Source of the DNA: a virus
Taxonomy: Duplodnaviria; Heunggongvirae; Uroviricota; Caudoviricetes
Strand: one strand, 5' to 3'
DNA: 38,196 nucleotides
Virus record (IMG/VR): IMGVR_UViG_3300029267_003506
The notes beneath the pieces were generated by a model. The model had not been told where the DNA came from. It saw only the letters and a program-made list of their open reading frames with translations, and searched no databases. Positions 1-38,196 of this stretch are shown piece by piece. Numbering within the stretch: the first letter of the stretch is position 1; the number at the start of each line of letters is the position of its first letter. Both the position numbers and the translations under genes were made by a program.

Positions 1-876
1 AGAAACGTTCTTATCCTCACAGTCTTGCTGAAGCCTGGATAACCAATATCGAACATTCCAACTGCCAATAGAGCGTCGAATGTTTTTACTCAATCGACGT
101 TTGAGTCTTGTGCCTTTTGTTATCCCCTTCAACTTCTCAACAACGACCAAAGAAGCATTGTCAGTAACGTCCCTGGCAACCTCATCCATCCGTTGTCTTA
201 ATGCTCTCGCTGCCTTTTGCTGTCCCTTACTCCCATGCCTGCAACGCTTGACTCTCTCAATCCTCTCCCTGATATCTGTTCCTAACCTTTCTCCCGTGGA
301 AAGCGTAGCAAGAGAATTTATCCCTGTATCAATTCCGACACACTTGTTGATCGCTTGCTTCAACCCTGTTTCAATTTCAAAACAGAATTGGACACACCTA
401 TCAGTGATGACGTAGCTGTTCAGGCGCACTCCTCGTTGAGATAAGCGATTGAATTGATCATGAAAACGAATAGGCAAATCTAATGAAATCTTTTCACCAA
501 TAGAAGCTAAGTGCAACCAAGCATCAAACTCTCTTGCGTGTTTTGCTGGCTGTAACTCAGCAATCGTGCTGGAGACAGACATTGATTTGCCTCTGTGTTT
601 CGGCTTTCTTGCTTTCTTACCATCTCTTTCTCTTGAAGCCTTGACCATTCCAATTGCTTCACGCGCTGCTACTTTTCTTAACCTGGCAGATAACCAAGTC
701 GTCGGTGAATTGACAATTGGCTTCAAAAGCTGACAACGTGCAGGACAGGATAACCAGAAAAGATCAATGAAGTGGTTAACGACTTTAGCATACTCACAAA
801 GAATGTTTCTCAGAGTTTCTCTCTTCTGTTCATTGGCAAACTTCAAAGAGCATTTGCTTGATCGCTTAATCTTCAC
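1..876 (-). CDS. tnpB: TnpB RNA-guided endonuclease (IS607 type), 3' end truncated by the window edge
   Basis: Not in the ORF track. Manual translation from GTG at 876 is open to position 1 and gives RuvC-I (CVGIDTGINSLATLS) and RuvC-II (LVVVEKL). It overlaps the tnpA stop. Confidence 0.92.
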   Translation of the reverse strand, partial: MKIKRSSKCSLKFANEQKRETLRNILCEYAKVVNHFIDLFWLSCPARCQLLKPIVNSPTTWLSARLRKVAAREAIGMVKASRERDGKKARKPKHRGKSMSVSSTIAELQPAKHAREFDAWLHLASIGEKISLDLPIRFHDQFNRLSQRGVRLNSYVITDRCVQFCFEIETGLKQAINKCVGIDTGINSLATLSTGERLGTDIRERIERVKRCRHGSKGQQKAARALRQRMDEVARDVTDNASLVVVEKLKGITKGTRLKRRLSKNIRRSIGSWNVRYWLSRLQQDCEDKNVS

Positions 877-1438
877 TTTCTGCTGCCTTTATCGCTCTTT
901 TTGCCCGATTCTTTGCTGACCTTCTACCATAAATTCTTGCACACATAGAAGTGACTACATCTGTGAAATCCTTTAAGAGATCAGAAGTCTCTTCCTCTTC
1001 ATTTATCACGATTATCCTCTTGCCAGCAGCATCAAGTGCTGCCTCAATGTAGTCAACGCCAAAGCGAGACAATCGATCTCGATGCTCAACAATGATAGTC
1101 GAGATAGATTTTGAAGAGAGAATCTTCAAAAGCTTTTTCCTCGATCCGTTAAGTCCAGATCCTATTTCCGTAATCTCCTGCGTAACCCTAAAACCCTTCT
1201 CCGAAGCGTAATCGCGGAGACGATTCATCTGACGCTCAAGATTATCTTTTTGATCACGTGAGGACACTCTTCCGTAAAGTACGACAAAATCACCAGAAGA
1301 TGGTTCTTCCGTAGGGTGTACCAATATGGTGCCTGTTGCGAGTTGTTGTGCTTCACAAGGCAATTTACCACTCTGGAACAGGCGGTGAGCCGTCCGATAA
1401 CTCAAACCATTCTGTTTCGCCCACTCTGAAAGTTTCAT
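866..1438 (-). CDS. tnpA: IS607 transposase TnpA (MerR-like HTH + serine recombinase)
   Basis: N-terminal MKLSEWAKQNGLSYRTAHR HTH, YGRVSS catalytic motif, IVEHRDRLSRFG and C-terminal CARIYGRRS. Confidence 0.95.
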   Translation of the reverse strand: MKLSEWAKQNGLSYRTAHRLFQSGKLPCEAQQLATGTILVHPTEEPSSGDFVVLYGRVSSRDQKDNLERQMNRLRDYASEKGFRVTQEITEIGSGLNGSRKKLLKILSSKSISTIIVEHRDRLSRFGVDYIEAALDAAGKRIIVINEEEETSDLLKDFTDVVTSMCARIYGRRSAKNRAKRAIKAAESED

Positions 1439-1444
1439 ACTCGT

Positions 1445-1473
1445 AGTATATCTGACTATACTTGTCTTGTCAA
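1445..1473 (-). promoter_or_regulatory. sigma70 promoter for tnpA, probably leaderless
   Basis: TTGACA-17 nt-TATACT, with the ATG 6 nt after the -10 box and no Shine-Dalgarno. Confidence 0.8.
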
Positions 1474-1494
1474 GAACATATTTTCAAATTCTGC

Positions 1495-1568
1495 TGGTTA
1501 CCCCACCTGGATTCGAACCAGGACCCCCAGAGCCAAAATCTGGTGCCCTTCCGTTGAGCTATGGGGTA
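1495..1568 (-). tRNA. tRNA-Gln(TTG)
   Basis: Cloverleaf; anticodon arm CCAGA-TTTTGGC-TCTGG; encoded CCA. Confidence 0.92.
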
Positions 1569-1617
1569 TCTCTTTCTTTGTAACCGGGCTCGCGGTCTGT
1601 TTTCTGTTCCTTTTTGC

Positions 1618-1852
1618 TTATTTTTTCAGAATTCGAACCGGGACAATCTGCAATTTCAACTGTTCCCTCTGTTGTCTTCTATCCTCTGTGCCCTCTTCTA
1701 CGCGCTCCAGCAGGCTCTCCTGGTGTTTTTCTCGCAACTTCCTCACATCAATCGCCGGCGACAGCGAGGTCGGTTTTTCACGTTCACGAATGAGTTCTGC
1801 ATTCAGCCGGGCGATTTCCCCTGCGTATTCGTACTGTACCGCGTCTACCTTA
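1618..1852 (-). pseudogene. Possible ORF fragment with no start codon (KVDAVQYEY...VRILKK)
   Basis: Open minus-strand frame of about 80 codons beyond the TnpB remnant end; no in-frame ATG/GTG start seen. Confidence 0.3.
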
Positions 1853-2032
1853 CCGTTTCTGAAAACGTAGACAAATATCCTTTAAGCCACATTTTCAGAT
1901 TTGCAACAGGCACCGTAGGGTCCTGTAAGTAATCGGTCCAAGATATTTCGGGCAGCATTTACGTCTGCATTGTCAGTGTGACTACACTTCTGACACCGAA
2001 ATACCTCTCCAATCCGATTCCTCCTACCCCTA
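1853..2032 (-). mobile_element. Orphan TnpB 3' end + IS right end (omegaRNA-sized mini-element)
   Basis: 2025-1882 translates to RRNRIGEVFRCQKCSHTDNADVNAARNILDRLLTGPYGACCKSENVA* (Zn-ribbon half + RuvC-III). It is followed by the stem TCTGAAAATGT/ACGTTTTCAGA ending in AACGG. Confidence 0.85.
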
Positions 2033-2419
2033 CCGTTTTCCGGATTGTTCATCGCTGCCTTCCTTTGGTAGAATCCTTTGTATTTTGGCGCGAAAAACGT
2101 CAGGCGTAAACGGTTTGATGATATACTGGTTTGCGCCCTTCTTTGCTGCCATGATAACTGTCATTCTATCCGCATCAGAAGTGGCTACGACGATTGGCGT
2201 TTCCCGGTCTGTCTTTCTTATCTCGCTCAGGAACTCCAAGCCGCCCATTCGCGGCATATTGAGGTCCAGAGTAACGAGGTCGAACCTTCCGCGCTCCATC
2301 TCGAAAAGCGCTTCTTTGCCATCGCGCGCTTCCACAAACTCCTCAAAACCCATGCTCGTCAGTAGCCGTATCTGAATGCGCCGGATGGTGGACGAGTCAT
2401 CCACAATCAACGCTCTCAT
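2030..2419 (-). CDS. CheY-like single-domain response regulator
   Basis: LIVDDS acidic pocket, DLNMP phospho-acceptor Asp, conserved Thr and KPF motif. Confidence 0.92.
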   Translation of the reverse strand: MRALIVDDSSTIRRIQIRLLTSMGFEEFVEARDGKEALFEMERGRFDLVTLDLNMPRMGGLEFLSEIRKTDRETPIVVATSDADRMTVIMAAKKGANQYIIKPFTPDVFRAKIQRILPKEGSDEQSGKR

Positions 2420-2437
2420 TGTTTCCCCTCTTATGTT

Positions 2438-2528
2438 TGGCGGCAGGACAGGGACTCGAACCCTGAAGGGGCATCAAAGCCCCCACCTGTTTTCGAGACA
2501 GGCCGACTACCAGTTATCGCACCCTGCC
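2438..2528 (-). tRNA. tRNA-Ser(CGA)
   Basis: CCTGT-CTCGAAA-ACAGG; long variable arm; CCA. Confidence 0.92.
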
Positions 2529-2533
2529 ATTTG

Positions 2534-2764
2534 TCATCTCTCAGACGCGCCTCCATTCTTTCTTGCCGCGAAATAGTGGGTTATTACAGCGGTTGCCAGG
2601 ACCCACCAAGATCTATCTACCTGCATCTGTACAATCTGCATGTATATTGTCGCGCCCACTACAAGCAACGCGATAACATTCGCAAAGTGTTTCTGGTTGC
2701 CAAACTCGCTCGCCAACTTGCTCACCAACCACCTGAACGACGACGGCTCTCTTTGGCTACTCAC
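2534..2764 (-). CDS. Small membrane protein (2 predicted TM segments)
   Basis: 76 aa with two hydrophobic stretches; overlaps the upstream gene end. Confidence 0.6.
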   Translation of the reverse strand: MSSQREPSSFRWLVSKLASEFGNQKHFANVIALLVVGATIYMQIVQMQVDRSWWVLATAVITHYFAARKNGGASER

Positions 2765-3059
2765 GCGTCATCTCCTCAAGCAGGGCAGCAATAACCTCGG
2801 CATGGCATCTCTTCGGAGCACACCAGCAAAGCAGTGTTACCTCTCCGTTCAAGCGTAAAATGTCAGCCAAACGCCAAAGTTCGCATACAACCTCTTGGTC
2901 CTCCTCTTCAATTCTCCCCTCCAGCCATTCCTTGTAACGCTCGATGCACTCGTCACGCTTCGACTCCGATGGCAATGGAAAAGGATTACCGAGCGGCGAA
3001 CCTCTACCGACATACTCTCCCTTGTCCCCTGCCTTCTTGTTCCCTATGGTGATCCTCAT
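2757..3059 (-). CDS. DUF4326 family protein
   Basis: YVGRGSPLGNPF and LLCWCAPKRCHAEVI motifs. Confidence 0.88.
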   Translation of the reverse strand: MRITIGNKKAGDKGEYVGRGSPLGNPFPLPSESKRDECIERYKEWLEGRIEEEDQEVVCELWRLADILRLNGEVTLLCWCAPKRCHAEVIAALLEEMTRE

Positions 3060-3074
3060 TTGTCACCTTCAATT

Positions 3075-3164
3075 TGGCGGATGGGGTGGGATTCGAACCC
3101 ACGGACGGCTTGCACCGCCACTGATTTTCAAGACCAGAGCACTAGACCACTATGCGACCCATCC
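3075..3164 (-). tRNA. tRNA-Ser(TGA)
   Basis: CTGGT-CTTGAAA-ATCAG; long variable arm; CCA. Confidence 0.92.
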
Positions 3165-3174
3165 TTACGTGAAT

Positions 3175-3262
3175 TGGCGGAAGGGACAGGACTCGAACCT
3201 GCATGTGACTCGCGCCACACCTGCTTTCCAGGCAGGACCCTTACCGTTCGGGGCACCCTTCC
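3175..3262 (-). tRNA. tRNA-Ser(GGA)
   Basis: CCTGC-CTGGAAA-GCAGG; long variable arm; CCA. Confidence 0.92.
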
Positions 3263-3263
3263 G

Positions 3264-3518
3264 TTAGCTTCTGCGCACTCTCAGCAATTTGGCATCCCTG
3301 GTCAAACTATTCCACTCCTTACCTGTGTCAATCGTGTCGTCTCGCCAATCTGCATCTACTGCGTAAACTTCAAACTCTCCCTCCTGTTTTGTCCTCTCCA
3401 GATAAGCGAGAGCATCCTTCCAAAACCGCCACACAGAGCCACCGGCGGCTTTTGCTGCGTTTTCATCCTCATCTATGTATTTCTCATATATTTCCTTCTT
3501 GCCTATTGTGAAAATCAT
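3264..3518 (-). CDS. Hypothetical protein (84 aa)
   Basis: Start reset to the ATG at 3518 (MIFTIGKK), which has a GAGGGG RBS. The longer track ORF overlaps a tRNA. Confidence 0.7.
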   Translation of the reverse strand: MIFTIGKKEIYEKYIDEDENAAKAAGGSVWRFWKDALAYLERTKQEGEFEVYAVDADWRDDTIDTGKEWNSLTRDAKLLRVRRS

Positions 3519-3534
3519 GAAGCACCCCTCATTA

Positions 3535-3620
3535 TGGCGGAAGGGACAGGACTCGAACCTGCAAGACCGTGAGGTCGCCACTTTAGCAAAGTGGTTCATT
3601 ACCAGTTATGATACCCTTCC
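3535..3620 (-). tRNA. tRNA-Ser(GCT)
   Basis: CCACT-TTGCTAA-AGTGG; long variable arm; CCA. Confidence 0.92.
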
Positions 3621-3685
3621 GTTGCCAGACAAAAGTCGCCTGAGTTCCTTTCCTGTTTTTCGAGACAAACGAAATCCCACACCAC

Positions 3686-4126
3686 TCATTCAGCAACACA
3701 ATTCCTCATGAAACCCTGCACTCCTCGGATAGCCGGCTCACTCATGCTGCTTGTCGCCCAAAAAGCCGTCCTGGGCACCAAGACGAGCCGCGCCCCTATT
3801 TCTTTGCAAGTTGAAGATTCCGGGCATTCTCGACCGTATTCCTCTCCTGTGCAATGTACGTGGGGCTTGATACTCCGAATGAAGGCATCCGGCGTATCTT
3901 CCTCAAATATAACCACTTTATCAACAAATCCTAGACTCATCAACGCTTTGCGCCGCGTCTCTTGGTCGAAAAATGGCTCAGGACGCTTTCTCCGTCGTAT
4001 GTAGTCGTCAGCGTTGATACCGACCACAAGTCGGTCTCCCTGACCACGGCAAAAACCCAGATAAAACAGATGTCCTGGGTGAATGCCATCAAAGCAGCCG
4101 TTGCAGGTGACCGTCTCTATGACTAT
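3686..4126 (-). CDS. HxGH cytidylyl/adenylyltransferase (RfaE C-terminal/TagD-like)
   Basis: The frame extends upstream of the track start and includes TCNGCFDGIHPGHL, plus VVGINAD and LGFVDKVVIFEEDTP. Only ATA is available as a start. Confidence 0.85.
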   Translation of the reverse strand: MVIETVTCNGCFDGIHPGHLFYLGFCRGQGDRLVVGINADDYIRRRKRPEPFFDQETRRKALMSLGFVDKVVIFEEDTPDAFIRSIKPHVHCTGEEYGRECPESSTCKEIGARLVLVPRTAFWATSSMSEPAIRGVQGFMRNCVAE

Positions 4127-4137
4127 TTTTCCCTTCT

Positions 4138-4214
4138 TGGTGGGCGATACAGGATTCGAACCTGTGACCTCTTCTGCGTGAGAGAAGCGCTCTAGCCAAC
4201 TGAGCTAATCGCCC
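4138..4214 (-). tRNA. tRNA-Val(CAC)
   Basis: CTTCT-CTCACGC-AGAAG; CCA. Confidence 0.92.
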
Positions 4215-4237
4215 TCATGTATCGACGCATCTCAGTT

Positions 4238-4311
4238 TGGTGGGCGTGAGAAGAGTCGAACTTCCGTCTCTGGCACGTCAAGCCAGTGCATTGCCGTTAT
4301 GCAACACGCCC
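4238..4311 (-). tRNA. tRNA-Val(GAC)
   Basis: CTGGC-TTGACGT-GCCAG; CCA. Confidence 0.9.
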
Positions 4312-4331
4312 GGACAGGATTTCGGACTTGG

Positions 4332-4526
4332 TCACTCAACCTCATCTCTCCACTCGACCTTCCGAGGCGGCTTGTCATCAAAGATTTCTTGTAGTTTCAC
4401 CTTCGCCCCTGGGATGTCCTTCCAACTAACCTTGCACAGCATGACTTTCCCTGACTGCCGAGCGTCAATGTCGTCAACAGCGTCGTCGATAGGAATTACC
4501 ACCGTCAGCGCGTACTTCCTGTCCAT
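4332..4526 (-). CDS. Hypothetical protein (64 aa)
   Basis: ATG at 4526 with a GGAAGGGA RBS, immediately after the DUF5662 gene stop. Confidence 0.6.
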   Translation of the reverse strand: MDRKYALTVVIPIDDAVDDIDARQSGKVMLCKVSWKDIPGAKVKLQEIFDDKPPRKVEWRDEVE

Positions 4527-4540
4527 CTGGTCCCTTCCAC

Positions 4541-5056
4541 TTACGAATACACACGCTCGAATATCTCGTGAATGAACCTGACTGCCCACTCTGGCAGTTC
4601 AATCCTATCCTTGTTTTTTTCGTAGTACTCCCGAGCCGTATCCCCAAACTGGTAACCCATTGCCATCCAATCCGCAACCATGCAAACGCAGTGTACCTCG
4701 CCGGCGTATGGATTGAAGAACTCCGTCGCAGCCCAGTTTTCCCAATGATGTGGATTCTCTCCCTTGTGATGTTCCCATGCCGCCGCAAAATCGGCTGAGT
4801 TGGCATCCTCATGCTCAGTAGGATAGAATTTTACGCGATACTGGACAAATTCCTCTGGCGATAGTTTCGAAACATCATGCTGTTCCAGGTGTCCTCTGAT
4901 TTCGTGAAAAACGTAGTCATCATAGATAAAACGCATGTCCTTGCACTTTTCTTGGAGTACGCCCCATGCCTTCTCGATGTTGCGCAAGTGATTTTCAATG
5001 TAGTCCAAATAACTTCGTGTACGCTCGATATGATCCATTGCGCGCATGTTAAGCAT
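4541..5056 (-). CDS. DUF5662/HD-like metal-dependent hydrolase
   Basis: HDVSKLSPEEF, AWEHHKGENPHHWENW and MVADWMAM motifs. Start reset to 5056 because the track start overlaps tRNAs. Confidence 0.8.
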   Translation of the reverse strand: MLNMRAMDHIERTRSYLDYIENHLRNIEKAWGVLQEKCKDMRFIYDDYVFHEIRGHLEQHDVSKLSPEEFVQYRVKFYPTEHEDANSADFAAAWEHHKGENPHHWENWAATEFFNPYAGEVHCVCMVADWMAMGYQFGDTAREYYEKNKDRIELPEWAVRFIHEIFERVYS

Positions 5057-5103
5057 CGTTTTCCCTTCGTCGCGGTCACAACCGAATCGTGAGTTTGTCA
5101 GTT

Positions 5104-5182
5104 TGGTAGGGCGAGAGGGAATCGAACCCTGCTGCGGACACGAGTTTATAAGACCCGTCGAATCAACCAGACTTTCCGCCCT
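5104..5182 (-). tRNA. Atypical tRNA-Ile(TAT)
   Basis: CGGGT-CTTATAA-ACTCG anticodon arm, TTCGATT T-loop, acceptor AGGGCGG/TCGCCCT and ACCA. D and variable regions are non-canonical. Confidence 0.7.
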
Positions 5183-5201
5183 CTGTCTCCTAAGCGTATT
5201 T

Positions 5202-5277
5202 TGGTAGGCGTGGAGGGATTCGAACCCCCGACCCTCTGAATGTAAGTCAGACGCTCTAGCCTCTGAGCTACACACCT
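5202..5277 (-). tRNA. tRNA-Val(TAC)
   Basis: TCTGA-CTTACAT-TCAGA; CCA. Confidence 0.92.
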
Positions 5278-5298
5278 ATGAGTTCCTGCTTCAGCCTG

Positions 5299-5550
5299 TC
5301 ACGAGCCTCGCGCGAGGAGAATGCCCATTATCTTGTCAGCCTCGTCACGGTCGCTTTCTTTTTCCTCCTCCGGCAAACTCCCATATTCCGTATTCATCTG
5401 ACGCTCCCACCTCTCGACAAGGCTCCTGGGAATCGTCACTGTGCCGTCTTCGTTCTTTTTGGACTTACTGAACATGTACTTCATCCAGCCGCTCCAGGCA
5501 TCATGCGCATACCTTGCCAACGTTTCCCTCATGCTCTGTTTCCCCTTCAT
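5299..5550 (-). CDS. Hypothetical phage protein (YxxLPEEEKESDR, RyR-domain-like motif)
   Basis: 83 aa with AHDAW...YGSLPEEEKESDR. Confidence 0.65.
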   Translation of the reverse strand: MKGKQSMRETLARYAHDAWSGWMKYMFSKSKKNEDGTVTIPRSLVERWERQMNTEYGSLPEEEKESDRDEADKIMGILLARGS

Positions 5551-5630
5551 AAGCCGCTACTGGGAGGGCTGTTTCAACCAGGGCATCACTACGTGGCTCC
5601 TGGCAGCAAAACTAAGATTCGGACTCGGTT

Positions 5631-5717
5631 TGGTGGCTCTGAGAGGATTCGAACCTCCATGGCTTTGCAGCCACCAGATCCTAAGTCTGGCGCGTATGCC
5701 TATTCCGCCACAGAGCC
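5631..5717 (-). tRNA. tRNA-Leu(TAG)
   Basis: CCAGA-CTTAGGA-TCTGG; Leu-type D arm; long variable arm; CCA. Confidence 0.92.
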
Positions 5718-5748
5718 CCGTAACCACTATACCTGACGCCGCACCTCG

Positions 5749-5952
5749 TCATGGTCCTCCAACCATAAGCCTGTTGCCTTCCTCGGTCATCAAAGCCCTC
5801 TTTTCGCCCTTGATAACCTGAAAGTCCTCTAGGGTAGCGTTCTCGTTCCGCCTCATTCGCTCTTCGATAAATTCCAGCGCCTCTTGCTCGCTATCACATG
5901 CTCGGACGCCATGAAAGTCATAATCGTAGTCGTACACTATAAACCACTGCAT
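5749..5952 (-). CDS. Hypothetical protein (67 aa)
   Basis: ATG at 5952 (MQWFIVYDYD), between two Leu tRNAs. Confidence 0.65.
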   Translation of the reverse strand: MQWFIVYDYDYDFHGVRACDSEQEALEFIEERMRRNENATLEDFQVIKGEKRALMTEEGNRLMVGGP

Positions 5953-5972
5953 CACGGTTCCCCTAGAAAACC

Positions 5973-6060
5973 TGGTGCGAGCGAGAGGATTCGAACCTCC
6001 AGTAGGGACAAGCCCAAACAGAGCCTGAGTCTGCCGCGTCTGCCATTGCGCCACGCTCGC
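5973..6060 (-). tRNA. tRNA-Leu(CAG)
   Basis: GCAGA-CTCAGGC-TCTGT; long variable arm; CCA. Confidence 0.92.
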
Positions 6061-6072
6061 ATTCTTATAAAG

Positions 6073-6185
6073 AGGAAGCCGGCAACCACGTCTTTCCGCT
6101 AGCCAGCAAGCGCTTGCCAACCTGCGGAGTAGCCCCAAGAGCGCTCTTGGACGACCACACGAAGGAATTGAACCTCCAGCTTCCT
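6073..6185 (-). ncRNA. Unassigned structured RNA containing a tRNA T-arm
   Basis: Closing stem AGGAAGC/GCTTCCT, T-arm GGAGG-TTCAATT-CCTTC and two long hairpins. Confidence 0.55.
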
Positions 6186-6195
6186 AAAAACAAAA

Positions 6196-6341
6196 GGCAC
6201 CAAAAAATACAAGGAGTGTCTTTTTACCGGCGCGTTTGCCAATTTCGCCACAAGCCATCCGAGGACGACCCGGTGGGGCTCGAACCCACAAGTCCCGAAG
6301 GACACCGGTTTCTCTGAAGTATCTCCTCGCTGAAGCGTGCC
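6196..6341 (-). ncRNA. Circularly permuted tRNA-Leu-like RNA (YrlA-like topology)
   Basis: Order is anticodon 3' strand, variable arm, T-arm, acceptor closed by a loop, D-arm, anticodon 5' strand. It is enclosed by GGCAC/GTGCC and followed by a U-rich tract. Confidence 0.8.
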
Positions 6342-6355
6342 TTTTCTTTGTTTAT

Positions 6356-6428
6356 TACCCCCAACCGGACTCGAACCGGTGTCTGCAGACTGAGAATCTG
6401 CCATCCTGGGCCACTAGACGATGGGGGC
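6356..6428 (-). tRNA. tRNA-Glu(CTC)
   Basis: GCAGA-TTCTCAG-TCTGC; Glu-type D arm; no encoded CCA. Confidence 0.9.
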
Positions 6429-6752
6429 ATTTCTGCTTTCTTTGCAGCACTCACAATCACAGCGTCTCCAAGTCCCATTATACGACTTGGCCCACCTTAT
6501 GACGTTTACAGCCATTTTACGTCCATATCCAAATTTCTTGCGCAAATGGCGGACAATTTCATCGTCTCCGCGTCTCTTTTTGTGCAGCGCTAAAGCCACC
6601 TTGCCGGCAATCCAGCACGCTCTGTCGTAGTCAACATCGTCCCATTCGTTCGGGGGAGTTGAGCCAGATCTTACGCCGTTGATTTTTGCGCTTTTCCCTC
6701 CACGCGGGCAACGAAAATACGTCCATGGATATCTCTTCCAACTCTTTCCCAT
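6414..6752 (-). CDS. Hypothetical basic protein
   Basis: 112 aa with a GAAAGGAG RBS; the stop falls inside the tRNA-Glu 5' end. Confidence 0.65.
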   Translation of the reverse strand: MGKSWKRYPWTYFRCPRGGKSAKINGVRSGSTPPNEWDDVDYDRACWIAGKVALALHKKRRGDDEIVRHLRKKFGYGRKMAVNVIRWAKSYNGTWRRCDCECCKESRNAPIV

Positions 6753-6821
6753 TGCAGTTCTCCTTTCAAGAGCACTACAATGGATTTCCCCCCGCGCTAG
6801 TCATTGCCTCTCCTCCAAATA

Positions 6822-6955
6822 GGACGCCAAAAACCGCGTAGGCTGCTTGTGCTGCCGTGCTGCCACTGCACTATGGGGCCGTCTGATGTAGCCCCAGAGG
6901 GAATCGAACCCCCGTCTGCAGATTGAAAGAAGTAGTCCTATGCTGAAGCGCGTCC
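6822..6955 (-). ncRNA. Circularly permuted tRNA-like RNA with a TTC triplet (YrlA-like topology)
   Basis: CTTTCAA-TCTGC, T-arm, acceptor TGGGGCT/GGCCCCA closed by a 9-nt loop, D-arm GTGC-AGTGGCA-GCAC; enclosed by GGACGC/GCGTCC. Confidence 0.8.
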
Positions 6956-7114
6956 TTCTTGATGTTTCTCCTTTTGGTGACAGGTCCGAGGTGGTTCTGC
7001 CCGGGCCATTTCCTCCAAGAAAACCTCTACTCCCCACAGCGCTCCAATTTCTCCAATGTCCTTATAGGAATCACACCATTTATCGCACGTCCTACAGGTT
7101 TCAACGTGGAGCAT
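6938..7114 (-). CDS. Hypothetical protein (58 aa, CxxCxxxC)
   Basis: ATG at 7114 with a GAGAAGG RBS. Confidence 0.5.
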   Translation of the reverse strand: MLHVETCRTCDKWCDSYKDIGEIGALWGVEVFLEEMARAEPPRTCHQKEKHQEGRASA

Positions 7115-7132
7115 TGGTCGCCTTCTCTTTTT

Positions 7133-7209
7133 TGGCACCCCCGACAGGATTCGAACCTGCAATATCCAGCATGAAAAACTGGCGTCCTAAACCATTAGAC
7201 GACGGGGGC
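7133..7209 (-). tRNA. tRNA-Glu(TTC)
   Basis: CCAGT-TTTTCAT-GCTGG; CCA. Confidence 0.92.
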
Positions 7210-7225
7210 AAAAATCCTTTCATTT

Positions 7226-7313
7226 TGGTGCGAGCGGGGAGATTCGAACTCCCAGTAGGGACAAGCCCAAACAGTCCCTCAAACTGCCGCGTCTGCCGTT
7301 GCGCCACGCTCGC
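7226..7313 (-). tRNA. tRNA-Leu(GAG)
   Basis: GCAGT-TTGAGGG-ACTGT; long variable arm; CCA. Confidence 0.92.
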
Positions 7314-7322
7314 GGCTCCTTC

Positions 7323-7331
7323 ATTATACCA
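7323..7331 (-). promoter_or_regulatory. Extended -10 promoter inside the tRNA array
   Basis: TGGTATAAT 9 nt upstream of tRNA-Leu(GAG). Confidence 0.6.
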
Positions 7332-7397
7332 ACTTGGGCTCCGCCTTCGCACCAAAGAGAGGGGATTTCTTTGGCCGAAGGCTTCACCCTTTGCTTT

Positions 7398-7474
7398 TGG
7401 CAGAACCGACGGGACTTGAACCCGCAACCTTCGGATCGACAATCCGGTGCTCTCGCCAATTGAGCTACGGCTCT
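7398..7474 (-). tRNA. tRNA-Asp(GTC)
   Basis: CCGGA-TTGTCGA-TCCGA; CCA. Confidence 0.9.
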
Positions 7475-8018
7475 ATGATGCTATCGCCTTTCCAAGATAG
7501 GGCTCCCACGCCGCATAGTCTTCATTGTTCAGGTATTGCTTGAACAGAAGTCCACGATTCGGCGTTATTGGCTTCTGCGCCAACTTCTTTCCAGTTCGCT
7601 TCGTGTAATGCTCTGGCAGCATGTCACCCTTTTCATTGTTGCAGGATTCACAAGCCGCCACCACATTCCTCCAGGCGTTTGTTCCACCTCTCGCAACCGG
7701 ATGCACATGATCAATAGTGCCGCTGGTGTTCGACAGGCGCTTTCCGCACCACTGACAGGTAAAATTGTCCCTCAGAAACACGTTGTGCCTAGTTAGTGGC
7801 AGCCTGTCGAAGTTTCCATGCTTGTCTCGTTTTCCCGTCAAGAGTAAGACTGACGGCAACTGGAAAACACGATCCTTCGAGCGCACATAGGCATCATGTA
7901 ACTCCAGCGGGAACACCGCGTTACCATCGTCCCGAAAATACATCAGGAGAACAGCCTTCTCCCAGGAAATCACATTCAAGACGCGCCCACCGCGACCAAG
8001 CAATAGCGAATTCTTCAC
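7473..8018 (-). CDS. HNH endonuclease (McrA/COG1403-like)
   Basis: RDNFTCQWCG, TIDHVHPVARGG and NVVAACESCNNEKG motifs; GTG start with an AGAGGGGG RBS. Confidence 0.92.
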   Translation of the reverse strand: MKNSLLLGRGGRVLNVISWEKAVLLMYFRDDGNAVFPLELHDAYVRSKDRVFQLPSVLLLTGKRDKHGNFDRLPLTRHNVFLRDNFTCQWCGKRLSNTSGTIDHVHPVARGGTNAWRNVVAACESCNNEKGDMLPEHYTKRTGKKLAQKPITPNRGLLFKQYLNNEDYAAWEPYLGKAIAS

Positions 8019-8045
8019 TGCGCACCCCCCTCTTTCTGCACCAAT

Positions 8046-8076
8046 AAAAAACCGCCGGGGTTTTTGCCCCGGCGGT
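8046..8076 (-). terminator. Intrinsic terminator (attenuator) upstream of the HNH gene
   Basis: ACCGCCGGGG-CAAAAA-CCCCGGCGGT followed by a U tract. Confidence 0.85.
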
Positions 8077-8103
8077 TCTAATCTCATCTATCTCCGTCGG
8101 GGC

Positions 8104-8250
8104 TCAGGGTGCGGGACCAAAATCATCTTGTAGGGATTCACTGACCTCGCACGACAGATTGACCGGCAGAAGCACAGCGCATCCCAAACCGCGATGATAT
8201 ACGGCTGGATGCGATGATCCTGATTGTGATATCTGTGTAGTCCGGTACAT
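8104..8250 (-). CDS. Putative leader peptide (48 aa)
   Basis: ATG with a GAGG RBS; MYRTTQISQSGSSHPAVYHRGLGCAVLLPVNLSCEVSESLQDDFGPAP*. The stop abuts a sequence complementary to the terminator 5' arm. Confidence 0.6.
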   Translation of the reverse strand: MYRTTQISQSGSSHPAVYHRGLGCAVLLPVNLSCEVSESLQDDFGPAP

Positions 8251-8329
8251 GTCTCGCCTCGTTGCTCAAATCGCAGACAAACCTGCTGGTCGGGCTCAAG
8301 GGGCAGCAGGAATGCCTGCAGTTACGTTC

Positions 8330-8406
<77 letters not shown>

Positions 8407-8418
8407 ATCTCATTCTGC

Positions 8419-8447
8419 ATTATACCCCTCAAAATCAGAAATGCAGC
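8419..8447 (-). promoter_or_regulatory. sigma70-type promoter at the head of the tRNA array
   Basis: Consensus TATAAT at 8419-8424; the -35 is weak. Confidence 0.5.
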
Positions 8448-8504
8448 GAAAATTCTGAAAAATTCTCAATTTTCGTAAATCGCCTGTGTTCGCGCCAATC
8501 CGTC

Positions 8505-9680
8505 TTAGTAAATCTGGTCATCGACCAGAGCGTCACCACCCGCACTTGTAAACGACACCCAAGCGCCGCCTTTTCGACCCAAGAAGTCCGAACCGTTCCA
8601 ATACATCGTACCGTTTGCCGTGGAAGTTACGGTACTGCCCTGAAAGACCAAGCCACCATAAGTAATGGTAACGTCACGATTCTGGAGCGCCGAGAAAACG
8701 TCTTGACCAGAGCTATTGCGAATGGCCGCAGCTGTTACCGACGGGTCACTAGCGATGTAACCCGTGGCTCCGGACCCAACCTGGTACAATGAAATATTGA
8801 GGAAATTGTCTGCCGCGCCGCTGCCGCCCGCTTGAATCGGTCTGTCTGACTTAACCCAACCTGTCCCTCTTGGAGTCAGTGCAATATCAATATTGGAATC
8901 GGAACCCCACGCACCGAGAGTCACTGGATTTGTACTTGTGGACCCGTTGATGAATGCGTAGTTGACGGCACTGGTGATATTTCCGATACGCAACTGCAAA
9001 GAGCTACTAGACACAAAGTCGATAGGCGCAGCCTCAACGGTGCGAATCTCAAAAATACCCGTACCACGATGCGTAATGCTTGCGCCCCCATTTGCACCGG
9101 GGGAGCGTATAATTCGTAGGCTATAGTCGGTGTATGTGTCGTCTGAATGGAAGTCAATCAGCGAATTCCGATCTCCACTTTGGAGAGCGCACACCTCGAT
9201 CCCGGATAGCGTAGCGATGTACCCTGCAGTCTCGAACGTCAGATATTCAGCATTGTTAATACCGATAGCTAGCCTATGGTTTGTCTCCGAGCACAGGATC
9301 ATCCCACCGGAAGGGTTCAATTGAAAGCTGCCACGAATGGTCCCGTTATCAAGAACAACGGCACTCCTATTACTTGCCCAGCCACCAGCACCGTCATAAG
9401 TGTTCCCTATGGACACGTTCTGAGTAGTGCCAACCTTGAAAATGTTGGATGAGTATGTAAGGTTTGCCGAACTCGTAAATCCGCCAGCGCCATCGCTTAT
9501 CTGTATTCGACCAGTCGCCCCATCAGAAGCGAGAGCAGCAAGGGCATTGTCGATACCCTTGATATGTGCGGATACCTTGTTTGTGGACTCACTACCAACT
9601 GCGACAGGTGTGTAATTTACTGCCGTGTGTACGGCTTGTATGCGGGCTGCGCTGTGTCTTCCGATGCTTCCGCCAGCCAT
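8505..9680 (-). CDS. Tail fibre / receptor-binding protein
   Basis: G/S/T-rich beta-type sequence with an LIDFHSDDTYTDYSLRIIR fibre-like motif; its N- and C-termini are shared with the paralogue at 12433-12684. Confidence 0.7.
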   Translation of the reverse strand: MAGGSIGRHSAARIQAVHTAVNYTPVAVGSESTNKVSAHIKGIDNALAALASDGATGRIQISDGAGGFTSSANLTYSSNIFKVGTTQNVSIGNTYDGAGGWASNRSAVVLDNGTIRGSFQLNPSGGMILCSETNHRLAIGINNAEYLTFETAGYIATLSGIEVCALQSGDRNSLIDFHSDDTYTDYSLRIIRSPGANGGASITHRGTGIFEIRTVEAAPIDFVSSSSLQLRIGNITSAVNYAFINGSTSTNPVTLGAWGSDSNIDIALTPRGTGWVKSDRPIQAGGSGAADNFLNISLYQVGSGATGYIASDPSVTAAAIRNSSGQDVFSALQNRDVTITYGGLVFQGSTVTSTANGTMYWNGSDFLGRKGGAWVSFTSAGGDALVDDQIY

Positions 9681-9778
9681 TCTATTCTCCTTACGGTACG
9701 ACCGTCATAGCAATCTGGCTTGACCAAGAACCATGTTTCGGGATAGTGGTCGCACCGCAACAGACCGCTATGTCATCG

Positions 9779-10258
9779 TTATTGTTTAGTTTCCTCTAGT
9801 GGAAACATTGCTTCCAATTTATCTGGGTCTTCAATCATGTCAAAGATTGCGAAAAGGATGTTTCCCGCAATCTCTTTGACACCTCTGAACGCCGCAGAAT
9901 GCACCATGTAAAGTTCAACGTCCTTGTTAACCTCGTCCATGTGCTCGCGCATTGCTTTGTTGTACTTCGCCTGCTTCTCGGCCGGGATGTCCCACATGTA
10001 GGTTCCCGCCTGTCCAGGAAGTTCGACTTGGCGCGGTTCTCCTTCTTCCGTCTTCTCCGCGAACGCCCTCCCGATGTTCTCTCGGACATCGTAACTCGCC
10101 TTCGAGAGAGGCTCAAGAATCCGGTGATTACGAGTACACCGAAACGCAAGGGCAAATGGTGTCGTTGGGTCTTGACCAAGCGCGACAAGCCCGTCCACCT
10201 TCCTGTGTACATCTGCGTTCGTTAAGTCAAACTTCCTCTTTTCCTCCGCCATCGTCAC
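9779..10258 (-). CDS. Hypothetical protein, tail-fibre associated
   Basis: 159 aa ORF with a GGAG RBS, located among fibre genes. Confidence 0.7.
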   Translation of the reverse strand: MTMAEEKRKFDLTNADVHRKVDGLVALGQDPTTPFALAFRCTRNHRILEPLSKASYDVRENIGRAFAEKTEEGEPRQVELPGQAGTYMWDIPAEKQAKYNKAMREHMDEVNKDVELYMVHSAAFRGVKEIAGNILFAIFDMIEDPDKLEAMFPLEETKQ

Positions 10259-10358
10259 TGCTCCTTGTCAATCCCATCAGACGCACAATTGAGCGTCTAC
10301 TGTCTCATCATCTATCTCATCGTTCCTTAGATCACCCACAAGCGTGTGATCCAGCCAA

Positions 10359-10682
10359 TTACGCATCCGGATCTTTGTCTGAAGATACGGTCCAATCAAC
10401 ACCATCTCCGTCGTCAAGTGTTTGAACATGCGCATAAATTTCCGCAAGCGTCATGTCCTCACTGTAATCGTCGCCCTCGATACGGATCGGACCTTTTTCC
10501 AAGCGCATCGCCGTCAGACCGTTAGTGCTGCGCTCTGTGTAGGTCTTGTACCCGCGCAGCCACACGTCGAGAACGCCCTCTCTCGGGTAATCCTCGATCT
10601 TCCACACATGCCAGTAGTCCACGTCGTCCAGTTGAACAGTCTGGACCGAGCCAGCATTCTCGCCAGTAAACTCCAAACCCAT
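10359..10682 (-). CDS. Hypothetical protein, tail-fibre associated
   Basis: 107 aa ORF with an AAGGAG RBS, directly after the LamG gene. Confidence 0.7.
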   Translation of the reverse strand: MGLEFTGENAGSVQTVQLDDVDYWHVWKIEDYPREGVLDVWLRGYKTYTERSTNGLTAMRLEKGPIRIEGDDYSEDMTLAEIYAHVQTLDDGDGVDWTVSSDKDPDA

Positions 10683-10727
10683 CGTATTTCTCCTTATGCA
10701 GTTGTAGATTGGCCCAGCCGCAGCAAT

Positions 10728-12080
10728 CTACGGGCTAGGGATCAATGCGTCTTCCCAACCAATTACTGGCAACTTTGAGTAGATCGTCTGTTTGGTGTAA
10801 GGCGCAGTGGGTGGTGTGAAGCCGTCATTGGGATCCCCACTCGGGATGTACAGGGGATCTGTCGGGTCGGCAATTCTAGCAATTCGGCTGACGCGAATCT
10901 CTGCCATCGAGCCGGAGAACTGCATACTGCCAGACCCCCAAAGTCCAATTCTCATGCCTTCATTTGCAACGTAAATGTCCTTCGAATCAGTAACATCCAC
11001 GTCAAGAACACCGTCCACAAATGACATCCACCGGTTACCCCAGTGGCAAAAAGCAACGTGCTGCCACGTAGAGGTTGAGAGAGTGATGGTACCAACACCA
11101 TTGTATCCGGTATCTGCTCTAAGGATATCCCATGACGTCCCATTGCTGCTCGCCCAAATGCCAAGGACAAACGGAGACGTGAAGCCAACTGACATCCCAT
11201 ACCGATAATCCGCCCAAGAAGCAAACAAACCTCTCGCCGACGTGTTAGATGGATTTATCCACGCGTCTATTGTGAAATCGTTTCCACCAAGAACAAACGG
11301 ATAGCGGTAGTTACCCGCGAAGGGGTATATGAAATAGGATGTAGAGGTGCCTTCAAAATAAAACGACCCCGAGTTAGTAAACGGTCCAGCAGCCTCCCGC
11401 AGTCGATTCCCGTCGCTAGTCACTATGGTGCTCGGTGCAAAGCTCTCATCGCAACCACCACCATCCCACTTGAATACGGTGGTACCGTTGTCATCAACTT
11501 CCAGGTCAGCCATAAAACCAACCCATTCATAAGGGGCGGTATTGTCTCCCCAAACGCAAATGCCGCTATGAGAAGCAACTGCACCTGAATACGATGCGTT
11601 CCCTACATCTACACCATCGAGATACATCGTAAACGTGTTGCTTTCCCGAGCGAGCTTGAACTGGTACCACTTATTCGGGGTAATTGCACTACTAGAAGTA
11701 ATAGCAACACGGTCCACGGACGTATCGCGCACAGTCCATTTCAACTTACCGTCCGTATGCAGATAGAATTCCTGCAGGTTATTCGCGTCCTGCTTTTTGA
11801 TGAAAATGGTGTGGCGTGCTCCAATGGTGGATGTGTAGTAAATCCAACCCCGAATGTAGTAGTCGTTCGACCCCGACGGCAGCCAGGTACCGTTATCGGT
11901 CCACGCATATGATCGATTTGATGGTGCGGTTGTCCCATTGAAGAAAAAGGACCCTACTTTCCCCGGAGGCGCAAAATTCGCAAACTGCACCCCATTAGAT
12001 AGCAGAATCCGATGTGGCGACGGAGCAAGGTCACCGTCTCCATGACAGGCGACCGTGCAGTAATGGTCAAAGCCTCCCAT
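10728..12080 (-). CDS. Tandem LamG/concanavalin-A-like domain protein (receptor-binding)
   Basis: Two repeats of the pattern NDYYIRGWIY/NDFTIDAWI...NKWYQFKLAR/TWQHVAF...FTMYLDG/WMSFVDG. Confidence 0.8.
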   Translation of the reverse strand: MGGFDHYCTVACHGDGDLAPSPHRILLSNGVQFANFAPPGKVGSFFFNGTTAPSNRSYAWTDNGTWLPSGSNDYYIRGWIYYTSTIGARHTIFIKKQDANNLQEFYLHTDGKLKWTVRDTSVDRVAITSSSAITPNKWYQFKLARESNTFTMYLDGVDVGNASYSGAVASHSGICVWGDNTAPYEWVGFMADLEVDDNGTTVFKWDGGGCDESFAPSTIVTSDGNRLREAAGPFTNSGSFYFEGTSTSYFIYPFAGNYRYPFVLGGNDFTIDAWINPSNTSARGLFASWADYRYGMSVGFTSPFVLGIWASSNGTSWDILRADTGYNGVGTITLSTSTWQHVAFCHWGNRWMSFVDGVLDVDVTDSKDIYVANEGMRIGLWGSGSMQFSGSMAEIRVSRIARIADPTDPLYIPSGDPNDGFTPPTAPYTKQTIYSKLPVIGWEDALIPSP

Positions 12081-12082
12081 GG

Positions 12083-12436
12083 TTATGTCCTCTCTACGTA
12101 ATTTACAAACGCGACAACATCGTTGACATATGTCGCCGTCGCGTCAATCGTATCCGCCGCAGTACCTTCGTTCTGGAGATTAAGCTTGCCCGTCTTTTCT
12201 CCGAACACACAAACACCGGTCCCGGCAGGAATTGTCAGCTTTTTGACCAAATCTACATCTCCGCCGCCGTTCTCATTGATGGTTACATCAACGTCGCAAG
12301 CGTTAACGCCATCAATATTAAAGAACGTCAGGTTATTGACAACACACACGTTCCCGGTAGTGCCGGGTGCAGCTAAGATCTCCGTACTGCTGTTGCCAAT
12401 CAACACTCTTTTGCTTTTCAGGACATCGCCCATCAC
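12083..12436 (-). CDS. Small virion-type beta protein
   Basis: 117 aa with an AGGAGG RBS, inside the fibre cluster. Confidence 0.7.
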   Translation of the reverse strand: MMGDVLKSKRVLIGNSSTEILAAPGTTGNVCVVNNLTFFNIDGVNACDVDVTINENGGGDVDLVKKLTIPAGTGVCVFGEKTGKLNLQNEGTAADTIDATATYVNDVVAFVNYVERT

Positions 12437-12684
12437 GTTCCTCCTAATTTAGTAAATCTGCAACTCGACGAGTAGATCAACCGAAGAGCACCGCCGTTAT
12501 TGTACTGGACTTGGCCATCGGAACCGCCAACGGTCGCCGAGGCAAGCGCATTGTCGATACCCTTGAGATGAGCAGATATCTTGTTGGTAGACTCATCACC
12601 AACAGAACTAGGTGTGTAATTCGAGGGGTTAAAAGCAGCGTTGAATCGACGTGCGCTTAGTCTTCCGATGTTTCCGCCAGGCAT
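12433..12684 (-). pseudogene. Internally deleted, frameshifted paralogue of the 8505-9680 fibre gene
   Basis: The N-terminus (ESTNKISAHLKGIDNALA) matches the paralogue; the -1 frame encodes LVELQIY* matching its C-terminal LVDDQIY*. Confidence 0.7.
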
Positions 12685-12758
12685 TCTATTCTCCTCACAG
12701 TAGGGTCGCTCGCGCGAACCAGCCGATCTGAAAAAGACCGACCATACCGATCAGATGC

Positions 12759-13793
12759 TTACAGCGATTTCAGCACCTCCACAAAAGCCTCAGCAGTACC
12801 TTCGCTGCTGAACTGTGAAGCGGTTTCTAGGCATTCCTGTTTGACGCGTTCGGGTTCCCTCTTCAGCAAATCCCGAATCTCACAGAGCCGCTTAGCTAAA
12901 GCCTCCGCATTGCCAATGTCGACCGTATATGGCGTATAAGGGTTTCCAACCGGTGCGATAATAGGAGTACCACAGGACAGGCATTCACGAGTGATGCGAG
13001 AGGCATCCACCGTCGTTGTCACTACTACATCCAAGGCTCGGTAGACAGTTGCCATTTCCCTGTGGAGTTCCCATATCTCACCAAAAAAGTCACCCTCCTT
13101 TTTGATTGCTCCTATGCACCTATCCCAAACAATGTCCCGCGTTGAAGGAATCGCAAAAAGTCGCATCTTGATGTCGGGTTGCAATTTCCAAAATTCACGC
13201 ACCCCCATGATAATCTGAAAAGGATCCTTGAAAAACGTCGGTCTCCAGGTGTCACAAAATCCCACGTTGAACTGGCCTGGTGTCTGGAATTCGTGTTTTT
13301 TTCCTTCCGGACTATATTCAGACAGATTTACCGGCGCTTTGACAAGATGCACATTTTCGTCGCCTAAAATTGCCCTCCAGTAAGACAAATGGCGCGGCCA
13401 CATGGTTACGAACTTTTGGACTCTCTCATCTCTTTTGTAAGCCAACAGTGTCGAGAAGTTCCGGTCACCCTTGTCGTGGTTTAACAGTTCCGAGTAAAAA
13501 CAATACTCCGGAGCACCATGCAGGATCAGGACCGTCGGCTTTTTTCCGAATACCTCGTCATGGATGCGACTGTGCATAACGTGGTAGTCACATTCCAGAG
13601 CCCAATCAAGAGTGGTCACCTCGATACCACGATCAATCCTTGAGGTTTCGGGCGGATTTCCTTTCCCAATCCATGAAGTATCAATGAGTTTCGCGTCGTG
13701 TCCTAGCGCGCACTCAGCCGCACACAGGTCACGCGTCGTCTCGTACATCCCAGACCGCCGTGGTCCGTAGAAGATGAAATGCGCAATCTTCAT
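12759..13793 (-). CDS. Glycosyltransferase (GT-B/GT4-like)
   Basis: SGMYETTRDL N-terminus; MATVYRALDVVV...RECLSCGTPII donor-binding motif. Confidence 0.82.
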   Translation of the reverse strand: MKIAHFIFYGPRRSGMYETTRDLCAAECALGHDAKLIDTSWIGKGNPPETSRIDRGIEVTTLDWALECDYHVMHSRIHDEVFGKKPTVLILHGAPEYCFYSELLNHDKGDRNFSTLLAYKRDERVQKFVTMWPRHLSYWRAILGDENVHLVKAPVNLSEYSPEGKKHEFQTPGQFNVGFCDTWRPTFFKDPFQIIMGVREFWKLQPDIKMRLFAIPSTRDIVWDRCIGAIKKEGDFFGEIWELHREMATVYRALDVVVTTTVDASRITRECLSCGTPIIAPVGNPYTPYTVDIGNAEALAKRLCEIRDLLKREPERVKQECLETASQFSSEGTAEAFVEVLKSL

Positions 13794-14830
13794 GGCGACG
13801 GCCTTTTCTTTTGAACCATCTCTTCGAGGTATTGCACCAGTTTGTCATACCGATCCCGTGCCGCATACCTCTCTTGCGCCGCCTTTGCCACCTCTTGTGA
13901 TCTTGCCTCTAGCTCTGCCGGCTGAAACGTCTTTATCCGGCGACATAAACCCACAAACTCCGTCCCTGATCTAAAATGCCAAGCCACCTGCGGATCAGGA
14001 TAAACCGCCTGAACACCGCGCCAACAATTACAAAGCGGCAAACATCCGGTCATCGCTGCTTCTGCAATTGCTACATGAGTCCCTTCTTCATTGCTGTTGC
14101 TGATGATTGCATGCTCTCGCGCAAGTAGGTTAGGCACCTCGTCGTGAGGAACTTTGTCAAATATCGTCACCACGTCCTGCAAATCCAAATCGGCAATCAA
14201 ATCTTTGCAGTTTTCGTAGTATTCCGGGTTTCCGTATCCTCCCCATTGTCCCCTCGCGCCAACAATCTCCAACCTGAAGTCACGTCCAAATTCCTGTTTC
14301 AGGTCGTACATATACTGAATTGCCGTATACTGCCGTTTCTTCGGTACAAAATTGCCCAGCATGCAAATCCGAAAAGGAGGCTTCCAGTTCCTGACTTTGT
14401 AGAAAAACCGGCTTTCATCTGCGACATTTGTGGGATGGAGCAAAACGCTTTTCGGTTTTGACAACCCCTGGCGTTTCTGCATAAACCTATCTGTAACATG
14501 CTCCGCCGAGGTCATCAGAACATCAACGCGGTCCCAGTTCAAATCGGGATCTTGCGTCAGCGCGTTATACATCTCTATACGATGCATACGCGCGACGACA
14601 ACCGCACGCCTACTGCCAGCGAAAACATCAAGCACTTGTCGCATCGGCACTTGACAGAACTCAACAAAAACGACATCGGAGCGCCAAAAAGCATCACTCA
14701 AATGAAGACCTTGTGTGACTCCTGGCATGCCGTCCTTGTAACCGATGTGAACCTTGTGTCCCGCCTTTTGAAGTGCCTCCTGAATTGGCCCAAAAAAAGA
14801 TAGGTTGGTGCTAAATACCGATACTCTCAT
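13790..14830 (-). CDS. Glycosyltransferase (GT-B/GT4-like)
   Basis: ICMLGNFVPKKRQ and ISNSNEEGTHVAIAEAAMTGCLPL (EX7E) motifs. Confidence 0.85.
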   Translation of the reverse strand: MRVSVFSTNLSFFGPIQEALQKAGHKVHIGYKDGMPGVTQGLHLSDAFWRSDVVFVEFCQVPMRQVLDVFAGSRRAVVVARMHRIEMYNALTQDPDLNWDRVDVLMTSAEHVTDRFMQKRQGLSKPKSVLLHPTNVADESRFFYKVRNWKPPFRICMLGNFVPKKRQYTAIQYMYDLKQEFGRDFRLEIVGARGQWGGYGNPEYYENCKDLIADLDLQDVVTIFDKVPHDEVPNLLAREHAIISNSNEEGTHVAIAEAAMTGCLPLCNCWRGVQAVYPDPQVAWHFRSGTEFVGLCRRIKTFQPAELEARSQEVAKAAQERYAARDRYDKLVQYLEEMVQKKRPSP

Positions 14831-14895
14831 ATCATCCTCTTTTCATATGTCGGGTGTGGGAGTGGTTTTAGCACCCCACACCCGTAGACTACTCA

Positions 14896-17433
14896 TCAAG
14901 TTTCGAGTTCGTGAACCACCGTAACCGTTGAGCCTGCAAAGCCCTTACAGGTCAACGTGTCACCACCCGAATCAACGTGACCACACAGCATCACGGTAAA
15001 CGGCAGGTCAGCCATAGAAGCCAACTTAATCTGACCACTACGCCAACGACCTGTCTTCGTCGTCGATTCGTTGATGTCATCCGTCAGGTCAACCGCGCCT
15101 GTGACCGTTGCCGTCGAGCCAGCAACAACCATCAGTTTGGAGTTGCCCGTATTCGCGTCCATCTCACCGTTCCAACCGACGTCGACATAAGCAGAACGGC
15201 ACGCCACTGCACCCATGCCCTGACCGATAATCTTGGAGGCCATGATGCAAGTGTCGGCACTGTAGTCGGTATCCGTGGAATCGCTTGTGGTGATTTCTTC
15301 CTCATCATTGCCATCAGCAGTAAGAGTACCGCTTGTCTTGAGAAAGACGCTTTCCTCGAACTGACTGAAGTTGTCCTGGAGCGTATCAACCTTGGACTCC
15401 ACAGTGCCCAGCAGCGTTTCATTCGTGTTCAACATCGAGACATCGGTTGCATGCTTGCTGGTGACCAACGCATCAGTTGTTGCATGTTTGCTGTCGATCT
15501 CAGCGTCAGTCGTAGCGTGCTTGCTGTCAATCTCGGCTTCGTTGGTGTCAGCCATCGACTTGACAGTGGTGAGCATCGACTCATTGGTGTTCAGCATCGA
15601 CACGTCAGTCGCGTGCTTGCTGGTAACCAACGCATCTGAAGTCGTGTGTTTGCTGGCAATGAGCGTGTCGGTAGTTGCGTGCTTGCTGTCAATCTCACCA
15701 ATAACGCCTTCGTTGTCAACAATCACGATACTCTTGCCGTTGTACCGGGTCACGCTGTTTTCAATCACCTTGACTTCTGCATAGTACGAACCCAAAGCCT
15801 GTGCAGAACTGACAGACCAGTCGTAGCGATAGACAGCGTCCGGGGTGCGACCGTCAGAGGTCATGGATGTCTCGGCAACAATCGTAGCGCCGCTCGCATC
15901 GGTAATCTTGATGGTCGGAGCGCTATCAGGTGCCTCCATGTTTCCGGACGAATCGTAGTTATACGCCCAGAAACGCACATTGGCTGAGCCTGAGTCAGGC
16001 CGCTCAAAGTCACTAGGAGCCACAATCTTGGTAAGCATATTGTTGCTGATCGCACCAATAGCATTGATTGTGGTGGTGAGCAACGACTCGTTGGTGTTCA
16101 GCATGGACGCATCAGTAGCGTGCTTGCTGGTGACCAATGCATCAGTCGTCGCATGCTTGCTGTCAATCTCGGTCTCGTTCGTATCGACCTTGGACTCGAT
16201 GGTGCCCAGCAACGTCTCATTGGTGTTAAGCATCGACACGTCAGTAGCATGCTTGCTAGTAATCAGCACGTCGGTGGTGGCGTGCTTGCTGTCAATCTCG
16301 GCTTCGTTGGTATCAGCCATTGATTTGACAGTGGTAAGCAGAGACTCATTCGTGTCCAGCATCGAGACATCAGTCGCATGCTTGCTGGTGATCAGGGCAT
16401 CCGTGGTCGTGTGTTTGCTGTCAATCTCGGCATCCGTCGCGGTGTGCTTCGTCGAGATCAGCGTGTCGGTCGTGGTGTGCTTGCTGTCAATCTCAGAATC
16501 AGTGGTGGCGTGCTTGCTGTCAATCTCGGCTTCGTTCGTATCCACCATCGACTTAACGGTGGTGAGCAGAGATTCATTCGTATCCACCTGAGAACTGATA
16601 ACGTCCTGCATTGACACCGAAGCGTCACCACTGGAAATGGTGTCAATCTTTGACTCGACCGTGTCAACCTTGGACTCGACCGTATCGACTTTGGATTCGA
16701 CCGTGTCAACCTTGGACTCGACGGTACCCAGCAGCGTTTCGTTCGTGTTAAGCATGGACGCGTCGGTTGCATGCTTGCTAGTAATCAGCGCGTCGGTGGT
16801 GGTGTGTTTGCTGTCAACCTCGGCTTCGTTCGTGTCCACCATCGACTTAACGGTGGTGAGCAGAGACTCATTCGTATCCACCTGAGAACTGATAACGTCC
16901 TGCATTGACACCGAAGCGTCACCACTGGAAATGGTGTCAATCTTTGACTCGACCGTGTCAACCTTGGATTCGACCGTGTCAACCTTGGACTCAACCGTGC
17001 CCAACAGCGTTTCGTTGGTGTTAAGCATCGACGCATCAGTAGCGTGCTTGCTGGTGATCAGCGCGTCGGTGGTTGCGTGCTTGCTGTCAACCTCAGCTTC
17101 GTTGGTATCAGCCATTGATTTGACAGTGGTGAGCAGAGATTCATTGGTGTCCACCTGGGAACTGATAACGTCCTGCATTGACACCGAAGCATCACCACTG
17201 GAAATGGTGTCAATCTTCGACTCGACCGTGTCAACCTTGGATTCGACAGTGCCCAACAGCGTTTCGTTGGTGTTAAGCATCGACACGTCAGTAGCATGCT
17301 TGCTAGTGATCAGCGCGTCGGTAGTGGAGTGTTTGCTATCTACCTCCGAGCTAGCCGTAGTAATCAGACTGTCAGTCGTCGCATGTTTACTATCGACCTC
17401 CTCTTTTACCCTTCTTTCCACATAAGCAGCCAT
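14896..17433 (-). CDS. Long repetitive S/T-rich virion protein (coiled-coil stalk + C-terminal beta domains)
   Basis: Nested 11-aa (DSKHATTDxxI) and 7-aa (VESKVDT) repeats around an Ig-like segment. Confidence 0.8.
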   Translation of the reverse strand: MAAYVERRVKEEVDSKHATTDSLITTASSEVDSKHSTTDALITSKHATDVSMLNTNETLLGTVESKVDTVESKIDTISSGDASVSMQDVISSQVDTNESLLTTVKSMADTNEAEVDSKHATTDALITSKHATDASMLNTNETLLGTVESKVDTVESKVDTVESKIDTISSGDASVSMQDVISSQVDTNESLLTTVKSMVDTNEAEVDSKHTTTDALITSKHATDASMLNTNETLLGTVESKVDTVESKVDTVESKVDTVESKIDTISSGDASVSMQDVISSQVDTNESLLTTVKSMVDTNEAEIDSKHATTDSEIDSKHTTTDTLISTKHTATDAEIDSKHTTTDALITSKHATDVSMLDTNESLLTTVKSMADTNEAEIDSKHATTDVLITSKHATDVSMLNTNETLLGTIESKVDTNETEIDSKHATTDALVTSKHATDASMLNTNESLLTTTINAIGAISNNMLTKIVAPSDFERPDSGSANVRFWAYNYDSSGNMEAPDSAPTIKITDASGATIVAETSMTSDGRTPDAVYRYDWSVSSAQALGSYYAEVKVIENSVTRYNGKSIVIVDNEGVIGEIDSKHATTDTLIASKHTTSDALVTSKHATDVSMLNTNESMLTTVKSMADTNEAEIDSKHATTDAEIDSKHATTDALVTSKHATDVSMLNTNETLLGTVESKVDTLQDNFSQFEESVFLKTSGTLTADGNDEEEITTSDSTDTDYSADTCIMASKIIGQGMGAVACRSAYVDVGWNGEMDANTGNSKLMVVAGSTATVTGAVDLTDDINESTTKTGRWRSGQIKLASMADLPFTVMLCGHVDSGGDTLTCKGFAGSTVTVVHELET
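15371..17400 (-). repeat. Intragenic tandem repeats (21-bp, 33-bp and ~250-bp units)
   Basis: accttggactcgaccgtgtca-like 21-mers and three copies of the ISSGDASVSMQDVISSQVDTNESLLTTVKSM block. Confidence 0.9.
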
Positions 17434-17450
17434 TTCAATTTCTCCTTACC

Positions 17451-18047
17451 TTAAAGAACAACCGGTTGAATGTTCAGAAGACAAAAAGAACCATCGTGCG
17501 TGTCAGCCACGTCATTTCCTATTCGCGAAAACCTGCAGTGAATAAGTTGCGTAGCCGCCACCACGCGACCTGCAGGAACAGTAACATCGTTGAACCATGC
17601 AACCTCATTGGCTGTGTTTACGGGGTCGAAGGTCAGGAGGGTCATGTAATTTGAGCCGCCACTCACGGCGTCTCCCGTGTCCTTAATCCGATAATCCAGT
17701 CGAAGCCGCAACGTCCCTGTGTGAGCAGTCGTCATGAAGTAACGCATGACAAACCTGATGCCACTCTGTGCCAGGTTCGTGACGTCAACCCTGAAAATCA
17801 CGTCCTGAACAGTGCCGTTTTGAAACTCAGCCGCATCCTCGAAGTCGTAATCGTCAATGTTGATCATGGGCGGCGCATTGCTTCCCTCATAGAAGGGAAC
17901 CGTATTTATCATCCCCGTCGTGGACGCACTCGTTACGATGACGTGGCCATCCGGGTCAACCATCCGGTCACCAGGCGTCCAAGACGCCTGATCGTGCTTC
18001 GTCAAGCCACCGGTAGCGGTTCCGATTAGGGCTACTCTGTCAGCCAT
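17451..18047 (-). CDS. Hypothetical virion protein
   Basis: Start set at MADRVAL (18047), which has a GAGGAG RBS; beta-rich. Confidence 0.7.
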   Translation of the reverse strand: MADRVALIGTATGGLTKHDQASWTPGDRMVDPDGHVIVTSASTTGMINTVPFYEGSNAPPMINIDDYDFEDAAEFQNGTVQDVIFRVDVTNLAQSGIRFVMRYFMTTAHTGTLRLRLDYRIKDTGDAVSGGSNYMTLLTFDPVNTANEVAWFNDVTVPAGRVVAATQLIHCRFSRIGNDVADTHDGSFCLLNIQPVVL

Positions 18048-18060
18048 GGCCCGCTCCTCA

Positions 18061-18456
18061 CTATGGCTTCGCTGGGCCACCGACATGGTCATTGATAAAC
18101 TCTACCAGTCGGTCGAGCGCTTCACTTGTGGTGGTCGGAGGGGGAGACGTCCACTGGGTTGGGTCATCCGGCGTATAGCCTCCCCCGCCTCCTCCCGTAT
18201 ATTTGATGTTGCCGAGCACGTCTTCTTGGTAGGTTGCCGTAACGCTGCAGAAGCCTTTCCAGGATTCGTCGTCCTGAATCAGCCAACGACCCTTGATGAG
18301 TACAGCATTACGAGACTCGGACTCGCAGATGACCTCGCCAGCCTCGATTTGGACGATGGTTCGGTCATGCACAGGGACGATCTGTTGTTGAACGTCCCCG
18401 AGGTAGAATGATCTGTCGGCGGTCCACTCTCTGATCACAATACGTCCTCGCGACAA
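18061..18456 (-). CDS. Hypothetical protein
   Basis: 131 aa ORF downstream of a copy of the phage promoter-like motif. Confidence 0.65.
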   Translation of the reverse strand: MSRGRIVIREWTADRSFYLGDVQQQIVPVHDRTIVQIEAGEVICESESRNAVLIKGRWLIQDDESWKGFCSVTATYQEDVLGNIKYTGGGGGGYTPDDPTQWTSPPPTTTSEALDRLVEFINDHVGGPAKP

Positions 18457-18478
18457 CGCCTCTCATAAAGGAGGCGAA

Positions 18479-18492
18479 TATCAAATAAATAT
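18479..18492 (-). promoter_or_regulatory. Phage promoter-like motif ATAWTTNKTTGATA (copy 1 of 6)
   Basis: Same-strand intergenic copies at 18479, 21121, 26987, 28784, 33085 and 37345. Confidence 0.7.
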
Positions 18493-18643
18493 GAAACATA
18501 TCGGCAAGGCCGTCTCGGTCAGGACTCGACCGGAAATGATGATGTGTTGCAGGTGTGAAAGGTCTTTTCTTTTCCCGAGTTATGACTCCCGGGGCGGTAT
18601 CAATCGCTAAACCTACGAATTCCTTTCGGTAATGGTCTGCGCT

Positions 18644-19051
18644 TTACCTTTCCAGTTTTTCATACAACTTGATTCGTTCGTTCTTTCCTCTGGCATATTC
18701 GTTGTATGAACGCACTGTAGCCTCATTTTTGCGACCCCAGCGCAGCAATTTCTCGATATTCCGCCTTACCTTCTGGCGACCTTCTTCTCTTTTTTCATCT
18801 GCCTCGGCTAAGATACGCGCTGCCTCTTCCTTTCTGATGTCTTTGGCACCATCTTCAAGGGATTTTCTGACCAGTTCAGCGAGTTCCTTGTAGGGCATCA
18901 TCTCCGCGCCGCTAATATTCTCCAGCCTCTCCATCTCAGCCACAGGATAGACAGGATAACGCTCATAGACGAACTCCTGCCTGTGTCCCACATTAACGGT
19001 ACACCCAACCAGGCACACGAGCGCGGCACACAGCATGAAGAGTCTCGTCAT
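18644..19051 (-). CDS. Lipoprotein (spanin-like candidate)
   Basis: Signal peptide with LVGC lipobox; helical charged body. Confidence 0.65.
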   Translation of the reverse strand: MTRLFMLCAALVCLVGCTVNVGHRQEFVYERYPVYPVAEMERLENISGAEMMPYKELAELVRKSLEDGAKDIRKEEAARILAEADEKREEGRQKVRRNIEKLLRWGRKNEATVRSYNEYARGKNERIKLYEKLER

Positions 19052-19272
19052 TTCGGTCGCCTCACTTCATCAAAATTCAAGCCACCATCCTCGGTTTCCA
19101 CGACGCCTGAGTTCGACGCATCAATCTCGTCATGCTCAGACACCACGCTATCCTCCTCGTTCGCCGCATCTACCACGCTGTTTACCTGTTCCTCGGCTAC
19201 GTCATTCTTCCGGAAGACTGACACCAGCCACTGAAGCAGGTCCCATAACCATGACAGAAAACCTTTCACCAT
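19048..19272 (-). CDS. Small protein with amphipathic N-terminus and acidic tail
   Basis: MVKGFLSWLWDLLQWLVSVFRK; 4-nt overlap with the lipoprotein gene. Confidence 0.65.
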   Translation of the reverse strand: MVKGFLSWLWDLLQWLVSVFRKNDVAEEQVNSVVDAANEEDSVVSEHDEIDASNSGVVETEDGGLNFDEVRRPK

Positions 19273-19340
19273 GGTTAGTCCTCCTCATAGCCACAACGCT
19301 TGAGATGCCCCTTCGAATCCGCTAGAGACAGCAACAGTCG

Positions 19341-19493
19341 CTACCGTCCCTTGACCGTCACCGCAGAAGAGTCACCGATTTTGACGCCAGAGCCCGCCGT
19401 TTGTTTCTTGACGGCGGCTGTCTTGAGAACGCCATCTTTGTCTTTGAAACACTTCTGCTCGGGCTTGCGTTGTTCCTTGCGCTTAATCATCAT
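19341..19493 (-). CDS. Small basic hypothetical protein (50 aa)
   Basis: Manual translation MMIKRKEQRK...VTVKGR*; GGAGG RBS; ATGA overlap with the metacaspase stop. Confidence 0.55.
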   Translation of the reverse strand: MMIKRKEQRKPEQKCFKDKDGVLKTAAVKKQTAGSGVKIGDSSAVTVKGR

Positions 19494-20476
19494 ATTCCTC
19501 CGAAGGGAACAACATCCAACATGTCGTCAGGTCCGCTCAATTGGGGAATCTGGCTATATCTGCCAGCCTTCAAGTCGCCAATGACCTTCTGGTGGATGCT
19601 TATCCAGTCCGCATCTGGCATCTCATCCAACACGCTCGTTAGAGTGGCTGTCAATGCACCTTGGTATTCGCCGTCAATGTAGGCATCTGCGCTCGTTTGG
19701 TCATCCCGACAACCCGAAATCAACATGTGGTTTTGGGGATTGATACGCGTAACATCGTTCGAGCGCACTCCAACTTCCCGCCACCCCACGCGCTTCCTTT
19801 GCAGTGACCGACCATGGCTTCGCAGCATGATATCAACAGGAGGACGCAGATAACGAATTCCAGTTGGGTGGGGATTTCCGAACGTCCCCCTATCAACGGT
19901 GCCACTGTGACAACAATCTGCGACAAAGGTCAGACGCGCGCCTTTCTTGGCTACACGCTTGAAATAGGTAGCCAGGAGGTCATCAGTGAGTGGGTCATCC
20001 CAATCCATGTCATGCGTGCAGAGCAACTCGTCAAGGTGGTCATCTAGTTCATCATTGTTTCTATCACGCGTCTGAGAACCATGCCCAGAAAAATGAAAAA
20101 CGAGATGGTCGCCCGCCTTCGCAACCTGAACGAGCCATTCAAGTCGCTGTATGATGTTAGCCTTGGTCGCGCGAGCATCAGTGAGCACCCGGATGTTATC
20201 AGGGTCGAAATGGTAAAGTTTCGTCAGCCGTTCCCACATGCTTTCCACGTCGTTTACGCACCCACGCAAATCTGCTCCGGGCATCGCGTATTTGTTAATA
20301 CCCACCAACAAGGCGTAGCGATTCTTCTTCATGGGCACTACAGAATCCGCTGGCGTCGAAGGGTTTGTCGATTCATCTGCCACTGGTTTCACGCCTCCAA
20401 ATCCAAGTAGTTTCCTGAAGAAAGCCACAATCGCCCGCACAAAGCCCATAGCCATCTCCTCATCACGCGGAAACAT
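19490..20476 (-). CDS. Caspase-family (C14, metacaspase/orthocaspase) protease
   Basis: YALLVGINKY, LRGCVND, FHFSGHGSQ (catalytic His), ADCCHSG (catalytic Cys) and QIPQL motifs. Confidence 0.93.
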   Translation of the reverse strand: MFPRDEEMAMGFVRAIVAFFRKLLGFGGVKPVADESTNPSTPADSVVPMKKNRYALLVGINKYAMPGADLRGCVNDVESMWERLTKLYHFDPDNIRVLTDARATKANIIQRLEWLVQVAKAGDHLVFHFSGHGSQTRDRNNDELDDHLDELLCTHDMDWDDPLTDDLLATYFKRVAKKGARLTFVADCCHSGTVDRGTFGNPHPTGIRYLRPPVDIMLRSHGRSLQRKRVGWREVGVRSNDVTRINPQNHMLISGCRDDQTSADAYIDGEYQGALTATLTSVLDEMPDADWISIHQKVIGDLKAGRYSQIPQLSGPDDMLDVVPFGGI

Positions 20477-20525
20477 CTGGTGGACGGACCCAAGTCACCA
20501 CTGTCCGCCCACCAGTCACGTCGAT

Positions 20526-21086
20526 TTACTGATTCATCACTTGTTTCTTGAGTTCCCTGCCAAAAATCGCCACGGGGTCTTCCACGCTTCGAGTAGCCGT
20601 CGCCTCAGTCTCATTTGGCGGAGGACGGTCATTCATGTCATACTCGTTGCAACCAGTAATCAATCCAACGCAAAGGGCGTCGATGCGTCGAACGTTGTTG
20701 ATGCCTATCACGTCTACTGGCAGCGTCACTCCCTCAATCTGGGCTAAGGCTATTTCCAGCAAGAATCGGTACCTCTCCGGAATGATTTTTTCCAACGCCT
20801 CCGTAACCTCCGGAATCGTCAGGTCGGCTACCTTTCCGGTCTTGAGGAACAATCTCATGGCTTCTGCGATTTCCTTTGTTTTTTCCTGAATCGCTGGAGC
20901 CTGTTCAGCCGGCACCAAATCCAACGTCGTGTTTATGGAGATGTCGCCACTTCCTCGCAATGCTGCTCGCTGAGGATTCATCCCTGGCGGCTCACAGCCC
21001 GTCACCAAAAACATCGACGCCAATACAACCAGCAATACGCCCATGCCTCTCATCTCATTTCCTCCATCCAGAATATCCGGCCACAC
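20526..21086 (-). CDS. Lipoprotein
   Basis: Hydrophobic signal with LVTGC lipobox. Confidence 0.7.
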   Translation of the reverse strand: MWPDILDGGNEMRGMGVLLVVLASMFLVTGCEPPGMNPQRAALRGSGDISINTTLDLVPAEQAPAIQEKTKEIAEAMRLFLKTGKVADLTIPEVTEALEKIIPERYRFLLEIALAQIEGVTLPVDVIGINNVRRIDALCVGLITGCNEYDMNDRPPPNETEATATRSVEDPVAIFGRELKKQVMNQ

Positions 21087-21130
21087 GATAGCCGGTAAGA
21101 ATCCTCCACGAAAGACACAATATCAAAGAA

Positions 21131-21727
21131 TTATGACCTGACCGGTGTAAACTCAGCCTGCAAAATGTGAGAAACACCTGGAAAATGCAACGCGGCAAAA
21201 CGCTCAATCGCAGCCACATCCCCAATGTGCTGAAAGGTCGTCGTGCGTAACTCCACGTCTACTCTGTATTTCTGGGCTGCTCTCACCGTCTCTGTAACGC
21301 GCTGAAGATACATCTCGTCGTCAATTGTCGTTCCTAAAACGTTACTAGCATTAGAGATACACTTCAGGTCCACGCTGAGGGCGTCCAGAATTCCCCGGGA
21401 CGCCACATTTTCGACGACATCAGGCATCATTCCGTTCGTGAAGACCTTAACCCTCAATGCGTGCTTTGTATGAGCCCTTTCGGCGGCGTCTACGAGTTTC
21501 TGACCCCAAAGGGTAGGTTCACCTCCCAGGAAGACCGCTGCTTCGTGCAGCGGCGTTATATGGGCGTCCAGCAACTCAATAGCGGTTCCTTTCGACTCTC
21601 CCTGCGTAATCTCTTCGTAGTTGTAGCACCCCCGGCAAGCAAGATTACAGCCAGAGCAAAAAAGCACGAGAGCCTGATAGTCTTCGTATTCCTGAAAACT
21701 GTCCAAAATCACCTGAACGATTTTCAT
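21131..21727 (-). CDS. nrdG: Anaerobic RNR activating enzyme (radical SAM)
   Basis: CSGCNLACRGCYN CxxxCxxC motif and FLGGEPT; directly downstream of nrdD. Confidence 0.92.
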   Translation of the reverse strand: MKIVQVILDSFQEYEDYQALVLFCSGCNLACRGCYNYEEITQGESKGTAIELLDAHITPLHEAAVFLGGEPTLWGQKLVDAAERAHTKHALRVKVFTNGMMPDVVENVASRGILDALSVDLKCISNASNVLGTTIDDEMYLQRVTETVRAAQKYRVDVELRTTTFQHIGDVAAIERFAALHFPGVSHILQAEFTPVRS

Positions 21728-22320
21728 GCTGATGCCAAGACCTCCTCAAACTTCCCGACTGCTTCAATCGCAATGGGCTCCTCTGGAGCCACGCCGCCAT
21801 TCGAGTAGAAAACCCGATTTGGATATTCGTAGCCACGGCGCACAGGATTCCAACTCCTAACTGGTGTCACGAATCCGACCACCCGCGTGTACTGCTGCTG
21901 GATAGGCTCGCCGCAGACGGGACAAATTTCCTTGCGCCCGATGCTGTAGTGTAATTTCGCGCACTCACTGTAGGCGTAGTTAACCGCGAAATACACAGTA
22001 CCACTATTCTTCGCATGCTCCATGATGCGCTTGAACTGCCGGGCTCCCAAGGGCTTCTCATCGTCCACGTTCATGTGAAGGATGGCACCCCCGCTTGTCA
22101 ACCCGTCAATGCGCCCCTGGATACGAAACCGGTCGTGAATGCTGGCTTCCTCAACCAGCGGAATGTACTGGTTCGAGTAGAGTTCAAATTCCCTCGGATT
22201 GAACCCCATGAGGCGGTCAATCTGAGCCAGCCGCACAGCCATTGACTCGGCTGGAATTTGCTCAATGTTATAGATTGTTTTTTCCTGTTTCCTGTTTGCG
22301 GTCGCTTTGACGAATTTCAC
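21724..22320 (-). CDS. nrdD: Class III RNR, C-terminal polypeptide (glycyl-radical domain)
   Basis: YNIEQIPAES, SGGAILH, Zn-site cysteines and YTRVVGF glycyl-radical loop. Candidate GTG start at 22320 with an AAAGGA RBS. Confidence 0.88.
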   Translation of the reverse strand: MKFVKATANRKQEKTIYNIEQIPAESMAVRLAQIDRLMGFNPREFELYSNQYIPLVEEASIHDRFRIQGRIDGLTSGGAILHMNVDDEKPLGARQFKRIMEHAKNSGTVYFAVNYAYSECAKLHYSIGRKEICPVCGEPIQQQYTRVVGFVTPVRSWNPVRRGYEYPNRVFYSNGGVAPEEPIAIEAVGKFEEVLASA

Positions 22321-23956
22321 AGGTTTTCCTTTCAAATCGAAGCATGCCGGCGTCAAAAATCCTGTAATAGCCGTTTTTCATCATATTCTCGCATTCAGAA
22401 AGACTCGGGTCATAGTCGTCCAGAATATGCGGCAGTTTGTGTTTCTGAAACCTAACCCGGCTTTGAAGTTTCCGGCTCCCTTTCCGGAAGTAGTAGTAGT
22501 TCGGTTGAGTCAGTCCACAATTCTGGAACCCAACCTTCTCGTATCCGCGCCCATCGAACAAGCGCACATCACAGTAACTAACAATCGATCCTTCTACTCT
22601 CTTCAGCAAGCGACTCAAACCACCAATGACCGACAATCCAGCCTTTGAACAAAACCTCAGCAATTCCCAATCAAAATCCTTCCTGTATCTCGCCTTGCCA
22701 AAGACGGCAACAGCAACGATTTCCCCACCGCGAAAAAGACCAAGCGCCAAGGAACCACCGATGCATGATCCTTGGATGTGGTTTTGTTCCAGAAACTCCA
22801 CCTCGTCTCTCCTGGGAACTTCTGCCACCTCACATTGCCTGGCATAAACGGAAACATTCTTACCGACAGCGGAACGAATCAGCGACTTGACACACTCAAA
22901 CCTGTCCGCCATTTCGCTGTCAAAAATCTGAATCAGCCTTATGCCTTTCTCCCGGAAAAACAGGTACTTCTCACGGTGGTATGACTTGTCTTTGAACAGG
23001 TCAGAATGCCAGTACGCCCCATGGTGTTCAATCCCCACGCTGCAGCCCGGGAGAAATACATCAATCTCGTGATATCTCGTCCCGTCGTAGTAAAATCTCC
23101 TGTTCCTCTCGGAGGCAATCCCCAGGTCCGAAACAACCTTCTCTATCTCATCTTCTGCCGCACTCGTGTATTTATGTTCTTGCGATGGACAAAACACCAA
23201 TTGAGCGACACAGCTATCCCCCTCGAACTCCAAACCGCACCGCAAGCATCTGTATTTGAAACCAGCCGTTGCCTCGATAAAAAAGGCTCTATCGAACAAC
23301 GCCTCAATTTGCTTCTGTCTCATCTGAATAAGGAAAAGTTCATACCGACTTCTTCTTGCCGCTTGTCTGAATCTTTCCTTCCAATCCTCCGTCATGGCGT
23401 AATGTTTAACACCACGGCGTTTCAGGTGCGTCTGTCTCTTTTTTTCCTCTATCTCTTCTCTTCTTCCTTTCATCCTTTCCTGAAACTCTTCCGTCTTGAA
23501 ATAGTTGTCAGCACCATACCTTCGGATCATCGCCTGTCTGTGCTTTTCTGTGCCGAACTGATGTTCCTCGCCAGACACCCTGATATTGGCGAGGCTTCTC
23601 TCTCTTGCCTCCTTACTCCTCGTCCTCCACGACTTCGAAATAGCCACCCTTCGCTTTTGTATCGCCTCTTCAGTAGATGTGCCGCTCACAATCTGCTTCG
23701 TTCTTATTCTCCGGTTCTCATCGTCGGACCAGAATTGCCCGGTTGCGCAAGAACAACTGCAAAATCTTCGGTATCCTTTTCCGAAGGAGATAAAGGTCGT
23801 CGGCGCACCGCAGGCTTGACAGATTCCCTCTCCCTGTTTCCGAAGACGCTGGTCGTAGTAGTCCACCGGGTCACAGTCGGGATGTTTTTGGCACAGGTGT
23901 TTCCTAACCCCGTCCTTGTTCTTGAATCCCGTTTTTCCACATATCTCGCACTTCAT
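22268..23956 (-). CDS. Free-standing Hef-like homing endonuclease (Zn fingers + PD-(D/E)XK-like + GNAT-like)
   Basis: CEICG...HLCQKH, EIDVFLPGCSVGIEHHGAYWHS...GIRLIQIF, ELLRFCS...GGLSRLL; sits between the two nrdD halves. Confidence 0.8.
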   Translation of the reverse strand: MKCEICGKTGFKNKDGVRKHLCQKHPDCDPVDYYDQRLRKQGEGICQACGAPTTFISFGKGYRRFCSCSCATGQFWSDDENRRIRTKQIVSGTSTEEAIQKRRVAISKSWRTRSKEARERSLANIRVSGEEHQFGTEKHRQAMIRRYGADNYFKTEEFQERMKGRREEIEEKKRQTHLKRRGVKHYAMTEDWKERFRQAARRSRYELFLIQMRQKQIEALFDRAFFIEATAGFKYRCLRCGLEFEGDSCVAQLVFCPSQEHKYTSAAEDEIEKVVSDLGIASERNRRFYYDGTRYHEIDVFLPGCSVGIEHHGAYWHSDLFKDKSYHREKYLFFREKGIRLIQIFDSEMADRFECVKSLIRSAVGKNVSVYARQCEVAEVPRRDEVEFLEQNHIQGSCIGGSLALGLFRGGEIVAVAVFGKARYRKDFDWELLRFCSKAGLSVIGGLSRLLKRVEGSIVSYCDVRLFDGRGYEKVGFQNCGLTQPNYYYFRKGSRKLQSRVRFQKHKLPHILDDYDPSLSECENMMKNGYYRIFDAGMLRFERKTCEIRQSDRKQETGKNNL

Positions 23957-24002
23957 GTGGCTTCCCCACCTACCTCGGTTTTCCACGGCAACACAAGGAA
24001 CC

Positions 24003-26888
24003 TCAAGCGATTCCCAAGAGGTAACTGTCCTGATTCTCCATGTACTCAGAAGCCGTCACCTTGGACACCCTGCCATTGGATACGTGTTTCACCGTCAACT
24101 CGTCGCTTGGCTCGAAATGCAGTACTTCCCCATCGTCAGTCACAATGCGTATGCGACCTTCTCTCCTTTCGTGTTTCTGCCACTCTGCGATGTGACGTTC
24201 GACGGTCTGGAGCACATTGGCAAGCGCTTGGATACCCTCCTCGCTTTTGATGTCGAGTCCTTTGTTCACCACATACTCGTAACCGCCTACAAAACCAATC
24301 GTGCTGTATTGGCGACGCAGGTCAATCCAGCCTGTCGTGTAGAGTGGCAAGTGACCCGTCTCAATGCGGTGTTGGATAAGTCGTCGATGGGAAACCAAAA
24401 TCTTGTGGAGAACTGCCAAGTCTTTTTCCAGGATATCCGGATCATCGCGTTCCAAAATGGCAATGCGGGGCAGGTTCAGCCCGGCTACTCTGTGGCTACC
24501 GATTGACAAACCGCCAACCCCGAACGAATTTTGGTACCCGTCGCTCGCTACCTTGTCGAACTCGGATTTCAGCCGGCAGCACGAGGAGAATGCATTGGGC
24601 TTTGATTGGAAAATGTTTGCCGTTGCCTTGGCGCAGTTGGCTTCGGCAGCCCAGTCAACAAATTCGGGGTCGATGTACTCCCCGTTTTCGTCAAGAGAAA
24701 TCGCCAAGGTCATAATGGGAAAAGTGAAAATGCCCTCTTCGCAGTTGATTTCCGCGTAATACTCAAAAAAGCGCCGCGATAACACCAAGACGCTATCCAG
24801 GTCCGGTTTGGTGCCATCCGGATAAGCATAGCCCCTAAACAACTCCGCCAAGAAGCCTTTGTCCATTACGCTGAGATTGGTAAAGGCACTTTGATTTCCG
24901 CGAAAAGGAAAGTTGAGAGAGAAAATCAAGTTTTGGAATTGGTTCTTGATCTTCCCCCACGTTTCTTTTCTATCCAGGTGCTTCGCGTAGTCTTCACCCA
25001 TCTCTTTCCGGTAAAACCAATCCAATGCCACAAAGAAATCCGGATAGCTAGCCGCGCCGAGAATCTGGTTGCTGATGTAGGCGGTCGACTGAATGAGAAG
25101 GGCAAAAAACGAGTCACTGCGCTTTGGAGGATTGATAGGCATATTACCGTCAAAAAATGCCATGCCACTAGCCAAGAGATTACGCAAATCAAAGGCAAAG
25201 CAGTTATGTTGCGTCATTCCGCAAGCATAGAAGGTGCCAGACTCCGTTGTGATGTCGTATACAAACCCAAGAACATCCTCACCAGAGGGAGTGACCTTCT
25301 GCGTTCCTGCATCCAATCGAAATGTCTTTGACACTTCATTCGTGCGCTCATTCGTGTCCAGACTGCTGTTGAGCCCGCCCTCTCGCGCAAAAGAGGATAA
25401 CTTCACAGATGCGTCAATCATGTCCTCATTAGGCTGAAATGAAAGTCCGAACAAGAATGTAACCCCACCCTTACCATGTCCCGAACTTGATTCGCCAATC
25501 TCCTCGACACTCTTATGATTGAAGACACCCATTGCCGCCAGCACATCAGACAATTGGTTCACAATTGCGTATGCCGACATACGAAGGTTCACAGACCCCC
25601 GAGTGACAATGCCGTCACTGTCCACCAGTCCCGCGACATATGCGCTGACCGATTCTGCGTCCCAATCCAGCACGTTATTCGGAAGGGACTTGGCATATGA
25701 CGATTCGTAGCCAACACCAAAAACCTTCGCAAGCAGCATCCTGAAATGATTTGAGTTGAAGACGATCTGCCTGTCGTCCCGCGTCCTTACGGCACACTCA
25801 GGGAACAACCTTGTCACCACTTCGTAAATCTTTGTCTCGACGATGTTCTTCTGATAGATGTGGATGTTTCCGCGAAGTTCATCCACTTTGATAGCAACCT
25901 CTTCGCCGGTAAGATTCTTTGAGCCAGAGTAGAACTTGTGCCGCCCTACTGAACCATCTCCAGCGATAAAGCCCATCAAATACGCCATGTCAGCAGGAAC
26001 ATCGACAATAGAACGTAATTGCAGTGTATTCTCGCTTCCCCTGATTGTATCCCCGGCGACCAGGTCCTCCGCATTCTTCTCTGACCCGTCTTCCATGATA
26101 ACCGGATGATCGTCTGTCACGAAAGCCATGTCGCCATTTTTTGTTTGATAAATGACATAGCCACGTTCATTCTGGTGACGAAGTATTCTCTTGAGTACCA
26201 CCCACTCGCCATTTCCATCGAGTACTTCCACACGGTGCCGCTGCAAAACGGATTCTGATGCTTTTCCGCTGAGCACTATTTTCTTCCTGTCGCTGCCCAC
26301 CGCAACACGATGAAAATCCAGTTCCTTGTAAACACTTGTCATGTTGATTGTTTCACGGTCGGGATGGTGTTCGGCAAACTCTTCATACTCTTCAAACAAC
26401 GCCTTCATGGTCAGAAGGCGAGTTGGACCACCATTTACGCGCACTATCACAGGAGTCTGCTGATAGTACGAATACGGCATTGAGTAGTTTACGAGGTCAT
26501 TGACGAAAAGTTCGCCGTTGACTACCTTCTCCAGCGCCTCCTCCGCAGCGTCATGACCATAGAAACGCTTGACCCACTTGAAAAGAAGATAAAGGCTGTT
26601 CAACTTCATTAACGCTTTGTTCGCCTCGTAGTTGTACTGCATGATGTTTTTTTCGGTGACATTCGCATTTCCATCTACGCTCACATCCGCCACACTTACC
26701 GTCGCGCTCTTGAAAAACCGTTTGCTGAACTTAACCAGGTCCATGTGCTCGCCGGCAATGCCCTGAATTGCAAATATCTTGTCGCCGTATTTTTCCTCCA
26801 GTGCTTCCATGATGCCCACAAAGTCGTTCGAAAATGATTGCTTCACGTGCCATCCGCGACGTACCGGCATCCCTTCGCCTCCAGTCAA
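24003..26888 (-). CDS. nrdD: Class III RNR, N-terminal polypeptide with intein
   Basis: FVNDL...PY/CFAFDL, NQILGAASYPD, FPFRGNQSAFTN, FTFPIMT, FSSCCRL and GSHRVAGLNLPR motifs. The true start may be at 26870 or further downstream. Confidence 0.92.
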   Translation of the reverse strand: MTGGEGMPVRRGWHVKQSFSNDFVGIMEALEEKYGDKIFAIQGIAGEHMDLVKFSKRFFKSATVSVADVSVDGNANVTEKNIMQYNYEANKALMKLNSLYLLFKWVKRFYGHDAAEEALEKVVNGELFVNDLVNYSMPYSYYQQTPVIVRVNGGPTRLLTMKALFEEYEEFAEHHPDRETINMTSVYKELDFHRVAVGSDRKKIVLSGKASESVLQRHRVEVLDGNGEWVVLKRILRHQNERGYVIYQTKNGDMAFVTDDHPVIMEDGSEKNAEDLVAGDTIRGSENTLQLRSIVDVPADMAYLMGFIAGDGSVGRHKFYSGSKNLTGEEVAIKVDELRGNIHIYQKNIVETKIYEVVTRLFPECAVRTRDDRQIVFNSNHFRMLLAKVFGVGYESSYAKSLPNNVLDWDAESVSAYVAGLVDSDGIVTRGSVNLRMSAYAIVNQLSDVLAAMGVFNHKSVEEIGESSSGHGKGGVTFLFGLSFQPNEDMIDASVKLSSFAREGGLNSSLDTNERTNEVSKTFRLDAGTQKVTPSGEDVLGFVYDITTESGTFYACGMTQHNCFAFDLRNLLASGMAFFDGNMPINPPKRSDSFFALLIQSTAYISNQILGAASYPDFFVALDWFYRKEMGEDYAKHLDRKETWGKIKNQFQNLIFSLNFPFRGNQSAFTNLSVMDKGFLAELFRGYAYPDGTKPDLDSVLVLSRRFFEYYAEINCEEGIFTFPIMTLAISLDENGEYIDPEFVDWAAEANCAKATANIFQSKPNAFSSCCRLKSEFDKVASDGYQNSFGVGGLSIGSHRVAGLNLPRIAILERDDPDILEKDLAVLHKILVSHRRLIQHRIETGHLPLYTTGWIDLRRQYSTIGFVGGYEYVVNKGLDIKSEEGIQALANVLQTVERHIAEWQKHERREGRIRIVTDDGEVLHFEPSDELTVKHVSNGRVSKVTASEYMENQDSYLLGIA
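25203..26471 (-). mobile_element. LAGLIDADG intein (423 aa) in NrdD
   Basis: Starts at Ser (SYYQQTPVIV), block B TDDH, AYLMGFIAGDG and AYVAGLVDSDG motifs, ends VYDITT...QHN followed by Cys. Confidence 0.92.
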
Positions 26889-27150
26889 CTATGAGTCCCT
26901 GGAACTCCCGCTCAATCGTAGAGCGAATCCGAAATATCCGTTGCATCCCTCCGGTGTGATCATTTATCAGCCTACTCACAGGAGGGTATCAAAGAAATAT
27001 AGGAACCAATGACACCTATTCGCATTTCCCGGTCCCTAAATGGCAAAAAAAGACATGACTCACCCTCCGCACGTCCTTACCATTCCTAGTTATACGTTCG
27101 TCGCCATCTTTTTTGTGAAAATCTAGGAAGAAAGATGTAGAATCGAAACC

Positions 27151-27489
27151 ATGAACGAAAACACGCAACCACCTGACAGTCGCAAACAAGCGCTTATCGA
27201 CGCTGTCATCGGGTATGGCGTTTTCTTTTCAACGATAGGTGAATACAAACTGCTGCGCCGGAAATACCCAGGCTTACCGGATGAGGAATCCATAAGCCTG
27301 GTCTTCGCGCACTTTTCTGAATTCCGCGACGCATACGTTCTCAGGTCAGTCAGAAACAGGCGTCCGACCCAGGGGATTCAAATCACCCCTGTTCGGACTA
27401 GCCTGGACAAAATGCAACCTGAAGAAGTGAAAACGGTCGTGAAAAAACGTAGGCAAGAATTGTTCGGGAAGAAACGCCGCCTACGGTAG
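27151..27489 (+). CDS. Hypothetical protein; the only clear plus-strand gene
   Basis: 112 aa; TAGAAT -10 box 7 nt before the ATG suggests a leaderless transcript. Confidence 0.6.
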   Translation: MNENTQPPDSRKQALIDAVIGYGVFFSTIGEYKLLRRKYPGLPDEESISLVFAHFSEFRDAYVLRSVRNRRPTQGIQITPVRTSLDKMQPEEVKTVVKKRRQELFGKKRRLR

Positions 27490-27490
27490 G

Positions 27491-27748
27491 TTAATCCTCT
27501 TCCTTCTCGGCATCCCAACCCTTGTCAACTTCGTCGAAAAACTTCTTCTTCTGCTCGGCGTTCAGCTCCGAAGGGCTATTTACCTTGTATTTCCGCAGTT
27601 TGCCTTCGAAAAACTCACGGTATTTCTTCTGCTTTGGAGTCATTTCGCCGGCGGTGTGGTCGGTAAGGCGATGACGGGCAGACTTCTCGCTCGCCGTTAG
27701 TTCTTTTGCAAGCGCCAGCAACTCGCGCGCTACCTTCTTCCTATCCAT
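27491..27748 (-). CDS. Small head/core-type protein
   Basis: N-terminal MDRKKVARELLALAKEL; C-terminal YREFF...SPSEL...KKKFFDEVDKGW motif, recalled from large-phage head proteins. Confidence 0.7.
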   Translation of the reverse strand: MDRKKVARELLALAKELTASEKSARHRLTDHTAGEMTPKQKKYREFFEGKLRKYKVNSPSELNAEQKKKFFDEVDKGWDAEKEED

Positions 27749-27757
27749 CGTGCTCTC

Positions 27758-28447
27758 CTAGTGCCAAACGCTGAAATGGAGTTCGTACTTGATTTTGTTC
27801 TTCTTGAGCCAATCCGGAAACGCGCCTAGACTCACATTACTGAGGAGGTTAGGGTCGGCGCGAAGCATTTTGTAGAGTTTCCTGGCCGACGCGGGGCTTG
27901 TTGAATCAATGTCGGTGTAGCTCGGGTCCATGTCCTGAGGTCCACTGTCGCCGTGATACTCGCGGACACCAAAGTTCGTCCATGAACTCGTAAACTCGAA
28001 ATCTTTGCCCTTCACGGTAATGGGCTTCGCATCCTCCGGCTCGACCTTCAGGTAATGCACCTGCTCTTCGCCCATGTGTGCCCAGTGGCGTGTCTTGAGA
28101 CCTTCCCTTTCCCACTTCGTCAAAACATCGTTAACAGCCTTTTCCATCCCGCGCTTAGCCTGGTCATAGGTGGAAGATTTCCCAACCTTACCAGCGCGCA
28201 TCAGATTTTCGATGATAAGATCATTGGCACCGTCGCGCGTTTCGACACCCGAGCGAATCCCGGGCCAAACACTGACCCGGAAAACGCGCAGTTTCTTTTT
28301 CCCTTTCGCCGGGAGTTCGGTTATGCGCAGGTTGAAGTTATTCCACTCGATACGACAACCGTTGCCGACAATTTTCTCGTCCCAACGAGAGGTCGTAATC
28401 AGGCGCGCCACCCTCAGTAGTTCACCAGCAATACAGCGGTTGTCCAT
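27758..28447 (-). CDS. Hypothetical internal-head-type protein
   Basis: Start reset to MDNRCIAGELLRVARLI (28447), the same N-terminal motif as its neighbour. Confidence 0.7.
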   Translation of the reverse strand: MDNRCIAGELLRVARLITTSRWDEKIVGNGCRIEWNNFNLRITELPAKGKKKLRVFRVSVWPGIRSGVETRDGANDLIIENLMRAGKVGKSSTYDQAKRGMEKAVNDVLTKWEREGLKTRHWAHMGEEQVHYLKVEPEDAKPITVKGKDFEFTSSWTNFGVREYHGDSGPQDMDPSYTDIDSTSPASARKLYKMLRADPNLLSNVSLGAFPDWLKKNKIKYELHFSVWH

Positions 28448-28493
28448 CTGTTTTCCTCTCCGGTTCTCCCTCAATCTCGTCAAAAAAACCTTG

Positions 28494-28739
28494 TTAGGCT
28501 CTTCCCGGCGTGGAATCAAGCGCCGTGTCGTTCCAGTTGCAGATGACGCCACAGTTTGATACTACAACGCTGCCGGCTTGAGCCTTGATTACGCTACCGC
28601 CAGCCACGCGAATGGTCCTGGTCTCGTCCATCACGCGTATCTGTCCCTCGTAAGCAGCCTCCTCGATGAAACATTGACCGCTGTCCGAACCCACTGCCGC
28701 CGTGGGCATCTGATTGCTCGGCGTGTTGCTGAGTTGCAT
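28494..28739 (-). CDS. Hypothetical protein (81 aa)
   Basis: ATG at 28739 with an AAGGAG RBS; promoter-like motif 45 nt upstream. Confidence 0.6.
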   Translation of the reverse strand: MQLSNTPSNQMPTAAVGSDSGQCFIEEAAYEGQIRVMDETRTIRVAGGSVIKAQAGSVVVSNCGVICNWNDTALDSTPGRA

Positions 28740-28862
28740 GGCTCTCTCCTTGCCAAAAATAGTTGACTTCACCCAGATGACTATATCAACAAATTATCAA
28801 GGACAAAACCTGCTGAAGCCCGAGAAAAAGCAAAACGAACCCGGATTTTCTATCGCCGCACG

Positions 28863-29282
28863 TTACTTCAGGCTTAACTTGACTTCTCTTGCAGGTTTAC
28901 GACTTCTTGTAGGAATGCCATGTTTCTTCCGATGGTATGCAACTCCCTCCCCGGTGAGCCCGTACATCGCGCCTATTTTACCGTCGCTCAGTTTTCCAAT
29001 CTCGTACTTTGTGACCTGCCAACTATGTCACAGGAAGTTTAGTCGGCTCGGGCGGCATTTGTTGTCTGCTCATGGCATCTCAAAGGGAGAGTACCTGAAC
29101 AGATTCCCGGCGGCGAAAACCATCAGCCAAAGAGACAGCAATCGGGTGAGGGATGAAAACAGGAGAAAACCAAGGAGAAGAAAGAGAAAGCCGGGGGTCG
29201 AAGGAATGGACCAGTAAGCAAGGTGCAACGCCGCATCGCCCGCGTCGTAAATCTCGCCGCATTTGTGACACTTCTTTGTCAC
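28863..29282 (-). pseudogene. Zn-finger (MucR-like)/HTH gene disrupted by an internal inversion
   Basis: The start and the HTH end lie on the minus strand and the Zn finger on the plus strand. Flipping 29005-29216 gives one 139-aa ORF. Confidence 0.7.
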
Positions 29283-29420
29283 GCGCCTCGCTCCTTAAGA
29301 GTCCATGGGCACTATACAATCTTTTCGGCTCCTGGCAAGACATTCCCAAGAACTTTTGGTTACCTATTTGGTATTCGATAACATTGAAGCAAGACTAGAT
29401 TGGGTGCGTTGATCCAAAGA

Positions 29421-29451
29421 AAAAGCCCCTGGGAAAATCTCCCAGGGGCTT
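29421..29451 (-). terminator. Intrinsic terminator after the major capsid gene
   Basis: AGCCCCTGGGA-GATTT-TCCCAGGGGCT followed by TTTTCTTT. Confidence 0.9.
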
Positions 29452-29483
29452 ATGATGGGTTGGCGTTACCGAACCAGCGCGTA

Positions 29484-30344
29484 TCAGGTACGGGTGATGT
29501 TCAGCACCTGCAGCGCGTAGGGGTTGTAGCAGCCGATGCCGATGTTCTCGAACACCGAGAAGCCAATCAGGCGGTTCTTCGGGTCGTCTGCACTGAGGAC
29601 GGTAAGTTCCGTCCTCACTGGAATGCGACCGAAGAATTCGGGCTCGCCACAAACATACACGGTACCCTCGGGGACAACGCGCGACACAATCAACTTCGCG
29701 CCCCAGACGGTAGCCATGAGACCGGTCTTGAGCAACTGAGCCTGCGTCTCAATGTCCAGGGTGTCGCGGTCCCACTTGCGCAGGTCGGCGTAGTCCTTGG
29801 CGTTCAGGAAGACGTTCGCGACACGCATGTCGGTACGCTCCACGTTCGCAAAGGCATCAGCCAGGGCGTTCGCTGTCAGGTTGCCCGTGACAGGAATTGC
29901 CGGGTTCGGGTTGGTCGGGTCAGCGGCGAGCGCATCCATGACCGCGAAAACCTTGCGGTCTTCCTCGGCTTGAATCTCGCTCTTCGCCAGGTCAATGCTC
30001 CGCTCGATCAGGTCGAAACGACGAGCCTTGACCTCGGTGAGTTGAATTTCCGGGTTCGAGGCAATCTCGAACAACGGAAACATCACGCGCTTCGGCTTCT
30101 GCACCGCGATGATGTTCAGCCCTTCCTCACCCACGACGTAGGCCGTCACGTTCGGGTCCTTGTCGTAGAGCGGAAGCGCGCCATCGGGCAATTGTTCCAC
30201 GTAGAACGCTTTGCGTCCCACACTGGAGTAGTCACGACGACGACGCAGAGGCTGAATCATCGACGCTGCCAGACGCTGGCGACCAGCCGCAGTCCGGATG
30301 AACTGCGAGATGATTTCCTGTTTGGTCTGATTATCCAGAGCCAT
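29484..30344 (-). CDS. Major capsid protein (HK97-fold)
   Basis: 286 aa after the scaffold and decoration genes; strong RBS, biased codon usage, terminator; VRTELTVLSADDP...IGFSVFENIG C-terminus. Confidence 0.85.
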   Translation of the reverse strand: MALDNQTKQEIISQFIRTAAGRQRLAASMIQPLRRRRDYSSVGRKAFYVEQLPDGALPLYDKDPNVTAYVVGEEGLNIIAVQKPKRVMFPLFEIASNPEIQLTEVKARRFDLIERSIDLAKSEIQAEEDRKVFAVMDALAADPTNPNPAIPVTGNLTANALADAFANVERTDMRVANVFLNAKDYADLRKWDRDTLDIETQAQLLKTGLMATVWGAKLIVSRVVPEGTVYVCGEPEFFGRIPVRTELTVLSADDPKNRLIGFSVFENIGIGCYNPYALQVLNITRT

Positions 30345-30555
30345 GATTCCTTCTCCTTTCAGATCGGAGTGGCGAGCAGTTCGCCATTCCTCCAGTCACT
30401 GCCCTCTCGGGCATTGGGCAGCCACGTGCCACCCTAGACTTCGCGGTTCCAATTGCGGTGAACGGCCCCTTTCTTCTTGCTCGTTCCCTGAACCACTCGT
30501 CTTAAAAACCCCCTACTTCTCACGCCGGGGGGTGAGGCGTGGCGGTGCTGCTTGC

Positions 30556-31050
30556 CTAGATACGCATATCCAGGCCCAGCGTCGGGCTTGCGGTTGTCGG
30601 TGCTTTTGTCACGACACCGATGACGGTCCCCTCGCTGCTGGCCACGTTGGTCAAGAGACCATAAGCCGAGCAGTAGAGTTTCTCGCCAACAGCATACGTG
30701 ATTGCACCACCACCAGTGTCGGTTTCGTACACATCCACCTCGACTGACGCCTGTCCCTTGATAACGGCGATCTTGCCAGAGGCGACTGCCGGGCTGTTGT
30801 CAAACGCTGCCCCAGCAGCATCGTTCACGAAGAGACCGATGGGCATCAGCTCGTCGGTTCCCGGAACGGCGGTGTAATCGAGACCAGCACTCACGGCGGC
30901 AACCGACCCACCCAACACACCACGCGGAGTGTTGACGCTCAACGTGCTGTTGCCATTCGCATTCGCTCCGTAGTTCTGCTTGGTGAAGCAGTCGTCGGAG
31001 AGAACAGGAAGGCTGTTGTTCTGAGTACGGATGAGAATTGTGAGAGCCAT
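30556..31050 (-). CDS. Capsid decoration/cement protein
   Basis: G/A/V-rich beta protein immediately upstream of the capsid gene. Confidence 0.7.
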   Translation of the reverse strand: MALTILIRTQNNSLPVLSDDCFTKQNYGANANGNSTLSVNTPRGVLGGSVAAVSAGLDYTAVPGTDELMPIGLFVNDAAGAAFDNSPAVASGKIAVIKGQASVEVDVYETDTGGGAITYAVGEKLYCSAYGLLTNVASSEGTVIGVVTKAPTTASPTLGLDMRI

Positions 31051-31159
31051 CCTTTACTCCTCCTGTCTCCAAAGTCCTTGTCAATCGTCCTTTCCGGACG
31101 CCAACCCACATTGTTGTTCAAGATCTCATATTGTCGGGCAGCGCCCGCATTATCCTGAT

Positions 31160-32239
31160 TTAGGAACCGAAAACACTGCTTACGTCAGGAGCGCTCTTCC
31201 ACAGGGTAGTCAGGTCGAGGTCGCCAGAAGCACTCGCCACCTTCGGCTGTCCGCCCAAGGTCTGAACGCCAGCCTTCTTTGAGCCGCCTTCGGACTTCTT
31301 GAGTTCAACACAGGCTTCCTCGTCATCACCCTCGTCCTGGTCCTCGGCTGTCCGTGCTTCGCTGTCGTCAGTGTAAAGGCTGGCAAGAAGCGCCTCTTGT
31401 TCCGGAGTTGCGTCGATATCCGACTCCAAGGCGACAAGTTCGATATCCAGTTCGCCGGCTTTCTTGGCTTCGGCTGGCTTCTCGTCCTCAGACTTCTTGG
31501 CTTCGGCTGGCTTCTCGTCCTCAGACTTCTTAGCTTCGGCGGGTTCCTCGTCCTCGGCTTTCTTGGCTTCGGCGGGTTCCTCGTCCTCAGACTTCTCTTC
31601 AGCGTCCTCAGCCTTCTTGGCTTCGGCGGGTTCCTCGTCCTCAGACTTCTTGGCTTCAGCGTCCTCAGCCTTCTTGGCTTCGCCCTTGGCTTCCTCTTCG
31701 ACTTCTTCCTGGACCGTCTTAGCAGCCTCTTCTTCGCCCTTCGCCTCGTCTTCCTTCTTCTCTTCAGCGTCCTCAGCCTTCTTGGCTTCGGCGGGCTTCT
31801 CGTCCTCGGCATAAAGATTGGCTGTCTCGGCATAGCGGCTCAGTGCGCTGTCAAGACCACTGCTGCCGAGTCGCATGAAATCACGCGCCTGGGCTTCTAC
31901 GACATCTTCCGGAGATTTATCACCAAGCAGCAACACAGCCAACCTAACGGCTTTGCTTGCAGCCTGACGAATCTTTTGGATGTGAGCCTTGCGAACGACC
32001 GGGTTACTGTCGCCAGAGCGTTCTGGATCCTCGCGCGGGATACCAACGCCGATTTCGTTGCGCTCTTCGTTTTTCCAGTCGTCGCTTTCGTCCGGGTAGT
32101 ACCAACCCTCCTGCTTGTAGGCGTCTGAGTTGTATTCGTCCATTGGCTCAAACGTCCGATCAGGTTGGCCGACCATTCCCGGATAGGGCTCAGATTCGGC
32201 AGCCTGAAGAGCACGGTCTGTGAGTCTCTTACGTTCCAT
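31160..32239 (-). CDS. Acidic scaffold-like protein with tandem repeats
   Basis: PAEAKK(A/S)EDE(E/K) repeats; position in the head module. Confidence 0.75.
   Translation of the reverse strand: MERKRLTDRALQAAESEPYPGMVGQPDRTFEPMDEYNSDAYKQEGWYYPDESDDWKNEERNEIGVGIPREDPERSGDSNPVVRKAHIQKIRQAASKAVRLAVLLLGDKSPEDVVEAQARDFMRLGSSGLDSALSRYAETANLYAEDEKPAEAKKAEDAEEKKEDEAKGEEEAAKTVQEEVEEEAKGEAKKAEDAEAKKSEDEEPAEAKKAEDAEEKSEDEEPAEAKKAEDEEPAEAKKSEDEKPAEAKKSEDEKPAEAKKAGELDIELVALESDIDATPEQEALLASLYTDDSEARTAEDQDEGDDEEACVELKKSEGGSKKAGVQTLGGQPKVASASGDLDLTTLWKSAPDVSSVFGS
31455..31810 (-). repeat. ~33-bp tandem repeats in the scaffold gene
   Basis: Recurring cttcttggcttcggcgggttcctcgtcctc-like units. Confidence 0.85.
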
Positions 32240-32283
32240 GTTTTGTACCTCCCTATGTGAGTTTTTGATTCCGTGCCCTTGAC

Positions 32284-32988
32284 CTAGCGTGCGGCCAAAC
32301 GCTGCGCAACCCGCGAAGCAAGCACTTTTCGTCTCTCGTCGATGGTGTTTGCCAGTACGTCAACCTGTCGTGCAATCTTGACCCATTTTCCGCCTCGGGA
32401 TTGCAATGCATTAGCAACCCGGTCAAGGCGACGAGATGCTTCCTGAAGTTGCGACGCTTGGATGTAGTCAGCGTCATCTGCCTTCTTGGCTACCGGCAAC
32501 ACATCGCCGTTTTCGCCACTGTCGGTTCCCTCAGCCGGTTCTTCGCCTGTGACCTTCTCAACTTCATCGAGGTCCTGAGTCATGTCCTCTTCCGGCTTGA
32601 CAACCTCCGGCGCGCCTTCCTGGGTCAGTTCCTGCGCGAGAGACAACAGCGCGCGAGCAATGCCTTCCTTCTCGCTGGCGGACCTGCGTGTCGCTTTCTC
32701 GATGTCAGCATCGTCTTCCTTGACGATGGCTTCGGTTTCCTGCGCGATTTCGGCGTCCTGGTCCTGAGACAAACGGGACAACATGACATCAATCTCGCCT
32801 TCCAGGTCCTCGTCGTCTTCCTCGGGAGACAACTCAAGCACCTCGTCCTCCTCAAGTTCGTCTTCAAGAGCCGCAATTTCTTCATCCAGCGTGTCTTCGA
32901 CGGGAGCCACCACCTCATCGTCGGCGAACATAGCCAGACGCTTTTCCAACGCCTGGATTTCGCCCAGCAAATTGTCCCGCATTCCCAT
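32284..32988 (-). CDS. Acidic prohead core/scaffold-like protein
   Basis: D/E-rich with an internal IARALLSLAQEL motif; AAAGGAG RBS. Confidence 0.7.
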   Translation of the reverse strand: MGMRDNLLGEIQALEKRLAMFADDEVVAPVEDTLDEEIAALEDELEEDEVLELSPEEDDEDLEGEIDVMLSRLSQDQDAEIAQETEAIVKEDDADIEKATRRSASEKEGIARALLSLAQELTQEGAPEVVKPEEDMTQDLDEVEKVTGEEPAEGTDSGENGDVLPVAKKADDADYIQASQLQEASRRLDRVANALQSRGGKWVKIARQVDVLANTIDERRKVLASRVAQRLAAR

Positions 32989-33171
32989 CTCCTTTCAAAT
33001 GAACCTAAATCTCAGTCGTCGCAGACTTCCATCGAGGGTCGGGTAGGGTCTCGTGGAGACAATGACCTCTCACCCAAAGACAAATATCAAAAAAATATCA
33101 CATTGTTGGATACGGTCGGAACTCGTGCCCAGGGAAGGAGTTACATACAAAACCGGAAAGCAACTTGCTTA

Positions 33172-33726
33172 TTATTTCTCATTCCGTCTCAGGGCTTTTG
33201 CCTCTGAGCAATCTTCTTTTCTTTTCGCTGCTCTCATTTTTTCCAACCATTCCTTACTAACAGCCTTCTTGACAGGGCGCAGGCTTCCGTCTTCCGGCTG
33301 TTCCAGTTCGGTCAACTTGATGTCGCCTTCATCGCCCGTGTACTCAAATGCGCGATATTTCTCCTGCCACAAAAGTTCGAGACCTGTTTTGGTGAACTTT
33401 CGCGCCACAGCAATCCCGACGGTACGGTGCCAGTGCCCCGTCGAGCGCCCTCGCACATCCATCACAGTGACCGCTTTTTTCAATTGCCCAACAACCTCGT
33501 GGTCCCCAACCTCGCTCTTCAGTTCCAAGACGTAGCAAGTCACATCCTCGGGCACTCTGTAAGCATCCCACTTGTCCTGGAAGACAAGGTCCGCTCGCTC
33601 TGGGCTGAGGTTATCGAACTGGAATTCCATGCCCCTCATCCATATACTATCCAAGCCCAGGGCCTGTCTCAGGGTATCCGCGTTGAAGAAAAGCTCACGG
33701 AGAACGCTCTTGTGTTGCTGCCTCAA
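33172..33726 (-). CDS. PD-(D/E)XK nuclease (NucS C-terminal-like)
   Basis: RADLVF...YVLELK...VVGQL...GIAVA pattern. Confidence 0.72.
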   Translation of the reverse strand: MRQQHKSVLRELFFNADTLRQALGLDSIWMRGMEFQFDNLSPERADLVFQDKWDAYRVPEDVTCYVLELKSEVGDHEVVGQLKKAVTVMDVRGRSTGHWHRTVGIAVARKFTKTGLELLWQEKYRAFEYTGDEGDIKLTELEQPEDGSLRPVKKAVSKEWLEKMRAAKRKEDCSEAKALRRNEK

Positions 33727-34715
33727 TTAACAAGACCTCTTGACTGTGCAGTGCAATACGCCAACCTCTCAGCCACATCTGTCCGCCGCATGCGAATTAT
33801 GAGGTCCCGTGCCACCCGGAGAGCGAGCATTCCCTGGCGGTCAGCAACGCGCATCCTGAAAATATCCTCAACGGCTTCTTGGAGACGGTCGGTTGGCAAC
33901 TCAAGAATCGTGGCGACCTTTGTGTTATCCTGAACGAAGTGATTAAGAACAGCGCCTTTGAAGGCTGGCTTTTCGACCCAACTCCCTTCGATAAATTCTA
34001 CCGACTCAGGGTCTGCCTCAATCTCTCCCGTTTTTGGGTTTTTCACCATTCGCCCGCACAGTTCAGCAACGATACGCCGTACCCCATTCTCATCGACGAA
34101 GTATTGCATCAGTTCGTTGTCGAGATGTGTGCAGTTCTTCATACTGTCGTCGATTTGCTTTCCGCATTTGGAACATTGGACCCACTTGGCTAAACATCCC
34201 ATAGACATCGTTCGCAGTTCGCCACGTTCAATCCGGTCCACCAGGTCCGCATGCCTTCTGTCTACCGCCACCAGGATGTCAACGTAGACAACATCTGCCT
34301 CATCACCATTCTCACCAGCGAATTTGACAGGACGAGCCACGGCATCCAAGATAGTACCCTTGGACATTGCCGGCACTTGCAAGTGTTCGACGTAATTGTT
34401 TCGCCCGATAAAACTTCGGAAAGTCGCCAACAACACCGGCGTCGACCAGGCATTCCCGTTTGAGTTCACCAATTCGTCGCACGGTGGCTCGATGTAGTAG
34501 TGATTTGAAGCGACTTTGACAGACGAAACAATGGTAGAGTGCGCAAACAAAAACTTGTCTCGTGTGAACGTCTTCCAATCCACAGAGAGCCTACGATCAG
34601 CGGCAATGCGAACATGACCGCGCGTCAGTTGTCCCCAATCGCGTTGCGGATTCCTCAAGATTGTCGCGACGGGTAGATTCAGATTGCGCAACCTATCGCC
34701 TCGCCGACCTGTCAT
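33723..34715 (-). CDS. Probable prohead protease
   Basis: Position before the scaffolds and capsid; NNYVEH, SMGC and EGSWVEKPAFKGA resemble the His/Ser and C-terminal motifs of phage maturation proteases. Start reset to 34715. Confidence 0.6.
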   Translation of the reverse strand: MTGRRGDRLRNLNLPVATILRNPQRDWGQLTRGHVRIAADRRLSVDWKTFTRDKFLFAHSTIVSSVKVASNHYYIEPPCDELVNSNGNAWSTPVLLATFRSFIGRNNYVEHLQVPAMSKGTILDAVARPVKFAGENGDEADVVYVDILVAVDRRHADLVDRIERGELRTMSMGCLAKWVQCSKCGKQIDDSMKNCTHLDNELMQYFVDENGVRRIVAELCGRMVKNPKTGEIEADPESVEFIEGSWVEKPAFKGAVLNHFVQDNTKVATILELPTDRLQEAVEDIFRMRVADRQGMLALRVARDLIIRMRRTDVAERLAYCTAQSRGLVN

Positions 34716-34725
34716 GGCTCTCTCC

Positions 34726-35079
34726 TTACACGTCTGACCCGGCAATGTTTCCCTTGTCGCCGAGGTAGCGATTTCCCGTGGCACTGATGAGACTGTCACA
34801 AGCCGTTTTCTCACCAGATGTTTGGAGAGGCGTCTTCTTGATGTCACGACCGATGACCGCAATCATCTCGCCTCTGAACTCGGCATTGTTCAATGTGCCG
34901 CCAGCCGCTTGTTTGGCCTGCTCGCGGGGTTCCAGCCACGGACGTCCAGCCGTCAATGCTGAAATGAACGTGTCCGCCGCCGACTGTTCGCTGGTGCTCG
35001 GCAGATTGAAACGAAGCGAGCGTCCGACAGTGTAAACCCAGCGGGCGTATTCCCAGTTGTTGATTCCTGTTACTGCCAT
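34726..35079 (-). CDS. Hypothetical protein
   Basis: 117 aa with a GAGGAG RBS. Confidence 0.7.
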   Translation of the reverse strand: MAVTGINNWEYARWVYTVGRSLRFNLPSTSEQSAADTFISALTAGRPWLEPREQAKQAAGGTLNNAEFRGEMIAVIGRDIKKTPLQTSGEKTACDSLISATGNRYLGDKGNIAGSDV

Positions 35080-35202
35080 GTCTCTGCTCCTCTAAACGTG
35101 GAAAAGCGTAAGACCTTTTCCGTGTTCGATTCCTGCTTCAACCAGTTCAGATTCACAACGACCAGAGTCATTGTCACTGCCGTCCGCAGGCGTTGATTTC
35201 CC

Positions 35203-35433
35203 TCAAGCCAGGGGTTGCTTATTCCTCATCAAGCGGGCTAGTTGCTTCGCAGCCTTTTCGACTCGCGTTTGACCAGACTTAATCGCTGCCAAACCAAGAC
35301 CGCCCAGGATGGTCACTACTGTCTTGAAGGTCTCTGGGTCAAGCACACCATAGTGCTTCAATATTCCTGAAAGGATCAACAGGAGCGCACAAATGTGTGT
35401 TTTCCATCCATCAAGCGCTTGTAATAATTTCAT
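35203..35433 (-). CDS. Holin-like small membrane protein
   Basis: GWKTHI...two TM segments...basic C-terminus. Confidence 0.6.
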   Translation of the reverse strand: MKLLQALDGWKTHICALLLILSGILKHYGVLDPETFKTVVTILGGLGLAAIKSGQTRVEKAAKQLARLMRNKQPLA

Positions 35434-35450
35434 TCATCTGTCTCCCGAAC

Positions 35451-35714
35451 CTAGTACTTCGCGGAGTTGTTACTGCCGGCATTGTAGTTAGTGACGACAG
35501 GATTCTCACCATTGACAACCGTGCGCGCCTTGCCAGCCTGGGTGGTGTTCAAGTGATCTTCTGCCAGCGGGGCTTCCTTGTCGGCGTTTCCACTCACCCG
35601 GAAGGCGGTGAACGTGCCAGCAGGAGTCGCGACCTTGTTCATCGAGCCAAACGTTCCCTCGTCTTCACGTACACGACCAGCAACAACCTCTTGGTACTTG
35701 CGCGAATATGCCAT
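35451..35714 (-). CDS. Hypothetical protein
   Basis: 87 aa with an AGGAG RBS. Confidence 0.7.
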   Translation of the reverse strand: MAYSRKYQEVVAGRVREDEGTFGSMNKVATPAGTFTAFRVSGNADKEAPLAEDHLNTTQAGKARTVVNGENPVVTNYNAGSNNSAKY

Positions 35715-35787
35715 TTTTTTCTCCTAGCCTATTCCTGCGCCTTTGTTCGATTTACCCCAGCCCACGATGGCTAAGGGTATTTCATGC

Positions 35788-37254
35788 CTATGATTTTCCT
35801 GTTGCGGCTGCCATCACCGCGTCTTTCACGTCTCCCGGCTTCGCGCCGCTCTTGTCGCTCATGGCGTCGTACTCAGCCTTCGGGTAATACACAGCCACCA
35901 TCTTCGCTTGGCTCTGCCCCGGTCGAAATCCGTGGGGATAGTGAAAAGCCTTCCAAGGATTGGTTTCGGTCTGGGTGTCCTTGAACTTCTCAACGAAACC
36001 CTTGACCGCTTCTCCCTCTTTGACCAAATAGCCCTCCTTGGGACCTTTGGACAGAGAAGACTCTTTCTCGACGGTGTATTTGCCAACCTTCTTGGGCACA
36101 CTCCCAGCCTTCTTGGTTTTCTGAAGTTCCTGGGTCAAGATACGCTCTGTCTCCCTGGAAGTCATGCCCTTGAATCGCTTAAGATTTTGCATGGCTTTCG
36201 AGATGTTCTTTTTGACCATCTTTTCCAATTCATCCACATCATCGCCATCGCGGTATCCAACCAGACCCATGGCAATGTGATCTCCCTCGCGACCACCCTT
36301 CCAAGCGATGATGTCAGCAGAGCGAGTATGACCCATGACCAATGACCAAGAATCAACACGACTCTGGAACCGACCTTTTTTGAGATCGTCCTGTAACTGT
36401 TCCAGCATCGTGTATGGACCAGCAGCCGCCACTTTCAAAAATCGTCCAGCCATCCTACGACCTCTCCCCAGCACAACGAGATCATCATCCGGATTACCTG
36501 GCACCTGCAGAGCCTCATCGGTCACTTTGTCCGTGCTGATTTTCCACCCGCATTCCGGACAAATCCAAATGCCGATTCCCCGGGTGAAAGGCTGCAGTTC
36601 CATCTCCACGAGTTCCGGACGACAGCGAGGACAATACGCCACATCCTCATCACGTTCACGCCGGGTGCGTCGATAATGCCTGCCCGGGCCGCCATGGTAG
36701 ACAGCCATGCGCCTACCACCATGGGACGCCGTTTTTGCGTTCTGGGACTCGACGTAGAGCGCCCTAGCCAACTCCTCCATGACATTGCTTCCGCCGCTCA
36801 CAGGCTTGTCCAGACCGTGCAATTCGGGGTTGCCCACGAATTTATCCAATGGAGGGCTCGCTGCTTTACGGTTCATTCTTCCTCGGCGCGTTCTGATTTC
36901 TGGTCCTGGTTTTGCAGTGTTATCCAAGACAGTAACCATCGGCTTGGATTCTCCACTCGCGTCCTCTGGTGCCGGGTTTTCCATGACCGTTCGCTTCTGG
37001 GCTTCCCCCATTTGCCGGTCCAAATCCACTTGCTTGACCGACAACATCAGTTCATCTGGGTCATGTTGCTTCACAGGACCACCGTTCCAGGCAACGTAAA
37101 CCTTGTTTTCTGCCTTGTTTACGTCCGTCACTGTGCCCTGGAGTGAGTCACCAATGACCATCCAAGTGCCGAGGACATAGTCTCCAGGCGAGAACTGGTC
37201 AATCATGCGAGCCATCTCAGAGCGGTAGAAACTACTTCCTCGTCTTGTTCTCAT
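35788..37254 (-). CDS. Modular head/internal protein
   Basis: Domains separated by (R/K)xA motifs; contains CPRC...CPECG. Start placed at MRTRR, downstream of the promoter-like motif. Confidence 0.65.
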   Translation of the reverse strand: MRTRRGSSFYRSEMARMIDQFSPGDYVLGTWMVIGDSLQGTVTDVNKAENKVYVAWNGGPVKQHDPDELMLSVKQVDLDRQMGEAQKRTVMENPAPEDASGESKPMVTVLDNTAKPGPEIRTRRGRMNRKAASPPLDKFVGNPELHGLDKPVSGGSNVMEELARALYVESQNAKTASHGGRRMAVYHGGPGRHYRRTRRERDEDVAYCPRCRPELVEMELQPFTRGIGIWICPECGWKISTDKVTDEALQVPGNPDDDLVVLGRGRRMAGRFLKVAAAGPYTMLEQLQDDLKKGRFQSRVDSWSLVMGHTRSADIIAWKGGREGDHIAMGLVGYRDGDDVDELEKMVKKNISKAMQNLKRFKGMTSRETERILTQELQKTKKAGSVPKKVGKYTVEKESSLSKGPKEGYLVKEGEAVKGFVEKFKDTQTETNPWKAFHYPHGFRPGQSQAKMVAVYYPKAEYDAMSDKSGAKPGDVKDAVMAAATGKS

Positions 37255-37365
37255 GGCATGCCTCTCAGCGTTATTCTTTCCCAATCTGCACGGCGACACA
37301 CCACCCCGGAGGAGGCGTGCGACCTGTTGTCATTAAGCGCCGGATATAAAAAAAATATGACAATA

Positions 37366-37785
37366 CTAGAGGGTGATTTCGATTTCCCACTTTGGCGTGA
37401 AATTGCTGTCTGTTCGTTGCACTCTCTGGATATTGCTGAGGTAAAAACCTTTGATGTGTCTATCCTTGAAGTCAAACGCGAAGAGCATTTTCTTCCGTCT
37501 TCCCGTTTTCTTCTGGCGCTTGTACCGATATGAGTACGGCGCAACTTTGTACCGTTTAACCTCGCTTGTCGTGACTTTCTTGTAGCGAATGTGCATGTAT
37601 TTGCGACCGGCGGCACTCTCTCGGATGACCAGCGAAATACTACGGCGACCCACCAAGTCCCTAAAGCGCTTCTTGCCACGTCGTTGCACGCGCGCCTTCG
37701 ATTTCTGGTACTTGATGAATTCCTCGCGCGACGGAGCGGTCAATGGTCTTGCTTTTGGTGTGTAAACTTCCAAGTCTCTAGGCAT
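37366..37785 (-). CDS. WYL-like domain protein
   Basis: IRYKK...RYKVAPYSY...LFAFD...IKGFYLSNIQRV...FTPKWEIE pattern. Confidence 0.7.
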   Translation of the reverse strand: MPRDLEVYTPKARPLTAPSREEFIKYQKSKARVQRRGKKRFRDLVGRRSISLVIRESAAGRKYMHIRYKKVTTSEVKRYKVAPYSYRYKRQKKTGRRKKMLFAFDFKDRHIKGFYLSNIQRVQRTDSNFTPKWEIEITL

Positions 37786-37797
37786 TGGGTCACCTCG

Positions 37798-38196
37798 CTA
37801 GTGTTCTCTGTAACCAGCCGTCACTGCGTCATCTATGCCACTAGGAAACGGCTCTATGAGTATCTGTTCCGTGGCTGCAAGTCGATAATTTTCGTCATAG
37901 TCGGCAGAATTCCAATGCGTTATGTGCTGAGCTGGGTCGTTTGACCATGATTCGCATTGTATCCCGAGGTGTTTGTCAACGGTGTCCACGTTCTTTCCTG
38001 TGACGCTGGGATACTGCGCATACCGAATGAGCCAGTAAAAAGCCTGGCAATATTCTTGATGGACGCAAGACGAGCACCCCTGTCCAACCGGTCTGCGCAC
38101 GGTCCCCATTGTCGGATAAGGGAAAGACAGGCTCGGCGTGGTAGATGACGAAGACGACGAAGATGACGAAGAAGACGACGCCGAGGAAGAACTCCA
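37798..38196 (-). CDS. Hypothetical protein with a poly-Ser tract, 5' end outside the window
   Basis: The frame is open to the window edge: WSSSSASSSSSSSSSSSSTTPSLSFPYPTMGTV... Confidence 0.65.
   Translation of the reverse strand, partial: WSSSSASSSSSSSSSSSSTTPSLSFPYPTMGTVRRPVGQGCSSCVHQEYCQAFYWLIRYAQYPSVTGKNVDTVDKHLGIQCESWSNDPAQHITHWNSADYDENYRLAATEQILIEPFPSGIDDAVTAGYREH

What the first reader, a model, noticed from the sequence alone, without database searches (positions are those of the whole stretch)
6196..6341. Circularly permuted tRNA-Leu-like RNA
Seen (minus strand): GGCAC GCTTCAGC GAGGAG ATA CTT [CA GAG AA] ACCGG, variable arm GTCC-TTCG-GGAC, T-arm GTGGG-TTCGAGC-CCCAC, acceptor CGGGTCG joined by TCCTCGGA to TGGCTTG, Leu-type D-arm GCG-AAATTGGCAAA-CGC, then CCGGT AAA AAG ACA CTCCTTGT ATTTTTTG GTGCC TTTT. 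The 3' half precedes the 5' half, the acceptor end is sealed, and a Leu triplet GAG is kept in a 7-nt strand of an internal loop. A normal tRNA-Leu(GAG) also exists at 7226-7313. Known: YrlA-type Y RNAs have this topology, and permuted tRNA genes are processed in some algae and archaea via BHB motifs. Here no BHB, no clear GNCGAA Ro60 motif and no Ro60 gene are visible. Inference: a distinct class of phage tRNA mimic or permuted precursor, possibly an anticodon-nuclease decoy or a substrate for cleavage and ligation.
Basis: partly seen in the sequence, partly recalled or inferred. Interest (0 to 1): 0.88.

Follow-up and report, generated by a model that had tools for sequence, protein, structure and literature searches.

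The report
Phage Y-RNA-like permuted tRNA mimic
This is a real ~146-base phage RNA gene shaped like a tRNA-Leu with its two halves swapped and its end sealed, mounted on a conserved "handle"; in other phages the same handle lies just upstream of a Ro60 protein gene, so it is most likely a variant Y RNA, yet this phage appears to have no Ro60 gene of its own.

Summary
Minus strand 6196-6341 is a circularly permuted, acceptor-sealed tRNA-Leu-like body on a two-helix scaffold.

It is not unique. A paralogue with a tRNA-Glu-like body lies at 6822-6955. I found 18 members in my final alignment, and four further hits beside Ro60 genes in two more phage records.

All share one handle: a 6-bp stem, an internal loop (GCUUCA opposite a U-rich 8-mer), a second stem, then UACUUC. 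Covariation is strong: 95.5% of cells pair, against 40-45% in slid controls.

Some members are handle-only minis. The handle is therefore the conserved unit and the tRNA piece is a variable insert.

In five independent phage records, family RNAs lie 39-785 nt upstream of a TROVE/Ro60 gene on the same strand. The architecture parallels YrlA helix for helix. The defining GNCGAA motif is absent, and Rfam's YrlA model scores below threshold (18.9 bits against 69).

This phage shows no TROVE, DUF2828, RtcB or RNA-ligase gene in about 97% of its 116.7-kb genome.

Verdict: a new handle variant of the known Y-RNA/YrlA kind, not a new class and not a permuted pre-tRNA. Earlier scan notes describe related phage RNAs (ACAGCAA handle, DUF2828) on other DNA.

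The parts
6316..6341 (-). 5' strand of the handle of copy A: P1 GGCAC (6337-6341), loop GCUUCA (6331-6336), P2 GCGAGGAG (6323-6330), AUA, and the invariant UACUUC (6316-6321), which includes P3 CUU
   Evidence: Sequence; pairs checked. C4, C6, CUUC, G13, G19 and UACUU-C are invariant in 12 of 12 members. P1 and P2 covary.
6226..6316 (-). Circularly permuted tRNA-Leu-like body of copy A. In order: loop strand CAGAGAA (6310-6316), anticodon-stem 3' strand (6305-6309), long variable arm (6290-6304), T-arm (6273-6289), acceptor 3' strand (6266-6272), sealing loop UCCUCGGA (6258-6265), acceptor 5' strand (6251-6257), D-arm (6232-6248), anticodon-stem 5' strand (6226-6230)
   Evidence: Rejoining at 31|32 gives an ARAGORN tRNA-Leu(gag) call. 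The halves hit phage tRNA-Leu genes by blastn. The Rfam YrlA model aligns full-length at 18.9 bits.
6196..6225 (-). 3' strand of the handle of copy A: AAA, P3 AAG (6220-6222), ACA, P2 CUCCUUGU (6209-6216), loop AUUUUUUG (6201-6208), P1 GUGCC (6196-6200)
   Evidence: UUGG-Y-G is invariant in 12 of 12 members.
6822..6955 (-). Copy B: the same handle (GGACGC/GCGUCC, GCUUCAGC, UAGG/CCUA, UACUUC, GGUUUUUG) carrying a permuted tRNA-Glu-like body with loop strand CUUUCAA
   Evidence: R1/R2 model hits. A versus B shows 13 of 35 pairs compensatory. The rejoined sequence is called tRNA-Glu(ttc). YrlA scores 26.9 bits on the core.
6073..6185 (-). Element C, 10 nt after A: a 10-bp closing stem enclosing a T-arm and two long hairpins. 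It has the same permuted arm order but lacks the handle motifs; its membership in the family is not shown.
   Evidence: R1 matches only its T-arm (6161-6177). Its position matches G001, where a handle-bearing element follows the Leu-like copy by 13 nt.
7226..7313 (-). Genuine tRNA-Leu(GAG), same anticodon as the 7-nt-register reading of copy A
   Evidence: ARAGORN and Rfam tRNA.
7133..7209 (-). Genuine tRNA-Glu(UUC), same anticodon as the reading of copy B
   Evidence: ARAGORN and Rfam tRNA.

Best explanation
The element is a small non-coding RNA gene of the Y-RNA / YrlA type. It has two modules.

Module 1 is a conserved handle. It consists of a 6-bp closing stem P1, an asymmetric internal loop (GCUUCA on the 5' side, a U-rich 8-mer ending UUG on the 3' side), an 8-bp stem P2, and then the invariant UACUUC. 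By inference, this handle is the docking site for a ring-shaped Ro60/Rsr (TROVE) protein.

Module 2 is a tRNA-Leu-derived body in permuted order (T-arm, sealed acceptor helix, D-arm). By analogy with YrlA, it presents a tRNA-like surface to tRNA-binding or RNA-decay enzymes.

The RNA is probably cut out of the long tRNA-array transcript. This phage has two such RNAs, one Leu-like (A) and one Glu-like (B).

Because the phage itself shows no Ro60 gene, the RNAs would have to work with the host's Rsr or with an unrecognised partner.

Shown: the structure, the family, the covariation, and the genomic linkage of the family to Ro60 genes in other phages. Inferred: Ro60 binding, the tethering or gating role, and the partner in this phage.
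For: 1. The family is real.
- The B-only model finds A at 41.1 bits, E 1.7e-9.
- The final alignment holds 18 members from the window's phage, L029 and IMG/VR records G001-G004. Further hits lie in G006 and G009.

2. The structure is under selection.
- 95.5% of cells pair, against 40-45% in slid controls.
- 157 cells are compensatory, against 9-27 in slid controls.
- P1 has 5 of 6 pairs compensatory and P2 has 4 of 6.

3. The handle is the conserved unit.
- Minis of 61-71 nt have the handle only (L116:5881-5941, L116:5390-5453, L119:13022-13082, L126:601-666, L132:1256-1326).
- Bodies derive from different tRNAs.

4. The family is linked to Ro60, always co-oriented with the gene.
- G001: a mini lies 425 nt upstream of a 575-aa protein with TROVE (84.9 bits) and vWA_Ro60 (37.6 bits).
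- G004/G005: a mini lies 785 nt upstream of a 585-aa TROVE ORF.
- G006 (complete, 201 kb): copies of 71.5 and 50.7 bits plus weak minis lie 39-1950 nt upstream of a 616-aa TROVE ORF.
- G009: two copies lie 157 and 510 nt upstream of a 478-aa TROVE ORF.
- G002 also encodes TROVE.
- Pattern-matching non-carriers G007, G008 and G010 have none.

5. The architecture parallels YrlA helix for helix. YrlA is the only Rfam family that matches, and it aligns full-length over model positions 1-114. Ro60-adjacent relatives also score only 29-35 bits.

6. G009 copies combine a near-canonical GGCGAU loop with UUACUUC.

7. There is precedent. YrlA was reported in 22 phages (PMC4201824). Thermus phage phiLo's Ro60 binds phage Yrl RNAs and host PNPase (PMC12135203).
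Against: - The defining GNCGAAN0-1G motif is absent from all 12 members tested.
- Rfam YrlA scores 18.9 and 26.9 bits against a gathering score of 69.
- No TROVE or DUF2828 gene was found in this phage. This rests on window ORFs, a genome walk covering all but about 3.3 kb of a 116.7-kb contig, phmmer/blastp with two Ro60-type queries against all six-frame ORFs, and the absence of this phage's contig sizes among the 120 best Ro60 homologues.
- Binding of this handle to any Ro60 is untested.
- In G002 the RNAs and the TROVE gene are far apart on an incomplete contig.
- Many proteins of this phage have no assignable family, so another partner is possible.
Confidence: 0.6

Rival explanations
1. 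Ro60-independent, isoacceptor-specific tRNA mimic. The handle only stabilises or processes the RNA. The Leu- and Glu-like bodies, with their exposed anticodon-loop strands, act as decoys or sponges for host anticodon nucleases, tRNA-modifying enzymes or synthetases during infection.
For: - This phage has no recognisable Ro60.
- A and B read, in the natural 7-nt register, as Leu(GAG) and Glu(UUC). These are the anticodons of the two genuine tRNAs lying side by side upstream.
- The Glu-type loop CUUUCAA is identical in B and in the G001 counterpart although the flanking stems differ. L129:858-994 reads AUUCCAA.
- Two members keep a whole anticodon hairpin: Asn GUU in L029 and a Trp-like loop in L121:1556-1718.
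Against: - Handle-only minis have no tRNA part, yet they are the copies nearest Ro60 genes.
- In A and B the loop strand sits in an internal loop, not a hairpin.
- A and its closest relative differ in the triplet (GAG versus UAA), and both carry A33 instead of the near-universal U33.
- The anticodon ARAGORN reports shifts with the join register.
- No nuclease target is known for these isoacceptors in an unknown host.
Confidence: 0.2
2. Circularly permuted pre-tRNA. The handle is removed, positions 31 and 32 are ligated, and RNase P together with 3' processing opens the acceptor loop to release functional tRNA-Leu and tRNA-Glu.
For: - The 3' half precedes the 5' half, and the rejoined sequences pass ARAGORN.
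- Acceptor loops resemble N73-CCA-spacer: U-CCU in A, A-CAU in B, G-CCA in L029.
- M. smegmatis YrlA can be cut by RNase P and receive CCA (PMC4201824).
Against: - No RtcB, RNA ligase, Pnkp or splicing-type endonuclease was found in about 97% of the genome.
- I saw no bulge-helix-bulge motif in the sequence.
- A has 4 G-U in its 7 acceptor pairs, a U73 discriminator and A33.
- Both anticodons are already supplied by normal genes 200-900 nt away.
- Handle-only members, and members joined at 26/27, cannot yield tRNAs by this route.
- The closest relative of A has a disrupted acceptor helix.
Confidence: 0.05
3. Decaying remnant of tandem tRNA genes. The 3' half of one copy, the spacer and the 5' half of the next happen to fold; the element has no function.
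For: - Tandem tRNAs give partial hits to the same model (L121:8714-8852, L116:7720-7788, L121:1768-1840).
- The acceptor loops look like CCA-plus-spacer, so this is a plausible evolutionary origin.
Against: - The handle has invariant motifs and compensatory changes across 18 members in several phages.
- The same handle carries unrelated tRNA bodies.
- The sequence is 100% identical in independent samples from JGI, ENA and Logan.
Confidence: 0.03

Closest known systems
YrlA, the tRNA-like bacterial and phage Y RNAs bound by Ro60/Rsr (Rfam RF02553; Chen et al. 2014, PMC4201824)
   Same: - Same order of parts: closing stem, internal loop, second stem, small loop, anticodon-type stem, (variable arm), T-arm, sealed acceptor helix, D-arm, and back.
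- The 3' internal loop is similar (AaAcUuG in YrlA, GAYUUUUG here).
- Relatives lie within 4 kb upstream of, and co-oriented with, a TROVE gene.
- It occurs in phages among tRNA genes.
   Different: - The 5' motif GNCGAAN0-1G is replaced by (G)CUUCAG.
- An extra invariant UACUUC is present.
- Scores are far below Rfam's gathering score.
- A 6-7-nt anticodon-loop-like strand is kept.
- Bodies come from several isoacceptor types.
- This phage has no Ro60 gene within 4 kb, or anywhere seen.
Yrl1/Yrl2 of Thermus phage phiLo with phage Ro60 (PMC12135203)
   Same: These are phage-encoded stem-bulge-stem RNAs upstream of a phage Ro60 gene. The handle-only minis here have a comparable size and placement.
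   Different: The phiLo RNAs were identified by a CGAA motif, which was shown to contribute to binding. They have no tRNA-like body. The handle motifs here are different, and binding is untested.
Circularly permuted tRNA genes of red and green algae and Thermofilum
   Same: The 3' half is encoded upstream of the 5' half. The rejoined sequence is a full cloverleaf.
   Different: Those genes are matured through a bulge-helix-bulge motif, a splicing endonuclease, a ligase and a circular intermediate. Here there is no such motif and no such enzymes, and family members exist that cannot yield a tRNA.
Felix O1-type phage RNAs with a stem plus ACAGCAA handle next to a DUF2828 Ro60-like gene
   Same: - They lie in tRNA arrays.
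- The layout is a stem, then 3-4 nt, then CAGC, then (UU)ACUU.
- Some copies carry permuted tRNA bodies and some are handle-only.
   Different: - The motif here is CUUCAG(Y), followed by a P2 helix that Felix O1 copies lack.
- The partner family is TROVE, not DUF2828: 0 of 5 carrier records have DUF2828.
- Homology of the two handles is suggestive only.
Two-piece tmRNA from permuted ssrA genes
   Same: The acceptor 3' piece is encoded before the acceptor 5' piece, with a short intervening loop.
   Different: There is no tag reading frame and no pseudoknots. ARAGORN finds no tmRNA. The Rfam scan of this stretch matched only YrlA. G3-U70 occurs in A only, among other wobble pairs.

Membership tests
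YrlA / bacterial-phage Y RNA (RF02553; PMC4201824) | tRNA-like domain in the order T-arm, closed acceptor-like stem, D-arm, enclosed by a long stem | tested here: met
   Structure. The YrlA model aligns over positions 1-114. The rejoined halves are called tRNA-Leu.
YrlA / bacterial-phage Y RNA (RF02553; PMC4201824) | GNCGAAN0-1G motif near the 5' end (proposed Ro60 contact) | tested here: not met
   A regular-expression search over 12 members found none. CGAA never occurs in the 5' handle; it occurs only inside the insert, mostly in T-loops or D-arms.
YrlA / bacterial-phage Y RNA (RF02553; PMC4201824) | Encoded within about 4 kb of a Ro60/TROVE gene on the same strand | tested here: not met
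   This locus has no TROVE gene in the window or in about 97% of the 116.7-kb genome. The criterion is met by family relatives in G001, G004/G005, G006 and G009.
YrlA / bacterial-phage Y RNA (RF02553; PMC4201824) | Rfam gathering score (69 bits) | tested here: not met
   A scores 18.9 bits and B scores 26.9 bits. Ro60-adjacent relatives also score only 29-35 bits, so this threshold does not discriminate within this clade.
YrlA / bacterial-phage Y RNA (RF02553; PMC4201824) | Physical binding to Ro60/Rsr; tRNA-type modifications; RNase P cleavage | not testable with these tools
   These need EMSA or immunoprecipitation, modification mapping and an RNase P assay.
Circularly permuted tRNA gene (matured to a functional tRNA) | 3' half upstream of 5' half, rejoinable into a complete cloverleaf | tested here: met
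   Nine of 11 full-size members rejoin into an ARAGORN-acceptable tRNA; the anticodon reported depends on the join register.
Circularly permuted tRNA gene (matured to a functional tRNA) | Bulge-helix-bulge motif at the termini, and a splicing endonuclease/ligase to circularise | tested here: not met
   The termini form P1, an internal loop, P2, a loop and P3, with symmetric or unequal internal loops rather than 3-nt bulges flanking a 4-bp helix. No endonuclease, RtcB, RNA-ligase or Pnkp domains appear in the Pfam calls over the genome.
Felix O1-type ACAGCAA-handle RNAs with DUF2828 (scan-internal family) | Stem followed by ACAGCAA | tested here: not met
   Only CAGC is shared. A reads CAGCGA, B reads CAGCAU and L029 reads CAGCAG, and most G001 copies read CAGU.
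Felix O1-type ACAGCAA-handle RNAs with DUF2828 (scan-internal family) | DUF2828 (PF11443) gene next to the array | tested here: not met
   The family is present in Felix O1. It is absent from carriers G001-G005 and from this phage.
Permuted (two-piece) tmRNA | tRNA-Ala-like domain plus a tag reading frame and pseudoknots | tested here: not met
   ARAGORN finds no tmRNA. No tmRNA or tmRNA_permuted match covers 6050-6360 at E up to 10.

The most novel reading that the evidence does not exclude
A Ro60-less phage carries 'orphan' Y-RNA-type tRNA mimics. They would work in one of two ways. Either they capture the host's own Rsr/PNPase machinery using only RNA, without a phage Ro60. Or they have been repurposed as isoacceptor-specific (Leu, Glu) decoys whose retained anticodon-loop strands matter. 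Under either reading, the CUUCAG/UACUUC handle would define a large, uncatalogued subfamily of Y RNAs in jumbo phages whose tRNA inserts are swappable cargo.
Probability: 0.25. Interest if true: 0.7.

Novelty: new variant of a known kind. Interest (0 to 1): 0.5.

Why it matters
Y RNAs and Ro60 are conserved from bacteria to humans, yet the role of the tRNA-like module is still unclear. The known bacterial and phage set is defined by one motif (GNCGAA) and one Rfam model.

This locus belongs to a second handle type that the Rfam model does not capture. It is found beside Ro60 genes in several large phages. Its design is modular: the same handle occurs bare or carrying bodies derived from different tRNAs.

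That offers a natural series for asking what Ro60 recognises and what the tRNA module recruits.

A phage that keeps two such RNAs without a Ro60 gene would, if confirmed, be a test case for RNA-only hijacking of a host RNA-decay machine.

Practically, these genes are missed by tRNA and Rfam annotation of phage tRNA arrays.

Tried and rejected
- Close relatives in the phage collection: megablast found none. Distant blastn hit only tRNA-Leu halves.
- Exact 45-mer, and two scaffold patterns, in IMG/VR: 0 real hits. The 26 matches of the scaffold-only pattern were all chance, with no P1 and no T-loop.
- Metagenome and genome-collection scans: 64 loci, of which only L029 holds a true member. L026/L034 is a partial tRNA 3' end beside what looks like an integration site, not a member.
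- MAFFT alignment of A and B was structurally wrong. I replaced it with model-guided alignments.
- Same-phage contigs from JGI, ENA and Logan are 100% identical across the RNA loci, so they give no natural variation there.
- The 391-aa gene next to the array is tail-fibre-like, not an RNA binder. The 488-aa protein gave nothing.
- The truncated ORF at 1-876 is TnpB, not Ro60.
- My 'control' contigs for the Ro60 association were not clean: G006 and G009 proved to be real carriers.
- tmRNA-like and alanine-identity ideas: G3-U70 occurs only in A, and there is no tag frame.
- The loop CUUCAG is complementary to a tRNA-Phe(GAA) anticodon loop (CUGAAG). I noted this as an idea only and did not test it.
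There is no expression or end-mapping evidence.

Full report
**1. The observation**

The window is a 38-kb, 51.6% GC stretch of an uncultured phage. It has 16 tRNA genes on the minus strand between 1495 and 8406.

All 40 base pairs of the proposed structure are standard pairs.

Neither ARAGORN nor Rfam at gathering thresholds calls anything there. Folding energy alone is unremarkable (z = -1.31), so significance has to come from comparison with related sequences.

**2. A paralogue and a shared scaffold**

That element (B) has the same outer scaffold around a different body.

| Feature | A | B |
|---|---|---|
| P1 | GGCAC/GUGCC | GGACGC/GCGUCC |
| 5' loop | GCUUCA | GCUUCA |
| P2 | differs from B, with compensating changes | differs from A, with compensating changes |
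| After P2 | UACUUC | UACUUC |
| P3 | CUU/AAG | CUU/AAG |
| 3' loop | AUUUUUUG | GGUUUUUG |

- A covariance model built from B alone (R1) finds A full-length at 41.1 bits (E 1.7e-9). The next window hit is noise at 13.9 bits.
- In the model-guided A/B alignment, 13 of 35 pairs change on both sides, against 0-1 in slid controls.
- Rejoining the halves at position 31|32 gives sequences that ARAGORN calls tRNA-Leu(GAG) and tRNA-Glu(UUC). The genuine tRNAs with these anticodons lie side by side at 7226-7313 and 7133-7209.
- The anticodon ARAGORN reports shifts with the join register. This reading therefore rests on the natural 7-nt register plus body type: A has a long variable arm and B has a Glu-type D-arm.

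**3. Relatives**

The same phage, 100% identical across both RNA loci, occurs in JGI, ENA and Logan assemblies. It therefore recurs in nature but offers no variation.

Pattern scans filtered with model R2 (built from A and B) found true relatives in these places:
- A 4-kb metagenome contig with another tRNA array (L029:1813-1947, 36.7 bits).
- IMG/VR record G001, 253 kb.
- G002 (144 kb), G003 (24-kb fragment) and G004/G005 (39 and 71 kb).
- G006 (complete, 201 kb) and G009 (complete, 69 kb).

The final alignment has 18 real members plus three rows that are only tandem tRNAs. On it:
- 95.5% of cells pair, against 40-45% in slid controls.
- 157 cells are compensatory, against 9-27.
- P1 has 5 of 6 pairs compensatory and is 99.1% paired.
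- P2 has 4 of 6 pairs compensatory and is 100% paired.

This alignment was fitted to the model's structure, which favours it. The slid controls share that bias, and the margin is large.

Positions invariant in 12 of 12 members are C4, C6, CUUC, G13, G19 and UACUU-C on the 5' strand, and UUGG-Y-G on the 3' strand.

**4. The handle is the unit**

Five members of 61-71 nt consist of the handle alone, closed by a short loop.

The full-size members carry bodies derived from different tRNAs:
- Leu-like: A, and L121:1397-1543 at 101.5 bits.
- Glu-like: B, and L121:280-432.
- An Asn(GUU) hairpin in L029.
- Others.

In A and B the handle joins at the 5' side of the anticodon loop. In L029 and L121:1556-1718 it joins between the D-arm and an intact anticodon hairpin.

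Such variety is hard to reconcile with maturation into functional tRNAs. It fits a constant protein-binding module carrying variable tRNA-like cargo.

**5. Link to Ro60**

| Record | TROVE ORF | Family RNAs upstream, same strand |
|---|---|---|
| G001 | 575 aa; TROVE 84.9 bits, vWA_Ro60 37.6 bits | handle-only copy, 425 nt |
| G004/G005 | 585 aa | mini, 785 nt |
| G006 | 616 aa | two full-size copies (71.5 and 50.7 bits) and two weak minis, 39-1950 nt |
| G009 | 478 aa | two divergent copies, 157 and 510 nt |

- G002 has a TROVE gene distant from its RNAs on an incomplete contig.
- Three pattern-matching contigs that are not carriers have no TROVE.
- No carrier has DUF2828.

Location within 4 kb of Ro60 on the same strand is the criterion Chen et al. 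used to call YrlA RNAs in 254 bacteria and 22 phages (PMC4201824).

The G009 copies read GGCGAUAGA, one base from GNCGAA, yet keep UUACUUC. They bridge the classical motif and this handle.

**6. Comparison with YrlA**

YrlA is the only Rfam family that matches A at permissive thresholds. It aligns over the whole model (18.9 bits); for B it matches the core (26.9 bits).

The consensus layouts correspond helix for helix:

| Part | YrlA | Here |
|---|---|---|
| Closing stem, 5' | cggCga | nnnCAC |
| 5' loop | AUGC | GCUUCA |
| Second stem, 5' | uuggGga | P2 |
| Small loop | aCUA | UACUUC |
| 3' loop | AaAcUuG | GAYUUUUG |

The defining GNCGAAN0-1G is absent from every member. All scores are below the gathering score of 69. 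So are those of the Ro60-adjacent relatives (29-35 bits), which means the threshold does not argue against kinship.

Published phage examples use a CGAA motif (PMC4201824; phiLo Yrl1/Yrl2, PMC12135203).

I therefore class this as a new handle variant of the Y-RNA/YrlA kind, not a strict RF02553 member.

**7. This phage lacks a visible partner**

- Large window ORFs have no TROVE, DUF2828, RtcB, ligase or Pnkp domain.
- The array is flanked by a tail-fibre-like gene and by an IS607-type pair, a serine recombinase plus TnpB. All assemblies break at that pair.
- Walking the genome with precomputed Pfam calls covered all but about 3.3 kb of a 116.7-kb contig. My own scans of the unassigned large proteins found nothing Ro-like.
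- phmmer and blastp with the Felix O1 DUF2828 protein and the G001 Ro60 against all six-frame ORFs gave no hit better than E about 0.5.
- None of the 120 best homologues of the G001 Ro60 sits on a contig of this phage's sizes.
- There are no tRNAs or further family members outside the window.

Caveat. The unseen 3.3 kb would adjoin the IS element and the array if the genome is circularly permuted, and many proteins are unassignable. I put absence of a phage Ro60 at about 75%.

**8. Relation to earlier scan notes**

The scan has repeatedly reported phage RNAs with a stem plus ACAGCAA handle beside DUF2828 genes.

I checked Felix O1. It has a DUF2828 gene at 22.1-23.5 kb next to its tRNA array. 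Four handle RNAs in the array read (GA)AGACC, 2-3 nt, ACAGCAA, then ACUUAA.

The order here is similar: stem, 3-4 nt, CAG(C), then (UU)ACUU. The motif, the extra P2 helix and the partner family all differ, so common ancestry is suggestive only.

**9. Mechanism and odds**

| Reading | Probability |
|---|---|
| Y RNA whose handle docks Ro60/Rsr and whose tRNA-like body recruits or mimics tRNA partners; in this phage it would use host Rsr or an unknown protein | 0.6 |
| Ro60-independent, isoacceptor-specific decoy | 0.2 |
| Permuted pre-tRNA | 0.05 |
| Decayed tandem tRNAs | 0.03 |

Binding, expression and processing are all untested. No promoter or terminator is predicted inside the array, which suggests processing from a polycistronic transcript.

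**10. Verdict**

This is a new variant of a known kind, of moderate interest. The interest lies in three points: a modular handle family that Rfam misses, its recurrent placement upstream of phage Ro60 genes, and the apparent absence of Ro60 from this particular phage.

Noticed in passing
window 6073-6185 (-): Element C starts 10 nt after copy A. It has a 10-bp closing stem, a T-arm and two long hairpins, in the same permuted arm order but without the handle motifs. In G001 a handle-bearing element follows the Leu-like copy by 13 nt, so C may be its degenerate counterpart.
   Followed up: partly
window 1-1438 (-): A serine recombinase (866-1438) is followed by a truncated TnpB/OrfB_IS605 ORF (1-876). 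This is an IS607-type insertion just downstream of the tRNA array. Every assembly of this phage breaks here.
   Followed up: partly
window 21724-26888 (-): The anaerobic ribonucleotide reductase NrdD is split. A 961-aa part carries a LAGLIDADG insert, and a 210-aa C-terminal part lies separately. A 572-aa homing/HNH endonuclease (phrog_3339) sits between them. NrdG lies at 21131-21727.
   Followed up: no
L029:1527-1608 (+): A tRNA-Phe(GAA)-like gene, missed by ARAGORN, has a ~14-nt insertion in its D-loop reading GGACACGUUUCAGUGG. This resembles the P1 plus GCUUCAG start of the handle found 200 nt downstream.
   Followed up: no
window 6331-6336 and family-wide: The invariant loop word CUUCAG is complementary to the anticodon loop CUGAAG of a tRNA-Phe(GAA). 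UACUUC repeats the CUUC word. A possible loop-loop contact with tRNA-Phe was not tested.
   Followed up: no
window 2030-5550 (-): Small protein genes are interleaved with the tRNAs: a response-regulator receiver domain (2030-2419), DUF4326/DUF488-like (2757-3059), DUF5662 (4541-5275) and a RyR-domain protein (5299-5550).
   Followed up: no
L119:9933-17571 (G001 record ~64.9-72.6 kb): The jumbo phage's Ro60 gene has notable neighbours. Upstream lie a CCA-adding/poly(A)-polymerase-type nucleotidyltransferase with an HD domain, a lone tRNA and a 33-aa lysine-rich ORF. Downstream lies ClpP.
   Followed up: no
window 6355-6429 (-): tRNA-Glu(CUC) is the only one of the 16 tRNAs without an encoded 3' CCA. 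Both phage tRNA-Glu genes and copy B share a G1-U72 first acceptor pair.
   Followed up: no
window 19490-20476 (-): A caspase-like Peptidase_C14 protein (328 aa, E 8e-31) is encoded in a phage genome. Elsewhere in the genome there is a CobT-like vWA protein with a CobS-like AAA+ partner (L109:1093-2955 and L109:4637-5872) and a DUF2201 vWA protein.
   Followed up: no
window ~15480-17350 (-), within the 845-aa ORF: The 845-aa ORF contains internal DNA repeats of about 84-91% identity, seen as self-hits in blastn.
   Followed up: no

Follow-up and report, generated by a model that had tools for sequence, protein, structure and literature searches.

The window, as we call the whole stretch of 38,196 nucleotides analysed here (IMG/VR record IMGVR_UViG_3300029267_003506), is part of a large uncultured phage and carries 16 tRNA genes on its minus strand between positions 1495 and 8406. 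Within this array lies an RNA that raises the question of why the parts of a tRNA should be held, in permuted order, on a shared structural element. A sequence-only reading of the locus had taken this RNA and a second copy nearby to define a family and a candidate undescribed system, in which one conserved handle for protein binding or processing presents different tRNA bodies and anticodons.

Anatomy of two permuted tRNA-like RNAs in a tRNA array

The first RNA (RNA A) is 134 nt long, is encoded on the minus strand at 6822-6955, and consists of a double-stranded handle and a complete, circularly permuted look-alike of tRNA-Glu. The minus strand matches exactly the sequence that had been written out earlier for this interval. 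The assignment of the whole as a Y-RNA-like molecule with a permuted tRNA-Glu(UUC)-like body draws on the sequence, a sub-threshold match to the Rfam YrlA model, a profile of the 5' half of the handle, ARAGORN, and covariation with relatives in two other viral contigs, a 253-kb IMG/VR phage (G001) and contig L158.

RNA A is closed by an outer stem of 6 bp, GGACGC (6950-6955) with GCGUCC (6822-6827), and the equivalent stem covaries in ten relatives located beside TROVE genes. The conserved 5' handle strand (6930-6949), delimited by invariant alignment columns, pattern statistics and nhmmer, consists of the loop GCUUCA (6949-6944), the 5' strand GCAUAGG of a second helix (S2), a bulged A and the sequence CUACUU. 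The 3' handle strand (6822-6848), assigned from the sequence, the family 3' motif ...U(U/A)UUG-G plus stem, and a weak nhmmer match at 6823-6842, supplies AAGCAG, the S2 strand CCUACGC, the loop GGUUUUUG and the 3' strand of the outer stem. The 5' loop thus faces GGUUUUUG (6835-6828) across an internal loop; S2 has seven positions, with one A.C mismatch; and beyond the bulged A, CUACUU forms a short helix with AAGCAG. Both inner helices had been anticipated in shorter form: S2 exists as drawn and also takes in the G of CAG, and the 3-bp CTT/AAG helix is present, only as part of the longer CUACUU/AAGCAG helix.

The tRNA parts follow in the order anticodon-loop strand, 3' strand of the anticodon stem, variable loop, T arm, acceptor stem, D arm and 5' strand of the anticodon stem. 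The anticodon-loop-like strand is the 7-nt CUUUCAA (6923-6929; C32 U33 UUC A37 A38), which is not closed into a loop; its assignment rests on the sequence, the anticodon UUC called by ARAGORN and an identical strand in the G001 orthologue. The anticodon stem pairs (U)CUGC with GCAG(C), giving 4 bp plus a U.C, and the variable loop has 4 nt. The T arm (GGGGG-UUCGAUU-CCCUC, 6897-6913) and the acceptor-like stem (UGGGGCU with GGCCCCA, 7 bp, 6874-6896) were each supported by the sequence, RNAfold and the YrlA model match. The acceptor-like stem is closed by the 9-nt loop ACAUCAGAC, and a free CCA end is absent. The D arm (GUGC-AGUGGCA-GCAC, 6857-6871) aligns to the D arm of the YrlA model. RNAfold alone recovered the outer stem, S2, the T arm and the acceptor stem, with a weak z-score (-0.97).

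The paralogue, RNA B (6194-6343, minus strand), combines the same handle with a permuted tRNA-Leu-like body that has a long variable arm and the strand CAGAGAA in place of CUUUCAA; it was delineated from the sequence, a full-length sub-threshold YrlA match, nhmmer, an orthologue in G001 and ARAGORN. The 5' strand reads GGACGC-GCUUCAGC in RNA A and GGCAC-GCUUCAGC in RNA B, and both S2 and the outer stem pair in each. The octamer said to be shared by the two copies, GCTTCAGC, was confirmed at 6942-6949 and 6329-6336. The only two occurrences of the pattern CTTCAG-N8-TACTTC in the window are those of RNAs A and B (6929-6948 and 6316-6335), with 0.00 matches expected from 100 shuffles. When the halves of each body were re-joined in silico, ARAGORN called tRNA-Glu(UUC) for RNA A and tRNA-Leu(GAG) for RNA B, and the tRNAs nearest to the two bodies are Glu and Leu tRNAs of the window phage and of a relative. 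The RNA region is 100% identical across independent assemblies.

Just upstream in the same array (7133-7313, minus strand) are a canonical tRNA-Glu(UUC) (7133-7209) and a canonical tRNA-Leu(GAG) (7226-7313), whose anticodons are those of the strands in RNAs A and B. Because no promoter-like site was found near either RNA, both are probably cut from the transcript of the tRNA array. Several other features of this region were recorded. Directly after RNA B, a third structured RNA (6073-6185, minus strand; MFE -49.2 kcal/mol, z -1.9) is closed by a 10-bp helix, contains two GC-rich hairpins and one that resembles a T arm, and lacks the CUUCAG handle; a handle-less, closed tRNA-like RNA occupies a comparable place in G001 (~107,259-107,333). 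Between RNA A and a tRNA-Glu(CUC), an ORF at 6414-6752 (minus strand) encodes a basic, Cys-rich protein of 112 aa, an orphan with no homologue outside the window phage among 5.8 billion proteins. A 391-aa neighbour protein resembles a tail fibre and not Ro60; its relatives proved too distant to be informative. The array also includes a tRNA-Ile with anticodon UAU (5104-5182, minus strand). Elsewhere in the window, the anaerobic ribonucleotide reductase NrdD is encoded in two pieces (21724-26888, minus strand), an N-terminal piece with a LAGLIDADG insert (24003-26888) and a C-terminal piece (21724-22356), with a 572-aa HNH/homing-endonuclease gene (22268-23986) between them and a radical-SAM activase at 21131-21727.

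The handle family and its linkage to TROVE/Ro60 genes

Pattern scans identified the handle in a metagenomic tRNA array (contig L108) and in the 253-kb phage G001. The latter encodes both Ro60 and RtcB, and a 63-nt RNA that consists of the handle only lies at 68,021-68,083, about 430 nt upstream of the start of its TROVE/Ro60 gene. This gene encodes a true Ro60, in which PF05731 (84.9 bits) is combined with the Ro60 vWA domain, and its relatives are annotated as 60 kDa SS-A/Ro. We assembled 19 TROVE loci, comprising that of G001 and 18 further loci from closer and more distant homologues of its Ro60. In 15 of these 19 the handle motif precedes the TROVE/Ro60 gene by no more than about 5 kb, is encoded on its strand and is often present in multiple copies. 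The pattern T[TC]CAG-N7-9-TACTTC gave 31 matches in the 221 kb of these loci, with at least one match in 16 of the 19, and 29 of the 31 precede the TROVE gene on its own strand; the control, 804 kb of unrelated loci, gave three. The reverse search, with a strict pattern describing the RNA only, returned six IMG/VR contigs. In five of these the RNA has an adjacent TROVE gene; the remaining contig is a 30-kb fragment of a tRNA array. The position beside TROVE/Ro60 genes fits the earlier guess that the handle is a protein-binding element, and would make Ro60 the candidate partner.

From these loci, the family can be defined by a closing stem, a 5' strand (N)CUUCAG-N8-UACUUC, a 3' strand ...UWUUG-G plus stem, and a covarying second helix. 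RNAs A and B both conform to this definition of the TROVE-linked CUUCAG/UACUUC handle. Across an alignment of ten TROVE-adjacent, handle-only RNAs, C-U-(U)-C-A-G, U-A-C-U-U-C and one G of the second helix are invariant. Pairing is kept in 92.6% of cells of the closing stem and second helix, with compensatory change at 12 of 15 pairs. The covariation score of the handle was 0.892, compared with 0.31 for shuffles and about 0.15 when the partners were slid against each other. A covariance model of the handle-only RNAs gave no significant full-length match in the window (13.7 bits, E 0.13, RNA B only). Since this model could not span the tRNA insert, profile HMMs of each half of the handle were used instead. 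The 5'-handle profile, built from the TROVE-adjacent RNAs only and with the window RNAs left out, detected RNA B (nhmmer, E 2.8e-5) and RNA A (E 6.6e-4, 6929-6954) and nothing else in the window below E = 1; the 3'-half profile alone was not significant there.

The handle is present, with other bodies, in at least 17 other viral contigs (L108, G001, L142, L143, L147-L156, L158, L162 and L171), and at least eight copies occur in G001. Had the handle been confined to the two copies in the window, the sequence-only reading would have lost its central claim; RNAs in which it carries other tRNA bodies were instead found elsewhere. The inserts comprise bare hairpins, permuted tRNAs with an opened anticodon loop (RNAs A and B, their G001 orthologues and an RNA in L158), bodies with an intact anticodon hairpin (CUCAA-CUGUUAA-UUGAG, anticodon GUU, in L108; CUUUU-CUCAUAC-AAAAG, anticodon CAU, in G001 at 106,985) and modules with D, anticodon and T parts in normal order (L142 at 8552, L143 at 2089). 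The tRNA identities so far are thus of Glu, Leu, Asn(GUU) and Met(CAU) type. That the handle serves as a modular platform for different tRNA bodies and anticodons is borne out by these Glu, Leu, Asn(GUU) and Met(CAU) modules, together with members that carry normal-order parts or no tRNA part.

Other searches mark the limits of the family. A first generic pattern (GCTTCAGC..GGTTCGA..TTTTTG) gave 30 matches in IMG/VR, all coding or chance, and the exact 42-mer of RNA A was not found in IMG/VR. In a metagenome scan, L108 was the only real case among the 81 matches listed, and the window's own contigs were not among the matches listed. In 185,579 species genomes the strict pattern gave no clear cellular member of the family, but a single doubtful match without TROVE.

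Further features were recorded in contigs that carry the handle. In L142 (8700-9000), L143 (2240-2420) and G001 (68,100-68,320), a basic ORF of about 33 codons (...ASNEAKVTKK...) followed by a tRNA with a CAU anticodon lies between the handle RNAs and the Ro60 gene. Phage tmRNA genes (58-129 bits) are located just upstream of the handle RNAs and Ro60 in L147, L148, L149, L150, L152, L153, L156 and L158, and the recurring order upstream of TROVE is tmRNA, Y-like RNAs, tRNA and Ro60. Twister-P5 ribozyme matches were seen in L147 and L150. Within the L108 array (1510-1616, 1700-1795 and 2157-2256), ARAGORN gives one tRNA with a 4-base anticodon (ttaa) and misses tRNA-like genes that we read by eye, one Phe(GAA)-like with a D-loop insert and one Tyr(GUA)-like.

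The window phage is syntenic with G001 over tens of kilobases, and orthologues of both RNAs are present in the G001 tRNA array. The orthologue of RNA A (124,279-124,433) has an identical CUUUCAA strand and different stems, and the two, together with the L158 relative, show compensatory change in 13 pairs. The orthologue of RNA B (125,397-125,548) is 84% identical, and its outer and acceptor stems differ from those of RNA B by compensatory changes; its anticodon, read from the stem, is UAA, again Leu. The two phages also share a caspase-family (Peptidase_C14) gene, located in the window at 19490-20476 on the minus strand (52% identity).

No ORF in the window matched TROVE, DUF2828 or RtcB, and neither TROVE nor RtcB was found by tblastn and Pfam searches in about 96 kb of the window phage, covered by the window and five walking steps along its public contigs, as far as about window coordinate 96,000. 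The genome is incomplete, as the contigs end at an insertion element beside the array, and so the Ro60 partner may be encoded in a part of the genome beyond these contigs or be supplied by the host. At the start of the window (1-1438, minus strand) are a resolvase-type gene and an OrfB_IS605-type transposase gene; several public contigs of the phage end here, and the IS element may break assemblies.

Comparison with YrlA and other Ro60-associated RNAs

The combination of a handle linked to Ro60 and a permuted tRNA domain closely recalls YrlA (Rfam RF02553), a Y RNA that partners Ro60/Rsr in bacteria and phages (Chen et al. 2014, PMC4201824; Wang et al. 2018, 10.1101/312249). In YrlA, a closing stem is combined with a YUAY sequence, with GNCGAAN0-1G near the 5' end as the proposed site of Ro60 contact, and with a tRNA-like domain whose acceptor stem is closed by a loop (PMC4201824); an anticodon loop is lacking (10.1101/312249). 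Y RNAs adjoin Ro60 in bacteria and phages, and YrlA mimics a permuted tRNA (PMC4201824; 10.1101/312249). Bacterial Y RNAs serve to tether Ro60 to PNPase or to gate the Ro60 cavity, and the genes rsr-yrlBA and rtcBA share an operon that is induced by damaged tRNAs (PMC4201824; 10.1101/312249; PMC7790460).

At gathering threshold, a scan of the window with Rfam left RNAs A and B unmatched by any family. The best sub-threshold match for both is YrlA, with 26.9 bits for RNA A and 18.9 bits for RNA B against a threshold of 69. Placement of both copies in an existing Rfam family would have refuted the sequence-only reading, and this outcome was not seen. The match covers the T arm, the closed acceptor stem, the D arm and the flanking stem; for RNA A it is confined to 6849-6921 (model positions 23-88 only), and for RNA B it is full length. 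The YrlA model likewise gave no match at threshold in 12 TROVE loci that carry the CUUCAG/UACUUC handle.

Feature by feature, the likeness is considerable. As in YrlA, the 5' and 3' ends pair as a closing stem, beyond which come an internal loop and a second helix; the distal T arm, loop-closed acceptor-like stem and D arm, all present in RNA A, stand in permuted order; and a YUAY-type tetranucleotide follows the second helix, as CUAC in RNA A and UUAC in most relatives and in the family consensus, RNA B having AUAC with a purine first. Members of the handle family adjoin a TROVE gene (in 15 of the 19 loci, and not in the window phage as sampled), and minimal, YrlB-like partners exist. The differences are equally specific. 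Neither GNCGAAN0-1G nor CGAA occurs in the handle of RNA A or B, which has the family consensus CUUCAG-N8-UACUUC in its place. The RNAs described here retain an anticodon-loop strand cognate to the tRNA body, whereas YrlA has no anticodon loop. They are also found in multiple copies, with different tRNA identities, inside tRNA arrays, and in the window phage no Ro60 gene is nearby.

Other systems resemble the RNAs in part. [quoted passage not shown] In Thermus phage phiLo, Ro60 binds two upstream Y-like RNAs, Yrl1 and Yrl2, which share with the present family a stem-bulge-stem architecture, a contact motif in the internal loop and a location upstream of a phage Ro60; they were identified by a CGAA motif that is absent here, and the available text of that report describes no tRNA-like module for them (PMC12135203). 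The permuted tRNA genes of Cyanidioschyzon merolae, according to the account of Soma et al. 2007 cited in 10.1101/312249, also place the 3' half before the 5' half, join the acceptor ends by a linker and pair the transcript ends beside the anticodon region. There, a bulge-helix-bulge and a splicing endonuclease lead to working tRNAs, whereas here the genome is that of a bacteriophage, the motif is absent and the flanking helix is the conserved, Ro60-linked handle. Inspection of the RNA A junction led us to reject a bulge-helix-bulge, as internal loops, on both strands, flank the helix beside the anticodon strand. A 'CAGCAA-handle' RNA of Felix O1 (AGACC-NNUUA-CAGCAA...GGUCU) neighbours DUF2828, which is Ro60-like and not true TROVE, whereas G001 has TROVE without DUF2828; because its motif differs, it was kept apart from the CUUCAG/UACUUC family.

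Together, the TROVE linkage, the covariation of the handle and the profile match of both window RNAs make it probable that RNAs A and B are Y RNAs of the YrlA/YrlB type and belong to a phage sub-family of YrlA-type RNAs with a different handle. Because this handle adjoins the Ro60 gene in related phages, the RNAs would represent a variant within the established Ro60/Y-RNA system, not a system of a new kind. The claim of an undescribed system therefore does not hold: a closing-stem handle with a loop-closed permuted tRNA domain near Ro60 is the published YrlA/Y-RNA design (PMC4201824; 10.1101/312249), and a phage Ro60 with Y-like RNAs upstream has already been reported (PMC12135203). What is new is the CUUCAG/UACUUC handle sub-family, which is not in Rfam and for which no description was found in the literature searched, the retention of cognate anticodon strands or hairpins, and the multi-copy placement in tRNA arrays, here without a nearby Ro60 gene.

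In this model, the handle, with its closing stem, asymmetric internal loop (5' (N)CUUCA, 3' ...UWUUG), covarying second helix and UACUUC, would most likely dock the ring protein Ro60 (TROVE plus vWA). The predicted docking position is that of the published contact motif, the 5' loop strand next to the closing stem. The tRNA module, in RNA A a complete permuted tRNA-Glu with its acceptor end sealed and its anticodon loop opened, would be the effector end; it most likely engages tRNA-recognising proteins and thereby, as has been suggested in the case of YrlA, tethers or gates Ro60. The RNAs would be excised from the tRNA-array transcript, and the Ro60 partner may come from an unsampled part of the genome or from the host. 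Several observations count against a Y-RNA assignment: the lack of TROVE and RtcB in about 96 kb of the window phage, the absence of the cassette at the syntenic site, the low YrlA score, the absence of GNCGAA and the failure of the handle-only covariance model to give a significant full-length match.

Alternative explanations and possible roles of the tRNA module

Among the alternatives, the one that best survives is a tRNA decoy that acts independently of Ro60, and we regard it as unlikely. Alone or with a protein other than Ro60, RNA A would mimic tRNA-Glu(UUC) and RNA B tRNA-Leu, so as to soak up or sense host anticodon nucleases or other tRNA-directed defence enzymes, and the handle would only stabilise the RNA and keep it from translation. 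The anticodon strands bear on this idea in both directions. They match the tRNA body in RNA A, in RNA B and in the G001 orthologue of RNA B (Leu UAA); CUUUCAA is identical in RNA A and its orthologue despite their different stems; and other members have intact Asn(GUU) and Met(CAU) anticodon hairpins. However, at position 33 RNA B and its orthologue both carry A where U is universal, and the anticodon strand is the most variable part between these two RNAs, which are 84% identical. Placement within a tRNA array beside canonical tRNAs of the same anticodons would suit a decoy, as would the failure to find a TROVE gene in about 96 kb of the phage; simple stabilisation, on the other hand, leaves unexplained why the sequence of the handle is conserved and tightly linked to TROVE across phages, and why members exist that have the handle and no tRNA part.

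It is quite improbable that RNAs A and B are decaying relics, that is, Y-RNA genes without current function left behind when the window phage lost its Ro60 cassette. The G001 cassette lies between homologues of two neighbouring genes and is missing here: the syntenic site in the window phage holds two unrelated genes, and the TROVE cassette, the handle RNA and the tRNA are all absent from it, as expected after such a loss. Every helix of both RNAs is intact, however, with compensatory differences from the orthologues; the handle motif is conserved in full, and the region is 100% identical in independent assemblies; with the genome incomplete, the TROVE gene may also be elsewhere.

Least credible of all is a true permuted pre-tRNA, from which the handle would be removed, the anticodon loop sealed (for example by an RtcB-type ligase) and the acceptor loop opened by RNase P and 3' trimming before CCA addition to yield a working tRNA-Glu(UUC): although no tRNA part is missing and ARAGORN reads the re-joined halves as tRNA-Glu(UUC), although G001 encodes RtcB, and although this possibility was raised for YrlA RNAs by Wang et al. 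2018, who describe a Mycobacterium smegmatis YrlA that, with a 7-bp stem like that of RNA A, undergoes RNase P cleavage and CCA addition (10.1101/312249), the junction lacks a bulge-helix-bulge, no splicing endonuclease is known in bacteria (10.1101/312249), a U.C closes the loop end of the RNA A anticodon stem, RtcB was not found in about 96 kb of the window phage, a canonical tRNA-Glu(UUC) is already in the array, and members with the same handle and no or partial tRNA lie beside Ro60.

Returning to the Y-RNA reading, we note a more speculative extension of it, to which we attach only a small chance of being correct: the Ro60 handle may be a display platform for complete, isoacceptor-specific tRNA copies (Glu UUC, Leu GAG/UAA, Asn GUU, Met CAU) in which the anticodon matters. 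The RNAs might then act as decoys or sensors that bring Ro60 and its partners (RtcB, PNPase) to tRNA-attacking enzymes, or some of them might yield working tRNAs after opening by RNase P and re-sealing; maturation of a permuted tRNA would then, if true, be seen for the first time in a bacterium or phage.

The mimicry published for YrlA looks generic, since YrlA has no anticodon loop. In the phage sub-family, anticodon strands are matched to the body, several tRNA identities occur in one genome, and the RNAs are placed among real tRNAs. Isoacceptor-specific mimicry thereby becomes testable, whether as an anticodon-nuclease decoy, a recruiter of tRNA enzymes or a substrate for tRNA processing. 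In practice, Y RNAs of large phages that escape the Rfam YrlA model can be recognised simply by the CUUCAG/UACUUC handle.

Follow-up and report, generated by a model that had tools for sequence, protein, structure and literature searches.

How the middle of a phage gene came to lie back to front is the question raised by a locus in the window, the 38,196-nucleotide stretch of DNA that was analysed. The window is phage DNA that carries a capsid gene, nrdD, nrdG, an HNH gene and an IS607-type pair. In the stretch that separates the capsid gene from nrdD, a small DNA-binding gene is broken, its 212-base central piece (29005–29216) being reversed. The original prediction, made from the sequence alone, left three readings side by side: a phase-variable switch, a one-off inactivation and an assembly artefact.

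Layout of the broken gene

The coordinates and peptides on which the original prediction was built are all present in the sequence, as is a minus-strand start with a ribosome-binding site that leads into hydrophobic antisense sequence. The features of the locus are as follows.

28863–29004, minus strand: C-terminal piece with a helix-turn-helix (HTH) module and the stop codon; its own start is absent
29005–29216, plus strand: inverted segment of 212 bp with a Ros/MucR-type zinc finger (C-x2-C-x9-H-x4-H) and a basic linker, on the strand opposite to its own gene
29005–29008: left 4-bp microhomology, TACT, seen in the sequence
29213–29216: right 4-bp microhomology, AGTA, seen in the sequence
29217–29282, minus strand: N-terminal piece of 22 codons with a GTG start; first finger Cys-x2-Cys-x11-His without a fourth ligand
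29070–29282, minus strand: present-day scrambled 70-aa ORF, with 23 genuine residues followed by hydrophobic antisense read-through
29292–29338, minus strand: expression signals of the broken gene, a sigma-70-like promoter match (29338–29311, consensus match only) and AAGGAG (29292–29297)
29423–29451, minus strand: intrinsic-terminator-like hairpin after the capsid gene, seen in the sequence
29484–30344, minus strand: major capsid protein gene (phrog_2522, 6.7e-54; cluster members are named HK97 family major capsid protein), which marks a variable slot

The broken gene starts with the GTG at 29280–29282 on the minus strand, separated from the AAGGAG by a spacer of 9 nt. The 23 genuine residues of the scrambled ORF comprise the 22 of the N-terminal piece and a junction Tyr; past 29217 the frame is antisense read-through until a stop at 29070. 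On the plus strand, the finger piece (29005–29214) encodes 70 aa with no credible start, and its TAA (29215–29217) straddles the right junction and is created by it, as had been predicted. The HTH piece (28866–29003, minus strand) encodes 46 aa, likewise without a start, and ends with the stop at 28863–28865. All three pieces are free of stop codons and frameshifts.

When 29005–29216 was reverse-complemented in silico, these start-less or stop-less pieces became a single 139-codon frame on the minus strand. The same frame was obtained from any breakpoint pair within the 4-bp repeat TACT/AGTA. The claim that inversion restores both junctions in frame was thereby confirmed, and it is further borne out by the collinearity with homologues described below. 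Frame compatibility alone, with breakpoints chosen freely, is a coincidence of about 1 in 3 and is weak evidence, so the weight of the argument rests on the homologues. The short inverted microhomology (4 bp) sits exactly at both breakpoints and exceeds chance, given that random breakpoint pairs with this spacing in the window would share an inverted microhomology of at least 4 bp in 1.5% of cases (P = 0.015). At the breakpoints, a search for an inverted repeat longer than 4 bp, for a repeat pair with arms at both and for an extended imperfect repeat found none.

The antisense of the Lys/Arg-rich linker (29070–29216, minus strand) reads as a strongly hydrophobic tail, possibly with one or two membrane-spanning stretches. 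With the promoter-like site and ribosome-binding site intact upstream, the scrambled product could be produced and inserted into a membrane.

Homologues and the identity of the gene

A set of 79 related loci was fetched by way of the adjacent capsid protein and searched by tblastn with the rebuilt 139-codon protein. Homologues of the restored protein were found as single frames in five related phages, with E-values of 6e-15 to 2e-11 that refer to this small database of 79 loci. Single HSPs cover residues 9–128/132 and cross both junctions in L059, L062, L030 and L049, while in L016 the HSP covers residues 24–128 and crosses the right junction. The relatives are distant, with an identity of about 35%. 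Multiple and pairwise alignments give the same order in one frame, namely the finger ('DFVTCKLC...'), the basic linker ('RGRKPERD') and the HTH ('LY....LSDAKIG..YGMTGEGIAYQRKKHGI'). A conserved Tyr and the spacing 'Y-x4-LSD-x-KIG' continue uninterrupted across the right junction and are collinear with the homologues. The N-terminal piece and the finger together match an internal two-finger unit of L014, L030 and L010 ('C[DH]KCGEWY....AALHL.EC ... DYV.CPEC...RLG.HL'); the first finger is identical to this unit at 11 of 17 positions, with identical spacing. The HTH piece is 54–71% identical over 26–31 aa to the HTH of L008, L009, L017, L050 and L071. From these related phages, the rebuilt order appears to be the ancestral arrangement; the un-flipped ancestor is reconstructed rather than observed.

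The fit to the homologues has a gap at either junction. Precisely at the left junction the rebuilt protein lacks about 14 aa, the fourth zinc ligand (the final Cys) among them, and at the right junction HTH helix 1 is shorter by about 2–6 aa. These gaps suggest that something more complex than a clean inversion may have taken place, or that the gene may have been shortened beforehand.

A close relative of this gene was not found, the best matches having about 35–46% identity. Peptide-pattern scans of viral, metagenome and genome contigs returned none, nor did scans of viral contigs for an exact 30-mer and for a degenerate HTH pattern, or of metagenome contigs for the HTH pattern. A tblastn search of deposited phages produced only weak finger matches and one HTH match, the latter in LR745208.1. 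A paralogue of the finger/HTH module was sought elsewhere in the window and none was found.

The finger piece scores 19.6 bits against PF05443, below the Pfam cut-off of 25.4 bits, and has the ligand pattern of the family; full-length homologues score 37–75 bits and pass the cut-off. In PHROG terms, the finger piece matches phrog_22215 (3e-07) and the HTH piece matches phrog_12058. An exhaustive search of 1.84 billion representatives located the finger module in 149 proteins, with 1–7 copies each (best E 1.5e-18, at most about 50% identity), and single-module proteins of the family exist (P0100, 73 aa).

The rebuilt protein matches the tail end of mosaic, homing-endonuclease-like genes of 500–780 aa, a C-terminal DNA-binding region made up of a Ros/MucR-type zinc finger, a basic linker and an HTH. 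The homologous frames of L059, L062, L030, L049 and L016 measure 719–781 codons from stop to stop and lie directly downstream of the capsid gene. They combine several ROS_MUCR fingers, DUF7487 and a region matching phrog_3339 'homing endonuclease', and some add an N6 DNA-methylase domain. A 1229-aa ORF of the same kind occupies the same position in LR745208.1, a 485-kb uncultured phage. Pfam and PHROG searches of the three pieces identified no nuclease family match in any of them, and a PDB sequence search with the putative nuclease region of the homologues gave no match. Judged by its domain content, the window copy is probably a nuclease-less remnant of a free-standing homing-endonuclease-like gene, and the label of 'regulator' in the original prediction is probably wrong. 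Since the nuclease domain is absent and the first finger lacks its fourth zinc ligand, the gene was probably a remnant, already decaying, before the flip.

The slot between the capsid gene and nrdD

Among those related loci whose downstream flank is long enough, about half hold a homing-endonuclease-like gene in the slot that follows the capsid gene. In L004, whose capsid protein is 94% identical, the slot is empty and the capsid–nrdD spacer is 650 bp of non-coding DNA, versus about 2.6 kb in the window. L076 retains a derailed, decayed HTH remnant and L077 has the same short tblastn match there. A second type of slot gene joins an N-terminal HTH, LAGLIDADG_2 (94.6 bits) and a methylase; L009 is among the carriers of the LAGLIDADG_2 domain. 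Sporadic presence and absence at a fixed site among close relatives, a pattern by which a homing endonuclease gene is recognised, is therefore found here. Given this varied presence, the empty slot of L004 and the remnants in L076 and L077, the slot is a hot spot in which mobile and mosaic genes of the homing-endonuclease-like kind occur in every stage of decay.

Several further observations were made in and around the slot. Within 26889–29483 of the window, small ORFs lie next to the broken gene at 28494–28772, 27758–28552 and 27491–27748; none of them has a homologue among the 79 related loci, and the entire 2.6-kb capsid–nrdD spacer seems to be specific to this phage lineage. In L008, L009, L017, L050, L074, L075 and L080, ORFs of about 670 aa past the capsid gene (e.g., L009:5048-7066) fuse a LAGLIDADG_2 endonuclease to an N6 DNA-methylase; an N-terminal HTH was also detected in those of L008, L009, L017 and L050. 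Another type of fusion (L049, L016, L035 and L012) has a phrog_3339-like nuclease region and a methylase, with zinc fingers and a C-terminal HTH in L049, L016 and L035. Such fusions of endonuclease and methylase, placed in a homing-gene slot, may be selfish genes that protect themselves. In L059, L062, L076, L077 and L078, inserts of 1–3 kb with one or two LAGLIDADG-like regions (intron- or intein-type) break up the capsid gene itself, and as a result tblastn matches the capsid protein in separate parts.

On the other side of the slot, the nrdD gene of the window (21724–26888) has two extra blocks of about 1.26 kb and 1.86 kb compared to that of L004, which has neither. The 1.26-kb block (about 25202–26466) has a LAGLIDADG_3 match and the 1.86-kb block contains a free-standing endonuclease gene of 572 aa (22268–23986; phrog_3339, 1e-102). 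The endonuclease that splits nrdD is unrelated to the module of the broken gene. At the start of the window (1–1438), and inside phage DNA, the IS607-type pair consists of a Resolvase-domain protein and a TnpB/OrfB_IS605-like ORF.

Origin of the inversion and comparison with known systems

The exact scrambled 70-aa ORF is present twice in a collection of 15 billion proteins, the two entries differing solely in M versus V as first residue. Logan and ENA are the sources of one (two contigs, the longest of 116,700 bases) and JGI/IMG is that of the other (four contigs, the longest of 132,554 bases); the samples behind the six contigs may overlap. The un-flipped 139-aa allele was absent from a word search among longer proteins and from the exhaustive search of representatives. 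Among these ORF-level records of the protein collections, only the flipped orientation occurs, although a minority un-flipped population may exist. Since neither stops nor frameshifts have arisen in the three pieces, and the scrambled ORFs on record are identical, the event was probably recent.

The likely explanation is a fixed, one-off, microhomology-mediated inversion of 212 bp in a nuclease-less, decaying homing-endonuclease-like remnant in the capsid–nrdD slot. The ancestor would have been a small remnant in which a first zinc finger, only partial, was followed by one finger of the Ros/MucR type, a basic linker and an HTH. A single illegitimate event, either recombination or replication template switching, would have flipped the central 212 bp between TACT and AGTA; the anatomy of the junctions, from which this mechanism is read, is what would be left if short inverted repeats had undergone one reciprocal exchange or a switch of replication template. 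From the promoter-like site, ribosome-binding site and start, all of them intact, a 70-aa nonsense product would now be expressed, and translation would no longer join the finger to the HTH. The inversion would be recent, fixed in the sequenced population and presumably irreversible. The one-off inactivation of the original prediction is accordingly the reading that gains support, from a repeat of only 4 bp, a record of only the flipped form and the ancestral order in relatives.

Four other accounts may be weighed against this one. An unlikely one is a more complex rearrangement, in which either the inversion was accompanied by a deletion at each junction or a patch was copied in, reversed, from a different member of the gene family. 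The residues missing at each junction, among them the fourth zinc ligand, are what such an event would leave, but the homologues are only about 35% identical and vary in linker length, so the gaps may predate the event. A perfect 4-bp repeat at both ends with an exact in-frame fit is most simply one reciprocal exchange, and the window offers no paralogue as a donor. An assembly or library artefact, in which the true genome has the un-flipped 139-codon gene, is distinctly unlikely. If a real gene had been misjoined locally, just such a precise in-frame restoration would be expected; however, the flipped ORF was recovered by several assemblies and pipelines (JGI/IMG, ENA and Logan re-assemblies) in contigs of different lengths, which makes an artefact hard to sustain. 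A 4-base repeat is also far below any assembler k-mer, so graph ambiguity is unable to flip the segment, two reciprocal chimeric junctions would be required, the locus is mid-contig and far from the ends, and the un-flipped allele is missing from the protein collections searched. The pieces might instead be separate small genes, with a stand-alone 68-aa MucR-type finger protein on the plus strand (GTG at 29011) between two minus-strand fragments. Single-module proteins such as P0100 and the GTG at 29011–29013 immediately ahead of the finger speak for this arrangement, but it is very unlikely. The plus strand has neither a Shine-Dalgarno sequence nor a promoter-like site, the finger ORF owes its stop codon to the junction, and the start-less HTH piece is clearly homologous to coding HTHs. 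Moreover, a single frame runs through finger, linker and HTH without a break in the five homologues, and public gene calls picked the 70-aa ORF on the minus strand.

The phase-variable switch remains to be considered. As a programmed, reversible intragenic inverton that toggles a DNA-binding protein, with the IS607-type serine recombinase (866–1438) as one candidate enzyme, it is highly improbable. Both junctions are in frame, the promoter-like site, ribosome-binding site and start are intact, the absence of stops in the three pieces would also be consistent with selection that keeps the state reversible, the window codes for a serine recombinase, and bacterial intragenic invertons that cause premature stops are known (PMC10028968). 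Against this, the inverted repeat is just 4 bp compared to the roughly 10 bp or more of a recombinase site, with no such site flanking the segment, and an invertase-type recombinase is absent nearby. The sole recombinase in the window lies about 27.5 kb from the flipped segment and is of the transposon type: it has an N-terminal extension, not the C-terminal HTH of an invertase, and forms a pair with a TnpB-like ORF, the arrangement of an IS607 transposon. A single orientation has been recorded, the rebuilt protein looks defective with its nuclease absent and its first finger broken, and a lytic-type phage would have little obvious use for a phase-varying selfish-gene remnant. A variant in which a phage-encoded recombinase or replication-coupled template switching toggles the zinc-finger/HTH protein in the phage population on a minimal 4-bp core is less probable still. 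If it were true, the unbroken frames of the three pieces would reflect selection for reversibility.

A fixed, one-off inversion has a counterpart in the E. coli inversions between short inverted repeats that Schofield and colleagues reportedly described in 1992. The present case resembles such events in being a short in-situ flip that is bounded by inverted microhomology, has no recombinase site and disrupts a gene, with no bases visibly lost or gained at the junctions. It is unlike the typical examples in that 4 bp is at the short end for a 212-bp segment and the setting is a phage selfish-gene remnant. For template switching, a four-point model has been presented (Loytynoja & Goldman 2017, PMC5453318). 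The locus would serve as a clean, well-bounded natural case of a microhomology-mediated micro-inversion fixed in a phage genome. With respect to annotation, the public 70-aa "hypothetical protein" would be the product of a scrambled pseudogene.

In Chanin et al., 'Intragenic DNA inversions expand bacterial coding capacity' (PMC10028968), intragenic invertons are presented as enzyme-mediated and reversible, with both orientations in reads; they were called from inverted repeats found by einverted, and the one in thiC has an 11-nt repeat. As in these invertons, the inversion here stays entirely within a coding sequence, and in the flipped state translation ends early or yields a recoded product. 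The 4-bp repeat, the lack of an invertase nearby and the single orientation on record set it apart.

The T4 seg and mob genes are free-standing phage homing endonuclease genes. The slot genes are similar to genes of this kind in their intergenic position by a highly conserved (capsid) gene, their variable presence, their mosaic domains and their decayed remnants. The window copy differs by the absence of a nuclease domain, and homing activity and a target site are putative for every member. Homing endonuclease genes are said to pass through a cycle of invasion, decay and loss, as put forward by Goddard and Burt in 1999, and the inversion would illustrate one route by which selfish homing-type genes decay after nuclease loss. 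More broadly, phages of this group have a hot spot past the capsid gene, where mosaic genes with zinc-finger, nuclease, methylase and HTH parts are found. The finger itself shares with the Ros/MucR family (PF05443) the ligand spacing C-x2-C-x9-H-x4-H followed by a 'HG.s..eY...FP.A' helix. In contrast to the alphaproteobacterial Ros/MucR regulators, with a score that falls short of the family cut-off, it belongs to a phage-borne, tandemly repeated module that forms a DNA-binding arm.
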